Shown here piece after piece: positions 1 to 64,000 of a stretch of DNA of 64,000 bases. Within the stretch, counting starts at the first letter, position 1. Each line of letters opens with the position of its first letter. The translations under genes were made by a program, and so were the position numbers. This stretch comes from Macrostomum lignano (lineage: Eukaryota). A model generated the notes under the pieces. The model saw only the letters and a program-made list of their open reading frames with translations. It was not told the DNA's origin and made no database searches. The stretch is from assembly GCA_002269645.1 (NCBI GenBank), contig NIVC01000312.1, positions 62,001 to 126,000 of the forward strand. Reading direction: 5' to 3'.

Positions 1-770
1 CGAAGTTTCATTGTAAGCTTGAAGTTCATTGTAAGCTCGAAGTTTCATTTTAAGCTCGAAGTTTCATTGTAAGCTCGAAGTTTCATTGTAAGCTTGAAGT
101 TCATTGTAAGCTCGAAGTTTCATTGTAAGCTCGAATATTCATTGCAAGCTCGAAGATTCATTGTAAGCTCGAAGTTTCATTGTAAGCTCGAATATTCACT
201 GCAAGCTCGAAGATTCATTGTAAGCTCGAAGTTTCATTGTAAGCTCGAAGTTTCATTGTAAGCTCGAAGTTTCATTGTAAGCTCGAATATTCATTGCAAG
301 CTCGAAGATTCATTGTAAGCTCGAAGTTTCATTGTAAGCTCGAAGTTTCATTGTAAGCTCGAATATTCATTGCAAGCTCGAAGATTCATTGTAAGCTCGA
401 ATATTCATTGCAAGCTCGAAGATTCATTGTAAGCTCGAAGTTTCATTGTAAGCTCGAATATTCACTGCAAGCTCGAAGATTCATTGTAAGCTCGAAGTTT
501 CATTGTAAGCTCGAAGTTTCATTGTAAGCTCGAAGTTTCATTGTAAGCTCGAAGTTTCATTGTAAGCTCGAAGTTTCATTGTAAGTTCGAAGTTTCATTG
601 TAATCTCAAAGATTCATTGTAAGCTCGAATATTCATTGCAAGCTCGAAGATTCATTGCAAGCTCGAAGTTTCATTGTAAGCTCGAAGTTTCATTGTAAGC
701 TCGAAGTTTCATTGTAAACCCGAAAATTCACTGTAAACCCGAAAATTCACTGTAAACCCGAAAAGTCACT
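1..770. repeat. 19-bp minisatellite (CTCGAAGTTTCATTGTAAG)n, intronic
   Basis: Period of 19 read directly; degenerates from about 715; lies upstream of the MSP-domain exon. Confidence 0.95.
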
Positions 771-798
771 GTAAACTATTTTATCAACATCAACAAAG

Positions 799-3700
799 AC
801 CGTCTTCAACGCCGCCGAGTCAGCCGCCGGCTCGCTCTGACAAGCTGCAGCTGCTGGCGGCGCCAGTTGAATCTGGCCTGTCGCGCGAGGCCTGCCAGGA
901 GGCGTTGAAGTCCGCTCCGTCCGAGGCGCTGATGGAACACCGGCTCCGCTGTCGGGTTGAGACGCCGAAACCGGCTGCTGGGTCGGCAGCGGCGGCGTCT
1001 GGACGACTGCCAGATGACCAGCAGTTGGCCGCTCTGCGCTCCGAGGTAAGCGAGCCGTCGGGTTCGACAGAATAATGAGGACTTTGCTGTGGCACATGCT
1101 TATAACCGTTGATGCTGAACTACTGCAATAACTGCATGAATATCCAGTACTGATTACAGACACTACTTAAGAGATCATGTTACTGAAACCGCATGAATTG
1201 AAAGTTTGCAGAAATATTTTTACGGACACTATTGCAGACACTGCTACAGACACAGCTGCAGACACAGCTAGAGACAGCTGCAGATACAGCTGCAGACACA
1301 GCTGCAGACACAGCTGCAGATACAGCTGCAGACACAGCTGCAGACACAGCTGCAGATACAGCTGCAGACACAGATGCAGACACTGCTACAGACACTGCTA
1401 CAGACACAGATGCAGACACAGCTGCAGACACTGCTACAGACACTGCTACAGACACAGATGCAGACACAGATGCAGACACAGCTGCAGACACTGCTACAGA
1501 CACTGCTACAGACACTGCTACAGACACAGATGCAGACACAGCTGCAGACACTGCTACAGACACAGCTACCCGCCAAACTTAATTCGTCCGATTTTTTGCT
1601 TTTAGCACCGGTATCTTGATCCGGTTTATTGTCCGGAATCGGCCCATATCCACAGTGTAAAGAAACCGGAACAGAGCCGGACAAAAAGTTACGTTTCAGG
1701 ACCAGGCGTTCAGATTTTATCGCCTTTGCCCTGTTTTATGTCCGGTGATTATTCCGAAGTTTGTTCCGGTGCCTGATCCGGTCAAAGAGAGCCGGATGTT
1801 GCGCCGGTTTTGTTCCGGTGCCTGATCCGGTCAAAGAGAGCCGGATGTTGCGCCGGTTGCTGGACCGTGGCATTGACCGATCCAAATGGGATCGAGACCG
1901 GACCGAAAGCCGGACCGGCCCGGTTTAATCTTGAACCGTTCTCTCCGGAGCAGGAGGCAGTCTTCCACGCGAATAGAAAATGAAAAGAAAATTGAAGAGT
2001 TTAAACTGAAGTACTTTTTTTTTCAATCCAGGCATTTGTCAACCTTTCCATTTCCATGGCAATTTATTTTTACTTCCGAAACATCGAAAGCACCGAACAT
2101 CGCAAATCACACATGGTCCCTTACAAATGCGTCGCTTCCCTTCTGGCGCTCACAAATGAGTCATAAAGGTGATAAAGGTGATAAAGGACGTTCAATTGGC
2201 CGAACCAACCGTCAAACCGCAAGCTTCAGCAAGTCAACGAGGCTACCGGCCGACTGCAAATCGTCCATGCTCGTGACGAGGTTAGCCGTCGTCACTGAAG
2301 CCGCCAACGTATCCGTAGCCGCAGTCGTAGTCGCAGGCGAAGGGTAAATGAGAACCGGATGGTTCTCATCAGGCTCCTCCATGACGACAACGATGGCATG
2401 GGAGTCTGTCGTCGAGGAGGCCTTCTTCGGCCTCTTGGTAGCGCTTGGCCTCGGGCCGCTCGATCCGGGCCTCGGGCCGGTGATACGGCGGCACTTCAGT
2501 TTCGGCAGACCCTGGCGAACGCGTGCCGTCTCGCGGCAACGCGAGAAAGCGCGTTGTAGTTGGCGCTTAGTGGCGATGACGCCAACGGTCTGCAGCCACT
2601 GCTTAGCGATAAGCAGTTTGGCTGGGTTAGCGGCAGCAGTCAGCCGGTCCCCCAGCTTTCGGCCCGAGAAATTTGCGCCTGAAAACTCCGTCTCAGAGAA
2701 CAGTGCCCGCAAGAGACACCGCAACAGCGACGAATGTTCCGAACGCAGTATTGCGGCGTAGTCCGGACGCTCTTCGTCGATGTCCACATGTGGCTGGCCA
2801 GCCTTTTCTTTGGCCTGCAAATATGTACGGAGATGAGCTTCCAGTATAGAACGGCTCCCGACCTTGACAAATATATTCGGTTGGCGGTCCGACAGTGCGA
2901 CGCGCCCACCGCTATTACTAGCACCGGCCGAGTTTTCAGCGCTGCAGGCAGTCATTATCGCGTGGGTGTCGCTGGCAGACAAGGCAGCGTCAGCGACGAA
3001 GCGTTTGGCCGAGAAATCACTATCGTCCGCGCTATCACAGCTCATGCGTGTTTCGTCGTCGCTGTGACCAGCGACGTGTGTGCTAGTATCAGCATTGGTG
3101 GACAAATTGTCCGGGTCGGCAACAAGCATAGTGGACGCCCTGATCAGGAATGCGTTGCATGATTGCGCCCTGTTTTGCATCTGCCGAATGACGTTGTCCT
3201 TGCGACGAATCTCACGCTCAAGGCTGCTCTCGCGCAGCGCCAAATAGGAGGTTCGCTCCTTCGCGTCGTCCAGACGCCGGCGCAGCTCCACTTCGGCAGC
3301 CGACTTGTCTCGTATCTCGCCTCCTGTCAGTGGAGACAAAAGTTAATGTTACTCCGATCAATCATACATTCCCCAGAACATTCAACACTTACTTAGTGTC
3401 TCCACTAAGATGTCCGCCTTGCGACTTTCCAGTAGCAGGCTTCGACAGGACGCGCAGCCTCGAGGTGGCTCTCTGGTCGGGGCGTGCACATTCGTGAGGC
3501 GACAAGAAGCCGTCGCTTCTTCACGACTTTCGAAGGGCCCACGGATGAGAGTGCCGATCCACCGACGGGCAGTTTTCCTATTACTTTTGGCCACTTTAAT
3601 GGCAACAACACTCCCAACAGAAACTGGGATGGGTCCGTCGCTGCGGCGCTGCACAATATTCTCCGTAGTGGAGACAACGTCCGTGCGTTCCCGGGATTCG

Positions 3701-6700
3701 TCATAGCGCATGATGAAGAAGCGCTCGGTAGGCTCTTGCTTGTACGGGAGCATATCGGATCCTTCTTTCGACGGGTTGCCACCGTCCCGGTTGACTCGCC
3801 TGCCACGTGTGTCTCGATCGCCAGAATCAGTAGCTGAGCACCCCGCCTCATGGGCGAAGCAATCGTCTGCGTCTGCACCATTGGGCGTCGGATTTGCGGT
3901 TGGCGGCTTAGGTATGGTCGTCTGGACAGCATCGATCACGGGTGTTAGCGTGTCACTGCCAGCTGGTAGATTACCATTCGCAGCTGGCTGATCGTCCTTC
4001 GGCTTCGCCTTCGCCTTCTTCAGAGATCTTGGAGCTTTAGACTTCGAAGCAGTACTAGCCGCAGCGGCGGGAGCTGCGGGAGCGGCAGCTTTTTTTCCGC
4101 TTGCGAAGCAGGTCGCCTTGCCCATTTAAAGACTGTAAGACATGGAGCAGGTTTTGAAATTAGGTAATTCCACGTAGAGATGACAAAACTCACGAGTAAG
4201 AAAAGTGTGTTCGCCTGCTTCTACGAAGAGACATGCAAATCGTTGTTTTTATTGGCATTTCGTCTGTAGCTCCCAGCTCTTCTCCAGATCCAGACTCCAT
4301 CATGCAGTCAAAAAGGTGGTAACGAAGAATAACATTAAAAACATACCTCCCCTGTTTACTCCCATGCAGAATTACATGGATGCTGCCACAAGAAAATTAA
4401 GTAGGTATATGTGCACATGTGTAGTTCGCTTAAGAATCAAACAACAACAATCAAACAATAGAGCAAGTTTTTTCTATTGCGCAAATCGAAATTACCGTGT
4501 CAATGCCTACACTGAGTAACATACTAACGTCCCTCACTAACTAACTCACTCACTAACCTGGAGTCAGTCACGCCTTCGAGAGGATCAAAAAGTCGGGATC
4601 TAAAAAAGTGTGGCTTTTAGTATGCTGCCCAGTATATCAGTCCAATCAATTCTTTCCGTGGGCCTTCTTCTCCTGCTGGAGCTCACGCAGATCCCTTAGT
4701 GGCCGTCTGCGGCGGCGTAGCGGTCGCATTGCCGCCACAGGTGCTTCCGGCGGAGTCTCGGGCATGTCAATCGCCCAGAACTGACGTGGATCCGCAATGG
4801 GTTTCGGTTGGTTCGACCGGTGTTTGCCGGCCTGCTGCAGTCGTCTTTGGCGGCTTTCTGGAGACAGGTTAGAATACCACGACTCGCAGTCCGGACAGCA
4901 GTGCGCCTGCAATTCTAGCCTGTCGGCTTTGCGCCTGCATGGGAAGACGCACGCCGGTCTCGAAGTCCTCTCCGGCAACAGGTTGTAATCAGCGCGGATT
5001 TGAGAAGACGACATGCCGGCATACAGGCCTGCAAAGAGACTGACCCGGCGGCTGGGTTCCGGTGCCGGCTCTGCGGCGGGTGGTACGTGGTACATGTCAG
5101 GGCCCTGCGTCTCAGAACCCTCCTCGTCGTCGTAGTTGAACCTGTCGACTGCCTCGGGTTCCGGTGCCGGCTCTGCGGCGGGTGGTACGTGGTACATGTC
5201 AGGGCCCTGCGTCTCAGAACCCTCCTCGTCGTCGTAGTTGAACCTGTCGACTGCCTCGGGTTCCGGTGCCGGCTCTGCGGCGGGTGGTACGTGGTACATG
5301 TCAGGGCCCTGCGTCTCAGAACCCTCCTCGTCGTCGTAGTTGAACCTGTCGACTGCCTCGGGTTCCGGTGCCGGCTCTGCGGCGGGTGGTACGTGGTACA
5401 TGTCAGGGCCCTGCGTCTCAGAACCCTCCTCGTCGTCGTAGTTGAACCTGTCGACTGCCTCGGGTTCCGGTGCCGGCTCTGCGGCGGGTGGTACGTGGTA
5501 CATGTCAGGGCCCTGCGTCTCAGAACCCTCCTCGTCGTCGTAGTTGAACCTGTCGACTGCCTCATCGGCGGGTTCCTCATTCGATGCCGCCACGGGTTTC
5601 GCTAGCACAAGTGGAGTCGAATCGAAAGGCCACATCGACTGCAACACTTGCGTACTAGGAATGTCATCTAATGCGACGATGGCCCTATGCGCCCGCACCA
5701 TGGACCCCGTGTTAAAAACTGGCGACGTGGGACGTGAACGGCCGAGTCGAAGGAGCTCAGAACGGAGCAAACGGTTCTCCTCTGTGAGGGCGCGGCAGAT
5801 GGGACAGCTGGCTGCGTGTGACCAGTGGTCCATCGCTGTAAAATTGGGGTAATCGTTATGGCGCTGAAGCGCGTTACCGTTCGAAATTCACAGCTATTCA
5901 ACATACTGTGTATGCAGCATACTATACTGTACTACAACTAATAGAGGTGCTGGAACTAGTCGTACAGTAACTATAACGATACAAATACAGATCACAGCAG
6001 AAACTGTCGCTGAGTTTGATTTCGACGTGAACGAGTATGTCCGATGACATCCTAGATGCTATAGTCATTGTACAAACGGAAGCAGAAGACAACAGAAAGG
6101 CAATGTGTTTTAACTCCTTTAGTTTTCGTCTCGTTTATTTCAATACCTACCTTAATTATATACCTTAGTGTTACATAGAACGGAAGAATTGAAACTATAA
6201 CTTTCATTTTTTAGGCGAAGAAACACATCATCACATTGTCTTAACTTCGAGCAATGAAGACATAACAAACGCTTGTACTGCTGTTCTCGTTGAGACAGTC
6301 TGACTGGAGCAAAATAGGTGTACATTTTTGGGTGGGCGTGACAGGAATTGGATATGTATTGTTTAGCCTCGGACCACTTAGTCATCTTAGCCAGTAGTTA
6401 GCGACAAAACAAAGCACCGAAGCATCCGAGTGGATCAATGATATGACAACTGTGGGTGAGGCAACAGTGCGATGTGGCTCTCGGAAAGGACACACGAACC
6501 GATGACATCCTCAAGCGGTAGTAGTAGCGGATCTCCGTAGTCCGCCAAATCGCCGAATGGATCGGCTGCAAGCCGCCGCACGTGAGCGCAACGGCAGCCA
6601 CGCCTAGCGGAATTGCCACGTACAGCACATAGTGCCTCTAACGGGTCCTGATCTGGTTCGCGGACCGGTAGAATTAGGACCCGAAGTGGCACTTGTGCAC

Positions 6701-9700
6701 CGGTACTACTAATGGCTTCAACTCGTGCAAAACGAAATGTCGTCGGACGAAACCCGGAAATTGCAACGAAACACGATGCTACAGTGCGGCGCAGTGGGCG
6801 GTTATCGTTTTGTCGGCTGATGAAAACTACAATGACCAGCCCTGAGGGCAGTGTCGCACTGCGCCACCCATCCAGCATGCCATGCGGTCGTCGAAGAACT
6901 ATGGAGTTACGGAGAACGATTTCCGTGCGCCGATGGCTCCGTTGTCGCCTCTCCAAGCCCTCAGCACCTAGCAGACGCGCTCCAATCTGGTTGGCGGCTA
7001 TCTGTCTCTCCACTGACGTAACCACGTCAGCCTCGTTGTTGCTCGAGCCATGAAGGAGCTGTTGTAATCGTTTGTGCATGGTTTCGAACAACCCAGTTGA
7101 TTGATGATGTATCGGCCCACCGGAGTCTACAGCGCTCAGCATGTGGCAGCAAACTTGATGGGCGTTGTACGTAAGCGCCCGAGTGGAATATAAGCGCGGT
7201 AAATTTGCGAGGAAGCATCTGAGGGACACCTCGACGTGGTCCAGTTCGTCCTTTGGCCCACCTTCAAGTCCCATCCAAAACACAGCCGTTGATAGAACTA
7301 GTAAATGGTTGTAGTGGTCCGGCGGCAGAAAATCACCCAGAACGAGCGGAGCGAACACTAAAATCCACATTTCTAGTTCGTGTCCACGAAGATGGCGCAG
7401 GTCCTTCAGCTTCCTAACACTGTGGCGTTGCACTGATCGTGGCACGAGAATGCGATTGAGACGCTCGCCGACATCGCCAAGTCTGGGGTGCAGGTCCGGA
7501 CAGTTAGTGTCTGCACGGTCTGGCTTCTCATTGCGGATTGCGAACATCTGTAGCAATATCCGACGAACGAGCCCGCCGCACAACTGGTGCAAATAACAGG
7601 GCGGACAACCTTTTATAAAATCAAAGCCAGGCAGCCTGCTTAGAGGAGAGTGTCCGTACACACCGAGTACGTCGCGGCAAGTACCACCGCCGTTGCTCAC
7701 ATGTAGATCGGCAAGGTGCGAAGTGTCAGCAGCATTACGCACTGTTGTCTGTGTACAGCCTAGCATAGCAGGAGCGTTCAACATGGCGGGTGTAGCTTCG
7801 ACGTGAAAAAGTCGCCCGCCGCCTTGCAAGTAACCGGTCCGCAGATAGCATTTGTCGCAGTATTTTCCGGAAAAGCGACGCATGCATAGAGCGTCCGCCC
7901 TCGCCGGGGCGTCCATCATCCCAAGGAGGGGATGGAGGCGCAGGACGCAAGTCTCGCCGTTGGCGTTGTTGTACGTTACACCTATGGTACGCAGGCTGGA
8001 CAAGACGTTTACCATAACAGGCAGAAATGCGGCGGCCTTGACTTTTTGCTTGCCAGCCCACACTCCTGCGATGAAAACGTATCGCAGTTTAACTCGGTCG
8101 TGTACCTCTACGATGGAAATGTAGAATGGGCACACTTCGACGCAGCTAGTACTGAACCGAGGAAAACCATCGAAGCAGAAAACGTACGACAGATCGGCTC
8201 GGCGCTGTACATCGATGACCTCCAGAAAGTCTCGGTACAACGAGCTGTTGTACACGTGCAAAACGTCCGGCTGCACGTCGCGGTCAGCAGGCCAAACGAC
8301 GTTGTCAAGAAGTCCACCGCTCTCGATAGACTGTCGGATCTGCTGACGCACGTCGAATGCGTAAAAGTTGGCCACAGATTCTTCGCCGCAGTGTGCACAG
8401 ACGTCACCATCGGAAACGTGCCGAAAACGAGTGCGACGCATGCAGCTATTGCAAACGGCGTTGCAAACCGTCGAACCAATCGCTGACTGCGCTGAGCTGA
8501 CGCACGACTCCAGACTTCGTCTTGTTCGCGGTAGACTACAGCCTGGCATAAGGCGATGAAGCAGCGCCATCAGTTTGTCGACTACATGATGCTTCATGTG
8601 CGTCTCTATGACGAACAGCATAATGTCTGACGCAGCCTGGCCCAGCGTTCCCGGAAGCGCTGGATGGAACGGCTGATGCAGTTGTGCATCCGGTACCGGC
8701 AGCGGTGCGTCTTCGTCGCTGTCAAAGTCGCCTTTGATCGAAAATGAAACGAATGAAATGACTTTAGAGGGAGGTGTATATGCATCTGCATCGCAATATG
8801 CAATTATAATGTATGTGACATTACTTACTGTCACCGACATCTGAGAAGCTACTACCAGAGTCAGATGAGGATGCGACATCAACGCTCTCACGATTAGTCT
8901 CGTTGTCTGCAGATGCAGACTCACTGTTACAGTCGTCCGCAGGTTCGGTATTGTCACTGTCAGCCGATGGGTCGACCTGATCACAGCATGCTTGTTGACC
9001 AGATGTGCCACCGTCACTGTCACCAGGAGCAGGATCAACAGTAACAGCATCACTGTCATCGTCACTGCTAACAGCGCCGTTAGAAGCTGCACTTGCAGCG
9101 TCAGCGTCAGCTGACGTGCCAGCGCCGCGTTTCTCCACGGGGGATCGCGATCAGGCTGGAGTTGCCGCATTTAACTTTCTTCGAAACCGGTATGCCCGCA
9201 TGTACAACCGCCTGTGCAGCCTTTTTTCATCGTCCTCCATACGTCTAGGCAGCTGAGGGCGGGGTATTACTGATTCATTAGCACGCGTACATGTCGAAGG
9301 AACAGAATCTACGAGTAAATGAGCTATAAGTTTATAAACTTATCTAGCGGTTTGACTTCTGTGACAAACTTAGACTTAGACTTTGACCTAATTTAAAATA
9401 CTTCTTAGCTATTTCTTGTAGGACCTATGTAGGATATAATGGCCCTGCAGATTTAATGGCCCTGAAAATATAATAGGACGCGACTCTTAGCCAAGAAAGA
9501 AAGAAAGAAAAATTTAGGGTTGCTGGATTTTGGATAACGGATGTACGACGTATGGCATAAATAATACAGGAAAGAAAGAACAAGTGCGATAAACAAATTG
9601 AACCAAAACAGAAGACGTTTCCACTACATCTTCAGTAACGCATCAATTTATTTGACAAACGAACTCCCCAACATCTGCGAGGTTGTATTACCCCTCTCGC

Positions 9701-11145
9701 TGCTAGCCGCAGTTATCTCAGCAGATCGACTTACGTTAACGTAAGCCTCGACTCTCTTGTAAATTTACAAGAGAGTCGAGGCTTCTTCAACCCTCCTCCT
9801 TTTGCAACCGGGCTTGGGACCGGCTTTGCGGAGTTAAAGACAGCCAGTGTTTCCTACACTCAGCTGCTTCATTTTCTGGAAGCATCGGTACTTCCAGCCA
9901 GAAGCAGCCGAAGAAGAAGCCCATTTTTAGCGGGATAGCAATTATAGCCATTATTAAACCAGCTTTCCGAACCGGAATATTGTCCGTTGCGTACCGGTGA
10001 AACGACGGCTCGGCGCCCAGTCGAAATAACGGGCGAAAATCCGGTACAGAAATGACGCATTACCCCTCCTGCACCGGTTTTTCGTCACGCTCAAAACGGA
10101 TGCTCACATAACAAACAAGCGGACAATATTCCGGACGAATAACCGGCGCTCATTGTTCCGGATTTGTCCGATTCTTAGAATTTATTGGACCGGTCTTTGT
10201 CCGGTTTTGTTCTGCTCCGGTTTCGTCCGGTTGTGGTCCGAAAACAAGCTCTTTTCCGGCACAATCCGGGTGAAGGAGTATAAATTTCGGATCTAAATCC
10301 GGCTGCAGAGTTTGGCGGGTACAGACACAGCTGCAGACACAGCTGCAGACACAGCTGCAGACACAGCTGCAGACACTGTTACAGACACAGCTACAGACAC
10401 AGCTGCAGACACAGCTGCAGACACAGCTGCAGATACAGCTGCAGATACAGCTGCAGACACAGCTAGAGACACAGCTGCAGATACAGCTACAGACACAGCT
10501 GCAGATACAGCTGCAGACACAGCTGCAGACACTGCTACAGACACTATTGCAGACACAGCTACAGACACTGTTACAGACACAGCTGCAGACACAGCTGCAG
10601 ACACAGCTGCAGACACAGCTACAGACACAGCTGCAGACACAGCTGCAGACACAGCTGCAGATACAGCTGCAGACACAGCTAGAGACACAGCTGCAGATAC
10701 AGCTGCAGACACAGCTGCAGACACAGCTGCAGATACAGCTGCAGACACAGCTGCAGATACAGCTGCAGATACAGCTGCAGACACAGCTAGAGACAGCTGC
10801 AGATACAGCTGCAGACACAGCTGCAGATACAGCTGCAGACACAGCTAGAGACACAGCTGCAGATACAGCTGCAGATACAGCTGCAGACACAGCTAGAGAC
10901 AGTGCTACAGACACCACTCCAGACCCCCAAATCCTCGTACGCCCTCCCCCCGGCAGGTGAGCCGTCTGTCTGGCATGGTCAGCCGCCTAGCGGTGCAGCA
11001 GTCGCAGCGCCTGGCCTACACCAAGTACAGCCTGTGGCTGCTGGCCTTTGGAGTCATTTTCCTGGCCTTTCTATTGGGCTGGAGCTGCGGCCGGCAGGCC
11101 GCCTCATCAAGTCATGCAGGCCCGCCTCACTCTACAGATCTGTGA
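799..11145 (+). CDS. MOSPD2: MSP-domain tail-anchored ER protein, MOSPD2-like (3' part only; exons ~799-1045 and 10957-11145)
   Basis: The + frame at 782-1045 reads ...DKLQLLAAPVESGLSREACQEALKSAPSEALMEHRLRCRVE...LAALRSE, resembling the MSP-domain end of MOSPD2 (MEHRLRC). The phase-0 donor GAG|gtaagc (1045/1046) joins the acceptor cag|GTG (10956/10957), giving VSRLSGMVSRL...YSLWLLAFGVIFLAFLLGW, a short coiled coil plus C-terminal TM. The exon start at 799 is tentative. Confidence 0.7.
1225..1568. repeat. 12-bp minisatellite (GCAGACACAGCT)n, left half of an array split by the transposon
   Basis: Period 12; same unit resumes at 10320. Confidence 0.95.
1761..1858. repeat. 49-bp direct duplication in the CCGG-rich subterminal region
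   Basis: TTGTTCCGGTGCCTGATCCGGTCAAAGAGAGCCGGATGTTGCGCCGGTT occurs at 1761 and 1810. Confidence 0.9.
2212..4125 (-). CDS. Transposon accessory protein with coiled coil and BEN-like domain; exons 4125-3393 and 3323-2212
   Basis: A 69-bp GT-AG intron (3392-3324, gtaagt...ctgacag, phase 1) joins ORFs 3382..4125 and 2212..3339 in frame. LLRCLLRALFSETEFSGANFSG...NPAKLLIAKQWL fits the BEN-domain pattern and follows a heptad-rich segment. Confidence 0.75.
4646..5833 (-). CDS. RBBP8-like: Compact CtIP/Ctp1/Sae2 (RBBP8)-like protein carried by the transposon
   Basis: The C-terminus RRKADRLELQAHCCPDCESWYSNLSPESRQRRLQQAGKHR...DPRQFWAIDMPET aligns almost without gaps to remembered human CtIP [40 protein letters not shown]...TPENFWEVGFPST. 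The N-terminal CPICRALTEE plus coiled coil resembles CtIP CDRCAVTEE. Confidence 0.85.
   Translation of the reverse strand: MDHWSHAASCPICRALTEENRLLRSELLRLGRSRPTSPVFNTGSMVRAHRAIVALDDIPSTQVLQSMWPFDSTPLVLAKPVAASNEEPADEAVDRFNYDDEEGSETQGPDMYHVPPAAEPAPEPEAVDRFNYDDEEGSETQGPDMYHVPPAAEPAPEPEAVDRFNYDDEEGSETQGPDMYHVPPAAEPAPEPEAVDRFNYDDEEGSETQGPDMYHVPPAAEPAPEPEAVDRFNYDDEEGSETQGPDMYHVPPAAEPAPEPSRRVSLFAGLYAGMSSSQIRADYNLLPERTSRPACVFPCRRKADRLELQAHCCPDCESWYSNLSPESRQRRLQQAGKHRSNQPKPIADPRQFWAIDMPETPPEAPVAAMRPLRRRRRPLRDLRELQQEKKAHGKN
5054..5563 (-). repeat. Five identical 102-bp in-frame coding repeats (34 aa EAVDRFNYDDEEGSETQGPDMYHVPPAAEPAPEP)
   Basis: Period 102 verified (5054 vs 5156); 510 bp total. Confidence 0.95.
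6152..6385 (-). CDS. Small Cys/His-containing ORF of unknown function (77 aa)
   Basis: ATG directly follows ctaag, with a CTAAC branch-like motif upstream and AATAAA downstream (6139-6134). Contains CHAH and CLHC. No family recognised. Confidence 0.4.
   Translation of the reverse strand: MTKWSEAKQYISNSCHAHPKMYTYFAPVRLSQREQQYKRLLCLHCSKLRQCDDVFLRLKNESYSFNSSVLCNTKVYN
6435..9240 (-). CDS. EnSpm/CACTA-type DDE transposase; predicted exons 9240-8829 (in-frame TGA at 9153-9151) and 8731-6435
   Basis: Motifs CFDGFPRF, MMDAPAR...CDKC, YLH, HQVCCH and GLFE match the D, D, CxxC, [M/L]H, H(3-4)H, E signature of CMC transposases. A 97-bp GT-AG phase-1 intron (8828-8732) links an acidic N-terminal exon in frame. 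Confidence 0.9.
9730..9784. other. Overlapping perfect palindromes (16 bp, 9730-9745; 42 bp, 9743-9784)
   Basis: CTTACGTTAACGTAAG and AAGCCTCGACTCTCTTGTAAATTTACAAGAGAGTCGAGGCTT each equal their reverse complement. Confidence 0.95.
10320..10915. repeat. 12-bp minisatellite (GCAGACACAGCT)n, right half
   Basis: Same unit as 1225-1568. Confidence 0.95.
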
Positions 11146-11172
11146 CCGGGGTAGTTGGGGTGGGTCGCTACT

Positions 11173-11208
<36 letters not shown>

Positions 11209-11589
11209 CAGTAAAAGAGCTTGTATAATTTATATTTTTTGTTCTTTTAGCGAATCAACTGAACAATAGAGAAGATTGTCTTTAAAATCGATCATCAGTA
11301 TAATAATCATATCTTTTTTTCGATTGCTTGTGTGCTTTGTACCGGCGCTTTCACAACACTGACTGGACTGTTGACGTCCGGCTTAATTTGCCAATTGTAA
11401 TTCTATTTCAGTTACATTCTACCAATCAGAGTTTTATATTACTGTCAGATATTGACTGCCTTTGTGTTGCTAATTTCTCATGTACTTCTCAAGGCCTGTT
11501 ATTAATTGCATTCGATGTTAAATTTAACATTAGTCAGTGTGCAACTTTGCCTCAGTAAAATATCGATTTTATTTTATTTTAACCCCTTC

Positions 11590-12010
11590 GTCTTCTCCCG
11601 TCTTCCCCTCTGTCTTCCTTTCAGCCTTCCCCCGTCTTCCCCTCTGCCTTCCCCTCTGCCTTCCCCTCTGGATTCCCCTCCGTCTTTCTCTATGGCTTTC
11701 CCTCTGCCTTCCCCTGTCTTTCCCTTCTTGCTTTCACTCTGCCTTCCCTTCTGCCTTGCCCTCTGGCTTCCCCTCCGTCTTCCCCTTTGTCTTCCCCTCT
11801 GCCTTCCCCTCTGTCTTCCCCCGTCTTTTCCTTTGGCTTCCCCTCCGTCTTCCCCTTTGTCTTCCCCTCTGCCTTCCCCTCTGTCTTCCCCCGTCTTTTC
11901 CTTTGGCTTCCCCTCCGTCTTCTCTGCCTTCCCCCGTCTTCTCCTCTGTCTTCCTCTCTGCCCTTCTCTCTGCCTTTCCCTCTATCACCCCCTCCATCTT
12001 CCCCTCTCAC
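11590..12010. repeat. Pyrimidine-rich degenerate repeat (TCTTCCCCTCTG-like)
   Basis: Recurrent CTTCCCC motif; the + strand is almost all C/T. Confidence 0.85.
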
Positions 12011-12689
12011 ACCACACTAATATTTAATTATTTTTCTTTTGAAAATTTGCTTTTTAAGCAACAACTTCAAGCCAAAAAATTTTTTCCCTAAAGAACGAGT
12101 TTTATTATTCCATTTTTTGTAGATAAAAATGCGACTGGTCCTACTGACTTATTGATTTGCAGTACGAGTAGAGTGATGAACGAATATTTTTTCCATAATC
12201 TTTAATCGATGCAATAGCACTAAAAGTTTCTTCAGTAAAACAAACATAGATTTGGATTATTTTTGCAGCCTTTAATTTCCTGCCAGCGCTCTGTTACTCG
12301 TGCCCTAGTAGTGAAGCTTGTGTCACACTTCCTTTTCTACTCAAAGATTTTATAATGCTTTGCAAATTTTGCATGCAAAAATTGAATTAAGTTTGATTTG
12401 GTTCAGAATAAAAGTGCTCTTCAATTATTTATCCTTACAGTGTTGTCTTTCATTCTTTGTTTTTCTTTTTTTCAAATTGGAAAAGTTGTTTTTTAACTAG
12501 AACAAGTAAGCTAATCCCCTTTGTCGAAAATTTTTTTTCTGAAAAATTCCTGTTTTGAAAAAAATTTCCCTTCTTGAAAATTCCTCAGGTCAAAAATTCC
12601 CTTTGTCAAAATTCACTTTGAAATTTCTTCTAGAAAATTACCCTTCGTAGAACTACCTTTCGATAATATTCCTCTAACTAAAGAATTTC

Positions 12690-12980
12690 CCTTCATAAGA
12701 TTCCCCTATCTAAAAAATTCCTCTTTGATAAGATTTCCCTCTCTAAAGACTTCCCCTTTGATAAGATTCCCCTCTCTAAAGACTTCCCCTTTGATAAGAT
12801 TCCCCTCTCTAAAGACTTCCCCTTTGATAAGATTCCCTCTCTAAAGAATTCCCCTTTGGTAAGATTCCCCTCTCTAAAGAATTCCACTCTCTAAAGAATT
12901 CCCCTTTGGTAAGATTCCCCTCTGTAAAGAATTCCCCTCTCTAAAAATTCCCCTTTGGTAAGATTCCCCTCTAAAGAATT
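12690..12980. repeat. 33-bp minisatellite (AAGATTCCCCTCTCTAAAGACTTCCCCTTTGAT)n
   Basis: Period 33 (12728 vs 12761). Confidence 0.9.
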
Positions 12981-13029
12981 CCCCATTTCACTGGCAGTCC
13001 TAAACAACCAGTCGCACCTGGCAACTCTG

Positions 13030-16000
13030 ATGGCGGAAACGAAGCTGATGCTGGCGCCTTTGCCGTCGCCCTCACCGTCGTCAAATATGTCAAAGACGGC
13101 AGCGGCGGCGGTCAAGCCTAAGAATCGGCGAAAACGCGAGAGCGAGTTCGCTAGCGACACCGACACTGACAGCGACGCCGACGGATCTACAGTCGACTTG
13201 AGCGTCGGCGAATTCGCCAAACTCGGCCGCGCAATGCAGGAACTGCGCGCAATCCACGCCGCTCTTCGTCGGCAACGTCGGCAACTTCGCACTCGCGAGG
13301 CGGCCCTAGCGGCCCGCGAATCGGCCGCCGTGGCGGAGGCCGAGGCCGCCGCCGTTTCCGCCGCTCGTGCCGAGGCCGACGAGCGGGCCCGACTGGAGCT
13401 CCGGCTGCTCGCCTCCGAGGAGGCTGGCGCGTCGGCTCGACGCGAATGCGCCCGACTGCGCGACGCGTTCAAATCGGCTCGGGAATCGTCTGCGCAGCTG
13501 CGGCGCCAACTGGCCGAGGCCGAAGCCGAGCGCGACCGACTGGCGCGGGCCGAGCGCTCGCATCGCGCCCGATTGGCAAATCTTGGCGCCGATAATTCCA
13601 GCGCGATATCGTCATCGCCGTCGGCGGCGGCTCCTCCTTCCGCTAGGCGTCGATGCTGCGTCGATGCGGCCGGATCGAGCGGCGTCGATGTCGGAGTGCA
13701 GACTCCGGCCAAGTGGATGGCCGCCGCTGTCGCCGCTGCCGAGGCTGAGGCTGCGGCGCCCGCGGCTACGGCTGCCCTACAACTGGCCGAGGTGACTTGG
13801 CTGTGAATGTGGCATTTAATTGGTGAATGTGTTGTTTCTGTTGGTGAATGAAAGTGTGTGAGTTGGTGAATACAGTGTTTGAGTTGGTGAATGCAGTGTT
13901 TGAGTTGGTGAATGCAGTGTTTGAGTTGGTGAATGCAGTGTTTGAATTGGTAAATGCAGTGTTTGAATTGGTGAATGCAGTGTTTGAGTTTGTGAATGCC
14001 GTATTTCAGTTGGTGAATGCAGTGTTTGAGTTGGTGAATGCAGCATTTGAATTGGTGAATGCAGTGTTTGAGATTGTGAATGCCGTATTTCAGTTGGTGA
14101 ATGCAGTGTTTGAGTTGGTGAATGCCGTGTTTGAGTTGGTGAATGCAGTGTTTGAGTTGGTGAATGCCGTGTTTGAGTTTGTGAATGCAGTGTTTGAGTT
14201 TGTGAATGCCGTGTTTGAGTTGGTGAATGCAGTGTTTGAGTTGGTGAATGCAGCATTTGAATTGGTGAATGCAGTGTTTGAGTTTGTGAATGCCGTGTTT
14301 GAGTTGGTGAATGCAGTGTTTGAGTTGTTGAATGCAGCATTTGAATTGGTGAATGCAGTGTTTGAGTTTGTTAATGCCGTGTTTCAGTTGGTGAATGCAG
14401 TGTTTGAGTTTGTGAATGCCGTGTTTGAGTTGGTGAATGCCGTGTTTGAGTTGGTGAATGCAGTGTTTGAGTTGGTGAATACAGTGTTTGAGTTGGTGAA
14501 TGCAGTGTTTGAGTTGGTGAATGCAGTGTTTGAATTGGTGAATGCAGTGTTTGAGTTTGTGAATGCCGTGTTTCAGTTGGTGAATGCAGTGTTTGAGTTG
14601 GTGAATGCAGCATTTGAATTGGTGAATGCAGTGTTTGAGTTGGTGAATGCCGTATTTCAGTTGGTGAATGCAGTGTTTGAGTTGGTGAATGCCGTGTTTG
14701 AGTTTGTGAATGCAGTGTTTGAGTTGGTGAATGCCGTGTTTGAGTTTGTGAATGCAGTGTTTGAGTTTGTGAATGCCGTGTTTGAGTTTGTGAATGCCGT
14801 GTTTGAGTTGGTGAATGCAGTGTTTGAGTTGGTGAATGCAGCATTTGAATTGGTGAATGCAGTGTTTGAGTTTGTGAATGCCGTGTTTGAGTTGGTGAAT
14901 GCAGTGTTTGAGTTGGTGAATGCTGTGTTTGAGTTAGTGAATGCAGCATTTGAATTGGTGAATGCAGTGTTTGAGTTTGTGAATGCCGTGTTTGAGTTGG
15001 TGAATGCAGTGTTTGAGTTGGTGAATGCTGTGTTTGAGTTGGTGAATGCTGTGTTTGAGTTGGTGAATGCAGCATTTGAATTGGTGAATGCAGTGTTTGA
15101 GTTTGTGAATGCCGTGTTTGAGTTTGTGTCAAATGCAGTTTTATTCGGCGAAAACATAAACCTTAAAACTTGAATGTTTATTCACTTTAAATATCAAATA
15201 ATTTGCTTGGTTAGTGATCTTTTTCCCCGTCAAAAAAAGTGCTTCATCCAAATTCGCCCTCAGTCCCTGATCTCCTGGGACAACTCTGTCGGTCGCCTGG
15301 CCTGGTCGCCAATTCCGAGTTCGCCATCGACGCCAACGCCTTCGCCGCGGCCTGTAGACGCCGAAGCCGCACTGCGCTGCATGCCGCCTCTTGTCGAGTT
15401 GCTCCAGCAGCGGCTCGGCTCGCCATCGACTCGACAGCGCAGTCAGAAGACGCATTCGGTAACCTTAGCAACAGCCTCGGCCAGTCTCCGCTTTCTTCAT
15501 CGCCTGCTGTCCACTGCTGAGCTGGGTGGCGCCGGACAGCGAGTCAGCGGCGCCGCCTGCGTTCGCCAACTGGCCGAATCGCTGGCCCAGCGCCTGCTGC
15601 CTCGTCGGGATCGAGTGGAGTGCGACCAGCTGCTGCTGCTGGCCTGTCTGCTGATTCTGCGCGCGTCGATTGGCGACTTTGAAGCCCGACAGCGGGCGGT
15701 CGAAGCGCTGCGGAAACGGCTGCTGGAGTCCAGGGAGGCCCGGCGCGTTGCCGTCAGGTATGCCTGTCCTGTGCTTGTCCGTTGTTCGTCCGGTGTCTGT
15801 CTGGTGTCTGTCCGGTGTTCGTCCGGTGCCTGTCCGGTGCTTGTCCGGTGTTCGTCCGGTGTCTGTCCGGTGCTTGTCCGGTGTTCGTCCGGTGCCTGTC
15901 CGGTGCCTGTCCGGTGTTCGTCTGGTGTCTGTCTGGTGTCTGTCCGGTGCCTGTCCAGTGCCTGTCGGTTTCTATCCGGTGCCTGTCCGGTGCCTGTCGG

Positions 16001-17222
16001 TTTCTGTCCGGTGTTTGTCTGGTGTCTGTCCGGTGCCTGTCTGGTGTCTGTCGGGTGTCTGTCCGGTGTCTGTCCGGTGTCTGTCGGTGTCTGTCCGGTG
16101 ATTGTCCGGTGCCTGTCCGGTGCCTGTCGGTGTCTGTCCGGTGTCTGTCCGGTGTCTGTCTGGTGCCTGCCCGGTGCCTGTCCGGTGCCTGTCGGTGTCT
16201 GTCCGGTGTCTTTCCTGTGTCTGTCCGGTATCTGTCCGGTATCTGTCCGGTGTATGTCTGGTGTCTTGTTGGATTGTCTCTCCCGTGTCTTTCCCCTGTC
16301 AGTCCCGTGGCTTTCCTGTGTCTATGCCGTGTCTGCCCAATGTGTTTCCGGAGTCTGTCGGTGTCTGTCCAGTTTCTGTCCAACGTAGGTCAATCCCGAT
16401 GTCTGTCCGTTGTTTTTACGGTGTCTTTTCAGTGTCTAGTATTTTTTCCGGTATTTTCTGATGTTTGCCCATTGCCTGTCCGGTGTCCGGTGTCCGGTGT
16501 CGTTTTGGTGTCTGCCGGATATCTGATTGTAGTGTCTGTCCGGCGTTTGGTTTGGTTTGGCTTGCCTGGTTCTTATCGAATGTCAAAGTGCAGTTACATC
16601 ATTGTATATCTATTTTTTCACATTTGAAATGATTTATTTGGCTGGCTCACAGCTAACACAGATTTCATCTCTAAACAATCCCTAAACCCACAGATCCCTA
16701 GACGGCGGTCACTGGCTGCTGCTGGCGGTCCTGCAGTCGGCGGAGGCGCCCGCTCACCACTGGCCCGCTGCTCACCAGCGCGCCCTGCTGGACGCGGCGC
16801 TCTGTCTGGCCTGCGACGCCGAGTTTGGCGCCGAATTTTTGCGCCAACTCGTCGACGGAAGAATTGACAACGGCGTCGACGGTGGCGGCGACACGGCGAC
16901 ACGCCTGGCTGTCGGGCTGCTTCGCGTCGGCGCCGGCGTCGACCGCGGCGTCCAAGAGCGCGCCGCTGTTCTACTGCAAAAAGCGCGCCGATACGTTGGC
17001 GCCAGTAGGCGCCATAATCGGCGCCATTTTCTTGCGCCGGCGGCCGCCGCGGAAGCGCGTCGACTGCTGGCTGGCGTCGGACCAGATGACGACTTTTTGG
17101 CTGTCAATCTTAGGGCAATTCTGCGCCCCGGCGGTGCCGAAGCTGATGAAGAAGAGGAGTTTGCGAGTGTCCGGGGCGACGCCAACTCGGACGAGGGGCA
17201 AGGGGGAGACTTGTCCGGTTGA
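13030..17222 (+). CDS. CCDC138: Coiled-coil domain-containing protein 138-like; exons 13030-13791, 15264-15757, 16694-17222
   Basis: GT-AG junctions are phase-consistent (0, then 2). The protein has an N-terminal coiled coil. C-terminal ERAAVLLQKARR and DDFLAVNLRAIL resemble remembered CCDC138 EKLSIILQKLSK and HAFLCINLNSTL. Confidence 0.7.
13816..15130. repeat. 21-bp minisatellite (GTTGGTGAATGCAGTGTTTGA)n in CCDC138 intron 1
   Basis: Period 21; explains the VFELVNA/TAFTNSN pseudo-ORFs. Confidence 0.95.
15760..16500. repeat. Degenerate GTCCGGTG(T/C)CT repeat in CCDC138 intron 2
   Basis: Recurrent TGTCCGGTG core starting right after the donor at 15758. Confidence 0.85.
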
Positions 17223-20200
17223 TTGACACTTTGGACCGATTGGTGGCCATTTAGGCATTCTAGGTTCGAATTCATCAGTTAAACGGCGCAAAATCAAATG
17301 AAATAGCAGCATCTCTAGCCTACGCGTTTACACTGCTGAGCCTCTAAAATTTTAATAACCATGCAACACCACTATTTGCTATCCGACTTCTTAATAGACT
17401 GAATTTACCAGTTAGAACACAAAAAGTTTATTTAATTTTCGATGCCTCTTGTTTAAAATTGTTGTACTACGAGTATTCTCTTCCATTCCATATCATTAAT
17501 ATTCGAGCTACTTGTCTGTTTCACGTGAGTACTGTCCTAGTACGCTCGTATGTGTACATGTACATTCCCTATAAGTAGTTTTTTTCTTCAGAATTTATAT
17601 TATGTTACAAAGCTGTGCTTAATTGATAAATAAACATTAGCTGTCGTTTTACAAGTAAAATCATCAGTTGATTGGGGATTTATTAAATGCAAATGCAGTA
17701 GTGCTACAAGAATACTTGTGGTCAGTAGTATGGAACATATTGATTGCAGCAAATCGTTGTTGCCAAAATTTATTACTGACAGTGCTATCACTGTCAGGCA
17801 TCACAAATGCGTAGAAACGTAATATTTAATGAAATAGTTAAATAACAATACCAAGAATGAAGTTATTCACCCTTTACTCTATTTGGATAGCTTTCTTTAA
17901 CGAGCCTGCATCGTACATGTACTGTATATATATATTGTATATCCAATTATTGTAATTATACGAAGTTGTTACCGACGAGGTCGTCGTAGAATTGGTTTAA
18001 AAAGCCGGTTGCAAGATAGAACAGGATTCCATGCTTCTTATAGACATTTAATGATTAAAGAGATTCGTTCAATCAAGTCAAGATTGTTCAGATGAAAAAA
18101 AAAAACAGATTCCATTACCGAAAAGCAGATTTGTATAAAACTATTTTTATTGGACAAAAGTCATACATTATATATTCAAATAAAAAATTTTGTTTTGCAC
18201 ATCAGAATTTATAATTTTATGTCCAATTCAGCACAGAAGCAATAATTTTTTTAGACTACATGATTTCTACGTTTTAGGCGCTATTTTGAAATTTCGTATT
18301 GAGGTCGGGGGGGGGGTTAAGAAAAAACACGGGGTTGGTCGCCGGGTTTAATCTGTCGTTCCAGCCGGTTTCGCGTTTCAAACAACTTAAACGAAGATCT
18401 CGGCTTGCAGATGACGGGGAGCTCCGCTGCTGAGTTCCTCAGGCTCAGGGGGAGGGTAGCTGTGGTCGCGGCTGAGTGGTCTAGTTTTGCCGACATTCAG
18501 AATGCCGAATACAGTGATATGTAGCCGAAAAAAGGGAACTTCAAAATAAGCTAAATTTGTCAAGAGTCTTACTAATAGTAGTAGGTCGCTGCCATTACCG
18601 CGATTGTACGCAGGAAAAGCTCTAAAGCTTGAAGCTAGCTTGAGTTCGCTCTAGCGCTTCTCTGTAGACCTCTAAGGGTCAAATAACGCTTCCGAGGTCA
18701 CGAAGGCTAAGACACCGTTTCACACACACTATAAACTGGGCCGGAATAATTAGTGGCCAATTGAGCTAGATGAAATTGTTATTATTGAAACGAAATAGGT
18801 TACACACTGCAATCAAAGTTACTAAAATCAGTTATTAACCGTTAACTCGATGGGCGAGGAGTTGGTCGGGTCGGGATGCTGGGCTTACACATAGGGGCCT
18901 CTCGTAATGGGCTGTAAATAGAGTCAAGGAAGGCGGGCGCGATTCTTGGGCACGGGGCCACGAGAAGGGGCAAAAACCACGAGAGCGGGCAAAACCACGA
19001 GAGTCTGGTTGGGAAAGGCGGGTGCAGACTCTTAAATGGGCTCTCATGAACCACCGGGAGGAAAAGGGTTACCCCGGGGGGGACAGGAGGAGCACCGGGT
19101 GGAACAGGGGAGGATAGACCGGATGGTGATGATTAACACCGGGTGGACCCTAACGCAAAAAAACGTAGCAAAACAAAATTACGGTGAGTGGGAAGGGAGT
19201 TACATCGCCTGGGAAACGAAATGACGTCAGAGTGACGCTGAATTCACCGCATAAGAAAACAAACACTCGGTGCGGAAAAGTCTTGCACGCGGTGAAGAGA
19301 AGTGGGAGGCCTCGCCTACCACAGTATTATGCGTGTGCAAAATTTACCCGAAATATAGGCCTACTAAACTAAACTAATTCTTCGGTGGTTGTACTTCGTC
19401 AGCCGCGTCACAATATTTTGCTACCTCTAAGCACGAAACAACGCAGCAAAATGCTGCTAACAGCACGCTGGCAATGCAGGCTCTGCATGCTGTTTATAAG
19501 CAAAGTGAAAAGTACGAGGCTAAACAAAAATAACTGCACAAAAAATTCTAACCTCTTTTTAACAAGTTTGTAAAGCTTAATTTGCTGGCGTAGGTCTATT
19601 AATAAATCTATAATTGAGAATAGAGTCAATGTAGGCCCGCCCCTACGCTAGGCTTAAAGCAGGCACCCGATGAGAATCACCCGACTATCCTTCCTACATC
19701 AGTCTTCGTAATCGTAAGGTAGCATACATGAAATAATAGTAGGCTTAGGCCTAAGCAGAAAATATCTTGCTATGGCTAGTGCCTATGCCTGATGTTGTAT
19801 GATTTTGACTGTGATTGTGAATCATGATTATGATTATGGCAACACTGTCAGTAATGCAGAAACAAGGAAAAATTTTATTGCACGTGAAAACAAAAGTAGG
19901 GCCTAGTCAATTGAAATTTTGTCAAATGGCTCTTTCATATTTTTCTAGCTTCTGTTTTACTTTATTGTGTATTTAAGTACCTACCTAGTACCTAGGCCCC
20001 CTACTATATTTATTATAAGCTATAAAAATAACATAATAGGCCCCTAAGCAAGTTATTTTTAGTATGTTCTTTTGTTGGGTCCTGGCCTAGCCCTAGCCTT
20101 AAAGGCTTAACCGTTGAGTGATTTTACTTCACTTTTTTAATGCATAGGCCTAGACCCTTACAATGTTATATTTTTCATATTTATTAAAAAAATTTATAAG

Positions 20201-21105
20201 GCAAAAAAGCAAATTTGACCCTAATTATAGCTTGTAATTAGATCTAAAAGGTCCTTTAAGTTATATATTATTAGGTTTAAAGTAGGGGCCTATAACTTTT
20301 TAATTTGAAATAGGCCCTGGCCTAAGCTAGGCCTATATATTTCTTATTTGCCAAATAAATCCCTATAGGCTATAGTTTTAAAGTAATATCTTAAGTTTTC
20401 ACTAAATTGAATATTATCTAAAATGGCTTATAAATAGTATAAATAGATAAATAATTAAATATTAACCAATCATTAGAAATCTAGATCAAGGCTTTGACTC
20501 TAAGTCTAAATTTAATTTTTATATAGGCCTGGCTATGCTTTTTATATTTTAGATACAGAAATGCTTTTTCTCATGGCCATGGTCCTATATTATAGGGTAT
20601 ATAACCAAGATGGCCTGTGGCCACACACCAAAATTGGCTACTACTAAAAGGAAAAAGTTAAATATATAGACTTAGCCTTATTATTATCTATTTAGAGTCT
20701 TAGACATTTAGAGCTATTGCTATCTTAGTATATGGCCATCTTGGTCATGCGCCATATTATAGGCTTATTAATAATTCCAATTTTATTCATATAGATCCTT
20801 GTTGATAATTTTCAGCTTATCCCCATAGTAGCTTATTGAAATAGGCCTAGCTATTACTATTTAAGTCTATAGGTTAGCTATGTTAATAATTCCCAATTTG
20901 TCCATATAGATATAACAGATCCATGTAACTAATTTTTAGCTTATCTCCATGGCTAAAATTAAGTGCAGTTGTTTTTATTTAGTTTGTGTAGGCCCTATTA
21001 TTAATATTGTTATTATTAGTACATTTTTATTGTAACATATTATATTGCTTAGTTTAAAGTAATTATAGTTTAGTATGATTTTACTACTAAGAAAACTATA
21101 GTAAG

Positions 21106-21884
21106 TAGGGATATCAATTCCCCAGGGAATTTTCTTATCAGGGACCCTGGGGAATTTACTGTCATTCCCCAAGGACCCCGGGGAAAAGAAAAAATAAGTA
21201 AAAAACAGCAGATAACTTAGATCTTTAGTGGCATTTTTTTAAACTTTGATTTAAGCTTTGGACTATATGTTCAAAGTGCAAGGGTAAAAACTTTAAACAA
21301 TGTTTATTTAAAATTGTATTTCACAATATGCCATCACCAAATTGTGTGCGCACCTTTGTCAGAAAGAGTCTAGACTCTGGAGGCAAAAAAATGCATGCTC
21401 AGCAGTTACACTCTTATGAGGATAATTAATGAATGAGACTGTTTTTCAACAAAATTTTTATTTCTTGTAGACAGTGTCCTTGTCTAATAGGGAGTCAGAT
21501 TTTGTTATTTTATGATATCCCCATGCGTCAGTGACTGATGTAGGACGTAGTGCTGTGCCTGCATCAAATGGGTCAAACTGTCAATGCAGACCACCACAAT
21601 AGTCAGTAAGGCTTCTTTTTCCTGACAAGTTTCTAGGTGCAATTTGCTTTATTGAAGGACTCATAGTGAAAAAACATTCAAACGTGTGTTGCATTTGAAA
21701 TATTACATTGAAATAAGCAGTTATGCAGTAAAAAAGTATAGACAGAGTTTCAATCAGCTATCTGTGAATGATTTTCTTATTTTAATGGCAAAAATAAGTT
21801 AAAAATGCATTTTTTCTCCCTGGGTTACTGGTTCAATTCCCCGGGGAGTATTTCCTAACAAGCTCCCTGGGGTCAACATCCCTA
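21106..21884. mobile_element. Non-autonomous hAT-like element (779 bp)
   Basis: Termini TAGGGAT...ATCCCTA with CCCCAGGG-type subterminal repeats; perfect 8-bp TSD ATAGTAAG (21098-21105, 21885-21892). Confidence 0.85.
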
Positions 21885-22659
21885 ATAGTAAGATTTATAA
21901 AAGTGTCATTTTTATATCTTGCTAACTTTCCATTTAAAAATTGATATTGTCATTAGAAAGGGCCCAAAATTTTAGCTAGAATTTGGGTACCCAAAATGTT
22001 AGATATTTTTGTTTCAAATTTTGGGTATATGCCCTAGTTTCAATTTTAGGTATTATACTTTTGGATTCATTTCTACCCAAAATTTTAGGCTAATCTGTAC
22101 CTATAAAATTGAAAACTCTATATGTCTGTGTATTTACAATTTTGTTTCCTATGGAAATATGGACTCCTAAACTATTCAACTAAATAACTACAAATTTTGC
22201 ACCTATCCTAAACTCTTTATGGATAATATCTTAGGCTACCTTAAAATTTCATAAACTCAATCTTAGCTAAAAGTTCAAAAAACTGTTTAAAATGTGCAAT
22301 TCTTTCATTACATTTGCTACAGCACCTCTCCATTTCTACTAATCCTCTTCAAAGTTGACAAAATCAATCTTCAACTATTTTCACAATTATTTGACACAAT
22401 TGTATAAAATTTTAAGTCTTAAAATATTTCTGAACATTGCTGTGCATTTTTAAAGTCAGACTATTTTTTTCATCAAGACAGCCACCCCAACTTCCATCTT
22501 TCTCTTTCCCTTATCTGGTGAGATATAGAAAAGGGGTTTTAAAATTGACTAAATTTTATAATATTTATAATTATTATAATTTTTCTACATATGTAGCAAC
22601 TGACTAGAAACTTGTTGCAATTCTTCTTGACTCATTTTCTTATGACTTCTTATGACTCT

Positions 22660-23620
22660 TATGACTGTCTTGACCAGTAGTGAGTTTCCGCTCACTCTAC
22701 AGTACTGCCTTGGCTCATTAGTCAGTTTCCCCCCACTCTACAGTACTGTCTTGACTAGTAGTGAGTTTCCGCTCACTCTACAGTACTGCCTTGGCTCATT
22801 AGTCAGTTTCCCCCCACTCTACAGTACTGTCTTGACTAGTAGTGAGTTTCCGCTCACTCTACAGTACTGCCTTGACCAGTAGTGAGTTTCCGCCCACTCT
22901 ACAGTACTGTCTCGGCTCATTAGTCAGTTTTTGCCCACTCTATAGTACCGTCTCAGCTTATTAGTCAGTTTCCACCCACTCTGCAGTACTGCCTTGACTA
23001 GTAGTGAGTTTCCACCCACTCAACAGTACTGTCTCGGCTCATTAGTCAGTTTCTGCCCATTCTACAGTACTGTCTTGGCTAGAGGTTGGATGGGATTGAA
23101 ATCTTCGGGCGGGATCGGGATGGGGAATAATTTTTTTCTCGGGATCGGGATCGGGATCGGGAATTGGGAATCGGGATCAGGTCTTTTTGTGTATTGTCCA
23201 TGTAAAGTTAAACAAAATTGAGAAAAGATTGTCAAGATCAAGAAGTAAAACACAACGAAATTGATATGAAGTTTTGTAACCAACAAAGTAAATAATATAA
23301 CGAGTACAAGTTGAAGCAAAATACCTTTAAGTAATCACTAATTCTATAAATTATTAATCAAAAGACCTGTTCCCGAATCTCGACTTTTTTAGGGTCGGGA
23401 TTCTGGTCCCGCGGGAATTCAATTTTCCTCGGGATCCTGAGATTTCGGGATCGGGATCGGGATCCCGTCCAACCTCTAGTCTCGGCTCATTAGTCAGTTT
23501 CTGCCCACTCTGCAGTACTGCCTTGACTAGTAGTGAGTTTCCGCCCACTTTACAGTACTGTCTTGGCTCATTAGTCAGTTTCTACCCACTCTACAATACT
23601 GCCTTGGCTCAGTAGTCTGT
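22660..23620. repeat. ~40/80-bp composite minisatellite (CCACTCTACAGTACTG core), interrupted by a MITE
   Basis: Alternating ...TTGACTAGTAGTGAGTTTCC and ...TTGGCTCATTAGTCAGTTTC units on both sides of the insertion. Confidence 0.9.
23080..23478. mobile_element. hAT-like MITE (399 bp)
   Basis: TIR TAGAGGTTGGA(T/C)GGGAT; 8-bp TSD GTCTTGGC/GTCTCGGC (one mismatch); GATCGG subterminal repeats. Confidence 0.88.
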
Positions 23621-24955
23621 GTCCACCTACGTAGCCCTAAGACTTTTGAAATACAAGAAGATAAAAATGAAGTAGCTGGCTACACAATTACCATCTACTA
23701 CATTTGTACATGTGCTTAAATGTTGCAACATAAATATTTTTTGTTTAGTCAAAGAGAGGTGCTGTATTTAGCAATTTGCTAAGGCAGAATTAATATTGCA
23801 CTATAGAAATGCTATAATAAAATTTGAACTTTTAAAATGGCATTAAAATATTGAAGCAAAAAATAAAAGTTCATAGTGCCTTGCAAAAATCCTATTAAAC
23901 ACATGTAGGTATAGGTGAAATAAGAACCCCCTTTATACCTATCTTTCGTTAGTTGTCTAGATAGATCCGCAAAAGGCTAGTTTCAAGAGAGAGCATTTTT
24001 GGCAAAATTTAGCTTTAAAGCCAATAGAGACTAGTTTTTAGACTATATGGAAACCCATATTAGGTACTAAAACTAATGTAACTAAAGTGTAGTGATTTTT
24101 AGTCCTTAGCTAAATCTAAAACAAAGCTTGAAACAAAGCTTTATTGACTAAAACTTATGTAGGGATGTAGGGCTTGATTTCTAGTTGTTTCAGAATGATT
24201 GCAGTTCAGAAATCACTTAATAAGAAGGCAAATTTTGTGATGAAAAATATTTTATTACCTTTTAGCAAATTAAGTAGATAAGCTAGTAGGTACCTTAGTG
24301 CTTCTAAAAAGTTGTTAGACACCCTTAATATCTTGGCATCTGTATGAGTAAATCTGATAAAAACTCATACATAGGCCTCTGTGTAGTGAATTAAGTTCTA
24401 AAGTTTTAGCTTAATCGGGTTAATAGAACAAAAGCAATCAATCATTTACTGACAAACCAACAAAATTATCAATAGGAACTGAAAATTGCAGTTGTTACTT
24501 TTGTGTTTCTGACACGCTTAATGAATCGGTAAACTCAAATATACATGTATGATCGTAATAGTCAATTGAGTTAAGAAGCATGGATGCATAGTGCAACTGC
24601 GTAGGAAATGCATAGGATTGTTTTATGCAGTATTTGTCACTCGCGCCACATTATTCACAGAATTCTTCGTCGCTGGCTTCATGAATACCATCTGATAGCA
24701 TAGGTGATGCTGCAGTAGCTGAAATATAGAAAAGAGATTTCTTGAGTATGAGAACAAAATAAAATTGAGTGAAAACATTAGTAATAAAAGGTGTGGTTTC
24801 ATATTTCCTTTTACTTATGCTTCCCAGTTGTATCTAACGAGGGAAATGTTAGTTGGGCAAAATGAGCGAGACCTTAGGCACTTGCTTTGAACAGTTCAGA
24901 GCAGTGCAGTTTAGAAATTCCTCTGTTCACAATTATTGTAAAAATGGCTATAGAT

Positions 24956-26720
24956 CTAATACACACCGGGAATAGCGTCGCTGTCCGCCATCAGCACACC
25001 CAGGAATAAAGAGCATTCATCCGGAAATGACGCTAGGTGTTGCTCCAGGAGTCGCCGAATAGCATCATGCTTGGCGTATTTAGAGCTTTGCAGTGGAGGG
25101 AATTCCTGACTGCTAATCTCTACCAGAGCTTGCTGAGTCGCAGCGATCAAAAAGGAAGCAACCCTTTTAATCTCAGCTGTTACAAGTGAGCACTCCTCAT
25201 CTAACCAACTGGCAAGATGTCGCAAACGAACGCCTTCCATCTGGGACACGCGATCGGATGTATTAAGAACTGCGAAGCCTGCCAATTGAGGCTTTGAAAA
25301 GTTTTCATAGCGCAGGTGATTCATGGTTGTGACTTCTGAGTTGTACGCTCTGATTAGACAATTTGCCATATGCTCTAAAGAGCTGTATGCAACTCGAAGC
25401 TGCTTCATCAGCTTTTGTCCTCGTTCATGAATGGAGTGGCGCATGACAAAGTCTCGCTCACATGCCAGTTGATACAAGCGCTTAATGACAGCAATTCTAT
25501 TGGTACTCTGTCGGCCTCGTTTCCTGACGTTCTCCATTCAAATATTTGCTTCCCAAGAGACTGTGAGTGCCAAAAACTCAGCACAATCTAGAGAATAGTG
25601 AATGTTTATATATAATAAAAAACAATAAATGCAATCATGCAAACGCTCTATTGAGCAAAATGACAGCCTCTCTTGCTTGCTCCAATAAAGTTTTCCGACA
25701 AAGTATTTCAACCTCGTCTGTTAGGAAAATATAAACAGAATACATGCCTTACCAGCGAACCCATGCTTCTTAGAGAAATTCTCAATGTCTCTTTCCAGAT
25801 TATTGGCAAAGTGCTTGATGTAGACCACTCGTTTTTGTAGCCAAGTAAGGAAATTGGGTAAGATATAATGTAGTATTCAGTGTATTTTTGTAACTATTAT
25901 TTAGATTACAGGATATATAGATAATAAACCTACAGATGGAGAGCAGGTTATGGAAATTCAGCGAATCGGCAGTATGACTCATGAAATGCTGCCACTTTGA
26001 ATGGCTCATTTCCTTAACCTGAGGTCCATATCTGCACGGGATAGACCACAGGCACTCGCATGACTTGCCATCCGTCAGACCAGCACCCTCGGTAAATCAA
26101 ATTCCATTAGAAATTTGGCACTCAAAGACATGCGCATAAGAGTAGAATGTAGGTACCAAAAATCAAAGACAGCAATCGTTGAAATGCCCCTTAAGTTTGC
26201 ATGCGATGTCGTATGACACTATGAGCAGAACGTTGTTTGGCATCTCACAAAGCATTTTCTCCACCATAGTACAGGCGTAATTGAGTCTAGAAGCACAATG
26301 ATCAATAAACATTGTTTTATGGAGAAAGCGAAAAGGATTGATAGCAACGTCACATAGACCATTTGAGCAATTCCTCAAAAGTGAGTAATGGCTCGTGTTT
26401 CAACTAAAATTGAGTTTAAGCAGCCTTATGAACTTGAGTACATGATTAGAGTTTGAGCATGAGCTGAACATGCTATACGGAAAATATTTTCTCTCATTCG
26501 GAGCTAATCTTTGGATTTTGTGGGAGCTAAAAGTTTCTGGCAAAGAACATCTATGAGTCATAGATCTACAAGTATGCGCCTTTGCAGCACATACTCCTGG
26601 TATAGATCGAGTTGCTGCTACTCCAAAAGGAACGTATATTTTTGCATAGGAAATTATGGAGGAATGGTGTGGCCATTTTACATGTTGGCACGCAAGTACT
26701 TTTATGTCTGAGGTCATTTC
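24956..26720 (-). pseudogene. Decayed KDZ (Kyakuja-Dileera-Zisupton)-type transposase
   Basis: SYDIACKL in ORF 26163..26378. From 26159 the frame reads LVPTFYSYAHVFECQISNGI*FTEGAGLTDGKSCECLWS, a mutated form of the KDZ pattern FHxxxHxxxCQ...GxGxxDGExxERxWS. A helical C-terminal ORF follows at 24956..25537. Stops and frame breaks are present. Confidence 0.75.
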
Positions 26721-26784
26721 ACTGGCAAAATATCAGTAAATTGATGGGTAAATTTAAATCTACATGTAAATTTGTACATACTTT

Positions 26785-26957
26785 CAATGGTGGCTTTAGA
26801 GGGGGGCACATAGGGCATGCACCCCCGTTGAGTTTGATTTTTTTTATGAGCCTATGGAAAATACACATTATCATGTACATATACTTGTACATGATATGCA
26901 TATATATGTGCCTTAGTAGTCTGCGCCCCCATTTAAAATTTTCTGGATCCACTACTG
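26785..26957. mobile_element. Small degenerate TIR element (CA[A/G]T[G/A]GTGG...AG termini)
   Basis: CAATGGTGGCTTTAG on the left versus reverse complement CAGTAGTGGATCCAG on the right; TSD poorly conserved. Confidence 0.45.
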
Positions 26958-29374
26958 TATACATGTGCTATATGAATGTTTGTCAGAAGAATTAGTTCAT
27001 AAAAAACTTACAAATTATGATTGGCTCCAATGTTTTACTATCAGAAAGCAGTTACAGTAAGTAGCTCATTGCCCTCACAGGGATGTTGAACAGTAAGTAG
27101 AAGAGCAGAAGCTGATGCACAAAATTAGACTTTAGTAATTCATCATCAATGATAGTGTCATCCATATCACATAGAAAGTCTCCACTAACCCTGTATCGTC
27201 CTCCTGCTCTGACATAAATGTAATTTACTCAACACTTTCATTCAATGTTGAGACAAATTGCCTTTTAGGATCCATACTGTGAAATTCATAAACACCAGAA
27301 GCCCTTTCTGCATGAATAGAGTTTAGTAGTGTCTTTGAAGTTTCCTAGCTATTGATATTTTGTGAGGCCACATTAATCTGAAAGGGTAAATTATAGAATG
27401 CATTATGTATATATCAGGGAATATTGCAATAGTTCATAAGAAATTTTAAAAGCCTAGATTGCCATTGGTTTGATTTTTGATTGCTATTTGGCTGTCAAAA
27501 GTGAGTGTGGTGTTTGTTTTACAAGTATGTATAAATTTCTTAAGCAAAAATAATAAAGTACACAGTTATAAAGATATATTAGGCCAAAACTCAAAAGACA
27601 ATATTGAGTCTTTATTCCAAATTATTTCAAATTCCCTTTGTATTTAAAAATGTTCAACTTAACCTTGACCAATAGTGCTTTTTCTAATTTTAGGCCCTAA
27701 GGGGGGCCTAATTAGCAGCTTATAAAGGTATCTGTATGTACCCCTTTGCCTAGTGCTTGGTGCCCCTTCCTCTAAAATATTAGGCTTTACTGCCCCTGAT
27801 AATAAGCTTACAGCTTATGTATAGTTAAAATGGGACACTACTGCAAGTAAATAAAACAGTTATTATTTATGGTTGCAAAAGCCTTTTAAAATGCATAAAA
27901 AGGTCTATATCAAAAGTAATAAAAGGAATAGTTTGATTATAATAATATATCATCCTAAGCTTTAGTTATATTTTAGCAGATATCAAGAACAAAAAAGCTA
28001 ATGAAAAATAACTTCTATACTTTTTGTCCCCTTTATCATATATTTAGAATAACTTAATTTCATATTTTAGATTAAAAAATAAATATTAATCAGATCTAAA
28101 GAGAACCTATATATTATGGTTGAATGCTTATTATATTATATTGGTAAATTTCATTTTATAAAACTAGGCTAGGCCTACTGTAAAAAAACTAAAAAACAAT
28201 TAGCAAAAAATGTCAATAAACTATTAGTAATTATTAGTATTACATAAATACATAAATACATACATAATTCGAAATGAAACCAAGACAATAGAATTTTTTA
28301 AATGCTTGCTAAATCTAAGTTGATGCAACTATATAGTTTCAAAATTTAATCTTTATTTTTTATACTAATTATAAGGCCTACTATACCATTTTCATTTTTT
28401 TGGGCTAGCTTCTCTTGATGACTATAATATAGGAATAAGCAGTAGGCCTAAGCATCTCATTGAATTCATTGATAAAAATGTTTCTATTAGCTGCTAGTAT
28501 GATATAGCTGCTTGTAATGTATCTCTCCTTTGTCTCTTTCCTATCGGCTACCCTATATAGAACCACTCTCCCCACATATAATTATAATCCTCTCTGACTC
28601 TAGTCTCTTTCCCTTTTATAGTAGTTTATGTTCTATAGGATTTTTCTAAAGAACAAAATAGGCCTAAGGCCTGTCTATTGGCTTAGCAATTTAGCAAATT
28701 AGCTTTGCAATTGCAAATATACTATAGAATATTGATTTTCAACATCGAAAGGAATGTAGCATTCAAAAGTATTGTAGTCTTGACAAAAGAAAATTAAGAA
28801 ACCAGTAAAAGCATTAGCGAACAAGTGCTACATTCTGCATGCATTTGCTGCATAGTCAGCATGCAGAAACATAGCAAACAGCTACCATAATTTGTGCTGA
28901 AACGTAGCAAAAAATTATGGAACAAGTGACTTCATAGGGCCTTTTCATATTGCTTGTTCTGGTTCCAGAACCAGAACAAATTTGTGAACTATAACTTTTT
29001 GTCTCCATAACTAGGGGAGATATGTGCTATAAAGTTTTTTATTATTGAAGGACAATTGCCAAGAAGAAAGTGAAAAATTGTGCTAAGTGAGGTTGTTAAG
29101 GCAGTCAAACATTCAATAGAATTAAATAGTTATAGACCTACTGCTGTTTTTCTTGGAAGATCCAAACCGATTCTGATTCTGGAATTGGTAATATAAAAAG
29201 CCTCATAGTTAATTGAAAAATTCATGTCATTGTTAGGCGGTTTAGGCCATCCATAATAACCCTCCATATAGTTTTTGTTCTTATAGACTACTTGTACTTG
29301 TAGACGCTCCAAGAAATAGGAATTCATGGCCTAGATGGCTAGCCCTAGTGAGCGGCCAAGCGCTAGGTAGGCCA

Positions 29375-29834
29375 AAGAATACTGAGCTAATACATAGAAT
29401 GCCAGTGTCATTCAAAAAGTGAAGCTGAAATTTCGATTTCTTCAGGCACTTACTTTTTGACTAGATAAACAAAATTTATTAAGGAAGTCATTTAATAATA
29501 AGACATATTTTTCGTTGGAACACAAGGACAAGTAACATTTAAGTTCAGTCATTTAAGTCTTCAACAGTGCATTTGACTAGGGGGGTCTAGCATCCTTCCT
29601 GTTACAGCCAAAAACTTTGGCTGCAACTTGCAAACTGCCACTGTTGAATGCTAAGAATACTGAGCTAATATCAATTATTAATATTAATGGGAATTCTATT
29701 CTTTGGTTGAATGCTACTTTTGTTTTTTATTTATATGGCAAAAATTAAGTGCCCAAGGAAATGAGATTTCAGCTTCACTTTTTGAATGACACTGGCTATG
29801 GATGTATTAGGCCTAGGGCCTAGCTCAGTATTTT
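29375..29834. repeat. Fold-back/MITE-like structure with ~85-bp inverted arms
   Basis: Perfect 31-bp inverted core GCCAGTGTCATTCAAAAAGTGAAGCTGAAAT (29401-29431 vs 29766-29796) inside longer imperfect arms. Confidence 0.75.
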
Positions 29835-31735
29835 TTTAGGTAAGCCTATGCTGCCTATATTATTTTTAAAGTTAAAACAACATTTCTTCATGTCATGTCA
29901 TAAGGGCTAGTTTTAAGATAATTAATGGCTTGAGTTGATATTGATAGGCCTAGTATAGCAATCTTCCAGTTTGTTTTGCAATATTATTCTCAAGTTTGAA
30001 TTGGTGCTGCCAAAAAGGATGCAAAATAACATTGTTAAAGACATTCTCATTTCACTGGCTATCTGCCAGAGTTTTATTGGCTTTGTATTTATAAGTTAAT
30101 CATTGACTCCACTTTGTTGACCCCAACAATGCCACAGTACATACCAATACGATAGAAGGATCATGGGTGCTAGTTAAGCAAAAGTTCTACAAAATTCACT
30201 ATATATCAATGCCTTCTTTGAGCCACATCTTAAGGAATTTCTGTGGCGCCAACTATAGGCCTACCTTGGCGCAGCATTTGGTGCTGTGCTATATTGGGTG
30301 TTGTATTATTATCCTCTGTAACTAGATCCTTTGTTTTCTGCCCCCAACTGTTATTATTACTTGTCTGCTTCTATTTCATATCCCTTTTGGCCATATGTAT
30401 TGTTTTCTCTAATGTTTCACTACATTAATGTACTGTTTTAAACAAAAATAAATAAGCAAATAATATTGTGAAACAAATTGGAAGATAGCTAGCTAGTATT
30501 CTCTATATAAATTATTTTGATTTGTGATAAACAGATTTGATAAATAGATTTTGATTTTAATTTTTAATATAAATTAAATAGTATATAATATTAGAAAAAG
30601 ATAATTTATTAGCTAGTTGATAGTCATCCAATATACTAAAAATGGTCTGTCTTGTCTATCTATCTATCTAATTATCTATCTATCTATATGATCGATTAGA
30701 GAAAAAATGGATGGACCAATTTTGTTCAAGCTTGCACTGTTCGATTAGAAATTTTCCCATGACTGTACATGCATTGTGGCTAAGAAATTGCTCCATGCTA
30801 AAGGCATTAAATATTCAAAAAAACTTGCTTTTTTGCAATGGTCAAGCAAAATTTTCGACTTGAAATGCATTGTAAAAATGCTAGAAAAAAAACTGATTGG
30901 TTGAACTCTGATTCTGAAATAGTCATATTATGACTGAGTGGCTACCACCACTCTATATGACCTTGGCACACCTGGATCTTACTACTAGACCTCTCAAGGC
31001 TAGAGCCCCGCCTGGATTAGTTACCAAGGGATTTAGGCTAACAGGGGAGACACATGCAGCCAAGCATAGGGACTCTGCTTGGGGCATGATCGGGAACTCT
31101 GGGCTCAATCTGAAGGTGATATGGGGGATAATTGGCACAGCAGGAGGTTGCAAAAGTGTTGCACAAGCAAACATTGAGAACAATGGGGCTAGGGTCAAGA
31201 ACAAAGGAAATAGAAATTGGGGATAATTGGGAAGAATTGAGAACAATAAAAAAGTAAACATTGAAGAAGAGGTGCTAATTAGGTGCAAAAATGAGAACAA
31301 AAGAAAAAGAAAATCTGGGAAAATTTGAATTGGGTGCAAAAAGGAGTACAAGAATTGAGAATGAGAACAATAGAAGTGGAGGTGGAGTGCATGTTGCATG
31401 AGAAATTTAGGAAAGAACAATAGCATGAGAAAAGGTTGTACAAGAAAGGGAAATGAGTTATCAATGAGTCATCAAGGGGAAGGAGGGGTCACATAACTTT
31501 CATCACCATTTGGGAGTTTGAGAAAGGATAGGAGGGACAGTGAGCACACAAAGTACTGTAAGTAGGTACCAAAAAAGGGGAAAATGCAGGAAAAAAGTGC
31601 AAAAAAAGACAATAAGATGGGGAACAAGAAAAGTACATAACAAATAGGGTAGAGTGCATAGGAGGTAGAGTAGCGGGGAAGATATAGAGAAAGACAGGGG
31701 CTCTAGAAAGGCATATGTGGCCGCATGGAAGATAG

Positions 31736-32002
31736 CCCTATTGCAGCCAATGGCCATTTTCGTGGACGGCGTCCGGCGCGGATTGGACTGGTGGCGGCGC
31801 GGCGTGCGGCGGCGGCGCGGCGCGTGGCGGCGGCGCGCGGTGGCGTGGTGTGTGGCGGCGGCGCGCAGCGCGCGGCGAGCCATTGACTGACTAATTGAAC
31901 CAAATCACTGATCCTGGGGACTGGCCCTGGCGCAGTACGGGTAGATGTCTGGCGCGGGAAAGGGGGGCGTCCGGCGCGGTTCAGACCTTGGCTGCAATAG
32001 GG
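31736..32002. mobile_element. 267-bp GC/CpG-rich non-autonomous TIR element
   Basis: 15-bp perfect TIR CCCTATTGCAGCCAA; perfect 8-bp TSD GAAGATAG (31728-31735, 32003-32010); GGC-rich interior. Confidence 0.88.
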
Positions 32003-33004
32003 GAAGATAGAGCCGAGGCTGCAGGGGGTGCAGCAAAGTTGGAGTCAGCAGGATTTGGTTGAGGACCTGACCAAGTCTCGATAGCTCCATTCAGGAGGTG
32101 CATGGTAATATGAGGAACTTTTGAAAAAGTTCCCTTGCTCTATCCTGCAACCAAAGCGTGGTTACATCATAAACTTAATCAAAGATAAATTTTAAAATGT
32201 CAATAAGCTTCATTTCAAAAGCATTACCAAAAAGATTAACTAAAGCCAAATAAAAAATCACTTGTCAATCAGCCTCAATCATGCATTGCATGTGGTCAAT
32301 AGTTTTAGGTGTTGTCATTAAAATAGGTTAGCTAGCTTGACCTTCATTTTCCAAGCTGTTTTAGCCATGCTTGAACTTGCAAAACCAGCTAGTGACAGTG
32401 GAAATGGATAGTGCAAGGTTGGGAAAAGCAGTAGACAACCACTTGTGGCACTAGTAAAATATCAAGCCACTCTTAGAATCATGAAAAAATCATAGCACAA
32501 AAGTGTTCACAATTGAGCTCCATTGTAGTGCTGAGTCATAGACCTTGTTGGGATAAAATATGATAGTGAGAGAATGCTAACAATTAACTTTAACATGAAA
32601 CTTTAAGTATCAATGTATCATGGTAAAACTTTTTTATTAAAAAGGCTTAGAAAATATAGCCTAATTTTAATAAGCAGTCTGGCTGCAGCTAAAAACTTCT
32701 ATAGTGTCCCTGGTACTCTCTAATCCTAGTATTTAAGTGATTAAAGACTAGCAATCTAGTTCTCCCTTTGATGCACCCAATAAGCAAAGAAAAAATTATT
32801 CATGGAAAACCAACAAAAAAGCACATTTTCTTAAAAACCAATTCCTTTTTTAGTTTTAAAAATCACCTTATTCAAGTAAAATTGTCACAGACAAATGTTT
32901 GCTATGTTTGTTATGAATCTCTTTTTTTCCAAAATTAATAAAAAGACAATAAAATTAAGCTTTTACAAAGATAACAGACATTTCCCTAAATAGAATTTAA
33001 TATC

Positions 33005-33560
33005 CCCAAGATAGCAAGCATCTCCCTAGATAGCAAGCATCCTCTCAGATAGCAAGTACATCTTAGATAGCAAGCATCCCTTAATAACAAGCATTTCCCA
33101 GATGGTAAGAATCCTACAAATAGCAAGTATCCCTTCTAGATAGTAAACATCCCTAGATAGCAAGTATTCTCCAGATAGCAAGCATTCTCCAAATAGCAAG
33201 CATTCTCCAGATAGCAAGCATTCTCTAGATAGCAAGCATCCCTCCCAGATATAAAGTAGCTAATAAAAATATTTCCTCTGCTAATGAAATAATCAATTTC
33301 TTAAGTTGTGCAATGATCCATCTTAGTTAGTGCAATAACATCTTTTTAGCCAGTGCAATAATCCTCTTTGCTAGTGCAATAATCCTTTACTTATTAAGTG
33401 CAATAATCCTTGGCTTATCAAGTGAAATAATCCTTGGCTTATCAAGTGCAATAGTTCTTGGCTTATCTAATGGAATAATTGATGTCTTAGCAAGTGCAGT
33501 AATCTTTAAATTATCAAGTGCAGTAATCCTTAGCTTATCAAATGCAACTATCAAGTAAAA
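33005..33560. repeat. Degenerate minisatellites: 18-19 bp AGATAGCAAGCA-core array (33005-33245) and ~24-bp AGTGCAATAATCC array (33340-33560)
   Basis: Recurring cores read directly. Confidence 0.8.
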
Positions 33561-34181
33561 ATATATAGATAGTTATCCAATCAGCAGTTTTCAGCTGTAC
33601 ATGTATGCTCATAAGTCTAGAGGAACTACCCTAGCAGTTTTCAGTTTGTCCCCTTTGTAGTCTGCATGAATAATCCTTTTGAGTTTTGACAATCTGCAAT
33701 TCCCCATAGCAATCTACAGTCATTCCATTTGCATTCTACAAATGTTCCTTTAACAATTCTCATTTAATCCCCTCAGTAGTCTGCAGTTCTCCTCTTAGCT
33801 GGCTCTTTAGTATACTTAGCAAGCTACAATAATCCTTTTAACAATTGAGAAATCTGCTCAGCATTGTAATGCTGAGTTATGTGAAGGACTGTTAATATGT
33901 ATGGAAAATTGGTTTGCTTAGCAAATTGTATTACTCATTAATCAATTTGCAATATATATTGGCAGTCCTTTGCACAACTCAGTATTAAGCAATATCTTAG
34001 CAATTTAGCAGCATTGTCTGCAAGTTAAAAAATGTAATACTTTACCAGAGCTAGGCAATACCCATTGCTGGGATCAGTAATACTCAAAGCAGCTTTTACA
34101 AATCAAATTTGCTTAGTGGCTTATGATGAATAGTAAAAAATTAATTGTTAAGTAAAAAAAATTGTTTCAGTTGTTAATAAC

Positions 34182-34552
34182 TTATTTATTTATTAGAGGC
34201 AGGGGGGTTGTGTGCACCCTGGGGCACTTTAAGCAACATAGGCACACAACCAGCGAGAGGCATTACTGCCCATTCCACTGACTCCCCTGAGCAGGCATAC
34301 AAGCGCGCAGATATGTACGCAGGCACACACTCATACAGGAGTGTATAGTGGCCCTAACTTTAAATTATCGTTAGGCATGTACACTTCACTGCACCTTGGG
34401 GGGTTGGCTCTCAAGGCCGTTAATTGCATGAGCAGAGCCAAGCCAAGATTCCAATTCAGCCCCAAATTAATGTGACTGCACTTGGAATCAAGCCTGGGTC
34501 GCTGGCACTGGCATACCAGAGCAGCTGCGCTACTGCTGGGCTACGGCCCCCC
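34182..34552 (-). mobile_element. tRNA-derived SINE-like element
   Basis: The minus strand begins GGGGGGCCGTAGCCCAGCAGTAGCGC (A-box-like), has GGCTTGATTCC (decayed B-box) and ends in (TAAA)n. Related body fragments occur near 36500-36670 and 58030-58070. Confidence 0.6.
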
Positions 34553-35144
34553 TGTTGCTGATAATAAAGAAATGTTAATTAAATAAGTTGATAAACAGGC
34601 TATACTTTGAATACTTTGAGTGTATATTTAGTTAAAAGCTGCGGTACAATTTCATGGAATAGTTTTATAATAAGTTAAGTTAAAATTTAATAAAGAGTAA
34701 AAACTACACAAAAAACTAAAGACAAACCTGAGATAGTGCCAAAAGTACAAAACTGCGTTTTTGCATACAAAAAGAAATAACTTTCTTGTTTGAGGGACGC
34801 GCAATGAATATACATGTATGCACACATTGGCACCTACTCGCAAAGGCATTCAGCTCAATTGAAAGCGTGTTTTATATAGAGATAGGTGAGGGAGAGAGAT
34901 TCATTAAGAGAGATACTAAGTAAGACAGACAAACAGAAAGACAGGCAGACAGACAGACAGACAGACAGACAGAGAACATACAGACAGACAGTCAAACACA
35001 TAAGGTTATTTTTTGTTATAGCAGTCTTTTCTTATTGTGTGAGTGTTTACATACATAAAGGAAACAAACGGTTACATTGAGTAAATACAATACTACTTTT
35101 CTATTAACAGCAGCAAGTTGGCAAAATCATTGAAAGTAGGTCAG

Positions 35145-35883
35145 TCAGAAAACTGGAACGTGAACTAGAAACTCTTGTTGTCGAGGAATGCAGATTGCCT
35201 TGTTTGCAGGAATCGATTCATAAACACGTACTCTTGTCCATCGATAGTATCCAATGCGCAACAAACTAGATGAAAAACAACTATTGTCAAACTGGTACAA
35301 GTGCCTAGTGAATTCCAGTACAGCCCCATCCATGTGGCCCAATGTTGGGACATTTAAAACTATAACAAAGTTTTTCCATCTGGCAGAATAGCACAGTTGT
35401 TAGGTGACTCAGATGAGAAATAGATGGTGTTTAATTCTGCGTCAGTGTAGATAGCACGGATATTCCTTGGTTGGTTTACTGACTGAAAAAATATATGCCT
35501 TGAAGCTCTAATCCATCGTTTGAGTAATCCAATTGGCAATTTATACAGGAAAAAGTGCACATATCTCTTCTAGATTCTCTGAAATTGGCGCACCAACACA
35601 GTTAAGATTAGGTTGCTCCTATTTCTACTTGTTGCTGGGTGGCATAGAGCTATCATGCTTGAACTCGGTGCTTTTAGCCATAACACTCTGACCAATCGGC
35701 CTCAGAGGCTTCAAAATCACTACTGATCCTTGGCTGCTTATAAACTGGTTGTTTATCACTTGAACTGCTGTCGTCTTCAGATGATTCACTGCTGGATGCA
35801 GCAGCAGAAGCAACAGTTACTTTGCACTTTCGTCCGTGTTTCTCGCGGATCTGCTGAACAATTGGACTTAAAAAAAGTAGCAA
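35145..35883 (-). pseudogene. Possible decayed C-terminal fragment of an EnSpm-like transposase
   Basis: Broken ORFs LKRWIRASRHIFFQSVNQ...PNNCAILPDGK and HMDGAVLEFTRHLY...AICIP resemble the tail region of animal CMC transposases; no catalytic motif seen. Confidence 0.4.
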
Positions 35884-36718
35884 GCTTCCTCAGCAATCAT
35901 CCATGATGTATTTCAAATGTGTTATAAACAAAAATGTAGCAGGAACTCGACCACAGACCTTTGCAGCAATGCCTAAAAAGTCCGTCTGTCTCAGGCCTAA
36001 AATGCATTTGGGAGCATAGAAAAGCATGTGTTTTTTGCTATCACCATTGCATTTATTTTGCTAAATTTAATAGATTTAAAGCTAAGCTAAGCAAAGCTAA
36101 CATATTGAAAAAAAAAAAAACAGTAAGAATTTTGCTAAAATTTCAAACTGAAATTAAGTTAAACTTTAATTCTATAATTAAAACAACTTTCTGCTATGCC
36201 TTTCTTTATGACTTACCCAAAAAAGTAGAAAAAAATGATCAGAGTTATCAATTTTCCAACTTACCTTTGGTATGTCACTATCACAATTTATGCCTGCTAG
36301 GTTTGTTAGCAGTTGCACATGTTTTTTATGTTTTTTTGTTAAATTCTCCATTGCCAATCTAACAAAAATAAATTAACTCAAGCTTAGGCCTGGTGGTTTT
36401 TAGCGTTAGGTCTCTGCATCTACTTTGCTTCAATTATTTGGAGCTCTATGCATAAGGTCAACCATGGGGTGGGTGTACAGCGGTCATGTGACTTTCTAAT
36501 CGTTAGGCATGTACACTCTCTCTGTGCCTTGAGGGTTAGTCCTCATGGCTGTGAATCGCATGGCAGCACCTTTTAGCTCATTTTTAGTATATTGCTATGG
36601 AAATAAACCTCAAATTAATTCAGACCGCTTGTAAAAAGTTAGGGCCACTGTACACCCTGTGAGCTTGTGCCCCGGGCTTATTGCCATGTTTACCTGTGTG
36701 TCCCCCCCCACCCCGCAG

Positions 36719-38488
36719 CCGAAGCCACGCTCAGCCTCTGCGGAGGCCCGCGACGCCGCCTGGGAGCTGGTTCGCGCCGCTCAGGCCATCGACAATCCGC
36801 TAGCCGCCTACCTGCCCAAATCTGCCACCTTCGAAGCTCGGCCTCGTCCCGGCAAGGCAATATCGTCGACGACGCCGCCGCTTCGCTGTCAATTGGAATG
36901 TCGACGGGCCGACGACGTGTCAGCTGATGATCGCGATGTGATCATGCAGCTAATAAGCGACAACATGAGCGCTCTGTACGCCGAAAGCTCCTGGGGCTGG
37001 AAGGAGCGCGAGAAGAAACGGGAAATATTTGACGATCGGCATTATTTCTTATTGGCTAGGCGGGACTCCGACAAAAAGCTGGTTGGATTGGCTAATATTA
37101 GATTTGATTTGGACTTCAATGCCCCCGTGCTCTATTGCTACGAGTTACAGGTTTGTTTGTCTATTATTATAAATTGTTGCTTTTTTAGTGAAAAATTATT
37201 GAGACTTTGCACCGTGATGCATCGATTTAGAGCCACTGATTTGGAGTTTAGACATATTAATTAGGGATTTAAAGACACCGATTAGAGCTTTATGGTTTAT
37301 GGGCATTGATTAGGAATTTTTTGAGACAGTAAATAGCCATTAAGAGACACTAATAAGGAATTTAGAGGCACTAATAATTAGAAATTTAGAGAATTTATAA
37401 TTAGAGATTTTGAGGCAATAATTACGGATTTGTAGAGACACTAATTATGGATTTGTAGAGACACTAATTAGGAATTTGTAAAGACACTAATTGGGAATTT
37501 GTAAAGACACTAATTACGGATTTGTAGAGACACTAATTAGGAATTTGTAGAGACACTAATTAGGTATTTGTAGAGACACTAATTAGGAATTTGTAGAGAC
37601 ACTAATTAGGAATTTGTAGAGACACTAATTAGGGATTTGTAGAGACACTAATTAGGAATTTGTAGAGACACTAATTACGGATTTGTAGAGACACTAATTA
37701 GGAATTTGTAGAGACACTAATTAGGTATTTGTAGAGACACTAATTAGGTATTTGTAGAGACACTAATTAGGTATTTGTAGAGACACTAATTAGGTATTTG
37801 TAGAGACACTAATTAGGTATTTGTAGAGACACTAATTAGGTATTTGTAGAGACACTAATTAGGTATTTGTAGAGACACTAATTAGGTATTTGTAGAGACA
37901 CTAATTAGGTATTTGTAGAGACACTAATTACGGATTTGTAGAGACACTAATTAGGAATTTGTAGAGACACTAATTAGGTATTTGTAGAGACACTAATTAG
38001 GTATTTGTAGAGACACTAATTAGGTATTTGTAGAGACAAAAATTAGGTATTTGTAGAGACAAAAATTAGGTATTTAGAGACACTTATTAGGGATTTGTAG
38101 CAACACAAATGAGGGATTAAGACACTAATTAGGGATTTGTTATTAGACACTAATAATTAGGGTCTTAGGATCTATGAATTAAAAAATTTCGAAGTTTCTT
38201 ATATAAGGTTTAACAGGTGTTATAAAGATTCAATGCTAAATATCCCAACAACAGGTCCGCTCAGACTGCCAAGGCCAGGGTCTGGGCAAATTCCTGTTGC
38301 TATCGATGCAGATCATGGCGACCAGAGCTCGCATGGCCAAACTCATGGTCACCGTGTTCAAAGCTAACGAGCGCACCCTGAAGTTTTTCTACGACATGCG
38401 TTTTAAACGAGACGAAACTGATTTGGGCGAGCAAGGCGAGAATGTGGATCTGGATTATGTGATCCTGTCCAAGACTACTAGCCAGTAA
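36719..38488 (+). CDS. NAA40: N-alpha-acetyltransferase 40 (NatD); exons 36719-37150 and 38255-38488; start codon uncertain
   Basis: NMSALYAESSWGWKEREK, RFDLDFNAPVLYCYELQ|VRSDCQGQGLGKFLL, LMVTVFKAN; phase-0 GT-AG junction. An in-frame ATG at 36686 is an alternative start. Confidence 0.92.
37330..38140. repeat. 23-bp minisatellite (ATTAGGTATTTGTAGAGACACTA)n in the NAA40 intron
   Basis: Period 23. Confidence 0.95.
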
Positions 38489-38756
38489 TAACTTCGACTG
38501 GTATGCTGCGTTGTAACAATCCACAAGTTTATACAACAAACATGCTATTTGTTCCGGTAAAATTCATTGCAATATTTTATTAATAGTTTATCAACACAGC
38601 ATTTCGAAAGCTTTGCGTTTTTTATCAGTGGAACTAGAATATTTGACTATTAGTATTTATTATATAACGTAATCTATTATCAAATATATTACTTGCATTT
38701 GTTTCAACAGTTCTTCTCTACGAATATAAGTCCTTTTGTCATTTTTATTGTCATTT

Positions 38757-39830
38757 AGCCCTGTACAGTTGTGCCACTACCCTCAGCTCCTAGCAAACCC
38801 TGTGCCACAACCCTCAGCTCCTAGCAAACCCTGTGCCACAACCCTCAGCTCCTAGCAAACCCTGTGCCACAACCCTCAGCTCCTAGCAAACCCTGTGCCA
38901 CAACCCTCAGCTCCTAGCAAACCCTGTGCCACAACCCTCAGCTCCTAGCAAACCCTGTGCCACAACCCTCAGCTCCTAGCAAACCCTGTGCCACAACCCT
39001 CAGCTCCTAGCAAACCCTGTGCCACAACCCTCAGCTCCTAGCAAACCCTGTGCCACAACCCTCAGCTCCTAGCAAACCCTGTGCCACAACCCTCAGCTCC
39101 TAGCAAACCCTGTGCCACAACCCATAAACACTACTGAGCCCTGTGCCACAACCCATAAACACTACTGAACCCTGTGACACAACCCATAAACACTACTGAG
39201 CCCTGTGACACAACCCATAAACACTACTGAACCCTGTGACACAACCCATAAACACTACTGAGCCCTGTGACACAACCCATAAACACTACTGAACCCTTTG
39301 ACACAACCCATAAACACTACTGAGCCCTGTGACACAACCCATAAACACTACTGAACCCTTTGACACAACCCATAAACACTACTGAACCCTGTGACACAAC
39401 CCATAAACACTACTGAGCCCTGTGACACAACCCATAAACACTACTGAACCCTTTGACACAACCCATAAACACTACTGAACCCTGTGACACAACCCATAAA
39501 CACTACTGAGCCCTGTGACACAACCCATAAACACTACTGAACCCTTTGACACAACCCATAAACACTACTGAACCCTGTGACACAACCCATAAACACTACT
39601 GAGCCCTGTGACACAACCCATAAACACTACTGAACCCTTTGACACAACCCATAAACACTACTGAACCCTGTGACACAACCCATAAACACTACTGAGTTCT
39701 GTGACACAACCCATAAACACTACTGAGCCCTGTGACACAACCCATAAACACTACTGAGCCCTGTGACACAACCCATAAACACTACTGAACCCTGTGACAC
39801 AACCCATAAACACTACTGAGCCCTGTGCAA
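38757..39830. repeat. 31-bp minisatellite with two homogenised sub-arrays
   Basis: CCCTGTGCCACAACCCTCAGCTCCTAGCAAA to about 39120, then CCCTGTGACACAACCCATAAACACTACTGA(G/A). Confidence 0.95.
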
Positions 39831-40254
39831 TCCTGTTAATTTTTAACCTAATAAATCCAAGCAATACTGTTTATTTTCGTGCTTTTCTATACTAAAAAAT
39901 TATCAATAAATAAACCCGATCGATTCGTGGCATGATTCATTTAGTTGACGCTTTGGTTACCTTCGTTTCTCGGAAGCATCTATCGTAGTTTACATTGAAT
40001 TTTTTACTCAATACCATCGGAAAGTTATTTACGAGCGTAACAGGTTAACCATATTGTCCCTGAATAATGTACTAATATTATAATGCTAATTACAACATAT
40101 AATAAAAAGCAGGTCCCCGTATCTAGATCGATCTTGTTGAAGATCTAAATCTTTCAAATTCAGCCCTATTTGCCTGCTGAGACACAACTGAACTAACCGC
40201 AACTCAATTCTCTACCAATACTTTTTTACCTGTAATTATCCAATTTTATCAACC

Positions 40255-41470
40255 CTTTTACCATAATTCTATCCATTCCACCCTCAAACTCATCCATTCC
40301 ACCCTCAACCTTATCCATTCCACCCTCAACCTTAACCATTCCACCCTCAACCTTAACCATTCCACCCTCAACCTTATCCATTCCACCCTCAACCTTAACC
40401 ATTCCACCCTCAACCTTATCCATTCCACCCTCAACCTTAACCATTCCACCCTCAACCTTATCCATTCCACCCTCAACCTTAACCATTCCACCCTCAACCT
40501 TAACCATTCCACCCTCAACCTTAACCATTCCACCCTCAACCTTATCCATTCCACCCTCAACCTTAACCATTCCACCCTCAACCTTAACCATTCCACCCTC
40601 AACCTTAACCATTCCACCCTCAACCTCATCAACTCTATTCTCAACCTCATCAACTCTATTCTCAACCTCATCAACTCTATTCTCAACCTCATCAACTCTA
40701 TTCTCAACCTCATCAACTCTATTCTCAACCTCATCAACTCTATTCTCAACCTCATCAACTCTATTCTCAACCTCATCAACTCTATTCTCAACCTCATCAA
40801 CTCTATTCTCAACCTCATCAACTCTATTCTCAACCTCATCAACTCTATTCTCAACCTCATCAACTCTATTCTCAACCTCATCAACTCTATTCTCAACCTC
40901 ATCAACTCTATTCTCAACCTCATCAACTCTATTCTCAACCTCATCAACTCTATTCTCAACCTCATCAACTCTATTCTCAACCTCATCAACTCTATTCTCA
41001 ACCTTATCCATTCCACCCTCAACCTTAACCATTCCACCCTCAACCTTAACCATTCCACCCTCAACCTTAACCATTCCACCCTCAACCTTAACCATTCCAC
41101 CCTCAACCTTATCCATTCCACCCTCAACCTCATCCATTCCACCCTCAACCTTATCCATTCCACCCTCAACCTTATCCATTCCACCCTCAACCTCATCCAT
41201 TCCACCCTCAACCTTATCCACTCCACCCTCAACCTTATCCATTCCACCCTCAACCTTAACCATTCCACCCTCAACCTTAACCATTCCACCCTCAACCTCA
41301 TCCATTCTACCCTCAACCTCATCCATTCTACCCTCAACCCCATCCATTCTACCTTCAACTCCATCTACTCTACCCCCAACCCCATCCATTCTACCCTCAA
41401 CCCCATCTATTCTAACCCCCATTTCATCCATTGTACCCTCAACCCTTCCCATTCTACCCTCAACATTACT
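40255..41470. repeat. 21-bp minisatellite with a central variant block; open heptad frame on the minus strand
   Basis: CCATTCCACCCTCAACCTTA(A/T) flanks and a central TCAACTCTATTCTCAACCTCA block (~40625-41000). Confidence 0.92.
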
Positions 41471-41690
41471 CATTCTTACCCTAGACCCAGCCTGCCTACC
41501 CTAACTTTATCCATTCTACCTTCTGTAGATAAAACTGGTTCTACCCGTTAACCCTATCATTTCTACCCAACCCATCGTTTCTACTTCTCCGCAAATCAGG
41601 AACCAAAAAAACGCTGCTATATAACCTACAGCGGCTTGCATTCGAATTAATTACCTTCATGACTAATTACCGCATGCCAGTAAGCGCATA

Positions 41691-43097
41691 ATGAGCGCTA
41701 TCCGTCTGCCAGCAGTTGTCAACGTTACGGACTGGGTCGCAGTCAATCGGGACCAGTTTCTGCCACCTGTCTGCAACAAGATGCTGCACACTGACGGTCA
41801 GCTAAAGCTGTTCTACGTTGGCGGGCCCAACCAGCGCAAGGACTATCACATTGAGGAGGGCGAGGAGCTGTTCTATATGGAACGGGGCGATATGGAATTG
41901 AAAATGCTGATTGGCAATCGGTTTGTTAGCCAGCCAATTTTACAGGGCCAGCTGTTCTTGTTGCCTGGCAACTTGTTTCACAGTCCGCAGCGGGCGGCTG
42001 ACACTATTGGATGGGTTATTGAAAGGTTTGTTATAGTGTCTGTTTAGCCTTGTCTTGTGTTTCTCTTTGTCTCTGTGTTTATCTTTTATCACTGTGTGTC
42101 TGTTTGTTTATCTCTGTTTATATCCATTGTGTGTTTCTGTGCTGTGTTTTTATCCAGTGTGTTTATCTCTGCTCTGTTTATATCCAGTGTGTGTTTATCT
42201 CTGCTCTGTTTATATCCAGTGTGTGTTTATCTCCGCTCTGTTTATATCCATTATGTGTTTATCTCTGCTCTGTTTGTATCCAGCCGGTGTGTTTATCTCC
42301 GCTCTGTTTATATCCAGTGTGTGTTTATCTCCGCTCTGTTTGTAATTGGTTTTTGTGCTTATCACCGTTTTCCTGTGTGTGTGTTTATGTCCGCGAATGT
42401 GTTTAACTGTAATGTATCTTGTTAGCTGTGTTTATAATTTATCTACAGCTAACTCTGCTATGACTAAAACCAAACCGCAATCACTAGAGAGCGCCTGGCC
42501 AGCGAGATAGACGGACTGCGCTATTTCCTAGAAACGGCCGACGGAACGCCCACTCTGAGGCCGCTATTCGAGCGCTACGTGCATATGAGAGATTTGGGCT
42601 CCCAGGTGGCCGAGATCATTGCCGAGTACCGCCGCTCCGAAGAGTTCCGCACCGGACAGCCGACAAAGTCTGCGTCGGACAATGCCGACACAGCAGCCGT
42701 AGCCTACAAGCCCGAGCTTCGGCCGCTGCCCCCGGTCACTTTGGCCGATTGGCTGGACAAGCATCAACAAGAACTTGACAACGCTGAAGTCAAGAATGGC
42801 AGCTCGTCCTTGGAGGTTTTTCCTAGCCAGTGCGGCTACCAGTTTCTAGTTGAAGTTGTCGGTCGAAGCGATGGTCGGCAAGAATTTGTCGAGTACAACT
42901 GCGAGACCTGGCTGCTGCAACTGGTGGGAGAATGCTCGGTGACGTTCTACGTTGAAAAAGGTCAAACAGCGACAGCTAGGCGATTAGGCGAGAAAGATTC
43001 ACTTTTAGTGCCAGCTGGAGTCGCCTTTGGTGTGGTGCAGTCAGCCGGTTGTCGGCTACTCAAGGCTAGCCAGGACCCAGGTCGGAAAGGCTACTGA
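41691..43097 (+). CDS. HAAO: 3-hydroxyanthranilate 3,4-dioxygenase; exons 41691-42025 and 42488-43097
   Basis: FLPPVCNKML, VGGPNQRKDYHIEEGEELFY, HSPQR, VIE|RERLASEIDGLRYF; phase-2 GT-AG junction. Confidence 0.96.
42090..42345. repeat. ~30-32-bp minisatellite in the HAAO intron
   Basis: GTGTTTATCTCTGCTCTGTTTATATCCAGT units. Confidence 0.85.
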
Positions 43098-43599
43098 CTC
43101 ACTGGCTGAAACTGAGCGTACGAGCGTAATTCCCCCTTTTTGCGGACACCCGTCAATGGAATGTTTTTGTCCATAAACAAATCAAGCATTACTTTTTATA
43201 ATTCATCTTTTGAGTTCACACCATACATGTGGGTACGAGTGCTTAAAATTGTTTGGTGATGTTGAAATTATTGATTTCTTTTTGATTATATACACCATAT
43301 ATATTTTAATTAGTTTTAGTGCGTTATATAATTGATTTTTATTGAAGGTTTTTGCCTTCAAGCTGAGTTTAGTGCTTTTTTCCATTATCTTATCTGCTGT
43401 GAAATCCAATTTTGCATTACGGATCTATCTTATCTATACGGTAGTTTATATTTGCCAAAACTGATTTTATTATGATTTTAGGCGCAAGTTTGTTGTGTAC
43501 TTTTTTGAAGAAATAAATTTATTGATCTTATGAATGAATTCAGCTTATGGTTTTTTATCATTTTATGGTGCTTTTTAAGCTAAAGCCTAGTATTTTTAA

Positions 43600-44270
43600 C
43601 CCACCTCACTCCCCGTTGCGCCCATTCAAACTTTATCTGAGCTATTTTAACTTCCGTTAGACACCCGCCTCACTCCCCGTCAAACAGCTACCCTCGCTTC
43701 GCCCATCCTAACTTAATTTCTAATTCCACCCTCGTTGGACACCCACCTCACTCCACGCCAAACAGCTACCCCTCGCTGCGCCCATCCTAACTTAATTTAA
43801 TTCTAATTCCACCCTCGTTGGACACCCACCTCACTCCACGCCAAACAGCTACCCCTCGCTGCGCCCATCCTAACTTAATTTAATTCTAATTCCACCCTCG
43901 TTGGACACCCACCTCACTCCACGCCAAACAGCTACCCTCGCTGCGCCCATCCTAACTTAATTTAATTCTAATTCCACTCTCGTTGGACACCCACCTCACT
44001 CCACGCCAAACAGCTACCCTCGCTTCGCCCATCCTAACTTAATTTCTAATTTCACCCTCGTTGGACACCCACCTCACTCCACGCCAAACAGCTACCCCTC
44101 GCTTCGCCCATCCTAACTTAATTTCTATTTTCACCCTCGTTGGACACCCACCTCACTCCCCGCCAAACAACCACCCCTCGCTTCGCCTATCCTAACTTTA
44201 TCTCTATTTCTACCCCCGCTAGACACCCACCTCACTCCACGCCAATCAACTACCCCCTCCCTGCGCCTAT
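43600..44270. repeat. ~77-83-bp tandem repeat between HAAO and GATB
   Basis: GACACCCACCTCACTCCACGCCAAACAGCTACCC... recurs (43738 vs 43821). Confidence 0.9.
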
Positions 44271-44440
44271 CAAAAAATTCAATGCAATTAGTGACAGTTT
44301 AATTGGGTACTATACATAGTCTTTTTAATTAAAATAAATGTATGAAACGATTCAACATTATTGTTCATGTATAGTGGCTAATGGGGGATTTTTTGTAAGC
44401 ATAATCCGATAAAAGCTGCTCAGACTCTATCCAAAGAAGA

Positions 44441-47015
44441 ATGTCCGGCTTAAAGCGACTATGGCAGGGCGTGATTGGCCTGGAGGTTCACGCGCAAATC
44501 TCGAGCGCATCGAAGCTGTTCTCAGCGTCTCCGACAGCGTTTAATATGCCTGTTAATACGCAGGTCAGCCTGTTTGATGCCGCCATACCGGGCACTCTGC
44601 CGGTAAGTCAGCTGTCTGTCTGTCTTAGCCTTTCTGTCTGTCTGTCTGTCTGTCTTAGTGTCTGTCTGTCTTAGTTTCTGTCTGTGTCCTAATGTCTGTT
44701 TGTCTTTCTGCCTGCCTGCCTGCCGGCCTATGCAATGTCCAACCTTGTCAATTCTCATTAACTCGCCCATCAGGTACTAAACCAGCGCTGCGTAGAGCTG
44801 GCCCTGAAAACAGCCCTGGCACTGAACTGCCGTATTAACGACGTCTCAGCATTCGACCGGAAGCACTATTTCTACGCGGACATGCCTGTAAGCCTGCGTC
44901 AGTCTTTATTTGTTGTCGTGACTTGTCGTATAAAATACGAGCTTAGCTCCTTTCATTTTTCTCTTTTGTCTACTAGGCAGGCTACCAGATCACTCAGCAC
45001 TTCCGGCCCCTAGCCAACCATGGCAGGCTGGAATTCTACTGGCAGCCGGACGATAACGACCCGACCTCGATCGCCGAGTCCGTGGCTGACATTGTGCAGC
45101 TTCAGTTAGAGCAGGACAGCGGCCGAAGTCTGCACGATTCTGAGCGACAGCTCAGCCTGATCGATCTTAATAGGGCCGGTAAGATTAGGTATCCTGTGTT
45201 CAATACCCTGTTCCTCCAAACCAGACTCTCGGTCTCATGATCCTTTGAGAATGATATGTCCCGGTCTCATGATCCCCTTTGATAAGTCCCGGTCTCATGA
45301 TCCCCTTTGATAAGTCCCGGTCTCATGATCCCCTTTGATAAGTCCCGGTCTCATGATCCCCTTTGATAAGTCTCGGTCTCATGATCCCCTTTGATAAGTC
45401 CCGGTCTCATGATCCCCTTTGATAAGTCCCGGTCTCATGATCCCCTTTGATAAGTCCCGGTCTCATGATCCCCTTTGATAAGTCTCGGTCTCATGATCCC
45501 CTTTGATAAGTCCCGGTCTCATGATCCCCTTTGATAAGTCCCGGTCTCATGATCCATTTGATAATGATAAGTCCCGGTCTCATGATCTCCGTGATAAGTC
45601 CTAATCATCGAGCTAATACAGCTTCCCAATTGTCAATTCTCCCAATCCTCAGGCGTGGCCCTGATGGAGTTGATCACCGGGCCAACTCTCACCTGCGGCG
45701 CTGAAGCGGCTGGATTCGTTCGAGAGCTCGTCGACCTGCTCCGCTGCCTCGGCGCCTGCACTGGCAGTCTGGCCGAGGGCGCCTTGCGAGTCGACGCCAA
45801 CGTCTCGTGCCGACCGGCGCCCCCTGCCGCTGGCGGTTCGGGTCTGGGCGTTCGGACTGAGATTAAGAATATCAACAGTTTGGCTGCGCTGGCCCGGGCC
45901 ATCGATTTCGAGGTGGCCAGACAGGCTGCTGTGCTGGACGCTGGCGGGGAGGTGAGTGTTGCTGGGCCAGCCTCCCAGATCCTCAGTTGCTGGGCCAGCC
46001 TCCCAGATTCTCAGTTGCTGGGCCAGCCTCCCAGATCCTCAGTTGCTGGGCCAGCCTCTCAGATCCTCAGCTGCTGGGCCAGCCTCCCAGATCCTCAGTT
46101 GCTGGGCCAGCCTCCCAGATCCTCAGTTGCTAGGCTAGCCTCCCAGATCCTCATCCCTCAAAACCCAACATCCGCTGACGGCCCTCTTCAATCCGGCAGG
46201 TGATCAACGAGACCCGAGCCTTAGCCGACGACGCCACAGGCCGCAGCGTGAGCATGCGCGACAAGGAGCGAGTCCAGGACTACCGGTTCATGCCGGAGCC
46301 GAACCTGCCGCCGCTCTTCCCATCCGACCTGCTGCCGGCGGCCTCCGTCGACCTGCCGCCGCCCGACCAGCTGCCGCCGGGTCTGCGTCGAAGGCTTCGG
46401 CAGGAGTTAGGTTTCTCCTATCAGCACCTGGCCTCCTCGGTGGTGGCTGCCAGACCCCTGGCTGATTGGCGCTATCTGGATGCCGCCGTGACAGCTGCTA
46501 AGTTGTCCAGGCCAGTAACCTCTCCCCACCTGGGCCGCTGGTTCGTTCACTGTTTCCTTGGCAACTGTTTCCGTTTACTAGGCGAATCCGCCGCCGCTGA
46601 GGATTCCGGTATCAGCGTTGAGTCGTTTGGCGCTTTTCTCAGCCTGGCAATGGATTGCGCAATGATTAGCGAAGAGGTTGGCGAACGGTTATTGAAACGG
46701 ATGTTCGCCCAGCCCAGTATGGATCCCCTGGCTGAGGTCCAGCGACTCAACTGGTTTCTAACTCGCAATCCGACTGAGGTAGCCAGCAGATTTTCTCAAT
46801 TCTTTCATCGCCAAGATATTGCTAGCAAAAATCTCGACCAGCTGGTTAAGTATGGCAAATTCAAATTGCGTGGCAATTCTAAGAAAGCCTCGGTGATTGA
46901 AGAGCGGTTCCTGGCGCTGTTTATGGAGGCTACAGAGTATACTGTTGATAGAACTGTGGCCGCGAAAGTTGTGGCCGATATACTTCAGAGCGGTGTGGCG
47001 CCTCCTCCATCGTGA
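44441..47015 (+). CDS. GATB: Glutamyl-tRNA(Gln) amidotransferase subunit B (PET112); exons 44441-44602, 44774-44887, 44977-45178, 45653-45951, 46200-47015
   Basis: [18 protein letters not shown]|[15 protein letters not shown]|[54 protein letters not shown]; all junctions GT-AG and phase-consistent. Confidence 0.96.
45225..46150. repeat. Two 28-bp intronic minisatellites in GATB (45225-45600 and 45957-46150)
   Basis: CGGTCTCATGATCCCCTTTGATAAGTCC and GCTGGGCCAGCCTCCCAGATCCTCAGTT; exon 45653-45951 lies between them. Confidence 0.9.
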
Positions 47016-47194
47016 ATTCAGTAGAAAGATTTAAGGCTCCTGCATTTTAGTAGCTTAGTAAAGTAAAACGTTAGTGAAATATATGAGCAGAATTACAATC
47101 GCAATTTATTATCCTGTTGATTTTCAAGATTTACTTTTTCTACTCTGAAGTTATTTTTTATTAAAGAACAAAAGTGATTTTTCGTGTTATAGAC

Positions 47195-47850
47195 TCGGTG
47201 AAACTCCTTGTCACTCTCAGCTGTCACTCAGTGCGACTCCCTGTCACTCTCTCAGCTGTCACTCAGTGTGACTCCCTGTCACTCTCCCAGCTGTCACTCA
47301 GCGTGACTCCCTGTCACTTTTTCAGCTGTCACTCAGTGAGACTCCCTGTCACTCTCTCAGCTGTCACTCAGCGTGACTTCCTGTCACTCTCTCAGCTAGC
47401 ACTCAGTGTGACTCCCTGTCACTCTCTCAGCTTTCACTCAGTGAGACCCTGTCACTCTCTCAGCTGTCACTCAGCGTGACTTCCTGTCACTCTCTCAGCT
47501 AGCACTCAGTGTGACTCCCTGTCACTCTCTCAGCTTTCACTCAGTGAGACCCTGTCACTCTCTCAGCTGTCACTCAGTGAGACTCCCTGTCACTCTTTCA
47601 GCTTTCACTCAGTGAAACTCCCTGTCACTCTCTCAGCTGTCACTCAGTGAGACTCCCTGTCACTCTCTCAGCTGTCACTCAGTGAAACTCTCTGTCACTC
47701 TCTCAGCTGTCACTCAGTGAAACTCCCTGTCACTCTCTCAGCTGTCACTCAGTGAAACTCCCTGTCACTCTCTCAGCTGTCACTCAGTGAAACTCCCTGT
47801 CACTCTCTCAGCTAGCACTCAGTGAAACTCCGTCACTCTCTCAGCTTTGC
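47195..47850. repeat. 35-bp minisatellite between GATB and GUCD1
   Basis: CACTCTCTCAGCTGTCACTCAGTGAAACTCCCTGT units. Confidence 0.92.
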
Positions 47851-47929
47851 TCTCATATTTGCTTCAAATTCAATGCTCGCTACTTCATGTAGTAACAAAT
47901 ACATCAAAACAATCTATATATACGAGCGT

Positions 47930-50165
47930 ATGTCTAGTCCAGACCCGACTTCAAACGACCTACATGTCAATAACAAAGACTATATTGATGGCAACAAAGA
48001 GGCCGAATATTTAGCCCTAATTAATCGCGGCGCTGTGCTACTCAGCCGCTATCCGTTGGTGCCGCAGTCGGCCAATCACGATTGCGGCATCGCCTGCTTG
48101 CGAATGGTGCTACGAGGCCTTGACGTGCCGCAGGCGGAAACCCTCCTAGCCGAGGCTATGGAAGCTAGCGATCTGGGAGAGAGCGTCTGGACTCCCGACT
48201 TGCTGCGTATACTGCTGCACTGCGGGCTCCGGGCTCAACTGTACAGCATCTGCCTGCTGCCTAACCCTGGCTATGCTCAACTGGTTGGTTTAAAGCGAAC
48301 CTCATCGCAAATCTGTGACTGTTTATTTAATAAAAACGCTCTCCAAGTCCATCTCAAGGATAATCCCTTCAAAATCCTCTCTCATAGGATAATCACTCTT
48401 CTCAAAATTCTCTGTCACAGGATAATCCCCTCCAAGTCCCCTCTCCCAGGATAATCACCTCCAAATCCTCTCTCACAGGAAAATCACCTCTAAATCCCCT
48501 CTCAAGAATAATCCCTTCCAAATCCTCTCTCATAGGATAATCAATCCCCTCAAAATCCTCTCACAGGATAATCCCTTCCAAATCCTCTCTCATAGGATAA
48601 TTAATCCCCTCAAAATCCTCTCACAGGATAATCCCTTCCAAATCCTCTCTCATAGGATAATCAATCCTCAAAATCCTCTTTCAAAGGATAATCCCTTCCA
48701 AATCCTCTCTCATAGGATAATCAGTCCCCTCAAAATCCCCTCTCACAGGATAATCCCTTCCAAATCCTCTCTCATAGGATAATTAATCCCCTCAAAATCC
48801 TCTCACAGGATAATCCCTTCCAAATCCTCTCTCATAGGATAATCAATCCTCTCAAAATCCTCTCTCAAAGGATAATCCCTTCCAAATCCTCTCTCATAGG
48901 ATAATCAGTCCCCTCAAAATCCCCTCTCACAGGATAATCCCCTCCAAATCCTTTCTCACAGGATAATCCCCTCTAAGTCCCCCCTACCAGAATAATCCCC
49001 TACAAGTCCCCTCTCACAGGATAATCCCCTCCAAGTCCCCCCTCACAGGATAATCCTCTACAAGTCCCCTCTCACAGGATAATCCCCTCCAAATCCTGTC
49101 TCACAGGATAATCACCTCTAAATCCCCTCTCAAGAATAATCCCTTCCAAATCCTCTCTCATAGGATAATCAATCCCCTCAAAATCCTCTCACAGGATAAT
49201 CCCTTCCAAATCCTCTCTCATAGGATAATTAATCCCCTCAAAATCCTCTCACAGGATAATCCCTTCCAAATCCTCTCTCATAGGATAATCAATCCTCTCA
49301 AAATCCTCTCTCAAAGGATAATCCCTTCCAAATCCTCTCATAGGATAATTAATCCCCTCAAAATCCCCTCTCACAGGATAATCCCCTCCAAATCCTTTCT
49401 CACAGGATAATCCCCTCTAAGTCCCCCCTACCAGGATAATCCCCTACAAGTCCCCTCTCACAGGATAATCCCCTCCAAATCCTTTCTCACAGGATAATCC
49501 CCTCCAAGTCCCCCCTCACAGGATAATCCTCTACAAGTCCCCTCTCACAGGATAATCCCCTCCAAATCCTGTCTCACGGGATAATCACCTCTAAATCCCC
49601 TATCAAAAATAATCCCTTCCAAATCCTCTCTCATGGAATAATCAATCCTCTCAAAATCCTTTCTCACAGGATAATCCCTTCCAAATCCTCTCTCATGGGA
49701 TAATCAATCCCCTCAAAATCCTTTCTCACAGGATAATTCCTTCCAAATCCTCTCTCATAGGATAATCAATCCCCTCAAAATCTCTCACGGAAAAATTGAA
49801 AAAATCGCTGTTTAATTACACAGGTGTTGTAGCTACCTTAATATTTTAAGTTAGTTATTTATTCGATCACTACATATCGGTAGCTATACACCCTCGTATA
49901 ACTACAATACTCGCGCGTAGAACTTCTATCGCGACAAGTTCTCATCAGATCAGCAGCGAGTTGCTCGCAATTTAGATTGGATCAGCCAGATTGATCCCCA
50001 AGCCGCTGTGCAGCAATCTCTACCCCTTAGCGCTGTGCTGGATCACCTGTCCGCCCGGCTGGGACCCGTCATCTGCCTTATTGACGCTAACAATACTGAT
50101 GCTGCCAGACTGCGGGTGAGCATTTGACTGATTCTACGGTAGATTATGCGTAGACAAACAGACAC

Positions 50166-50232
<67 letters not shown>

Positions 50233-50335
50233 GGCAGACAGGCAGGCAGACAGACAGACAGACAGACAGACAGACAGGCAGTCATACAGACAGACAGACA
50301 CACGGACAGACAGACAGTCAGACAGACAGACAGGC

Positions 50336-50417
<82 letters not shown>

Positions 50418-50419
50418 GC

Positions 50420-50454
<35 letters not shown>

Positions 50455-50732
50455 TACAAGCGGACAGGCAGACAGAAACTTCAAGCCTCATCGCCACCCC
50501 GCAGTCCTGCATGCACTGCAACTGCCTGTCGCTGTCTTCGCCCTGCTGCGGAGGCGGCCCCTACCAGGGGCACTACATCCTGCTGTGCGGCTATCTTCCA
50601 GAGGAGCGCCGTCTTATCTATCGGGATCCGATGAGCCGAATTAGCGAATACAAATTGATGTCTTTCAAAGAATTCGACCGAGTTCGAACCGCGTATGGCA
50701 CTGATGAAGATTTATTATTTGTGTTTGGGTAG
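47930..50732 (+). CDS. GUCD1: GUCD1-like (peptidase C39-like fold); exons 47930-48283, 49921-50115, 50505-50732
   Basis: [47 protein letters not shown]; phase-0 junctions. Confidence 0.9.
48350..49790. repeat. ~29-32-bp minisatellite (AGGATAATCCCCTCCAAATCCTCTCTCAC) in GUCD1 intron 1
   Basis: Recurring AGGATAATC core with block duplications. Confidence 0.92.
50150..50460. repeat. (GACA)n microsatellite in GUCD1 intron 2; same family at 11173-11208, 34925-34990, 44610-44720, 58520-58770
   Basis: Read directly. Confidence 0.95.
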
Positions 50733-51049
50733 CCTCCGGGTCTCTGCTTTGTCCATATTAGCGCATGGCTGAATGTTAATTATATCGAAAACTTAATGAC
50801 ATTTTTTTACGTTTTTCCCTCATTTGTTGGCTTTTAGAAAATCTTTTAATTACCTAAGAATTTGATTTTTCAAAATTCGTTTAGATATAAGATTAGATCT
50901 AGATCTAGGATTAGATATTGACAGGATGGCGCACGGAACTGAACCCGGGGGTCGCAGCGCCAGTCAGACGCGTTCAGAGCCGAGCTTCTTAGAGTCAGAC
51001 TAGCAATCTGGTGCCCCCCCCCTTCGGGGTGGCCAATAAGCAAGGAAAA

Positions 51050-51445
51050 ATAGATAGCCAGCACCCCCCCCCCAGATAGCAAGCACCCAACCCCCCAGAT
51101 AGAAAGCACCCCCCTCAGATAGCAAGCACCCCCAGATAGCAAGCACCCCCAGATAGCAAGCACCCCCAGATAGCAAGCACCCACCCAGATAGCAAGCACC
51201 CCCAGATAGCAAGCACCCCCAGATAGCAAGCACCCACCCAGATAGCAAGCACCCCCAGATAGCAAGCACCCACCCAGATAGCAAGCACCCACCCAGATAG
51301 CAAGCACCCACCCAGATAACAAGCACCCACCCAGATAGCAAGCACCCACCCAGATAGCAAGCACCCACCCAGATAGCAAGCACCCACCCAGATAGCAAGC
51401 ACCCCCAGATAGCAAGCACCCACCCAGATAGCAAGCACCCCCAGA
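51050..51445. repeat. 18-19-bp minisatellite (CAGATAGCAAGCACCCACC)n
   Basis: Period 19 (51301, 51320, 51339). Confidence 0.93.
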
Positions 51446-51550
51446 CATCAAGAAGGCAGTCAAATAGATACCTTGGAAAAAGTTTTTTAGCGGTAAAAGT
51501 TTCCAGGTTCAAGTCTTCTATTATTTACTTTTGTGGATACATTTTTTCAG

Positions 51551-52289
51551 CCGCTACTCAGCCGTCATTGCTTCCGTCTGAGCAGCTCCTTGCCTGCTCG
51601 TCGACGATCTGACGCTGTCGGGGCGGATTGTCAGCGACCGCTGGATCTGGTGCTGAGGGATCTGCCAGCCGGCTGTCAGCTGGACACCGTCAGACGGGCT
51701 CTGGGTCGGTTTGGCGAGGTGGCCAGTCTGTATAGAGTTGGCTTCAGCAAGGCTGGATCTACGTGTATGGCTAGGCTAATCAGGTTGGTTGGATTGTTAG
51801 TTAGTTAGCACTTAGTCACTAAGTCACTTAGTTAGTTTGTCAGTCAGTTAGTCAGTCAGATAGTTAGTTAGTAAGTTAGTTGGTTAGTCAGTTAGTTAGT
51901 CACTTAGTTAGCCAGTTAGTTAGTTAGTTAGTCAGTTAGTTAGTCACTTAGTTAGCCAGTTAGTTAATTAGTCAGTTAGTCAGTTAGTCAGTTAGTTAGT
52001 TAATCAGTTAGTCAGTTGGTTAGTCAGTCAGTTAGTTAGTTAGTCAGTAAGTTAGTTAGTTAGTTAGTTAGTTAGTCAGTTAGTTGGTTAGTTAGCCAGT
52101 TAGTTAGTTAGTCAGTTAGTTAGCCAGTTAGTTAGTCAGTTAGTTAGTTAGTCAGTTAGTTAGTCAGTTAGTTAGTTAATCAGTTAGTTAGTTAGTTAGT
52201 TAGTTAGTCAGTTAGTTAGTCACTTAGTTAGCCAGTTAGTTAGTTAATCAGTTAGTCAGTTGGTTAGTTAGTCAGTTAGTTAGTTAGTC

Positions 52290-52320
<31 letters not shown>

Positions 52321-52549
52321 CAGTTAGTTAGTCAGTTAGTTAGTCAGTTAGTTAGTTAGTTAGATAGTTAGTTAGTTAGTTAGCCAGTTAGTTAGTTAGT
52401 CAGTTAGTTGGTTAGTTAGCCAGTTAGTTAGTTAGTCAGTTAGTTAGCCAGTTAGTTAGTCAGTTAGTTAGTTAGTTAGTTAGTTAGTCAGTTAGTTAGT
52501 CACTTAGTTAGCCAGTTAGTTAGTTAATCAGTCAGTTGGTTAGTTAGTC

Positions 52550-52600
<51 letters not shown>

Positions 52601-55241
52601 CAGTTAGTTAGTCAGTTAGTTAGTCAGTTAGTTAGTCAGTTAGTTAGTTAGTTAGATAGTTAGTTAGTTAGTTAGCCAGTTAGTTAGTTAGTCAGTTAGT
52701 TGGTTAGTTAGCCAGTTAGTTAGTTAGTCAGTTAGTTAGCCAGTTAGTTAGTCAGTTAGTTAGTTAGTCAGTTAGTTAGTCAGTTAGTTAGTTAATCAGT
52801 TAGTCAGTTGGTTAGTTAGTCAGTTAGTTAGTTAGTTAGTTAGTTAGCCAGTTAGTCAGTTAGTTAGTCAGTTAGTTAGTCACTTAGTTAGCCAGTTAGT
52901 TAGTTATTTAGTTAGTAATTGTTTCCCTGATTATTTATGTCGGGCAGTGTACACGCCCCCGCGAACTCGAACCCTCAACCTCCACCCTTGCTTCCTGGCC
53001 AGATACCAGCCGGAAGCCGCCCATCAGCTGGTGGGCCGTGACCTCCTGCTATCCGGTCGCAGCCAGGCGCAGGTGTACCTACGCTGGGAGACGCCGCTGC
53101 TGCCGCCGACTTCCCCAACTCTGCTAGCCGCCGAGCTGTCAACATCGCCAACATCGGCAGTACAGCGAGCCGTACGAGACTTTTTTACCAGTCGACTCGG
53201 CAGAGTTCAGTGCTTGTCAGTCTGGCGCGACTGCTCCATTGCTGTCCGGTTGCTGGGCGAACAGGATTTTAATAAGGAAGCAGCATTGAACTTAGTCGGC
53301 GAATGCCTGCAGCTGGCACCCGGCCTGAGCGCCCCGGTGCTCTGGGCTCCTGGCCGGTGTCCAGGCGATGGCTCGTTCAGTTTTAGTCGACTTCGCCTGC
53401 GGCAGGTCAGCTCCGGCTGCTGGCAGCGGCCGGTGACCGTTCGCGATGTGCACTCGCGCTTTCATGGACGCATCGGCCGGGTGACATCGGTTGCCTTCAG
53501 TAGCCGCGGCTTTATCGAAGTCTGGCTGGAAAATGATGATGATGGGCAGCGGAGTCGTCGGCGACTGTCCGGTGAACTCGCCGGGCGGAGCTTCCAATTG
53601 GCTACCGGAGTCGAACTGGTGGTCGTGGATGATTCCGACAACGACTATAGCTGTCGAACTCTATTGGCTTCATCTAGAGCTTCTTCCGCTCTCTACTCGT
53701 CAAAATCCGCTCCCTACCCAACTGCATCCGCTCCCTCTCCAATCGCATCCGCTCCCTCCCCAATCGCATCCGCTCCCTTCCCAATCGCATCCGCTCCCTT
53801 CCCAATCGCATCCGCTCCCTCCCCAATCGCATCCGCTCCCTTCCCAATCGCATCCGCTCCCTCCCCAACTACATCCGCTCCCTCCCCAACTACACCCGCT
53901 CCCTCAACAACTTCATCCGCTCCCTCCCCAACTTCATCCGCTCCCTACCCAACTTCATCCGCTCCCTACCCAACTTCATCCGCTCCCTACCCAACTTCAT
54001 CCGCTCCCCACCCAACTTCATCCGCTCCCTCCCCAACTACACCCGCTCCCTCCCCAACTTCATCCGCTCCCCACCCAACTTCATCCGCTCCCCACCCAAC
54101 TTCATCCGCTCCCTCCTTAACCACATCCGCTCACTCCCCAGCCCCATCCTCCCACACGGACGGGTTCGTACCATCAGGCGGCATCTGCCTGCTTCTCTCT
54201 GTCCCACGCGGCGGACTTCTCACGCCCGACTCGGCACTCAGCTGCCTAGAGCGACTACTCAAGCATCAGTCGATTAAGTCGAACCTCCGTTGCTTAGCAA
54301 CTCGCCGCATCGGCGCCGGCCTTGTCGAAGTGGCCCTGCCGGCGGAATTGTCAAACTCCGCCCTCGCTCTGGTCGGTCGGCGCTACAGATTACTCAATGA
54401 AGGTCAAACGGAAGTCGGCATCGAGCTTGGCCGGTCCTCGCTTCCGGCCTCGACTGTGCAGCTGACTGTGAAAAATCTTCCGTTTGGTACCAGCGTCGAG
54501 GACGTCGCTGAGGCGCTGCGTCAGCGCGGCTGTCGCGTCTTGCGCTGCTTTCTACCATTCAAGGACGAAGCAATGGCCACCGTGACTGAGCTAGTCGACG
54601 ACGTTGAATGTAGCGTCGATATGTCGGTACAGCGTCGCCTTGTCGGCTCCCTGCTGACGGTGGCTGGCGTACAGTGTCCGGTTTTTCTCTCGCTGGAGTC
54701 GCTGCCGCCTACGGCGCGACAGTTCATCGCTGAAACGACATCCGACATGTCGGAGGCGTTGGCGGAGACGGCGGCCAAGTCGACGGCAGTGCAAGCGGCG
54801 CTGACTGACTGGCTGAACGGCCTTGGATGCGGACGGCTTCTGCGGCTTAAGGTGCGTTGGCCTTGATTGAATTTCCGATATTTCCCCTATTCTCAAAATG
54901 AGATATTTTCTATCCTCAAAAAGGGATTTTCCCTACTCTGTATGTGGGATATTTCCCCAATTCTCAAAATGGGACTTTTCCCTATTTTAAAGTGGGATAT
55001 TTCCCCTACAGTATTCTTAAAGTTGGATATTTCCCCTATATTTCCCCATCTCATCCGCGCCGAGTCGTACTGCCCACAGCCGGTGCAGGAGGTGCTGCTG
55101 CTCACGCTGCAGGCACCCTACCGGCGAGGTCAAGCGCGAACTCGGCGTTATGTCGACTGTCTGCTGGCTGACGCCGGCGCCCCGGACACTGCCGGTGGCG
55201 CGGCCTTTGTTCGCGCCCAAGCCATGAAGCGCGCCCTGTGA
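51551..55241 (+). CDS. Uncharacterised protein with several degenerate RRM-like units and a Ser/Ala/Pro repeat linker; exons 51551-51783, 53003-54851, 55080-55241
   Basis: LVLRDLPAGCQLDTVRRALGRFGEV and LTVKNLPFGTSVEDVAEALRQRGCRV match the RNP2/helix-1 pattern of RRMs. Junctions are phase-consistent (2, then 0). No in-frame ATG precedes exon 1. Confidence 0.6.
51790..52915. repeat. (GTTA)n microsatellite with GTCA variants, intronic
   Basis: Read directly. Confidence 0.96.
53700..54150 (+). repeat. 21-bp in-frame coding repeat (SAPSPT/SAPFPIA-type heptapeptides)
   Basis: TCCGCTCCCTCCCCAACTACA-like units inside ORF 52947..54866. Confidence 0.85.
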
Positions 55242-55355
55242 CGCTGACTTTTACCATCATGACAGCGTATTTTGTTGTTTGTTGTTGTTGTTGTTGTTCC
55301 CCTATTCTTAACTGGGATATTTCCCTATTCTCAAATTTAGGATTCCCCACGCCAG

Positions 55356-56885
55356 TACTGTTATGATTTTCAAGGTAAGTAAATTAGTACGATCGTAGTT
55401 ACGAACGTATACCCACCTAAACCTAACTTGCATTTTCTTGCGTTCCAAAATTTAGGTACCGCTAAACTTTGCCCAATGTCGCTGTTTTTTCTTCGACCTA
55501 GACGTCGAAGAATCTTGTCGCAAATCGCTGAACCACCTGGTTGGCAAGCTGCTGCAACTACCGAGTTCAATATTTGGCGAGAGCTGCCAAATTCTGTTGA
55601 CGCAACCAAAGCACGGGCTGCCGCGAACTGCCGGCTGGGTGAAGATCATTGACGAGGAAAAGTGTGCGACTTATGAAGGCCACGATTCTGCGTCAGCTGG
55701 CGGTGAGTTTTACTTTGATCTTGCCGCTAATAGACCCAAATGCACTTTGATCTTGCCGCTACTAGACCCAAATGCACTTTGATCTTGCCGCTACTAGACC
55801 CAAATGCACTTTGATCTTGCCGCTAATAGACCCAAATGCACTTTGATCTTGCCGCTACTAGACCCACATGCACTTTGATCTTGCCGCTAATAGACCCAAA
55901 TGCACTTTGATCTTGCCGCTACTAGACCCACATGTACTTTGATCTTGCCGCTATTAGACCCACATGTACTTTGATCTTGCCGCTACTAGACCCAAATGCA
56001 CTTTGATCTTGCCGCTACTACATGTATAATTTAGTGGGTTTAATCTTGCCGCTACTTAGCCGCTACTTGACTTTAAATCTTAACTCGATCAGATTCCAAA
56101 CACTCTGATCACGCTGCCATAACTAACCATAAGTGCCATTAGTTATAAAAACTACACGCCCTCATCATTATCCACTTCCAGACGTGCATCTTAAATCGCG
56201 CCTAATCGAAGCTCTTCAAAGTCGTTTCGGTCGGGTACTCTGTCTTGACACCGACTCCACCGGCTGGCTAGTTGCCTTTGATCTTGCCGCAAATGCCGAA
56301 TTGGCCCTATCGATTGGTCGCTTTGATCTCGACGACTGCCGACTGCGGCTTGTCCAACCGGAGACCGGCTTGGCTCTGCTGCGCCTGTCCAACCTGCCGC
56401 CAGCCGCGACTCGAACCCGGGCCGACGCTGTCCGACTGCTGTTCGGCCGAGACTTTCTCGACGACCTGATGGACGTGTCTGTTGATCGACATCGTCGCCA
56501 GTGCTACGCCGTTGTCGATTCGCGAGCCGGCGCGACACCAAGACAGCTGCTGGCTCGCCTGCGGCACCGCGGCATCGAAGTTGAAGTCACCGACTACAGC
56601 AGCAACCAGCAACACCGGCTCCTAGGCGATGACAATAAACTGTTGCTAAGCAACCTGTCGGCTAGCGTGACAGATTATCGATTGTTAAAATGGCTGTCAA
56701 CCTACGGCCGGGTGCTGCGGCTCCAGACGCCGAAACCGTTCAACGGACAGTCGGTGGCCACTTTGCTGAGCTCGCACTCGGCCAGAGACGTTGTTGCGTC
56801 TAGCGGCAAAGCGGATGTCGTATTAAACGACGGCGTCAAAGTTGAATTGTTTCGTCGAGACGGATTGGTTGGAAATTTGAGCTGA
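55356..56885 (+). CDS. Further RRM-like exons (55356-55374?, 55502-55702, 56182-56885): second gene or alternative 3' end
   Basis: Phase-1 chain YCYDFQ|DVEESCRKSLNHLVGKLLQL...SAG|DVHLKSRLIEALQSRFGRV...LLRLSNLPP...LLLSNLSASVTDYRLLKWLSTYGRV; strong donors gtaagt (55375) and gtgagt (55703). Confidence 0.55.
55713..56020. repeat. 32-bp intronic minisatellite (CTTTGATCTTGCCGCTACTAGACCCAAATGCA)n
   Basis: Read directly. Confidence 0.92.
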
Positions 56886-56929
56886 GTGCTTGGTGGCGTT
56901 GGCTTTTGTTTGATGAAGCTTCATTTTGA

Positions 56930-57545
56930 AGGGTAAACTTGAAGGTCACAGAGCTTGTGGGGGTTAGTTTCACCTTAAAAAAGTACACTTAACGGTCATT
57001 GAACAAAAAGAAAGTTTCGCCTGAAGGTCATCAAACTAAGTAAGGGTACACTTAAAGGTCATTAAACTGAGGAAGGGTACACTTAGAGGTCAACGAGCTT
57101 GAAAGAGCTAGCTTCATCTTAAAGGGTACACTTGAAAGTCAACGAGCTTGGAAGGGCTAGCTTCATCTTGAAGGGTACACTTGAAGGTCAACGAGCTTGA
57201 AAGAGCTAGCTTCATCTTGAAGGGTACACTTGAAGGTCAACGAGCTTGGAAGGGCTAGCTTCATCTTGAAGGGTACACTTGAAGGTCAACGAGCTTGGAA
57301 GAGCTAGCTTCATCTTGAAGGGTACACTTGAAGGTCAACGAGCTTGGAAGAGCTAGCTTCATCTTGAAGGGTACACTTGAAGGTCAACGAGCTTGGAAGG
57401 GCTAGCTTCATCTTGAAGGGTACACTTGAAGGTCAACGAGCTTGGAAGGGCTAGCTTCATCTTGAAGGGTACACTTGAAGGTCAACGAGCTTGGAAGAGC
57501 TAGCTTCATCTTGAAGGGTACACTTGAAGGTCAACGAGCTTGGAA
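56930..57545. repeat. 49-bp minisatellite
   Basis: TTGAAGGGTACACTTGAAGGTCAACGAGCTTGGAAGGGCTAGCTTCATC units, degenerate at the 5' side. Confidence 0.92.
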
Positions 57546-58134
57546 GGATAGCTAGAGTTAGAATGGTACATATGAGGTCACAAATCTAAATAAAGTTACA
57601 CCTGAAGGTCACTAAACTAGAGGGTAGATTTTATTTTAAAGGTACATTTTGAATGAGGTTGACAGTCGTAGCCTCCTTTTTAAGGGTACATATGAAGGTC
57701 TCCGTGGTTGAGACGATAATCATCAATTATGCTTTAGTAAACTACGAGTATATATGATTTCAATCGCGCATTTACAGCCAATTTCTATTGTTTTTTTTTG
57801 CTGTTGCAAAAGTATATAAAAGACGTAATTGAGATCTTTCTAGCAAACGAACTGCTGTGCATTTTTGTAAAAACCAGTTAGTTTTTGGCTTGGCTTTGTT
57901 GATTTCTTTTTTGTTTTGTTTTAACTTTAAATAGAATTTCCCTAAGCTCAGCGGTTAACGCGTCTGACTCTTTCGCCACGATCCCCCCCCCCCCCAAGAC
58001 ACATGTCTGACCATCCATTAGAAGTCAGAGCCGCTGTACACCCCGTGTGAGCGGGTGTGTGAGCCAGGAATCTCAGAAGTCAGCGGAATGGGAATTTCAG
58101 CTTTATAAATCAACAGCAAATCCAGCGCATCAGA

Positions 58135-58739
58135 ATGCACTCCATAACCGACGTGAACAAGCCGCTATGGGACCAGAGCACCTTCTGGGGCCGGTTGCGT
58201 CATTTCGCCTGGCTCACCGATCCGCGCTCCGTGTTCGCCAGCCGGGCCAAGCTGGAAGCGAGCCGCGACCTCATCTTGGCCTGCCGCTCTGGCGCTGTGG
58301 ATCCGCGCACGGTGCCCGAAGCCGAGTTGATTCGGGCGAAACAGCTGTTCGAGAGCGCCTATCATCCTGACTCTGGCGAGCTGCAGAATCTGGTTGGCAG
58401 GATGAGCTTCCAGGTGCCCGGCGGTATGGCGCTGACCGGAGCCCTGATGGCCTTCTATAGGACTACCGCTCAGGTGAGACTTTGAGCTGACCTCTCTTGT
58501 CTGGGGTAGCTGCTCTCACTATCTGCCTGCCTGTCTGTTTTTCTGTCTGTCTGTCTGTCTGTCCGTGTGTCTGTCTGTCTGTCTGCCTGTCTGTCTGTCT
58601 GTCTGTCTGTCCGTGTGTCTGTCTGTCTGTCTGCCTGTCTGTCTGTCTGTCTGTCTGTCTGACTGCCTGTCTGTCCGTGTGTCTGTCTGTCTGACTGCCT
58701 GTCTGTCTGTCTGTCTGTCTATCTGTCTGTCTGTATATA

Positions 58740-58770
<31 letters not shown>

Positions 58771-61700
58771 GGCTATTTTCTTGCCCTAAAAAGCCCCTTG
58801 CTCTTCTCTTGCATTCTGTTTCCTGAGACTGGCAATTTAGGCTTTACATAAAAAAATTGGTCACCAAAATAGGAATGCGCTCCTTTTGCAAACGACTTAT
58901 TAGTGAAGACGCCATTGCACTGCTGTTAATAGGTGCTTGAACTCTTTAATCATTAATGACAGCAAACCGCCTTTAATCCAGGTAGTATTCTGGCAGTGGG
59001 TGAACCAGTCGTTCAACGCTCTGGTGAACTACACCAACAGGAATGCCAACTCGGGCATCACCAGTCAGCAGCTGATGATTGCTTACACAAGCGCCACCGG
59101 CTCTGCCATTGCCGTGTCTCTCGGGCTCAAAGCTTTCCTGGCTAAACGAGCGCCTCCGTTTGCCCAACGATTCGTACCGTTCGTTGCTGTTGCCGCAGCT
59201 AATTTGGTTAATCTGCCGCTGATGCGACAGGCTGAACTGCTGCAAGGAGTGCAGGTCAAGGATGAGAACGGAAATCAGGTTGGCACGTCTCGGGTAAGTT
59301 TTATGCTCACTGCCTGGTAGGTTTGGCCCTACTAACCGCGACCAGCTCTGCTTAACTTGCAGCACTTCCAGATGTACATAGGGTCCAGTCTGATAGGACA
59401 TCCGAGATGTACATAGGGTATATAGTCTTCTTGGACATCCGAGATGTACATAGGGTATATAGTCTTCTTGGACATCCGAGATGTACATAGGGTATATAGT
59501 CTTCTTGGACATCCGAGATGTACATAGGGTATATAGTCTTCTTGGACATCCGAGATGTACATAGGGTATATAGTCTTCTTGGACATCCGAGATGTACATA
59601 GGGTATATAGTCTTCTTGGACATCCGAGATGTACATAGGGTATATAGTCTTCTTGGACATCCGAGATGTACATAGGGTATATAGTCTTCTTGGACATCCG
59701 AGATGTACATAGGGTATATAGTCTTCTTGGACATCCGAGATGTACATAGGGTATATAGTCTTCTTGGACATCCGAGATGTACATAGGGTATATAGTCTTC
59801 TTGGACATCCGAGATGTACATAGGGTATATAGTCTTCTTGGACATCCGAGATGTACATAGGGTATATAGTCTTCTTGGACATCCGAGATGTACATAGGCT
59901 CAGTGTGTTTATGCAATCTTCCAATCCAATTTTCCAGTACGCCGCTTGCAAAGGCATCGGTCAGGTCGTCACGTCGCGTATCACCATTGCTGCGCCGGGA
60001 ATGCGTGAGTAGTCATGGAAACCAAAAATTTCCATATAGACCTACATGTAGTTGCTTCTGCTGCATAGGCATTGTGTACCAAAATGTTTCCTTGCAGTTC
60101 AGGTACCCGAACCTAGCAATCCAGGTTTCTAACCTAGCAATCCAGGTTTCTAACCTAGAAATCCAGGTTTCTAACCTAGCAATCCAGGTTTCTAACCTAG
60201 CAATCCAGGTTTCTAACCTAGCAATCCAGGTTTCTAACCTAGAAATCCAGGTTTCTAACCTAGCAATCCAGGTTTCTAACCTAGCAATCCAGGTTTCTAA
60301 CCTAGCAATCCAGGTTTCTAACCTAGCAATCCAGGTTTCTAACCTAGCAATCCAGGTTTCTAACCTAGCAATCCAGGTTTCTAACCTAGCAATCCAGGTT
60401 TCTAACCTAACAGTCTAGATATTTGACCTAATAGTCCATGTACTTTATCTAGCCTAGCAGTCCGTGTACTCTACATAACCTAACAGTCCAGATATCTGAC
60501 TTAGTAGTCTATATACTCTATCTAGCCTAGCAGTCCATGTACTCTACCTAACCTATCAGTCCAGATATCTAACCAGAAATTCGGCTATCTTTTAGCCATA
60601 CATCTTTTACATGGTCTAGGTGTCCAATCCAGCCGACCCTAGTAGTCCATGTGTTTAACCCGCGCTCATAAATCCTCGCAGTGGTGACGCCGTTCATCAT
60701 GGATCGTCTGGAGACGGCCCGTTGGTTTGCCAGGCGCCGAGCGGTCCTGGACGCTCCACTGCAGACGCTGTTTATTGGCAGCTTGTGAGTGCCTGTGGCT
60801 GCTGCTGTTAATGTATAGTTTAGCTTTTGTATTGATTCATAACATTTGAGTCTAAATGTTTTTTCTCAATTCAAGCCTGCTGTTCATGGTGCCGACTGGG
60901 TGTGCCATTTTTCCGCAAAACAGGTGAGTTATTCAGATGCAGTTCGTGACCCTATATTGTAAGTTAGGGTCTATGAGAATCGGCCTTGAATCATCCATTA
61001 GAATCGGCCCTGAACCATCCATGAGAATCGCCCCTGAATCATCCATGGGAATCACCCCTGAATAATCCATGAGAATCGCCCCTGAATCATCCATGGGAAT
61101 CACCCCTGAATAATCCATGAGAATCACCCCTGAATAATCCATGAGAATCGCCCCTGAATCATCCATGGGAATCACCCCTGAATAATCCATGAGAATCACC
61201 CCTGAATCATCCATGAGAATCACCCCTGAATAATCCATGAGAATCGCCCCTGAATCATCCATGGGAATCACCCCTGAATAATCCATGAGAATCACCCCTG
61301 AATAATCCATGAGAATCGCCCCTGAATCATCCATGGGAATCACCCCTGAATCATCCATGGGAATCACCCCTGAATAATCCATGAGAATCGGCCCTGAATC
61401 ATCCATGAGAATCACCCCTGAATAATCCATGATAATCGCCCCTGAACCATCCATGAGAATCGGCCCTGAACCAGCCATGAGAATCGGCCCTGAACCAGCC
61501 ATGAGAATCGGCCCTGAACCATCCATGAGAATCGCCCCTGAACCATCCATGAGAATCGGCCCTGAACCATCCATGAGAATCGGCTCTGAACCAGCCATGA
61601 GAATCGGCCCTGAACCATCCATGAGAATCGCCCCTGAACCATCCATAAAAATCGCCCCTGAACCATCCATGAGAATCGCCCCTGAACCATCCATGAGAAT

Positions 61701-63990
61701 CGGCTCTGAACCATCCATGAGAATCGGCTCTGAACCAGCCATGAGAATCCGCCCTGAACCATCCATGAGAATCGGCCCTGAACCATCCATGAGAATCGGC
61801 CCTGAACCATCCATGAGAATCGCCCCTAAACCATCCATGAGAATCGGCCCTGAACCATCCATGAGAATCGGCCCTGAATCATCCATGGGAATCACCCCTG
61901 AATAATCCATGAGAATCGCCCCTGAATCATCCATGGGAATCACCCCTGAATAATCCATGAGAATCACCCCTGAATAATCCATGAGAATCGCCCCTGAATC
62001 ATCCATGGGAATCACCCCTGAATAATCCATGAGAATCACCCCTGAATCATCCATGAGAATCACCCCTGAATAATCCATGAGAATCGCCCCTGAATCATCC
62101 ATGGGAATCACCCCTGAATAATCCATGAGAATCACCCCTGAATAATCCATGAGAATCGCCCCTGAATCATCCATGGGAATCACCCCTGAATCATCCATGG
62201 GAATCACCCCTGAATAATCCATGAGAATCGGCCCTGAATCATCCATGAGAATCACCCCTGAATAATCCATGATAATCGCCCCTGAACCATCCATGAGAAT
62301 CGGCCCTGAACCAGCCATGAGAATCGGCCCTGAACCAGCCATGAGAATCGGCCCTGAACCATCCATGAGAATCGCCCCTGAACCATCCATGAGAATCGGC
62401 CCTGAACCATCCATGAGAATCGGCTCTGAACCAGCCATGAGAATCGGCCCTGAACCATCCATGAGAATCGCCCCTGAACCATCCATAAAAATCGCCCCTG
62501 AACCATCCATGAGAATCGCCCCTGAACCATCCATGAGAATCGGCTCTGAACCATCCATGAGAATCGGCTCTGAACCAGCCATGAGAATCCGCCCTGAACC
62601 ATCCATGAGAATCGGCCCTGAACCATCCATGAGAATCGGCCCTGAACCATCCATGAGAATCGCCCCTAAACCATCCATGAGAATCGGCCCTGAACCATCC
62701 ATGAGAATCGGCCCTGAATCATCCATGGGAATCACCCCTGAATAATCCATGAGAATCGCCCCTGAATCATCCATGGGAATCACCCCTGAATAATCCATGA
62801 GAATCACCCCTGAATAATCCATGAGAATCGCCCCTGAATCATCCATGGGAATCACCCCTGAATAATCCATGAGAATCACCCCTGAATCATCCATGAGAAT
62901 CACCCCTGAATAATCCATGAGAATCGCCCCTGAATCATCCATGGGAATCACCCCTGAATAATCCATGAGAATCACCCCTGAATAATCCATGAGAATCGCC
63001 CCTGAATCATCCATGGGAATCACCCCTGAATCATCCATGGGAATCACCCCTGAATAATCCATGAGAATCGGCCCTGAATCATCCATGAGAATCACCCCTG
63101 AATAATCCATGATAATCGCCCCTGAACCATCCATGAGAATCGGCCCTGAACCAGCCATGAGAATCGGCCCTGAACCAGCCATGAGAATCGGCCCTGAACC
63201 ATCCATGAGAATCGCCCCTGAACCATCCATGAGAATCGGCCCTGAACCATCCATGAGAATCGGCTCTGAACCAGCCATGAGAATCGGCCCTGAACCATCC
63301 ATGAGAATCGCCCCTGAACCATCCATAAAAATCGCCCCTGAACCATCCATGAGAATCGCCCCTGAACCATCCATGAGAATCGGCTCTGAACCATCCATGA
63401 GAATCGGCTCTGAACCAGCCATGAGAATCCGCCCTGAACCATCCATGAGAATCGGCCCTGAACCATCCATGAGAATCGGCCCTGAACCATCCATGAGAAT
63501 CGCCCCTAAACCATCCATGAGAATCGGCCCTGAACCATCCATGAGAATCGGCCCTGAATAATCCATGAGAATCGCCCCTGAATCATCCATGAGAATCGGC
63601 CCTGAATCATCCATAAGAATCGGCCCTGAAACATCTATGAGAATCGGCCCTGAATCATCCATGAGAATCGGCCCTGAATCATCCATGAGAATCGGCCCTG
63701 AATCATCCATAAGAATCGGCCCTGAAACATCTATGAGAATGGCCCCTGAATCGCCCCTTGAATCGCTAGTCAGAATACATGTTAACTGTTATTTCTTAGA
63801 AACTATCAGGTCATTGCGCATTCTCTAGTAATAATTTATAACCCGACTCTTAAATTCTCTATTGATTTCTCAAACCCTCAGCTCCGTGTCGCTGCAACAG
63901 CTGAAGCGCTTTGACGAGCCTGAGTACGCCAAACTCAAAGCTAAAGGCTATTCTGATGGTCAAAAATTATACTTTAATAAGGGCCTATAA
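58135..63990 (+). CDS. SFXN2: Sideroflexin-2-like; exons 58135-58473, 58982-59293, 59938-60004, 60682-60784, 60876-60923, 63882-63990
   Basis: [88 protein letters not shown]; all junctions GT-AG and phase-consistent (0,0,1,2,2). Confidence 0.93.
59370..59897. repeat. 37-bp minisatellite in a SFXN2 intron
   Basis: GGACATCCGAGATGTACATAGGGTATATAGTCTTCTT, head-to-tail, no spacers. Confidence 0.95.
60105..60410. repeat. 21-bp minisatellite (CCAGGTTTCTAACCTAGCAAT)n
   Basis: Read directly. Confidence 0.95.
60970..63760. repeat. 24-bp minisatellite with an 840-bp higher-order repeat in the last SFXN2 intron
   Basis: CCATGAGAATCGGCCCTGAACCAT monomers; identical ORF blocks start at 61429, 62269 and 63109. 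Confidence 0.95.
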
Positions 63991-64000
63991 ATCTCTCAGA

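What the first reader, a model, noticed from the sequence alone, without database searches (positions are those of the whole stretch)
4750..4800. Natural phosphomimic: Asp at the position of the CtIP CDK site T847
Seen: codon GAT at 4792-4790 gives D-P-R-Q-F-W-A-I-D-M-P-E-T-P, register-matched to human T847-P-E-N-F-W-E-V-G-F-P-S-T859-Q (recalled from memory). The T859-equivalent Thr is kept but followed by Pro, so a TQ site becomes a TP site. Known: CDK phosphorylation of T847 (Sae2 S267) licenses resection in S/G2, and an acidic substitution partly bypasses that control. Inference: the transposon protein could be a constitutively licensed CtIP that uncouples resection from the cell cycle.
Basis: partly seen in the sequence, partly recalled or inferred. 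Interest (0 to 1): 0.85.

Follow-up and report, generated by a model that had tools for sequence, protein, structure and literature searches.

The report
Transposon CtIP-like gene with acidic CDK-site
A structurally complete 8.75-kb cut-and-paste DNA transposon carries, next to its transposase, a short relative of the DNA-break resection factor CtIP/Sae2 in which the residue that cells normally phosphorylate to allow resection is a fixed aspartate; it is plausible but untested that this frees the protein from cell-cycle control.

Summary
Codon GAT at 4792-4790 (- strand) is Asp348 of an intact 395-aa ORF (4646-5833). Its C-terminus matches Pfam PF08573 (SAE2/CtIP C-terminus) above the curated cut-off. 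Scans of native fragments place Asp348 at profile position 96 and Thr360 at 108, with no gap between them. That is 12 residues apart, like S267/T279 in Sae2 and T847/T859 in CtIP, and 8 profile positions after the RHR arginine, like R839 to T847. A CxxC lies 22 residues before the His, as in human CtIP.

The "transposon" claim is also right. The ORF sits in an 8751-bp element (1569-10319) with perfect 11-bp inverted ends and a TA duplication. The element splits a 12-nt minisatellite whose phase continues across it. It encodes a CACTA/Mirage/Chapaev-type transposase.

The functional inference stays untested. Related elements (L001, L003) keep the transposase and two accessory genes but have no CtIP-like gene. 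Only one copy of this gene was available, and neither host CtIP nor host Rad50 could be reached. Thr360-Pro may retain proline-directed kinase control. No human CtIP sequence came back from any search, so residue mapping rests on Pfam coordinates plus published residue numbers. Interest is moderate to high; I class it as a new variant of a known kind.

The parts
1569..10319 (-). Whole DNA transposon, 8751 bp. All four long ORFs are on the - strand.
   Evidence: A perfect 11-bp inverted pair sits exactly at the edges of an interrupted 12-nt minisatellite. The phase of the array is continuous once the element plus 2 bp are subtracted. No stop or frameshift was detected in any of the four ORFs.
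1569..1579 (+). Left terminal inverted repeat, CCCGCCAAACT.
   Evidence: The exact 11-mer occurs once on each strand in 64 kb.
10309..10319 (-). Right terminal inverted repeat, the reverse complement of the left one.
1567..1568 (.). TA target-site duplication, left copy.
10320..10321 (.). TA target-site duplication, right copy.
1233..1567 (.). Left half of the host 12-nt minisatellite into which the element inserted.
10322..10914 (.). Right half of the same 12-nt minisatellite.
1600..1960 (.). CCGG-rich subterminal repeat region, including a 49-bp unit present twice. Bounds are approximate.
   Evidence: A like region is present in the relative L001.
9970..10300 (.). CCGG-rich subterminal repeat region at the other end. 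Bounds are approximate.
6435..9170 (-). Transposase ORF, 911 aa, of the CACTA/Mirage/Chapaev (CMC) type.
   Evidence: It has 3194 homologues, and 28 of 40 aligned homologues hit Pfam Transposase_21. Conserved residues are D334, D420, C438-x2-C441, H671-x4-H676 and E696, which is the CMC signature described in PMC12730594. The core aligns to P0001 in one unbroken frame. The N-terminal start is not resolved.
4646..5833 (-). CtIP/Sae2-like ORF, 395 aa, intact.
   Evidence: GC3 is 0.68 against 0.40 GC in the flanking spacers.
5054..5563 (-). Five perfect 102-bp (34-codon) tandem repeats inside the ORF. Each unit is acidic and contains one T-Q.
4817..4897 (-). C313-x2-C316 to K337-H338-R339: counterpart of the CtIP 'CxxC...RHR' (C-rich-H) region.
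   Evidence: The spacing of 22 residues from the second Cys to the His equals human C816 to H838. The motif is defined.
4754..4852 (-). Stretch matched by Pfam PF08573, residues 328-360 against profile positions 77-108.
4787..4792 (-). Asp348-Pro349, at the column of the CDK site (Sae2 S267, CtIP T847).
4751..4756 (-). Thr360-Pro361, at the column of the PI3KK site (Sae2 T279, CtIP T859). The Thr is kept but is followed by Pro.
3382..4125 (-). Accessory ORF3, 247 aa, function unknown. It is conserved next to the transposase in relatives.
   Evidence: BLASTP E 1e-14 to L001 7509-8234. tblastn hit in L003. No Pfam hit.
2212..3339 (-). Accessory ORF4, 375 aa, function unknown. It is conserved in L001.
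   Evidence: BLASTP E 3e-15 to L001 8575-9339. No Pfam hit.

Best explanation
The ORF is a lineage-specific accessory gene of a CMC-type (Mirage/Chapaev-like, TA-duplicating) DNA transposon, and it encodes a compact CtIP/Sae2-family protein.

Shown: the protein keeps the C-terminal module that, in CtIP and Sae2, docks on Rad50 and Mre11. That module comprises the CxxC...(K)HR region followed by the loop that carries the CDK site and the PI3KK site. The CDK-site residue is Asp, still followed by Pro, so this loop carries a permanent negative charge where the cellular proteins need phosphorylation.

Inferred: the Asp partly substitutes for the phosphate that bridges Rad50 R77/R79 and Mre11 R187. 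The protein could then co-activate the host Mre11-Rad50 nuclease without CDK action at that site. For a cut-and-paste element this would push the breaks made by its transposase towards resection-dependent repair. Copying from the sister or homologue restores the donor copy, and any blocked or hairpin ends would also be processed.

The Thr-Pro at the second site and the T-Q in each of the five acidic repeats suggest that kinase control is rewired rather than simply removed.
For: - Family membership: PF08573 scores above its gathering threshold, and the CxxC-to-His spacing is identical to human CtIP.
- Register: D348 = profile 96 and T360 = profile 108, gapless, which agrees with the 12-residue spacing and the RHR+8 distance in the literature.
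- Element context: TIRs, TA duplication, phase-continuous minisatellite, CMC signature transposase, and accessory genes syntenic with L001 and L003.
- Coding quality: an intact 395-aa ORF with GC3 of 0.68 between AT-richer spacers.
- Published function of the site: S267E and T847E retain activity and partly bypass CDK, and the phosphate is modelled as a salt bridge.
- Precedent for a natural CDK-independent variant at this column: S. pombe Ctp1 I283 paired with Rad50 L77.
- Precedent for transposons carrying a cargo enzyme gene: TET/JBP in fungal elements.
Against: - Only one copy of the gene was seen. It has no relative in 5.8 billion protein clusters, in JGI metagenome contigs or in IMG/VR, so conservation of the ORF and of Asp348 could not be measured.
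- The complete relative L001, and also L003, lack the gene. None of 27 long homologous gene models contains a SAE2 domain. The transposon family therefore does not need it.
- The Pfam match covers only 33 residues. The counterpart of human C835 is Ala, and RHR is KHR.
- Phosphomimics are only partial substitutes, and Asp is shorter than Glu.
- T360-P, S37-P, T73-P and S324-P could still impose CDK control.
- Host Rad50, Mre11 and CtIP are unknown.
- The five 100%-identical repeats show very recent change or an assembly effect.
- The AF2 model was uninformative, with pLDDT 51.6.
Confidence: 0.4

Rival explanations
1. Passenger gene without function. The element captured a copy of a CtIP-family gene, as Pack-type CACTA elements capture host fragments. 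The ORF is drifting, and Asp348 is one of many neutral replacements.
For: The gene is absent from the related elements L001 and L003. It is single-copy in the window, and no homologue was found anywhere. The third zinc-ligand Cys is lost and RHR is KHR. The perfect 5x repeat signals instability. An acidic residue is about a 10% outcome by composition.
Against: The 395-aa frame is open, with its own ATG and stop and with coding-type GC3. The residues that define the loop (Pro at +1, F-W, Thr at +12), the CxxC and the His are all retained at the right spacings. The element itself looks young, with perfect TIRs and an intact TSD.
Confidence: 0.3
2. Control is moved, not lost. The acidic residue fixes one contact, but proline-directed phosphorylation of Thr360-Pro (and S37, T73, S324) still gates activity. 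Alternatively, the interface has co-varied with the host Rad50, as in S. pombe, so Asp348 says nothing about cell-cycle independence.
For: T360 is followed by Pro and three further S/T-P sites exist. T859 phosphorylation also promotes MRN stimulation, with T859A falling from 43-fold to 15-fold. Huertas and Jackson conclude that other CDK targets are needed for full resection. The Ctp1 I283 / Rad50 L77 co-variation shows that this column tracks the partner.
Against: T-P-P-E is only a minimal CDK motif, with no basic residue at +3. There are no data on the host kinases or on host Rad50.
Confidence: 0.15
3. Decoy or inhibitor. A short CtIP-like protein with a permanently charged docking loop occupies the Rad50 site and blocks host CtIP, in the way the Rif2 MIN and TRF2 iDDR motifs block it. 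This would suppress resection and favour end joining of the excision site.
For: The same Rad50 surface is used by inhibitors that exclude CtIP/Sae2/Ctp1 (bioRxiv 10.1101/2023.03.25.534200). The protein is short, no CtIP-type N-terminal oligomerisation domain was detected, and it has lost one zinc ligand.
Against: It keeps the CxxC...HR region, which in models anchors CtIP to Mre11 for activation. CtIP homologues of under 200 aa are functional in Paramecium. There is no direct evidence either way.
Confidence: 0.1
4. Not a CtIP relative at all. The 33-residue Pfam match is a chance resemblance in a fast-evolving transposon protein.
For: The match is short and only 2 to 6 bits above the cut-off. 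There were no hits in PDB or in the protein database.
Against: E is 2.5e-5 against all of Pfam. CxxC lies at exactly the human spacing from the His, outside the scored stretch. The 12-residue spacing of the two site columns, with Pro after the first, also fits.
Confidence: 0.05

Closest known systems
CtIP (RBBP8) / Sae2 / Com1 family, Pfam PF08573
   Same: The C-terminal module is shared: a CxxC 22 residues before a His-Arg, then a loop with a Pro-followed site, an F-W pair, and a Thr 12 residues further on. The profile match is above the gathering score.
   Different: The CDK-site residue is Asp rather than Ser/Thr. The second site is T-P rather than T-Q. RHR is KHR, and the counterpart of C835 is Ala. 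The protein is 395 aa and has five perfect acidic 34-residue repeats. It is encoded without introns inside a transposon. Human CtIP itself was not recovered by any search.
S. pombe Ctp1
   Same: It is a natural family member that lacks the phosphorylatable CDK-site residue and stimulates Mre11 without CDK phosphorylation at that position.
   Different: Ctp1 has a hydrophobic Ile283 paired with Leu77 in Rad50, which is an apolar solution. The residue here is acidic, which would fit a basic partner. Ctp1 is a host gene, not a transposon gene.
Engineered phosphomimics CtIP-T847E and Sae2-S267E
   Same: An acidic side chain at the same column. They keep activity and permit some resection after CDK inhibition.
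   Different: Those are laboratory Glu substitutions in otherwise normal proteins. Here a natural Asp sits in a divergent protein of unknown activity.
CMC/CMCT DNA transposons (EnSpm/CACTA, Mirage, Chapaev; Pfam Transposase_21)
   Same: [quoted passage not shown] The element has short TIRs, a 2-bp TSD within the 2-5 bp range, subterminal repeats, and multi-gene organisation.
   Different: The termini read 5'-CC..GG-3' rather than the usual CA..TG. The window's own transposase does not reach Pfam significance. It carries a CtIP-like cargo gene, which I found described in no paper.
Fungal DNA transposons carrying TET/JBP dioxygenase genes
   Same: These are cut-and-paste elements that carry an extra gene acting on DNA or chromatin, acquired independently in some lineages only (PMC12730594).
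   Different: The cargo is different, a resection co-factor rather than a demethylase. The host is different, and so far only one element is known.

Membership tests
SAE2/CtIP (PF08573) | Match to the family profile at or above the curated gathering score. | tested here: met
   The whole ORF scores 21.7 bits and the C-terminal 134 aa score 25.7 bits, against a cut-off of 19.8.
SAE2/CtIP (PF08573) | 'CxxC...RHR' C-rich-H motif (human C813, C816, C835, H838, R839). | tested here: inconclusive
   C313-x2-C316 and H338-R339 are present at the human spacing. The first Arg is Lys, and the C835 counterpart is Ala335. Extra residues C295, C299, H311 and C312 lie upstream.
SAE2/CtIP (PF08573) | Ser/Thr-Pro CDK site just downstream of RHR (S267 / T847). 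| tested here: not met
   Asp348-Pro349 lies at profile position 96. This is the finding itself. S. pombe Ctp1 also fails this feature and is still a member.
SAE2/CtIP (PF08573) | Ser/Thr-Gln PI3KK site 12 residues after the CDK site (T279 / T859). | tested here: not met
   Thr360 is at +12 (profile 108) but is followed by Pro.
SAE2/CtIP (PF08573) | N-terminal coiled-coil oligomerisation domain. | tested here: inconclusive
   Residues 1-90 give no PDB or Pfam hit. A short heptad-like stretch is visible by eye only.
SAE2/CtIP (PF08573) | Direct sequence hit to a named CtIP, Sae2 or Ctp1 protein. | tested here: not met
   There were no hits in PDB or in the protein database. The protein I had in mind is human CtIP (RBBP8).
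SAE2/CtIP (PF08573) | Stimulates the Mre11-Rad50 endonuclease. | not testable with these tools
   No functional data are available.
CMC (EnSpm/CACTA-Mirage-Chapaev) DNA transposon | [quoted passage not shown] | tested here: met
   Invariant or nearly invariant D334, D420, C438, C441, H671, H676 and E696 in a 40-sequence alignment. The motif is defined in PMC12730594.
CMC (EnSpm/CACTA-Mirage-Chapaev) DNA transposon | Pfam Transposase_21 (tnp2). | tested here: inconclusive
   The window protein gives no hit, but 28 of its 40 aligned homologues do. Homology to them reaches E 1e-36 and better.
CMC (EnSpm/CACTA-Mirage-Chapaev) DNA transposon | Terminal inverted repeats and a 2-5 bp target-site duplication. 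| tested here: met
   Perfect 11-bp TIRs and a TA duplication. The minisatellite phase is continuous across the insertion.
CMC (EnSpm/CACTA-Mirage-Chapaev) DNA transposon | Termini 5'-CA..TG-3' (true in most, not all, members). | tested here: not met
   The termini are 5'-CC..GG-3' here and in the relative L001.

The most novel reading that the evidence does not exclude
A cut-and-paste transposon has recruited a CtIP-family co-factor and fixed a negative charge at its CDK switch. The element would then bring its own cell-cycle-independent licence for Mre11-Rad50 end processing to the breaks it makes, steering donor-site repair towards copying from a template and so gaining copies. This would be a natural counterpart of the laboratory T847E/S267E alleles.
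Probability: 0.2. Interest if true: 0.85.

Novelty: new variant of a known kind. Interest (0 to 1): 0.58.

Why it matters
The CDK site of CtIP/Sae2 is the textbook switch that restricts resection, and hence homologous recombination, to S/G2. In 2009 the only homologue known to lack it was S. pombe Ctp1.

A natural acidic residue at that column, in a gene carried by a mobile element, would be two things. It would be an evolutionary experiment on that switch. It would also be the first case I could find of a transposon encoding a resection co-factor.

If conserved among copies, it would link transposon fitness directly to repair-pathway choice at the donor site. If it proves to be a one-off captured gene, it is still a clean example of cargo capture by an animal CMC element, with exact boundaries.

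Tried and rejected
- Word-indexed protein searches with the whole ORF, with its C-terminal 134 aa and with the transposase found nothing.
- Exact-product look-ups of the two ORFs are not on record.
- PDB sequence searches with the whole ORF, the N-terminus and the C-terminus gave no hit at E up to 10.
- Scans of JGI metagenome contigs and of IMG/VR, with the CtIP-like domain and with a transposase alignment, found nothing.
- phmmer and a motif regular expression over all six-frame ORFs of loci L001-L007 found no second CtIP-like ORF.
- A Pfam scan of 27 long homologous gene models found no SAE2 domain.
- The AF2 single-sequence model of the C-terminal domain had pLDDT 51.6 and was not used.
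- Spacers flanking the ORF share no duplicated sequence that would show how it was acquired.
- A weak Pfam alignment of residues 299-332 to profile 6-40 (12 bits, E 0.48) was rejected as mis-registered. It disagrees with the human CxxC-to-His spacing.
- The match of Asp356 to Sae2 D275 (+8) was dropped as evidence, because D275 is conserved only in Saccharomycetaceae.
- Rfam and tRNA scans of the window were empty.
- No text supplement with a CtIP alignment was available.
- The organism could not be identified beyond 'nearest named transposase relatives are from Macrostomum lignano'.
Full report
**1. The observation**

On the - strand, window 4792-4751 reads D-P-R-Q-F-W-A-I-D-M-P-E-T-P. GAT 4792-4790 is Asp348 of an uninterrupted 395-aa ORF, 4646-5833. 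Thr360 (4756-4754) is followed by Pro361.

**2. Is it a CtIP relative, and is Asp348 at the CDK-site column?**

The ORF hits a single Pfam family, PF08573 'DNA endonuclease activator SAE2/CtIP C-terminus'. The whole protein scores 21.7 bits. The last 134 residues alone score 25.7 bits (E 2.5e-5, residues 328-360 against profile 77-108 of 110). The curated cut-off is 19.8.

No search returned human CtIP or any other named family member:
- PDB gave no hit at E up to 10.
- The 5.8-billion-cluster protein database gave nothing for the whole ORF or for its C-terminal domain.

Instead I mapped the register by scanning unaltered sub-fragments of the ORF against the Pfam profile. Residues 347-360 align to positions 95-108 with no gap, so Asp348 = 96 and Thr360 = 108. 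His338-Arg339 align to 87-88, and one extra residue lies between 339 and 347.

Published residue numbers then tie these columns to the known sites:
- The CDK and PI3KK sites are 12 residues apart in both Sae2 (S267, T279) and CtIP (T847, T859) (PMC10706839).
- R839 belongs to that motif, and H838 belongs to the zinc motif C813/C816/C835/H838 (PMC11317151). R839 to T847 is therefore 8 residues, equal to profile positions 88 to 96.

One feature outside the stretch scored by Pfam agrees independently. C313-x2-C316 lies 22 residues before His338, exactly as C816 lies before H838.

Departures from the human pattern are K-H-R for RHR and Ala335 at the C835 position.

I conclude that Asp348-Pro349 occupies the CDK-site column and that Thr360-Pro361 occupies the PI3KK-site column. 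One acidic residue is not statistically striking by itself, since D+E make up 10% of this domain. What gives it weight is that the rest of the docking loop is kept.

**3. The surroundings: a complete transposon**

The ORF is one of four long ORFs on the - strand: 6435-9170, 4646-5833, 3382-4125 and 2212-3339.

The 911-aa ORF has 3194 homologues in the exhaustive search:
- The best is an unnamed protein from a Tara Oceans marine metagenome contig, at 50% identity.
- The nearest named ones are multi-copy Macrostomum lignano proteins at 35-38% identity.
- 28 of 40 aligned homologues hit Pfam Transposase_21 (tnp2).
- The alignment conserves D334, D420, C438-x2-C441, H671-x4-H676 and E696. This is the DDE triad with C(2)C and H(3-4)H that defines the EnSpm/CACTA-Mirage-Chapaev group (PMC12730594).

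The element's ends are exact:
- CCCGCCAAACT at 1569-1579 and its reverse complement at 10309-10319 are each unique in 64 kb.
- They are flanked by TA on both sides.
- They are embedded in a 12-nt minisatellite (1233-1567 and 10322-10914) whose repeat phase is continuous once the 8751-bp element plus 2 bp are subtracted.
- CCGG-rich subterminal repeats lie inside both ends.

I detected no stop or frameshift in any of the four ORFs. The conserved transposase core aligns to its best relative in a single frame. Whether the transposase N-terminus is complete is not resolved.

**4. Is the CtIP-like gene a family trait?**

It is not, as far as could be tested.

Contig L001 holds a complete relative at 97-10043. 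It has 33-nt inverted ends that also start CCCGC and the same kind of CCGG-rich subterminal repeats. It carries the transposase followed by homologues of ORF3 (E 1e-14) and ORF4 (E 3e-15). About 1 kb without a long ORF lies where the window has the CtIP-like gene.

In L003 the ORF3 homologue follows the transposase within about 170 bp.

Further negatives:
- phmmer and a motif search over all six-frame ORFs of seven loci found no second CtIP-like sequence.
- None of 27 long homologous gene models has a SAE2 domain.
- Within the window the gene is single-copy.

The gene is therefore a lineage-specific addition, placed between two conserved element genes and flanked by AT-richer spacers of about 0.5 kb. 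Nothing in those spacers shows how it arrived.

**5. Other features of the protein**

- Five 100%-identical 102-bp repeats (5054-5563) encode an acidic 34-residue unit. Each unit contains one T-Q.
- S/T-P sites occur at S37, T73, S324 and T360.
- The single-sequence AF2 model is of low confidence (pLDDT 51.6). It shows only two short helices between CxxC and KHR and a disordered site loop. I do not use it as evidence.

**6. How it most likely works**

Established knowledge:
- Phosphorylated S267/T847 is modelled as sitting between Rad50 R77/R79 and Mre11 R187, where it stabilises the cutting state. S267E keeps part of the activity.
- T847E supports resection even after CDK inhibition, though less extensively (PMC2666608).
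- S. pombe Ctp1 shows that this column can change naturally, with a matching change in Rad50 (I283 / L77), to give CDK-independent stimulation.

Inference: Asp348 supplies a fixed negative charge at this contact. The element's protein could then engage host Mre11-Rad50 without CDK action at this site. That would favour resection-dependent repair of transposase-made breaks, which for a cut-and-paste element can restore the donor copy.

This is the best-supported reading, but I give it only about 0.4. The rivals are:
- a drifting captured gene (0.3);
- control moved to Thr360-Pro or co-variation with host Rad50 (0.15);
- a decoy that blocks host CtIP on Rad50, by analogy with the MIN and iDDR motifs (0.1);
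- a spurious family assignment (0.05).

**7. Comparison with what is known, and novelty**

The protein works like, and by profile belongs to, the CtIP/Sae2 family, but it fails the two phosphosite features (see the membership table). The element belongs to the CMC group by its transposase signature, TIRs and TSD, although its termini are CC..GG rather than CA..TG.

Transposons that carry cargo enzymes are known, for example TET/JBP in fungi. I found no paper describing a transposon-borne CtIP/Sae2 homologue, or a natural acidic residue at this site.

I rate it a new variant of a known kind, with interest about 0.58. It would rise sharply if other copies show the ORF and Asp348 under purifying selection while host CtIP keeps T/S-P. 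It would fall if the host's CtIP also has D/E, or if this copy is unique.

Noticed in passing
window 1-755; 12656-12984; 13820-15128; 15764-16381; 11600-12007: The window is unusually rich in minisatellites: 19-nt x40, 33-nt x10, 21-nt x62, 11/22/33-nt arrays and a 12-nt CT-rich array. They generate many spurious long ORFs.
   Followed up: partly
window 41667-42044 and 42468-43094 (+); 46179-47012 (+); 47816-48451 (+); 58063-58482 and 58907-59317 (+): Host-type spliced genes are present: 3-hydroxyanthranilate dioxygenase exons, GatB_N, a Guanylate_cyc_2/Peptidase_C39-like segment, and sideroflexin exons. They show that the window is ordinary eukaryotic chromosomal DNA.
   Followed up: partly
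window 60933-63710 (-): A 925-aa ORF is built from long near-identical tandem repeats, with up to 96% self-similarity at shifted offsets. It is probably a satellite rather than a gene.
   Followed up: no
window 9743-9784: A perfect 42-nt palindrome (21+21, no spacer) lies inside the element, upstream of the transposase ORF.
   Followed up: no
L001 97-10043: This is a complete related element in a Tara Oceans marine metagenome contig. It has 33-nt TIRs starting CCCGC, CCGG-rich subterminal repeats, and three conserved genes, but no CtIP-like gene. No matching target-site duplication is visible at its ends.
   Followed up: partly
L005 10700-13186 and 21832-24342: Two tandem copies of a related transposase lie in a Macrostomum lignano contig. 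The M. lignano cluster has at least 12 members, some fused in gene models to C2H2 or other domains.
   Followed up: no
window 20000-38000: An AT-rich block (GC 0.31-0.41) contrasts with about 0.5 GC elsewhere.
   Followed up: no
window 2212-3339 (-), residues about 200-275: The block of ORF4 that is conserved with L001 looks BEN-domain-like to my eye. This is from memory only, and Pfam gives no hit.
   Followed up: partly
window 8821-9260 (-): Upstream of and overlapping the start of the transposase ORF, other reading frames encode a basic stretch and an acidic Ser/Asp-rich stretch. These resemble the N-terminus of the L001 transposase only weakly (E 0.35). Whether this reflects upstream exons was not resolved.
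   Followed up: partly

What the first reader, a model, noticed from the sequence alone, without database searches (positions are those of the whole stretch)
4646..5833. A cut-and-paste transposon carries its own CtIP/Sae2 DNA-end-resection factor
Seen: an intronless 395-aa ORF lies wholly between the TIRs and is co-oriented with the transposase. Its H-C-CxxC-E..Y...KHR...P..FW....P.T block aligns ungapped over 29 residues, then with one insertion, to the human CtIP C-terminal domain as I remember it. It also has the N-terminal CxxC-TEE/coiled coil of CtIP. Known: this domain is the MRE11-RAD50-NBS1 cofactor that starts resection and opens hairpin-capped or protein-blocked ends, steering repair towards HR or MMEJ. 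CMC transposases are related to RAG/Transib. Inference: the element may control repair of its own excision breaks, for example by favouring homologous gap repair that restores the donor copy, by opening hairpin ends, or by acting as a decoy for host MRN. I know of no described EnSpm element with this cargo.
Basis: partly seen in the sequence, partly recalled or inferred. Interest (0 to 1): 0.95.

Follow-up and report, generated by a model that had tools for sequence, protein, structure and literature searches.

The report
Transposon carrying a CtIP-like repair gene
An 8.8-kb cut-and-paste DNA transposon in a flatworm-like genome carries, between its own two genes, an intact compact copy of the DNA-break-processing factor CtIP/Sae2; this could let the element steer repair of its own excision breaks, but only this one copy is known and the one related element found lacks the gene.

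Summary
ORF 4646-5833 (-) is intact and 395 aa long. Its C-terminus is a genuine SAE2/CtIP domain: it scores above the Pfam threshold, and an exhaustive search gave 111 hits. The best is Macrostomum lignano CtIP at 56% identity, and all family-invariant residues are kept. The ORF lies inside an 8,755-bp element (1567-10321) with perfect 13-bp terminal inverted repeats and CCGG-rich subterminal repeats, inserted in phase into a 12-bp minisatellite.

The element encodes a DDE transposase with the C(2)C and H(3-4)H marks of the CACTA/EnSpm-Mirage-Chapaev-Transib clade. It also encodes a two-exon accessory gene (the apparent ORF247 and ORF375 joined).

A complete related element from a marine metagenome has the same two genes and CCCGC termini but no CtIP gene, so the CtIP gene is lineage-specific cargo. 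In M. lignano the host CtIP is multi-exon and sits among housekeeping genes, so the window ORF is not in the position of the host locus.

Two features are notable. Asp replaces the CDK-site Thr (human T847). Five identical acidic S-E-T repeats resemble NBS1-binding motifs.

Function for the transposon is inferred, not shown. A passenger capture remains a strong rival. I found no prior description.

The parts
1567..10321 (-). Whole transposon, 8,755 bp including the terminal TA dinucleotides. All genes are on the minus strand.
   Evidence: It is bounded by a perfect 13-bp inverted pair. The 12-bp minisatellite (CAGACACAGCTG)n stops at 1566/1568 and resumes in phase at 10322. No second copy is present in the window.
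10309..10321 (-). Terminal inverted repeat at the transposase-proximal end: TACCCGCCAAACT, or TA target duplication plus CCCGCCAAACT.
   Evidence: The related element L001 also starts with CCCGC.
1567..1579 (+). Terminal inverted repeat at the distal end.
1580..2000 (.). Subterminal CCGG-rich short repeats, including a 49-bp x2 tandem at 1760-1858.
   Evidence: There are 19 CCGG sites in 1501-2000 against 0-3 per 250 bp in most of the interior. The same TCCGG-type subterminal repeats occur in L001.
9751..10308 (.). Subterminal CCGG-rich short repeats at the other end.
6435..9240 (-). Transposase gene. Exon 1 runs 9240->8829, a 43-nt intron 8828->8786 (GTAAGT...CAG), exon 2 8785->6435. There is an in-frame TGA at 9153-9151 (codon 30). 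An unspliced 911-aa ORF also runs 9170->6435. In 911-aa numbering the catalytic residues are D334, D420 and E696, with C438-x2-C441 and H671-x4-H676.
   Evidence: It is 48% identical to P0001 (E=9e-183). Weaker relatives hit Pfam Transposase_21, DUF4218 and Plavaka below threshold.
4646..5833 (-). CtIP/Sae2-like gene: an intronless ORF of 395 aa.
4751..4954 (-). SAE2/CtIP C-terminal domain core (aa 294-361). It holds CxxC (C313, C316), K337-H338-R339, D348-P349 at the CDK-site position, F352-W353 and T360.
5054..5563 (-). Five 100%-identical 102-bp tandem repeats inside the ORF. Each encodes 34 aa that include DDEEG-S-E-T-Q.
   Evidence: M. lignano CtIP has one DDEGSET at the matching place.
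5742..5806 (-). N-terminal CxxC (C10, C13) followed by a short predicted coil, LTEENRLLRSELLRL.
   Evidence: The similarities are only marginal.
2212..4125 (-). Accessory gene of the element family. Exon 1 runs 4125->3393, a 69-nt intron 3392->3324, exon 2 3323->2212. The product is 614 aa. It was listed mechanically as ORF247 + ORF375.
   Evidence: A conserved GTAAGTGT donor sits at the homologous position in L001. Both spliced CDS are in frame and free of stops. The exons are homologous to L001 7509-8237 and 8575-9342 (E=1e-14 and 3e-15).
1233..1566 (.). Left flank of the insertion site: 12-bp minisatellite.
10322..10914 (.). Right flank of the insertion site: the same 12-bp minisatellite, same orientation and phase.

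Best explanation
What it is (shown). The ORF sits in a DNA transposon of the CACTA/EnSpm-Mirage-Chapaev-Transib kind that inserted into a minisatellite. The family's core is two genes: a DDE transposase and a two-exon accessory protein with a CxxC plus a long coiled coil. In this lineage a third gene sits between them. It is a compact, intronless paralogue of the host's CtIP/Sae2, and its closest relative is the CtIP of the flatworm Macrostomum lignano.

The protein keeps three parts:
- a short N-terminal CxxC and coil;
- five identical acidic S-E-T/T-Q repeats, homologous to a single DDEGSET motif of the flatworm host protein;
- the complete C-terminal domain, which in yeast and human CtIP binds RAD50 and switches on the MRE11 endonuclease.

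How it most likely works (inferred).
1. The gene is expressed together with the transposase.
2. The protein engages host MRE11-RAD50-NBS1. The S-E-T repeats would act as CK2-type NBS1 FHA/BRCT ligands. The C-terminal domain would act as the RAD50-dependent activator.
3. Asp348 sits where the CDK-phosphorylated Thr/Ser normally is, so activation would not depend on the cell cycle.
4. MRN would then clip the hairpin-capped or transposase-bound ends left by excision and start resection.
5. The donor break would be repaired by homologous recombination, which restores the element from the sister or homologue, or by microhomology joining, rather than left unrepaired.
For: Domain identity. Pfam SAE2 scores above its cut-off. 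There are 111 exhaustive-search hits, and the scanned set is mostly SAE2/CtIP_N proteins. All invariant residues are kept. The domain is no more diverged from 55 other CtIPs than the M. lignano host gene is (33.9% against 32.4% mean identity).

Position inside a transposon. Perfect TIRs interrupt a minisatellite in phase. CCGG repeats are concentrated at both ends. The ORF lies between the two genes that are adjacent in the complete relative L001, which has 33-bp TIRs starting with CCCGC.

Not at the host locus. M. lignano CtIP is multi-exon and sits between acetyl-CoA synthetase and EMP24 genes at two loci. No such neighbours occur in the window.

Mechanistic leads.
- D348 replaces a T/S that is present in 52 of the 57 aligned sequences.
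- CDK phosphorylation of Sae2 S267 / CtIP T847 drives RAD50 binding and MRE11 endonuclease activation, and S267E is proficient (PMC11662671).
- Ctp1 pSXpT motifs, the CtIP pSer-Glu-pThr271 motif and the multiple SDT repeats of MDC1 all bind NBS1 (PMC8079451).
- No revertants were recovered after Ac/Ds (hAT) excision, which leaves flanking hairpins, in yeast lacking Mre11 or Sae2 (PMC3299998).
- EnSpm-type transposases share C(2)C/H(3-4)H motifs with Transib and RAG1 (PMC12730594), and these motifs are present here.
Against: - Only one copy is known, and the single related element retrieved lacks the gene.
- No expression, copy-number or selection data could be obtained.
- The five repeats are 100% identical at the DNA level. 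They are therefore very young and could be slippage rather than adaptation.
- The M. lignano host protein itself has Ala at the CDK position. The site may simply be unconstrained in this lineage.
- The N-terminal oligomerisation region of CtIP is not detectably conserved.
- The spliced transposase model of this copy has an in-frame TGA at codon 30. This copy may not be autonomous.
- Hairpin formation by this transposase family is assumed, not shown.
Confidence: 0.42

Rival explanations
1. Passenger gene. The element picked up a copy of a host CtIP gene, or of its last exon fused to element-derived 5' sequence, as CACTA and Mutator-type elements are known to do. The ORF is still open because the capture is recent or by luck, and it does nothing for the transposon.
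For: The gene is absent from the only related element. Only a single copy has been seen. The perfect 102-bp repeats point to recent, unstable sequence. The N-terminal CxxC resembles the element's own accessory protein about as well as it resembles CtIP, which would fit a chimera. This copy may have a disabled transposase. Capture of host genes by DNA transposons is well documented, for example TET/JBP genes in fungal transposons (PMC12730594).
Against: The gene is a complete ATG-to-stop ORF of 395 codons with every family-invariant residue retained. It shows no excess divergence relative to a host orthologue. It is only 53-56% identical to the nearest known host gene, so the capture is not obviously recent if that species is the source. 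It is co-oriented with the element's genes and neatly placed between them, with an acceptor-like motif 2 nt before its ATG.
Confidence: 0.36
2. Decoy or dominant-negative. The compact protein binds NBS1/RAD50 but lacks the regulatory middle and tetramerisation parts of CtIP. It would therefore block host resection, or checkpoint signalling, at transposon-made breaks and favour end joining.
For: The protein is very short compared with most CtIPs, and the N-terminal domain is not detectably conserved. It has multimerised candidate NBS1-binding motifs.
Against: The activating C-terminal domain is complete and carries an acidic residue at the activating phosphosite. A comparably short natural CtIP (P0006, 315 aa) has the same layout. 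From my own knowledge, not checked here, C-terminal fragments of Sae2/CtIP are reported to suffice for MRX/MRN stimulation in vitro.
Confidence: 0.1
3. It is simply the organism's own CtIP gene, and the transposon context is coincidental: TIRs by chance, a host gene that a transposon landed beside, or an assembly chimera.
For: No other CtIP locus is visible in the 64-kb window. The species and its host CtIP locus could not be identified. The architecture resembles the short CtIP P0006.
Against: The ORF lies between two genes that are contiguous parts of one element in an independent relative, and it lies inside perfect TIRs that split a minisatellite in phase. It is intronless, whereas the closest host orthologue has at least two introns and conserved housekeeping neighbours that are absent here.
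Confidence: 0.07

Closest known systems
CtIP / Sae2 / Ctp1 / Com1 (Pfam PF08573), the cofactor of MRE11-RAD50-NBS1
   Same: The C-terminal domain has the CxxC, [R/K]HR, P-x-x-F-W and conserved Thr (human T859 position). It also has a basic RRRRP tail, an acidic SXT motif upstream and a short coil at the N-terminus. The closest relative is M. lignano CtIP, at 53% identity over 113 aa (E=2e-31).
   Different: It is encoded inside a transposon, is intronless and is only 395 aa long. Asp sits at the CDK site, where 52 of the 57 aligned sequences have T or S. The SXT-containing unit is amplified five times. There is no detectable CtIP_N domain.
CACTA/EnSpm-Mirage-Chapaev-Transib ('CMCT') DNA transposons, including the TA-duplicating ESTA lineage (PMC12730594)
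   Same: [quoted passage not shown] The TIRs are short and the subterminal repeats abundant. A second, non-catalytic gene is present, as with TnpA of En/Spm. A 2-bp TA duplication is compatible with the flanks. Relatives give weak hits to Pfam Transposase_21, DUF4218 and Plavaka.
   Different: The termini are CCCGC (or TACCC), not CA..TG or CACTA. The window's own transposase hits no Pfam family. The duplication length is ambiguous (TA or 10 bp) because the flanks are periodic. The related element L001 shows no duplication.
DNA transposons that carry host-derived accessory genes
   Same: A host-type gene sits inside the TIRs beside the transposase, and it is present in some lineages of a family and absent in others. 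TET/JBP dioxygenases in fungal EnSpm, Plavaka, hAT, Harbinger and Helitron elements are the example read here (PMC12730594). From my own knowledge, RPA-like genes in Helitrons and ULP1 proteases in plant MULE/CACTA elements are further examples.
   Different: Here the cargo is a double-strand-break resection cofactor. I found no report of this gene in any transposon.
MDC1 SDT repeats and Ctp1 SXT motifs, which are NBS1 FHA/BRCT ligands
   Same: The window ORF holds tandem acidic Ser-x-Thr motifs in a disordered segment (DDEEGSETQ x5).
   Different: The resemblance is at motif level only. Phosphorylation and NBS1 binding were not tested, and the residue after Ser is Glu rather than Asp. Human CtIP pSer-Glu-pThr271 is reported to bind NBS1 (PMC8079451).

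Membership tests
SAE2/CtIP family (PF08573) | Profile match above the curated threshold | tested here: met
   The full ORF scores 21.7 bits and the C-terminal fragment 25.7 bits, against a cut-off of 19.8. phmmer gives E=3e-8 to 1e-6 against vertebrate CtIPs in a library of 1.84e9 proteins.
SAE2/CtIP family (PF08573) | Conserved CxxC and RHR motifs of the C-terminal domain | tested here: met
   C313-P-D-C316 and K337-H338-R339 are present. KHR also occurs in other members, such as P0011.
SAE2/CtIP family (PF08573) | CDK-phosphorylatable Ser/Thr-Pro before the F-W motif (Sae2 S267, CtIP T847) | tested here: not met
   The window ORF has Asp348-Pro349. Of the 57 aligned sequences, 52 have T or S; M. 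lignano has Ala and P0036 has Glu. An acidic residue could mimic the phosphate (PMC11662671); that is an inference.
SAE2/CtIP family (PF08573) | Conserved Thr at the ATM/ATR site (Sae2 T279, CtIP T859) | tested here: met
   T360 lies in P-E-T-P, in a nearly invariant column.
SAE2/CtIP family (PF08573) | N-terminal oligomerisation coiled coil | tested here: inconclusive
   There is no CtIP_N hit. The LTEENRLL motif resembles the coils of P0006, M. lignano and fish CtIP with shuffle p of 0.01-0.09.
SAE2/CtIP family (PF08573) | Stimulates the MRE11 endonuclease and promotes resection | not testable with these tools
   This needs biochemistry or genetic complementation.
[quoted passage not shown] | DDE catalytic triad in an alignable transposase | tested here: met
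   D334 (DGF), D420 (DAPAR) and E696 (FE) are conserved wherever the relatives cover them.
[quoted passage not shown] | [quoted passage not shown] | tested here: met
   C438-D-K-C441 is invariant. H671-QVCC-H676 is H(4)H in the window and P0001, and H(3)H in P0002 and P0003.
[quoted passage not shown] | Profile match to a CACTA-type transposase family | tested here: inconclusive
   The window protein and P0001 hit nothing. Relative P0003 hits Transposase_21 at E=6e-5. Relative P0002 hits DUF4218 at 1.7e-4 and Plavaka at 1.9e-3. All three are below the curated cut-offs.
[quoted passage not shown] | Target-site duplication of 2-5 bp | tested here: inconclusive
   Both a TA duplication (with an 11-bp TIR) and a 10-bp duplication (with a 13-bp TIR) restore the minisatellite in phase. 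L001 shows no duplication.
[quoted passage not shown] | Termini 5'-CA..TG-3' (most members) | tested here: not met
   The termini are CCCGCC...GGCGGG in the window and CCCGCT...AGCGGG in L001.
Transposon cargo gene (as opposed to a host gene or a one-off capture) | Lies inside the TIRs, between the element's own genes | tested here: met
Transposon cargo gene (as opposed to a host gene or a one-off capture) | Present in other members or copies of the element | tested here: not met
   The gene is absent from L001, the only relative retrieved; a non-coding 1-kb spacer sits in its place. Copies within the source genome could not be examined.
Transposon cargo gene (as opposed to a host gene or a one-off capture) | Purifying selection among copies, and expression with the element | not testable with these tools
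Exact-sequence look-ups failed.

The most novel reading that the evidence does not exclude
A cut-and-paste transposon has equipped itself with a minimal, cell-cycle-independent CtIP. Five NBS1-docking S-E-T repeats are joined to a RAD50/MRE11-activating domain whose CDK switch is hard-wired 'on' by Asp. With it the element brings its own trigger for MRN-dependent hairpin or protein-block clipping and resection to the breaks it makes, biasing donor-site repair towards copy-restoring recombination.
Probability: 0.22. Interest if true: 0.9.

Novelty: new variant of a known kind. Interest (0 to 1): 0.66.

Why it matters
Transposons depend on host double-strand-break repair to survive their own excision, yet they are almost always pictured as passive users of it.

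A transposon-borne CtIP would be a case of a eukaryotic DNA transposon encoding a pathway-choice factor for break repair. That would give a natural experiment on how resection initiation affects transposon copy number. The protein would also be a naturally minimised CtIP of 395 aa with an acidic residue at the CDK switch, useful for dissecting MRN activation and possibly for biasing repair in genome engineering.

Even if it is only a passenger, it documents whole-gene capture of a core repair factor by an animal CACTA-like element. The work also defines a previously unannotated two-gene transposon family that occurs in a flatworm-like genome and in a marine metagenome.

Tried and rejected
Dead ends.
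- Word-indexed homologue searches with the full CtIP-like ORF and the full transposase found nothing, probably because low-complexity words filled the candidate list. The transposase core alone then worked.
- Exact-sequence look-ups failed for the four ORFs, for the spliced accessory protein, for repeat-number variants (1-4 units) of the CtIP-like protein and for one host ORF. The source genome and its other element copies could therefore not be reached.
- Scans of JGI metagenome contigs and IMG/VR with the transposase and CtIP alignments found no relatives.
- PDB sequence searches found nothing for either protein or for the transposase profile.
- The AlphaFold2 model of the transposase from a 5-sequence alignment was useless (mean pLDDT 36.5). 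I ran no fold search on it.
- Rfam found nothing in the window.

Readings considered and rejected.
- Retrocopy with a poly(A) tail: no A-run or duplication flanks the ORF.
- A host locus syntenic with M. lignano: no ACS or EMP24 homologues are in the window.
- ORF247 and ORF375 as separate genes: they are two exons of one gene.
- The hydrophobic N-terminal 128 aa of the 911-aa ORF as real protein: a spliced, acidic N-terminus homologous to P0001 fits better.

Species identity stays unresolved. The window shares a dispersed repeat of about 90 bp at 82-87% identity with M. lignano loci, and has a similar G+C content. That does not distinguish M. lignano from a relative.
Full report
OBSERVATION. 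It runs 4646..5833 on the minus strand, from ATG to TGA, and is 395 aa long. Its centre is five 100%-identical 102-bp tandem repeats at 5054-5563. Each repeat encodes a 34-aa unit, AVDRFNYDDEEGSETQGPDMYHVPPAAEPAPEP(E/S).

DOMAIN IDENTITY. Pfam SAE2/CtIP C-terminus (PF08573) matches above its curated threshold. The whole ORF scores 21.7 bits, E=4.4e-4. The last 134 aa alone score 25.7 bits, E=2.5e-5.

An exhaustive HMMER search of those 134 aa against 1.84 billion representative proteins returned 111 hits at E<=1e-3:
- P0005 at 5.5e-24 and 56% identity. This is PAA54340.1 of the flatworm Macrostomum lignano.
- A 315-aa metagenomic protein at 5.7e-14.
- Then vertebrate and invertebrate CtIPs.

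I scanned 57 sequences (the query fragment plus the 56 best hits). Of these, 44 carry Pfam SAE2 and 6 carry CtIP_N. In a ten-sequence alignment the window protein keeps every invariant column: R300, R305, L308, C313, C316, L323, H338, R339. It also keeps the near-invariant P349, W353 and T360. The C-terminal domain assignment is therefore secure.

The N-terminal 'CxxC-TEE coil' is not secure. There is no CtIP_N hit. Shuffle tests give only marginal similarity to CtIP N-termini (p 0.01-0.09). They give about equal similarity to a CxxC-coil in the element's own accessory protein (p 0.04-0.16).

THE ELEMENT. A perfect 13-bp inverted pair, TACCCGCCAAACT, sits at 1567-1579 (+) and 10309-10321 (-). 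Outside it, on both sides, runs the same 12-bp minisatellite, (CAGACACAGCTG)n, in the same orientation.

Removing the element restores the array in phase under either of two readings:
- a TA duplication with 11-bp TIRs beginning CCCGCC;
- a 10-bp duplication with 13-bp TIRs.
The duplication length cannot be read from this site. The interruption itself is good evidence of an insertion.

CCGG-containing short repeats are concentrated in the roughly 400 bp inside each end. No second copy is present in the window.

THE TRANSPOSASE. The 911-aa ORF 6435..9170 (-) has no Pfam, NCBIfam or PDB match.

A search with its core found P0001 (863 aa, 48% identical, E=9e-183) and three weaker relatives. The five-sequence alignment shows these conserved features:
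- first Asp, in a DG[FL]P motif (D334);
- an invariant DAPAR (D420);
- an invariant C-x2-C (C438, C441);
- a YN-x-H-x(3-4)-H motif (H671, H676);
- an FE (E696).

[quoted passage not shown] It reports 2-5-bp duplications, including TA-duplicating lineages (PMC12730594).

Two of the weaker relatives give collinear sub-threshold Pfam hits. P0003 hits the CACTA transposase family Transposase_21 (6e-5). P0002 hits DUF4218 (1.7e-4) and Plavaka (1.9e-3).

The termini are CCCGC, not CA..TG. The window protein itself matches no curated profile. The structure route failed (mean pLDDT 36.5), so I ran no fold search.

GENE MODELS.
- Transposase. It contains a 43-nt GTAAGT...CAG intron (8828->8786). Splicing joins an acidic, Ser-rich first exon that starts at ATG 9240 to the catalytic exon, in frame. 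It also extends the alignment with P0001 towards the N-terminus. The N-terminal RRLYMRAYRFRRK resembles P0001's RRYMRLYRLRGR. This model has one in-frame TGA at 9153-9151 (codon 30). This copy may therefore be crippled, unless translation starts at ATG 9170 on unspliced RNA.
- Accessory gene. The mechanical ORF247 (3382..4125) and ORF375 (2212..3339) are two exons of one gene. A GTAAGTGT donor lies at the homologous codon in both the window and L001. Both spliced products are in frame and free of stops: 614 aa with a 69-nt intron in the window, and 483 aa with a 382-nt intron in L001.

THE RELATED ELEMENT. P0001 lies on a 10,198-bp Tara Oceans metagenome contig, L001. L001 is a complete element:
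- 33-bp TIRs, 97% complementary, at 97-129 and 10011-10043, beginning CCCGC;
- TCCGG-rich subterminal repeats;
- the transposase;
- homologues of both accessory exons (E=1e-14 and 3e-15).

Between the transposase and the accessory gene, where the window has the CtIP-like ORF, L001 has about 1 kb of A+T-rich sequence. It holds no ORF of 80 aa or more and no TBLASTN similarity to the CtIP-like protein. The family core is therefore two genes, and the CtIP gene is an addition in the window's lineage (or a loss in L001's).

IS IT THE HOST GENE? In M. lignano the closest homologue occurs at two loci, L003 and L004. At both, the gene spans about 3 kb with at least two introns. At both, it lies between an acetyl-CoA synthetase gene and an EMP24/GP25L gene. 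That is an ordinary host context with no transposase.

The window ORF is intronless. Translated comparison of L004 with the window found only the CtIP C-terminus in common. The host genes nearest to it are a GatB gene and a Guanylate_cyc_2-like gene some 40 kb away.

Similarity to the host protein covers the C-terminal 113 aa (53%, E=2e-31). Below significance, it also covers the DDEGSET motif and the LT-EN-R-L coil.

The domain is no more diverged from 55 other CtIPs than the M. lignano host gene is. Mean identity is 33.9% against 32.4%. Window-specific changes exceed M. lignano-specific ones for 20 outgroups and are fewer for 30. The outgroups were chosen by similarity to the window, which biases this comparison in its favour.

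The window shares a dispersed repeat of about 90 bp (82-87% identity) and a similar G+C content with M. lignano loci. It probably comes from Macrostomum or a relative, but I could not establish the species. Without the species I cannot say whether the capture is old or recent.

MECHANISM (inference). Two features suggest more than a random capture.

First, the residue aligned with the CDK site (Sae2 S267, CtIP T847) is Asp348. Of the 57 aligned sequences, 52 have Thr or Ser there. Phosphorylation of that site drives the RAD50 interaction and MRE11 endonuclease activation, and S267E is proficient (PMC11662671). M. lignano's own CtIP has Ala at this position, which weakens the argument.

Second, each of the five repeats carries Ser-Glu-Thr in a polyanionic context, followed by Gln. 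Three kinds of NBS1 FHA/BRCT ligand resemble it (PMC8079451):
- CK2-type pSXpT motifs in Ctp1;
- a pSer-Glu-pThr motif in human CtIP;
- the multiple SDT repeats of MDC1.

Yeast lacking Mre11 or Sae2 yields no revertants after excision of the hairpin-forming hAT element Ac/Ds. That paper notes it could not separate hairpin opening from the role of Mre11 and Sae2 in end joining (PMC3299998).

The most likely working model is this. The protein is made with the transposase and recruits and activates host MRN at excision breaks independently of cell-cycle phase. MRN opens or clips the ends and starts resection. I put this at roughly 0.4.

The rivals are a functionless passenger at about 0.35, a decoy at about 0.1, and a mis-read host gene or artefact at under 0.1.

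NOVELTY. Full-text searches found no transposon-encoded CtIP/Sae2. Transposons that carry host-derived accessory genes are a known kind, for example TET/JBP genes (PMC12730594). This is therefore a new variant of a known kind, with an unusually suggestive cargo.

Noticed in passing
window 8786-9240 (-): The transposase gene has a 43-nt GTAAGT...CAG intron (8828->8786). Its likely true N-terminus starts at ATG 9240 in another frame. That spliced model contains an in-frame TGA at 9153-9151 (codon 30), so this copy's transposase may be disabled.
   Followed up: partly
window 2212-4125 (-); L001 7509-9342 (+): The apparent ORF247 and ORF375 are two exons of one accessory gene (614 aa). The GTAAGTGT splice donor is conserved in the metagenomic relative. 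The protein has a CxxC followed by a long coiled coil and no Pfam match. Its C-terminal part looked BEN-domain-like to me from memory, but Pfam did not detect that.
   Followed up: partly
window 9743-9784: A perfect 42-bp palindrome (21-nt arms, no spacer) lies in the element's 5' non-coding region between the TIR and the transposase start.
   Followed up: no
window 5834-5845 and 4126-4145 (-): Splice-acceptor-like motifs (TTTTACAG and TCTTACAG) lie 2 nt and 9 nt upstream of the ATGs of the CtIP-like ORF and the accessory gene. They could be cis-splice or spliced-leader acceptors for expression from one element transcript. Joining the transposase exon-1 donor to the first motif would be in frame with the CtIP ORF.
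   Followed up: no
L003 10001-13072 and L004 10001-13315 (M. lignano): The M. lignano host CtIP has Ala at the CDK-site position and Phe in place of the nearly invariant Trp (QAPNFF). Both are unusual among the 57 aligned sequences.
   Followed up: partly
L005 1-1603 (JGI metagenome 3300040801): The second-closest relative is an intronless 315-aa CtIP-like gene with the same coil and C-terminal-domain layout. It sits on a short contig flanked on both sides by 20-21-bp tandem repeats that share GTCGGCGAGAGCAAC. Its organism and context are unknown.
   Followed up: partly
window 36471-36560 and 58001-58063: Copies of a dispersed repeat of about 90 bp are also present in introns or intergenic DNA of the M. 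lignano loci L003 and L004, at 82-87% identity. This is the only nucleotide-level link to a named species.
   Followed up: partly
window 1-755, 13820-15128, 40226-41473, 58973-59957, 60933-63710 and others: The window is unusually rich in long minisatellite arrays (periods of 19, 21, 12 and 33 bp, among others), many of which create long spurious ORFs. Translated comparison also matched the 60.9-63.7 kb array to repeats in M. lignano locus L004.
   Followed up: no
window 45655-47015 (+), 47822-48454 (+): Host genes are present: GatB (GatB_N, E=1.6e-22) in at least two exons, and a Guanylate_cyc_2 / peptidase C39-like gene. They show that the window is ordinary chromosomal DNA.
   Followed up: partly
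L001 1000-3000: The metagenomic relative has about 3.8 kb between its left TIR and the transposase start, including a stretch of about 2 kb at 30-34% G+C. This may be a nested insertion or a long leader.
   Followed up: no
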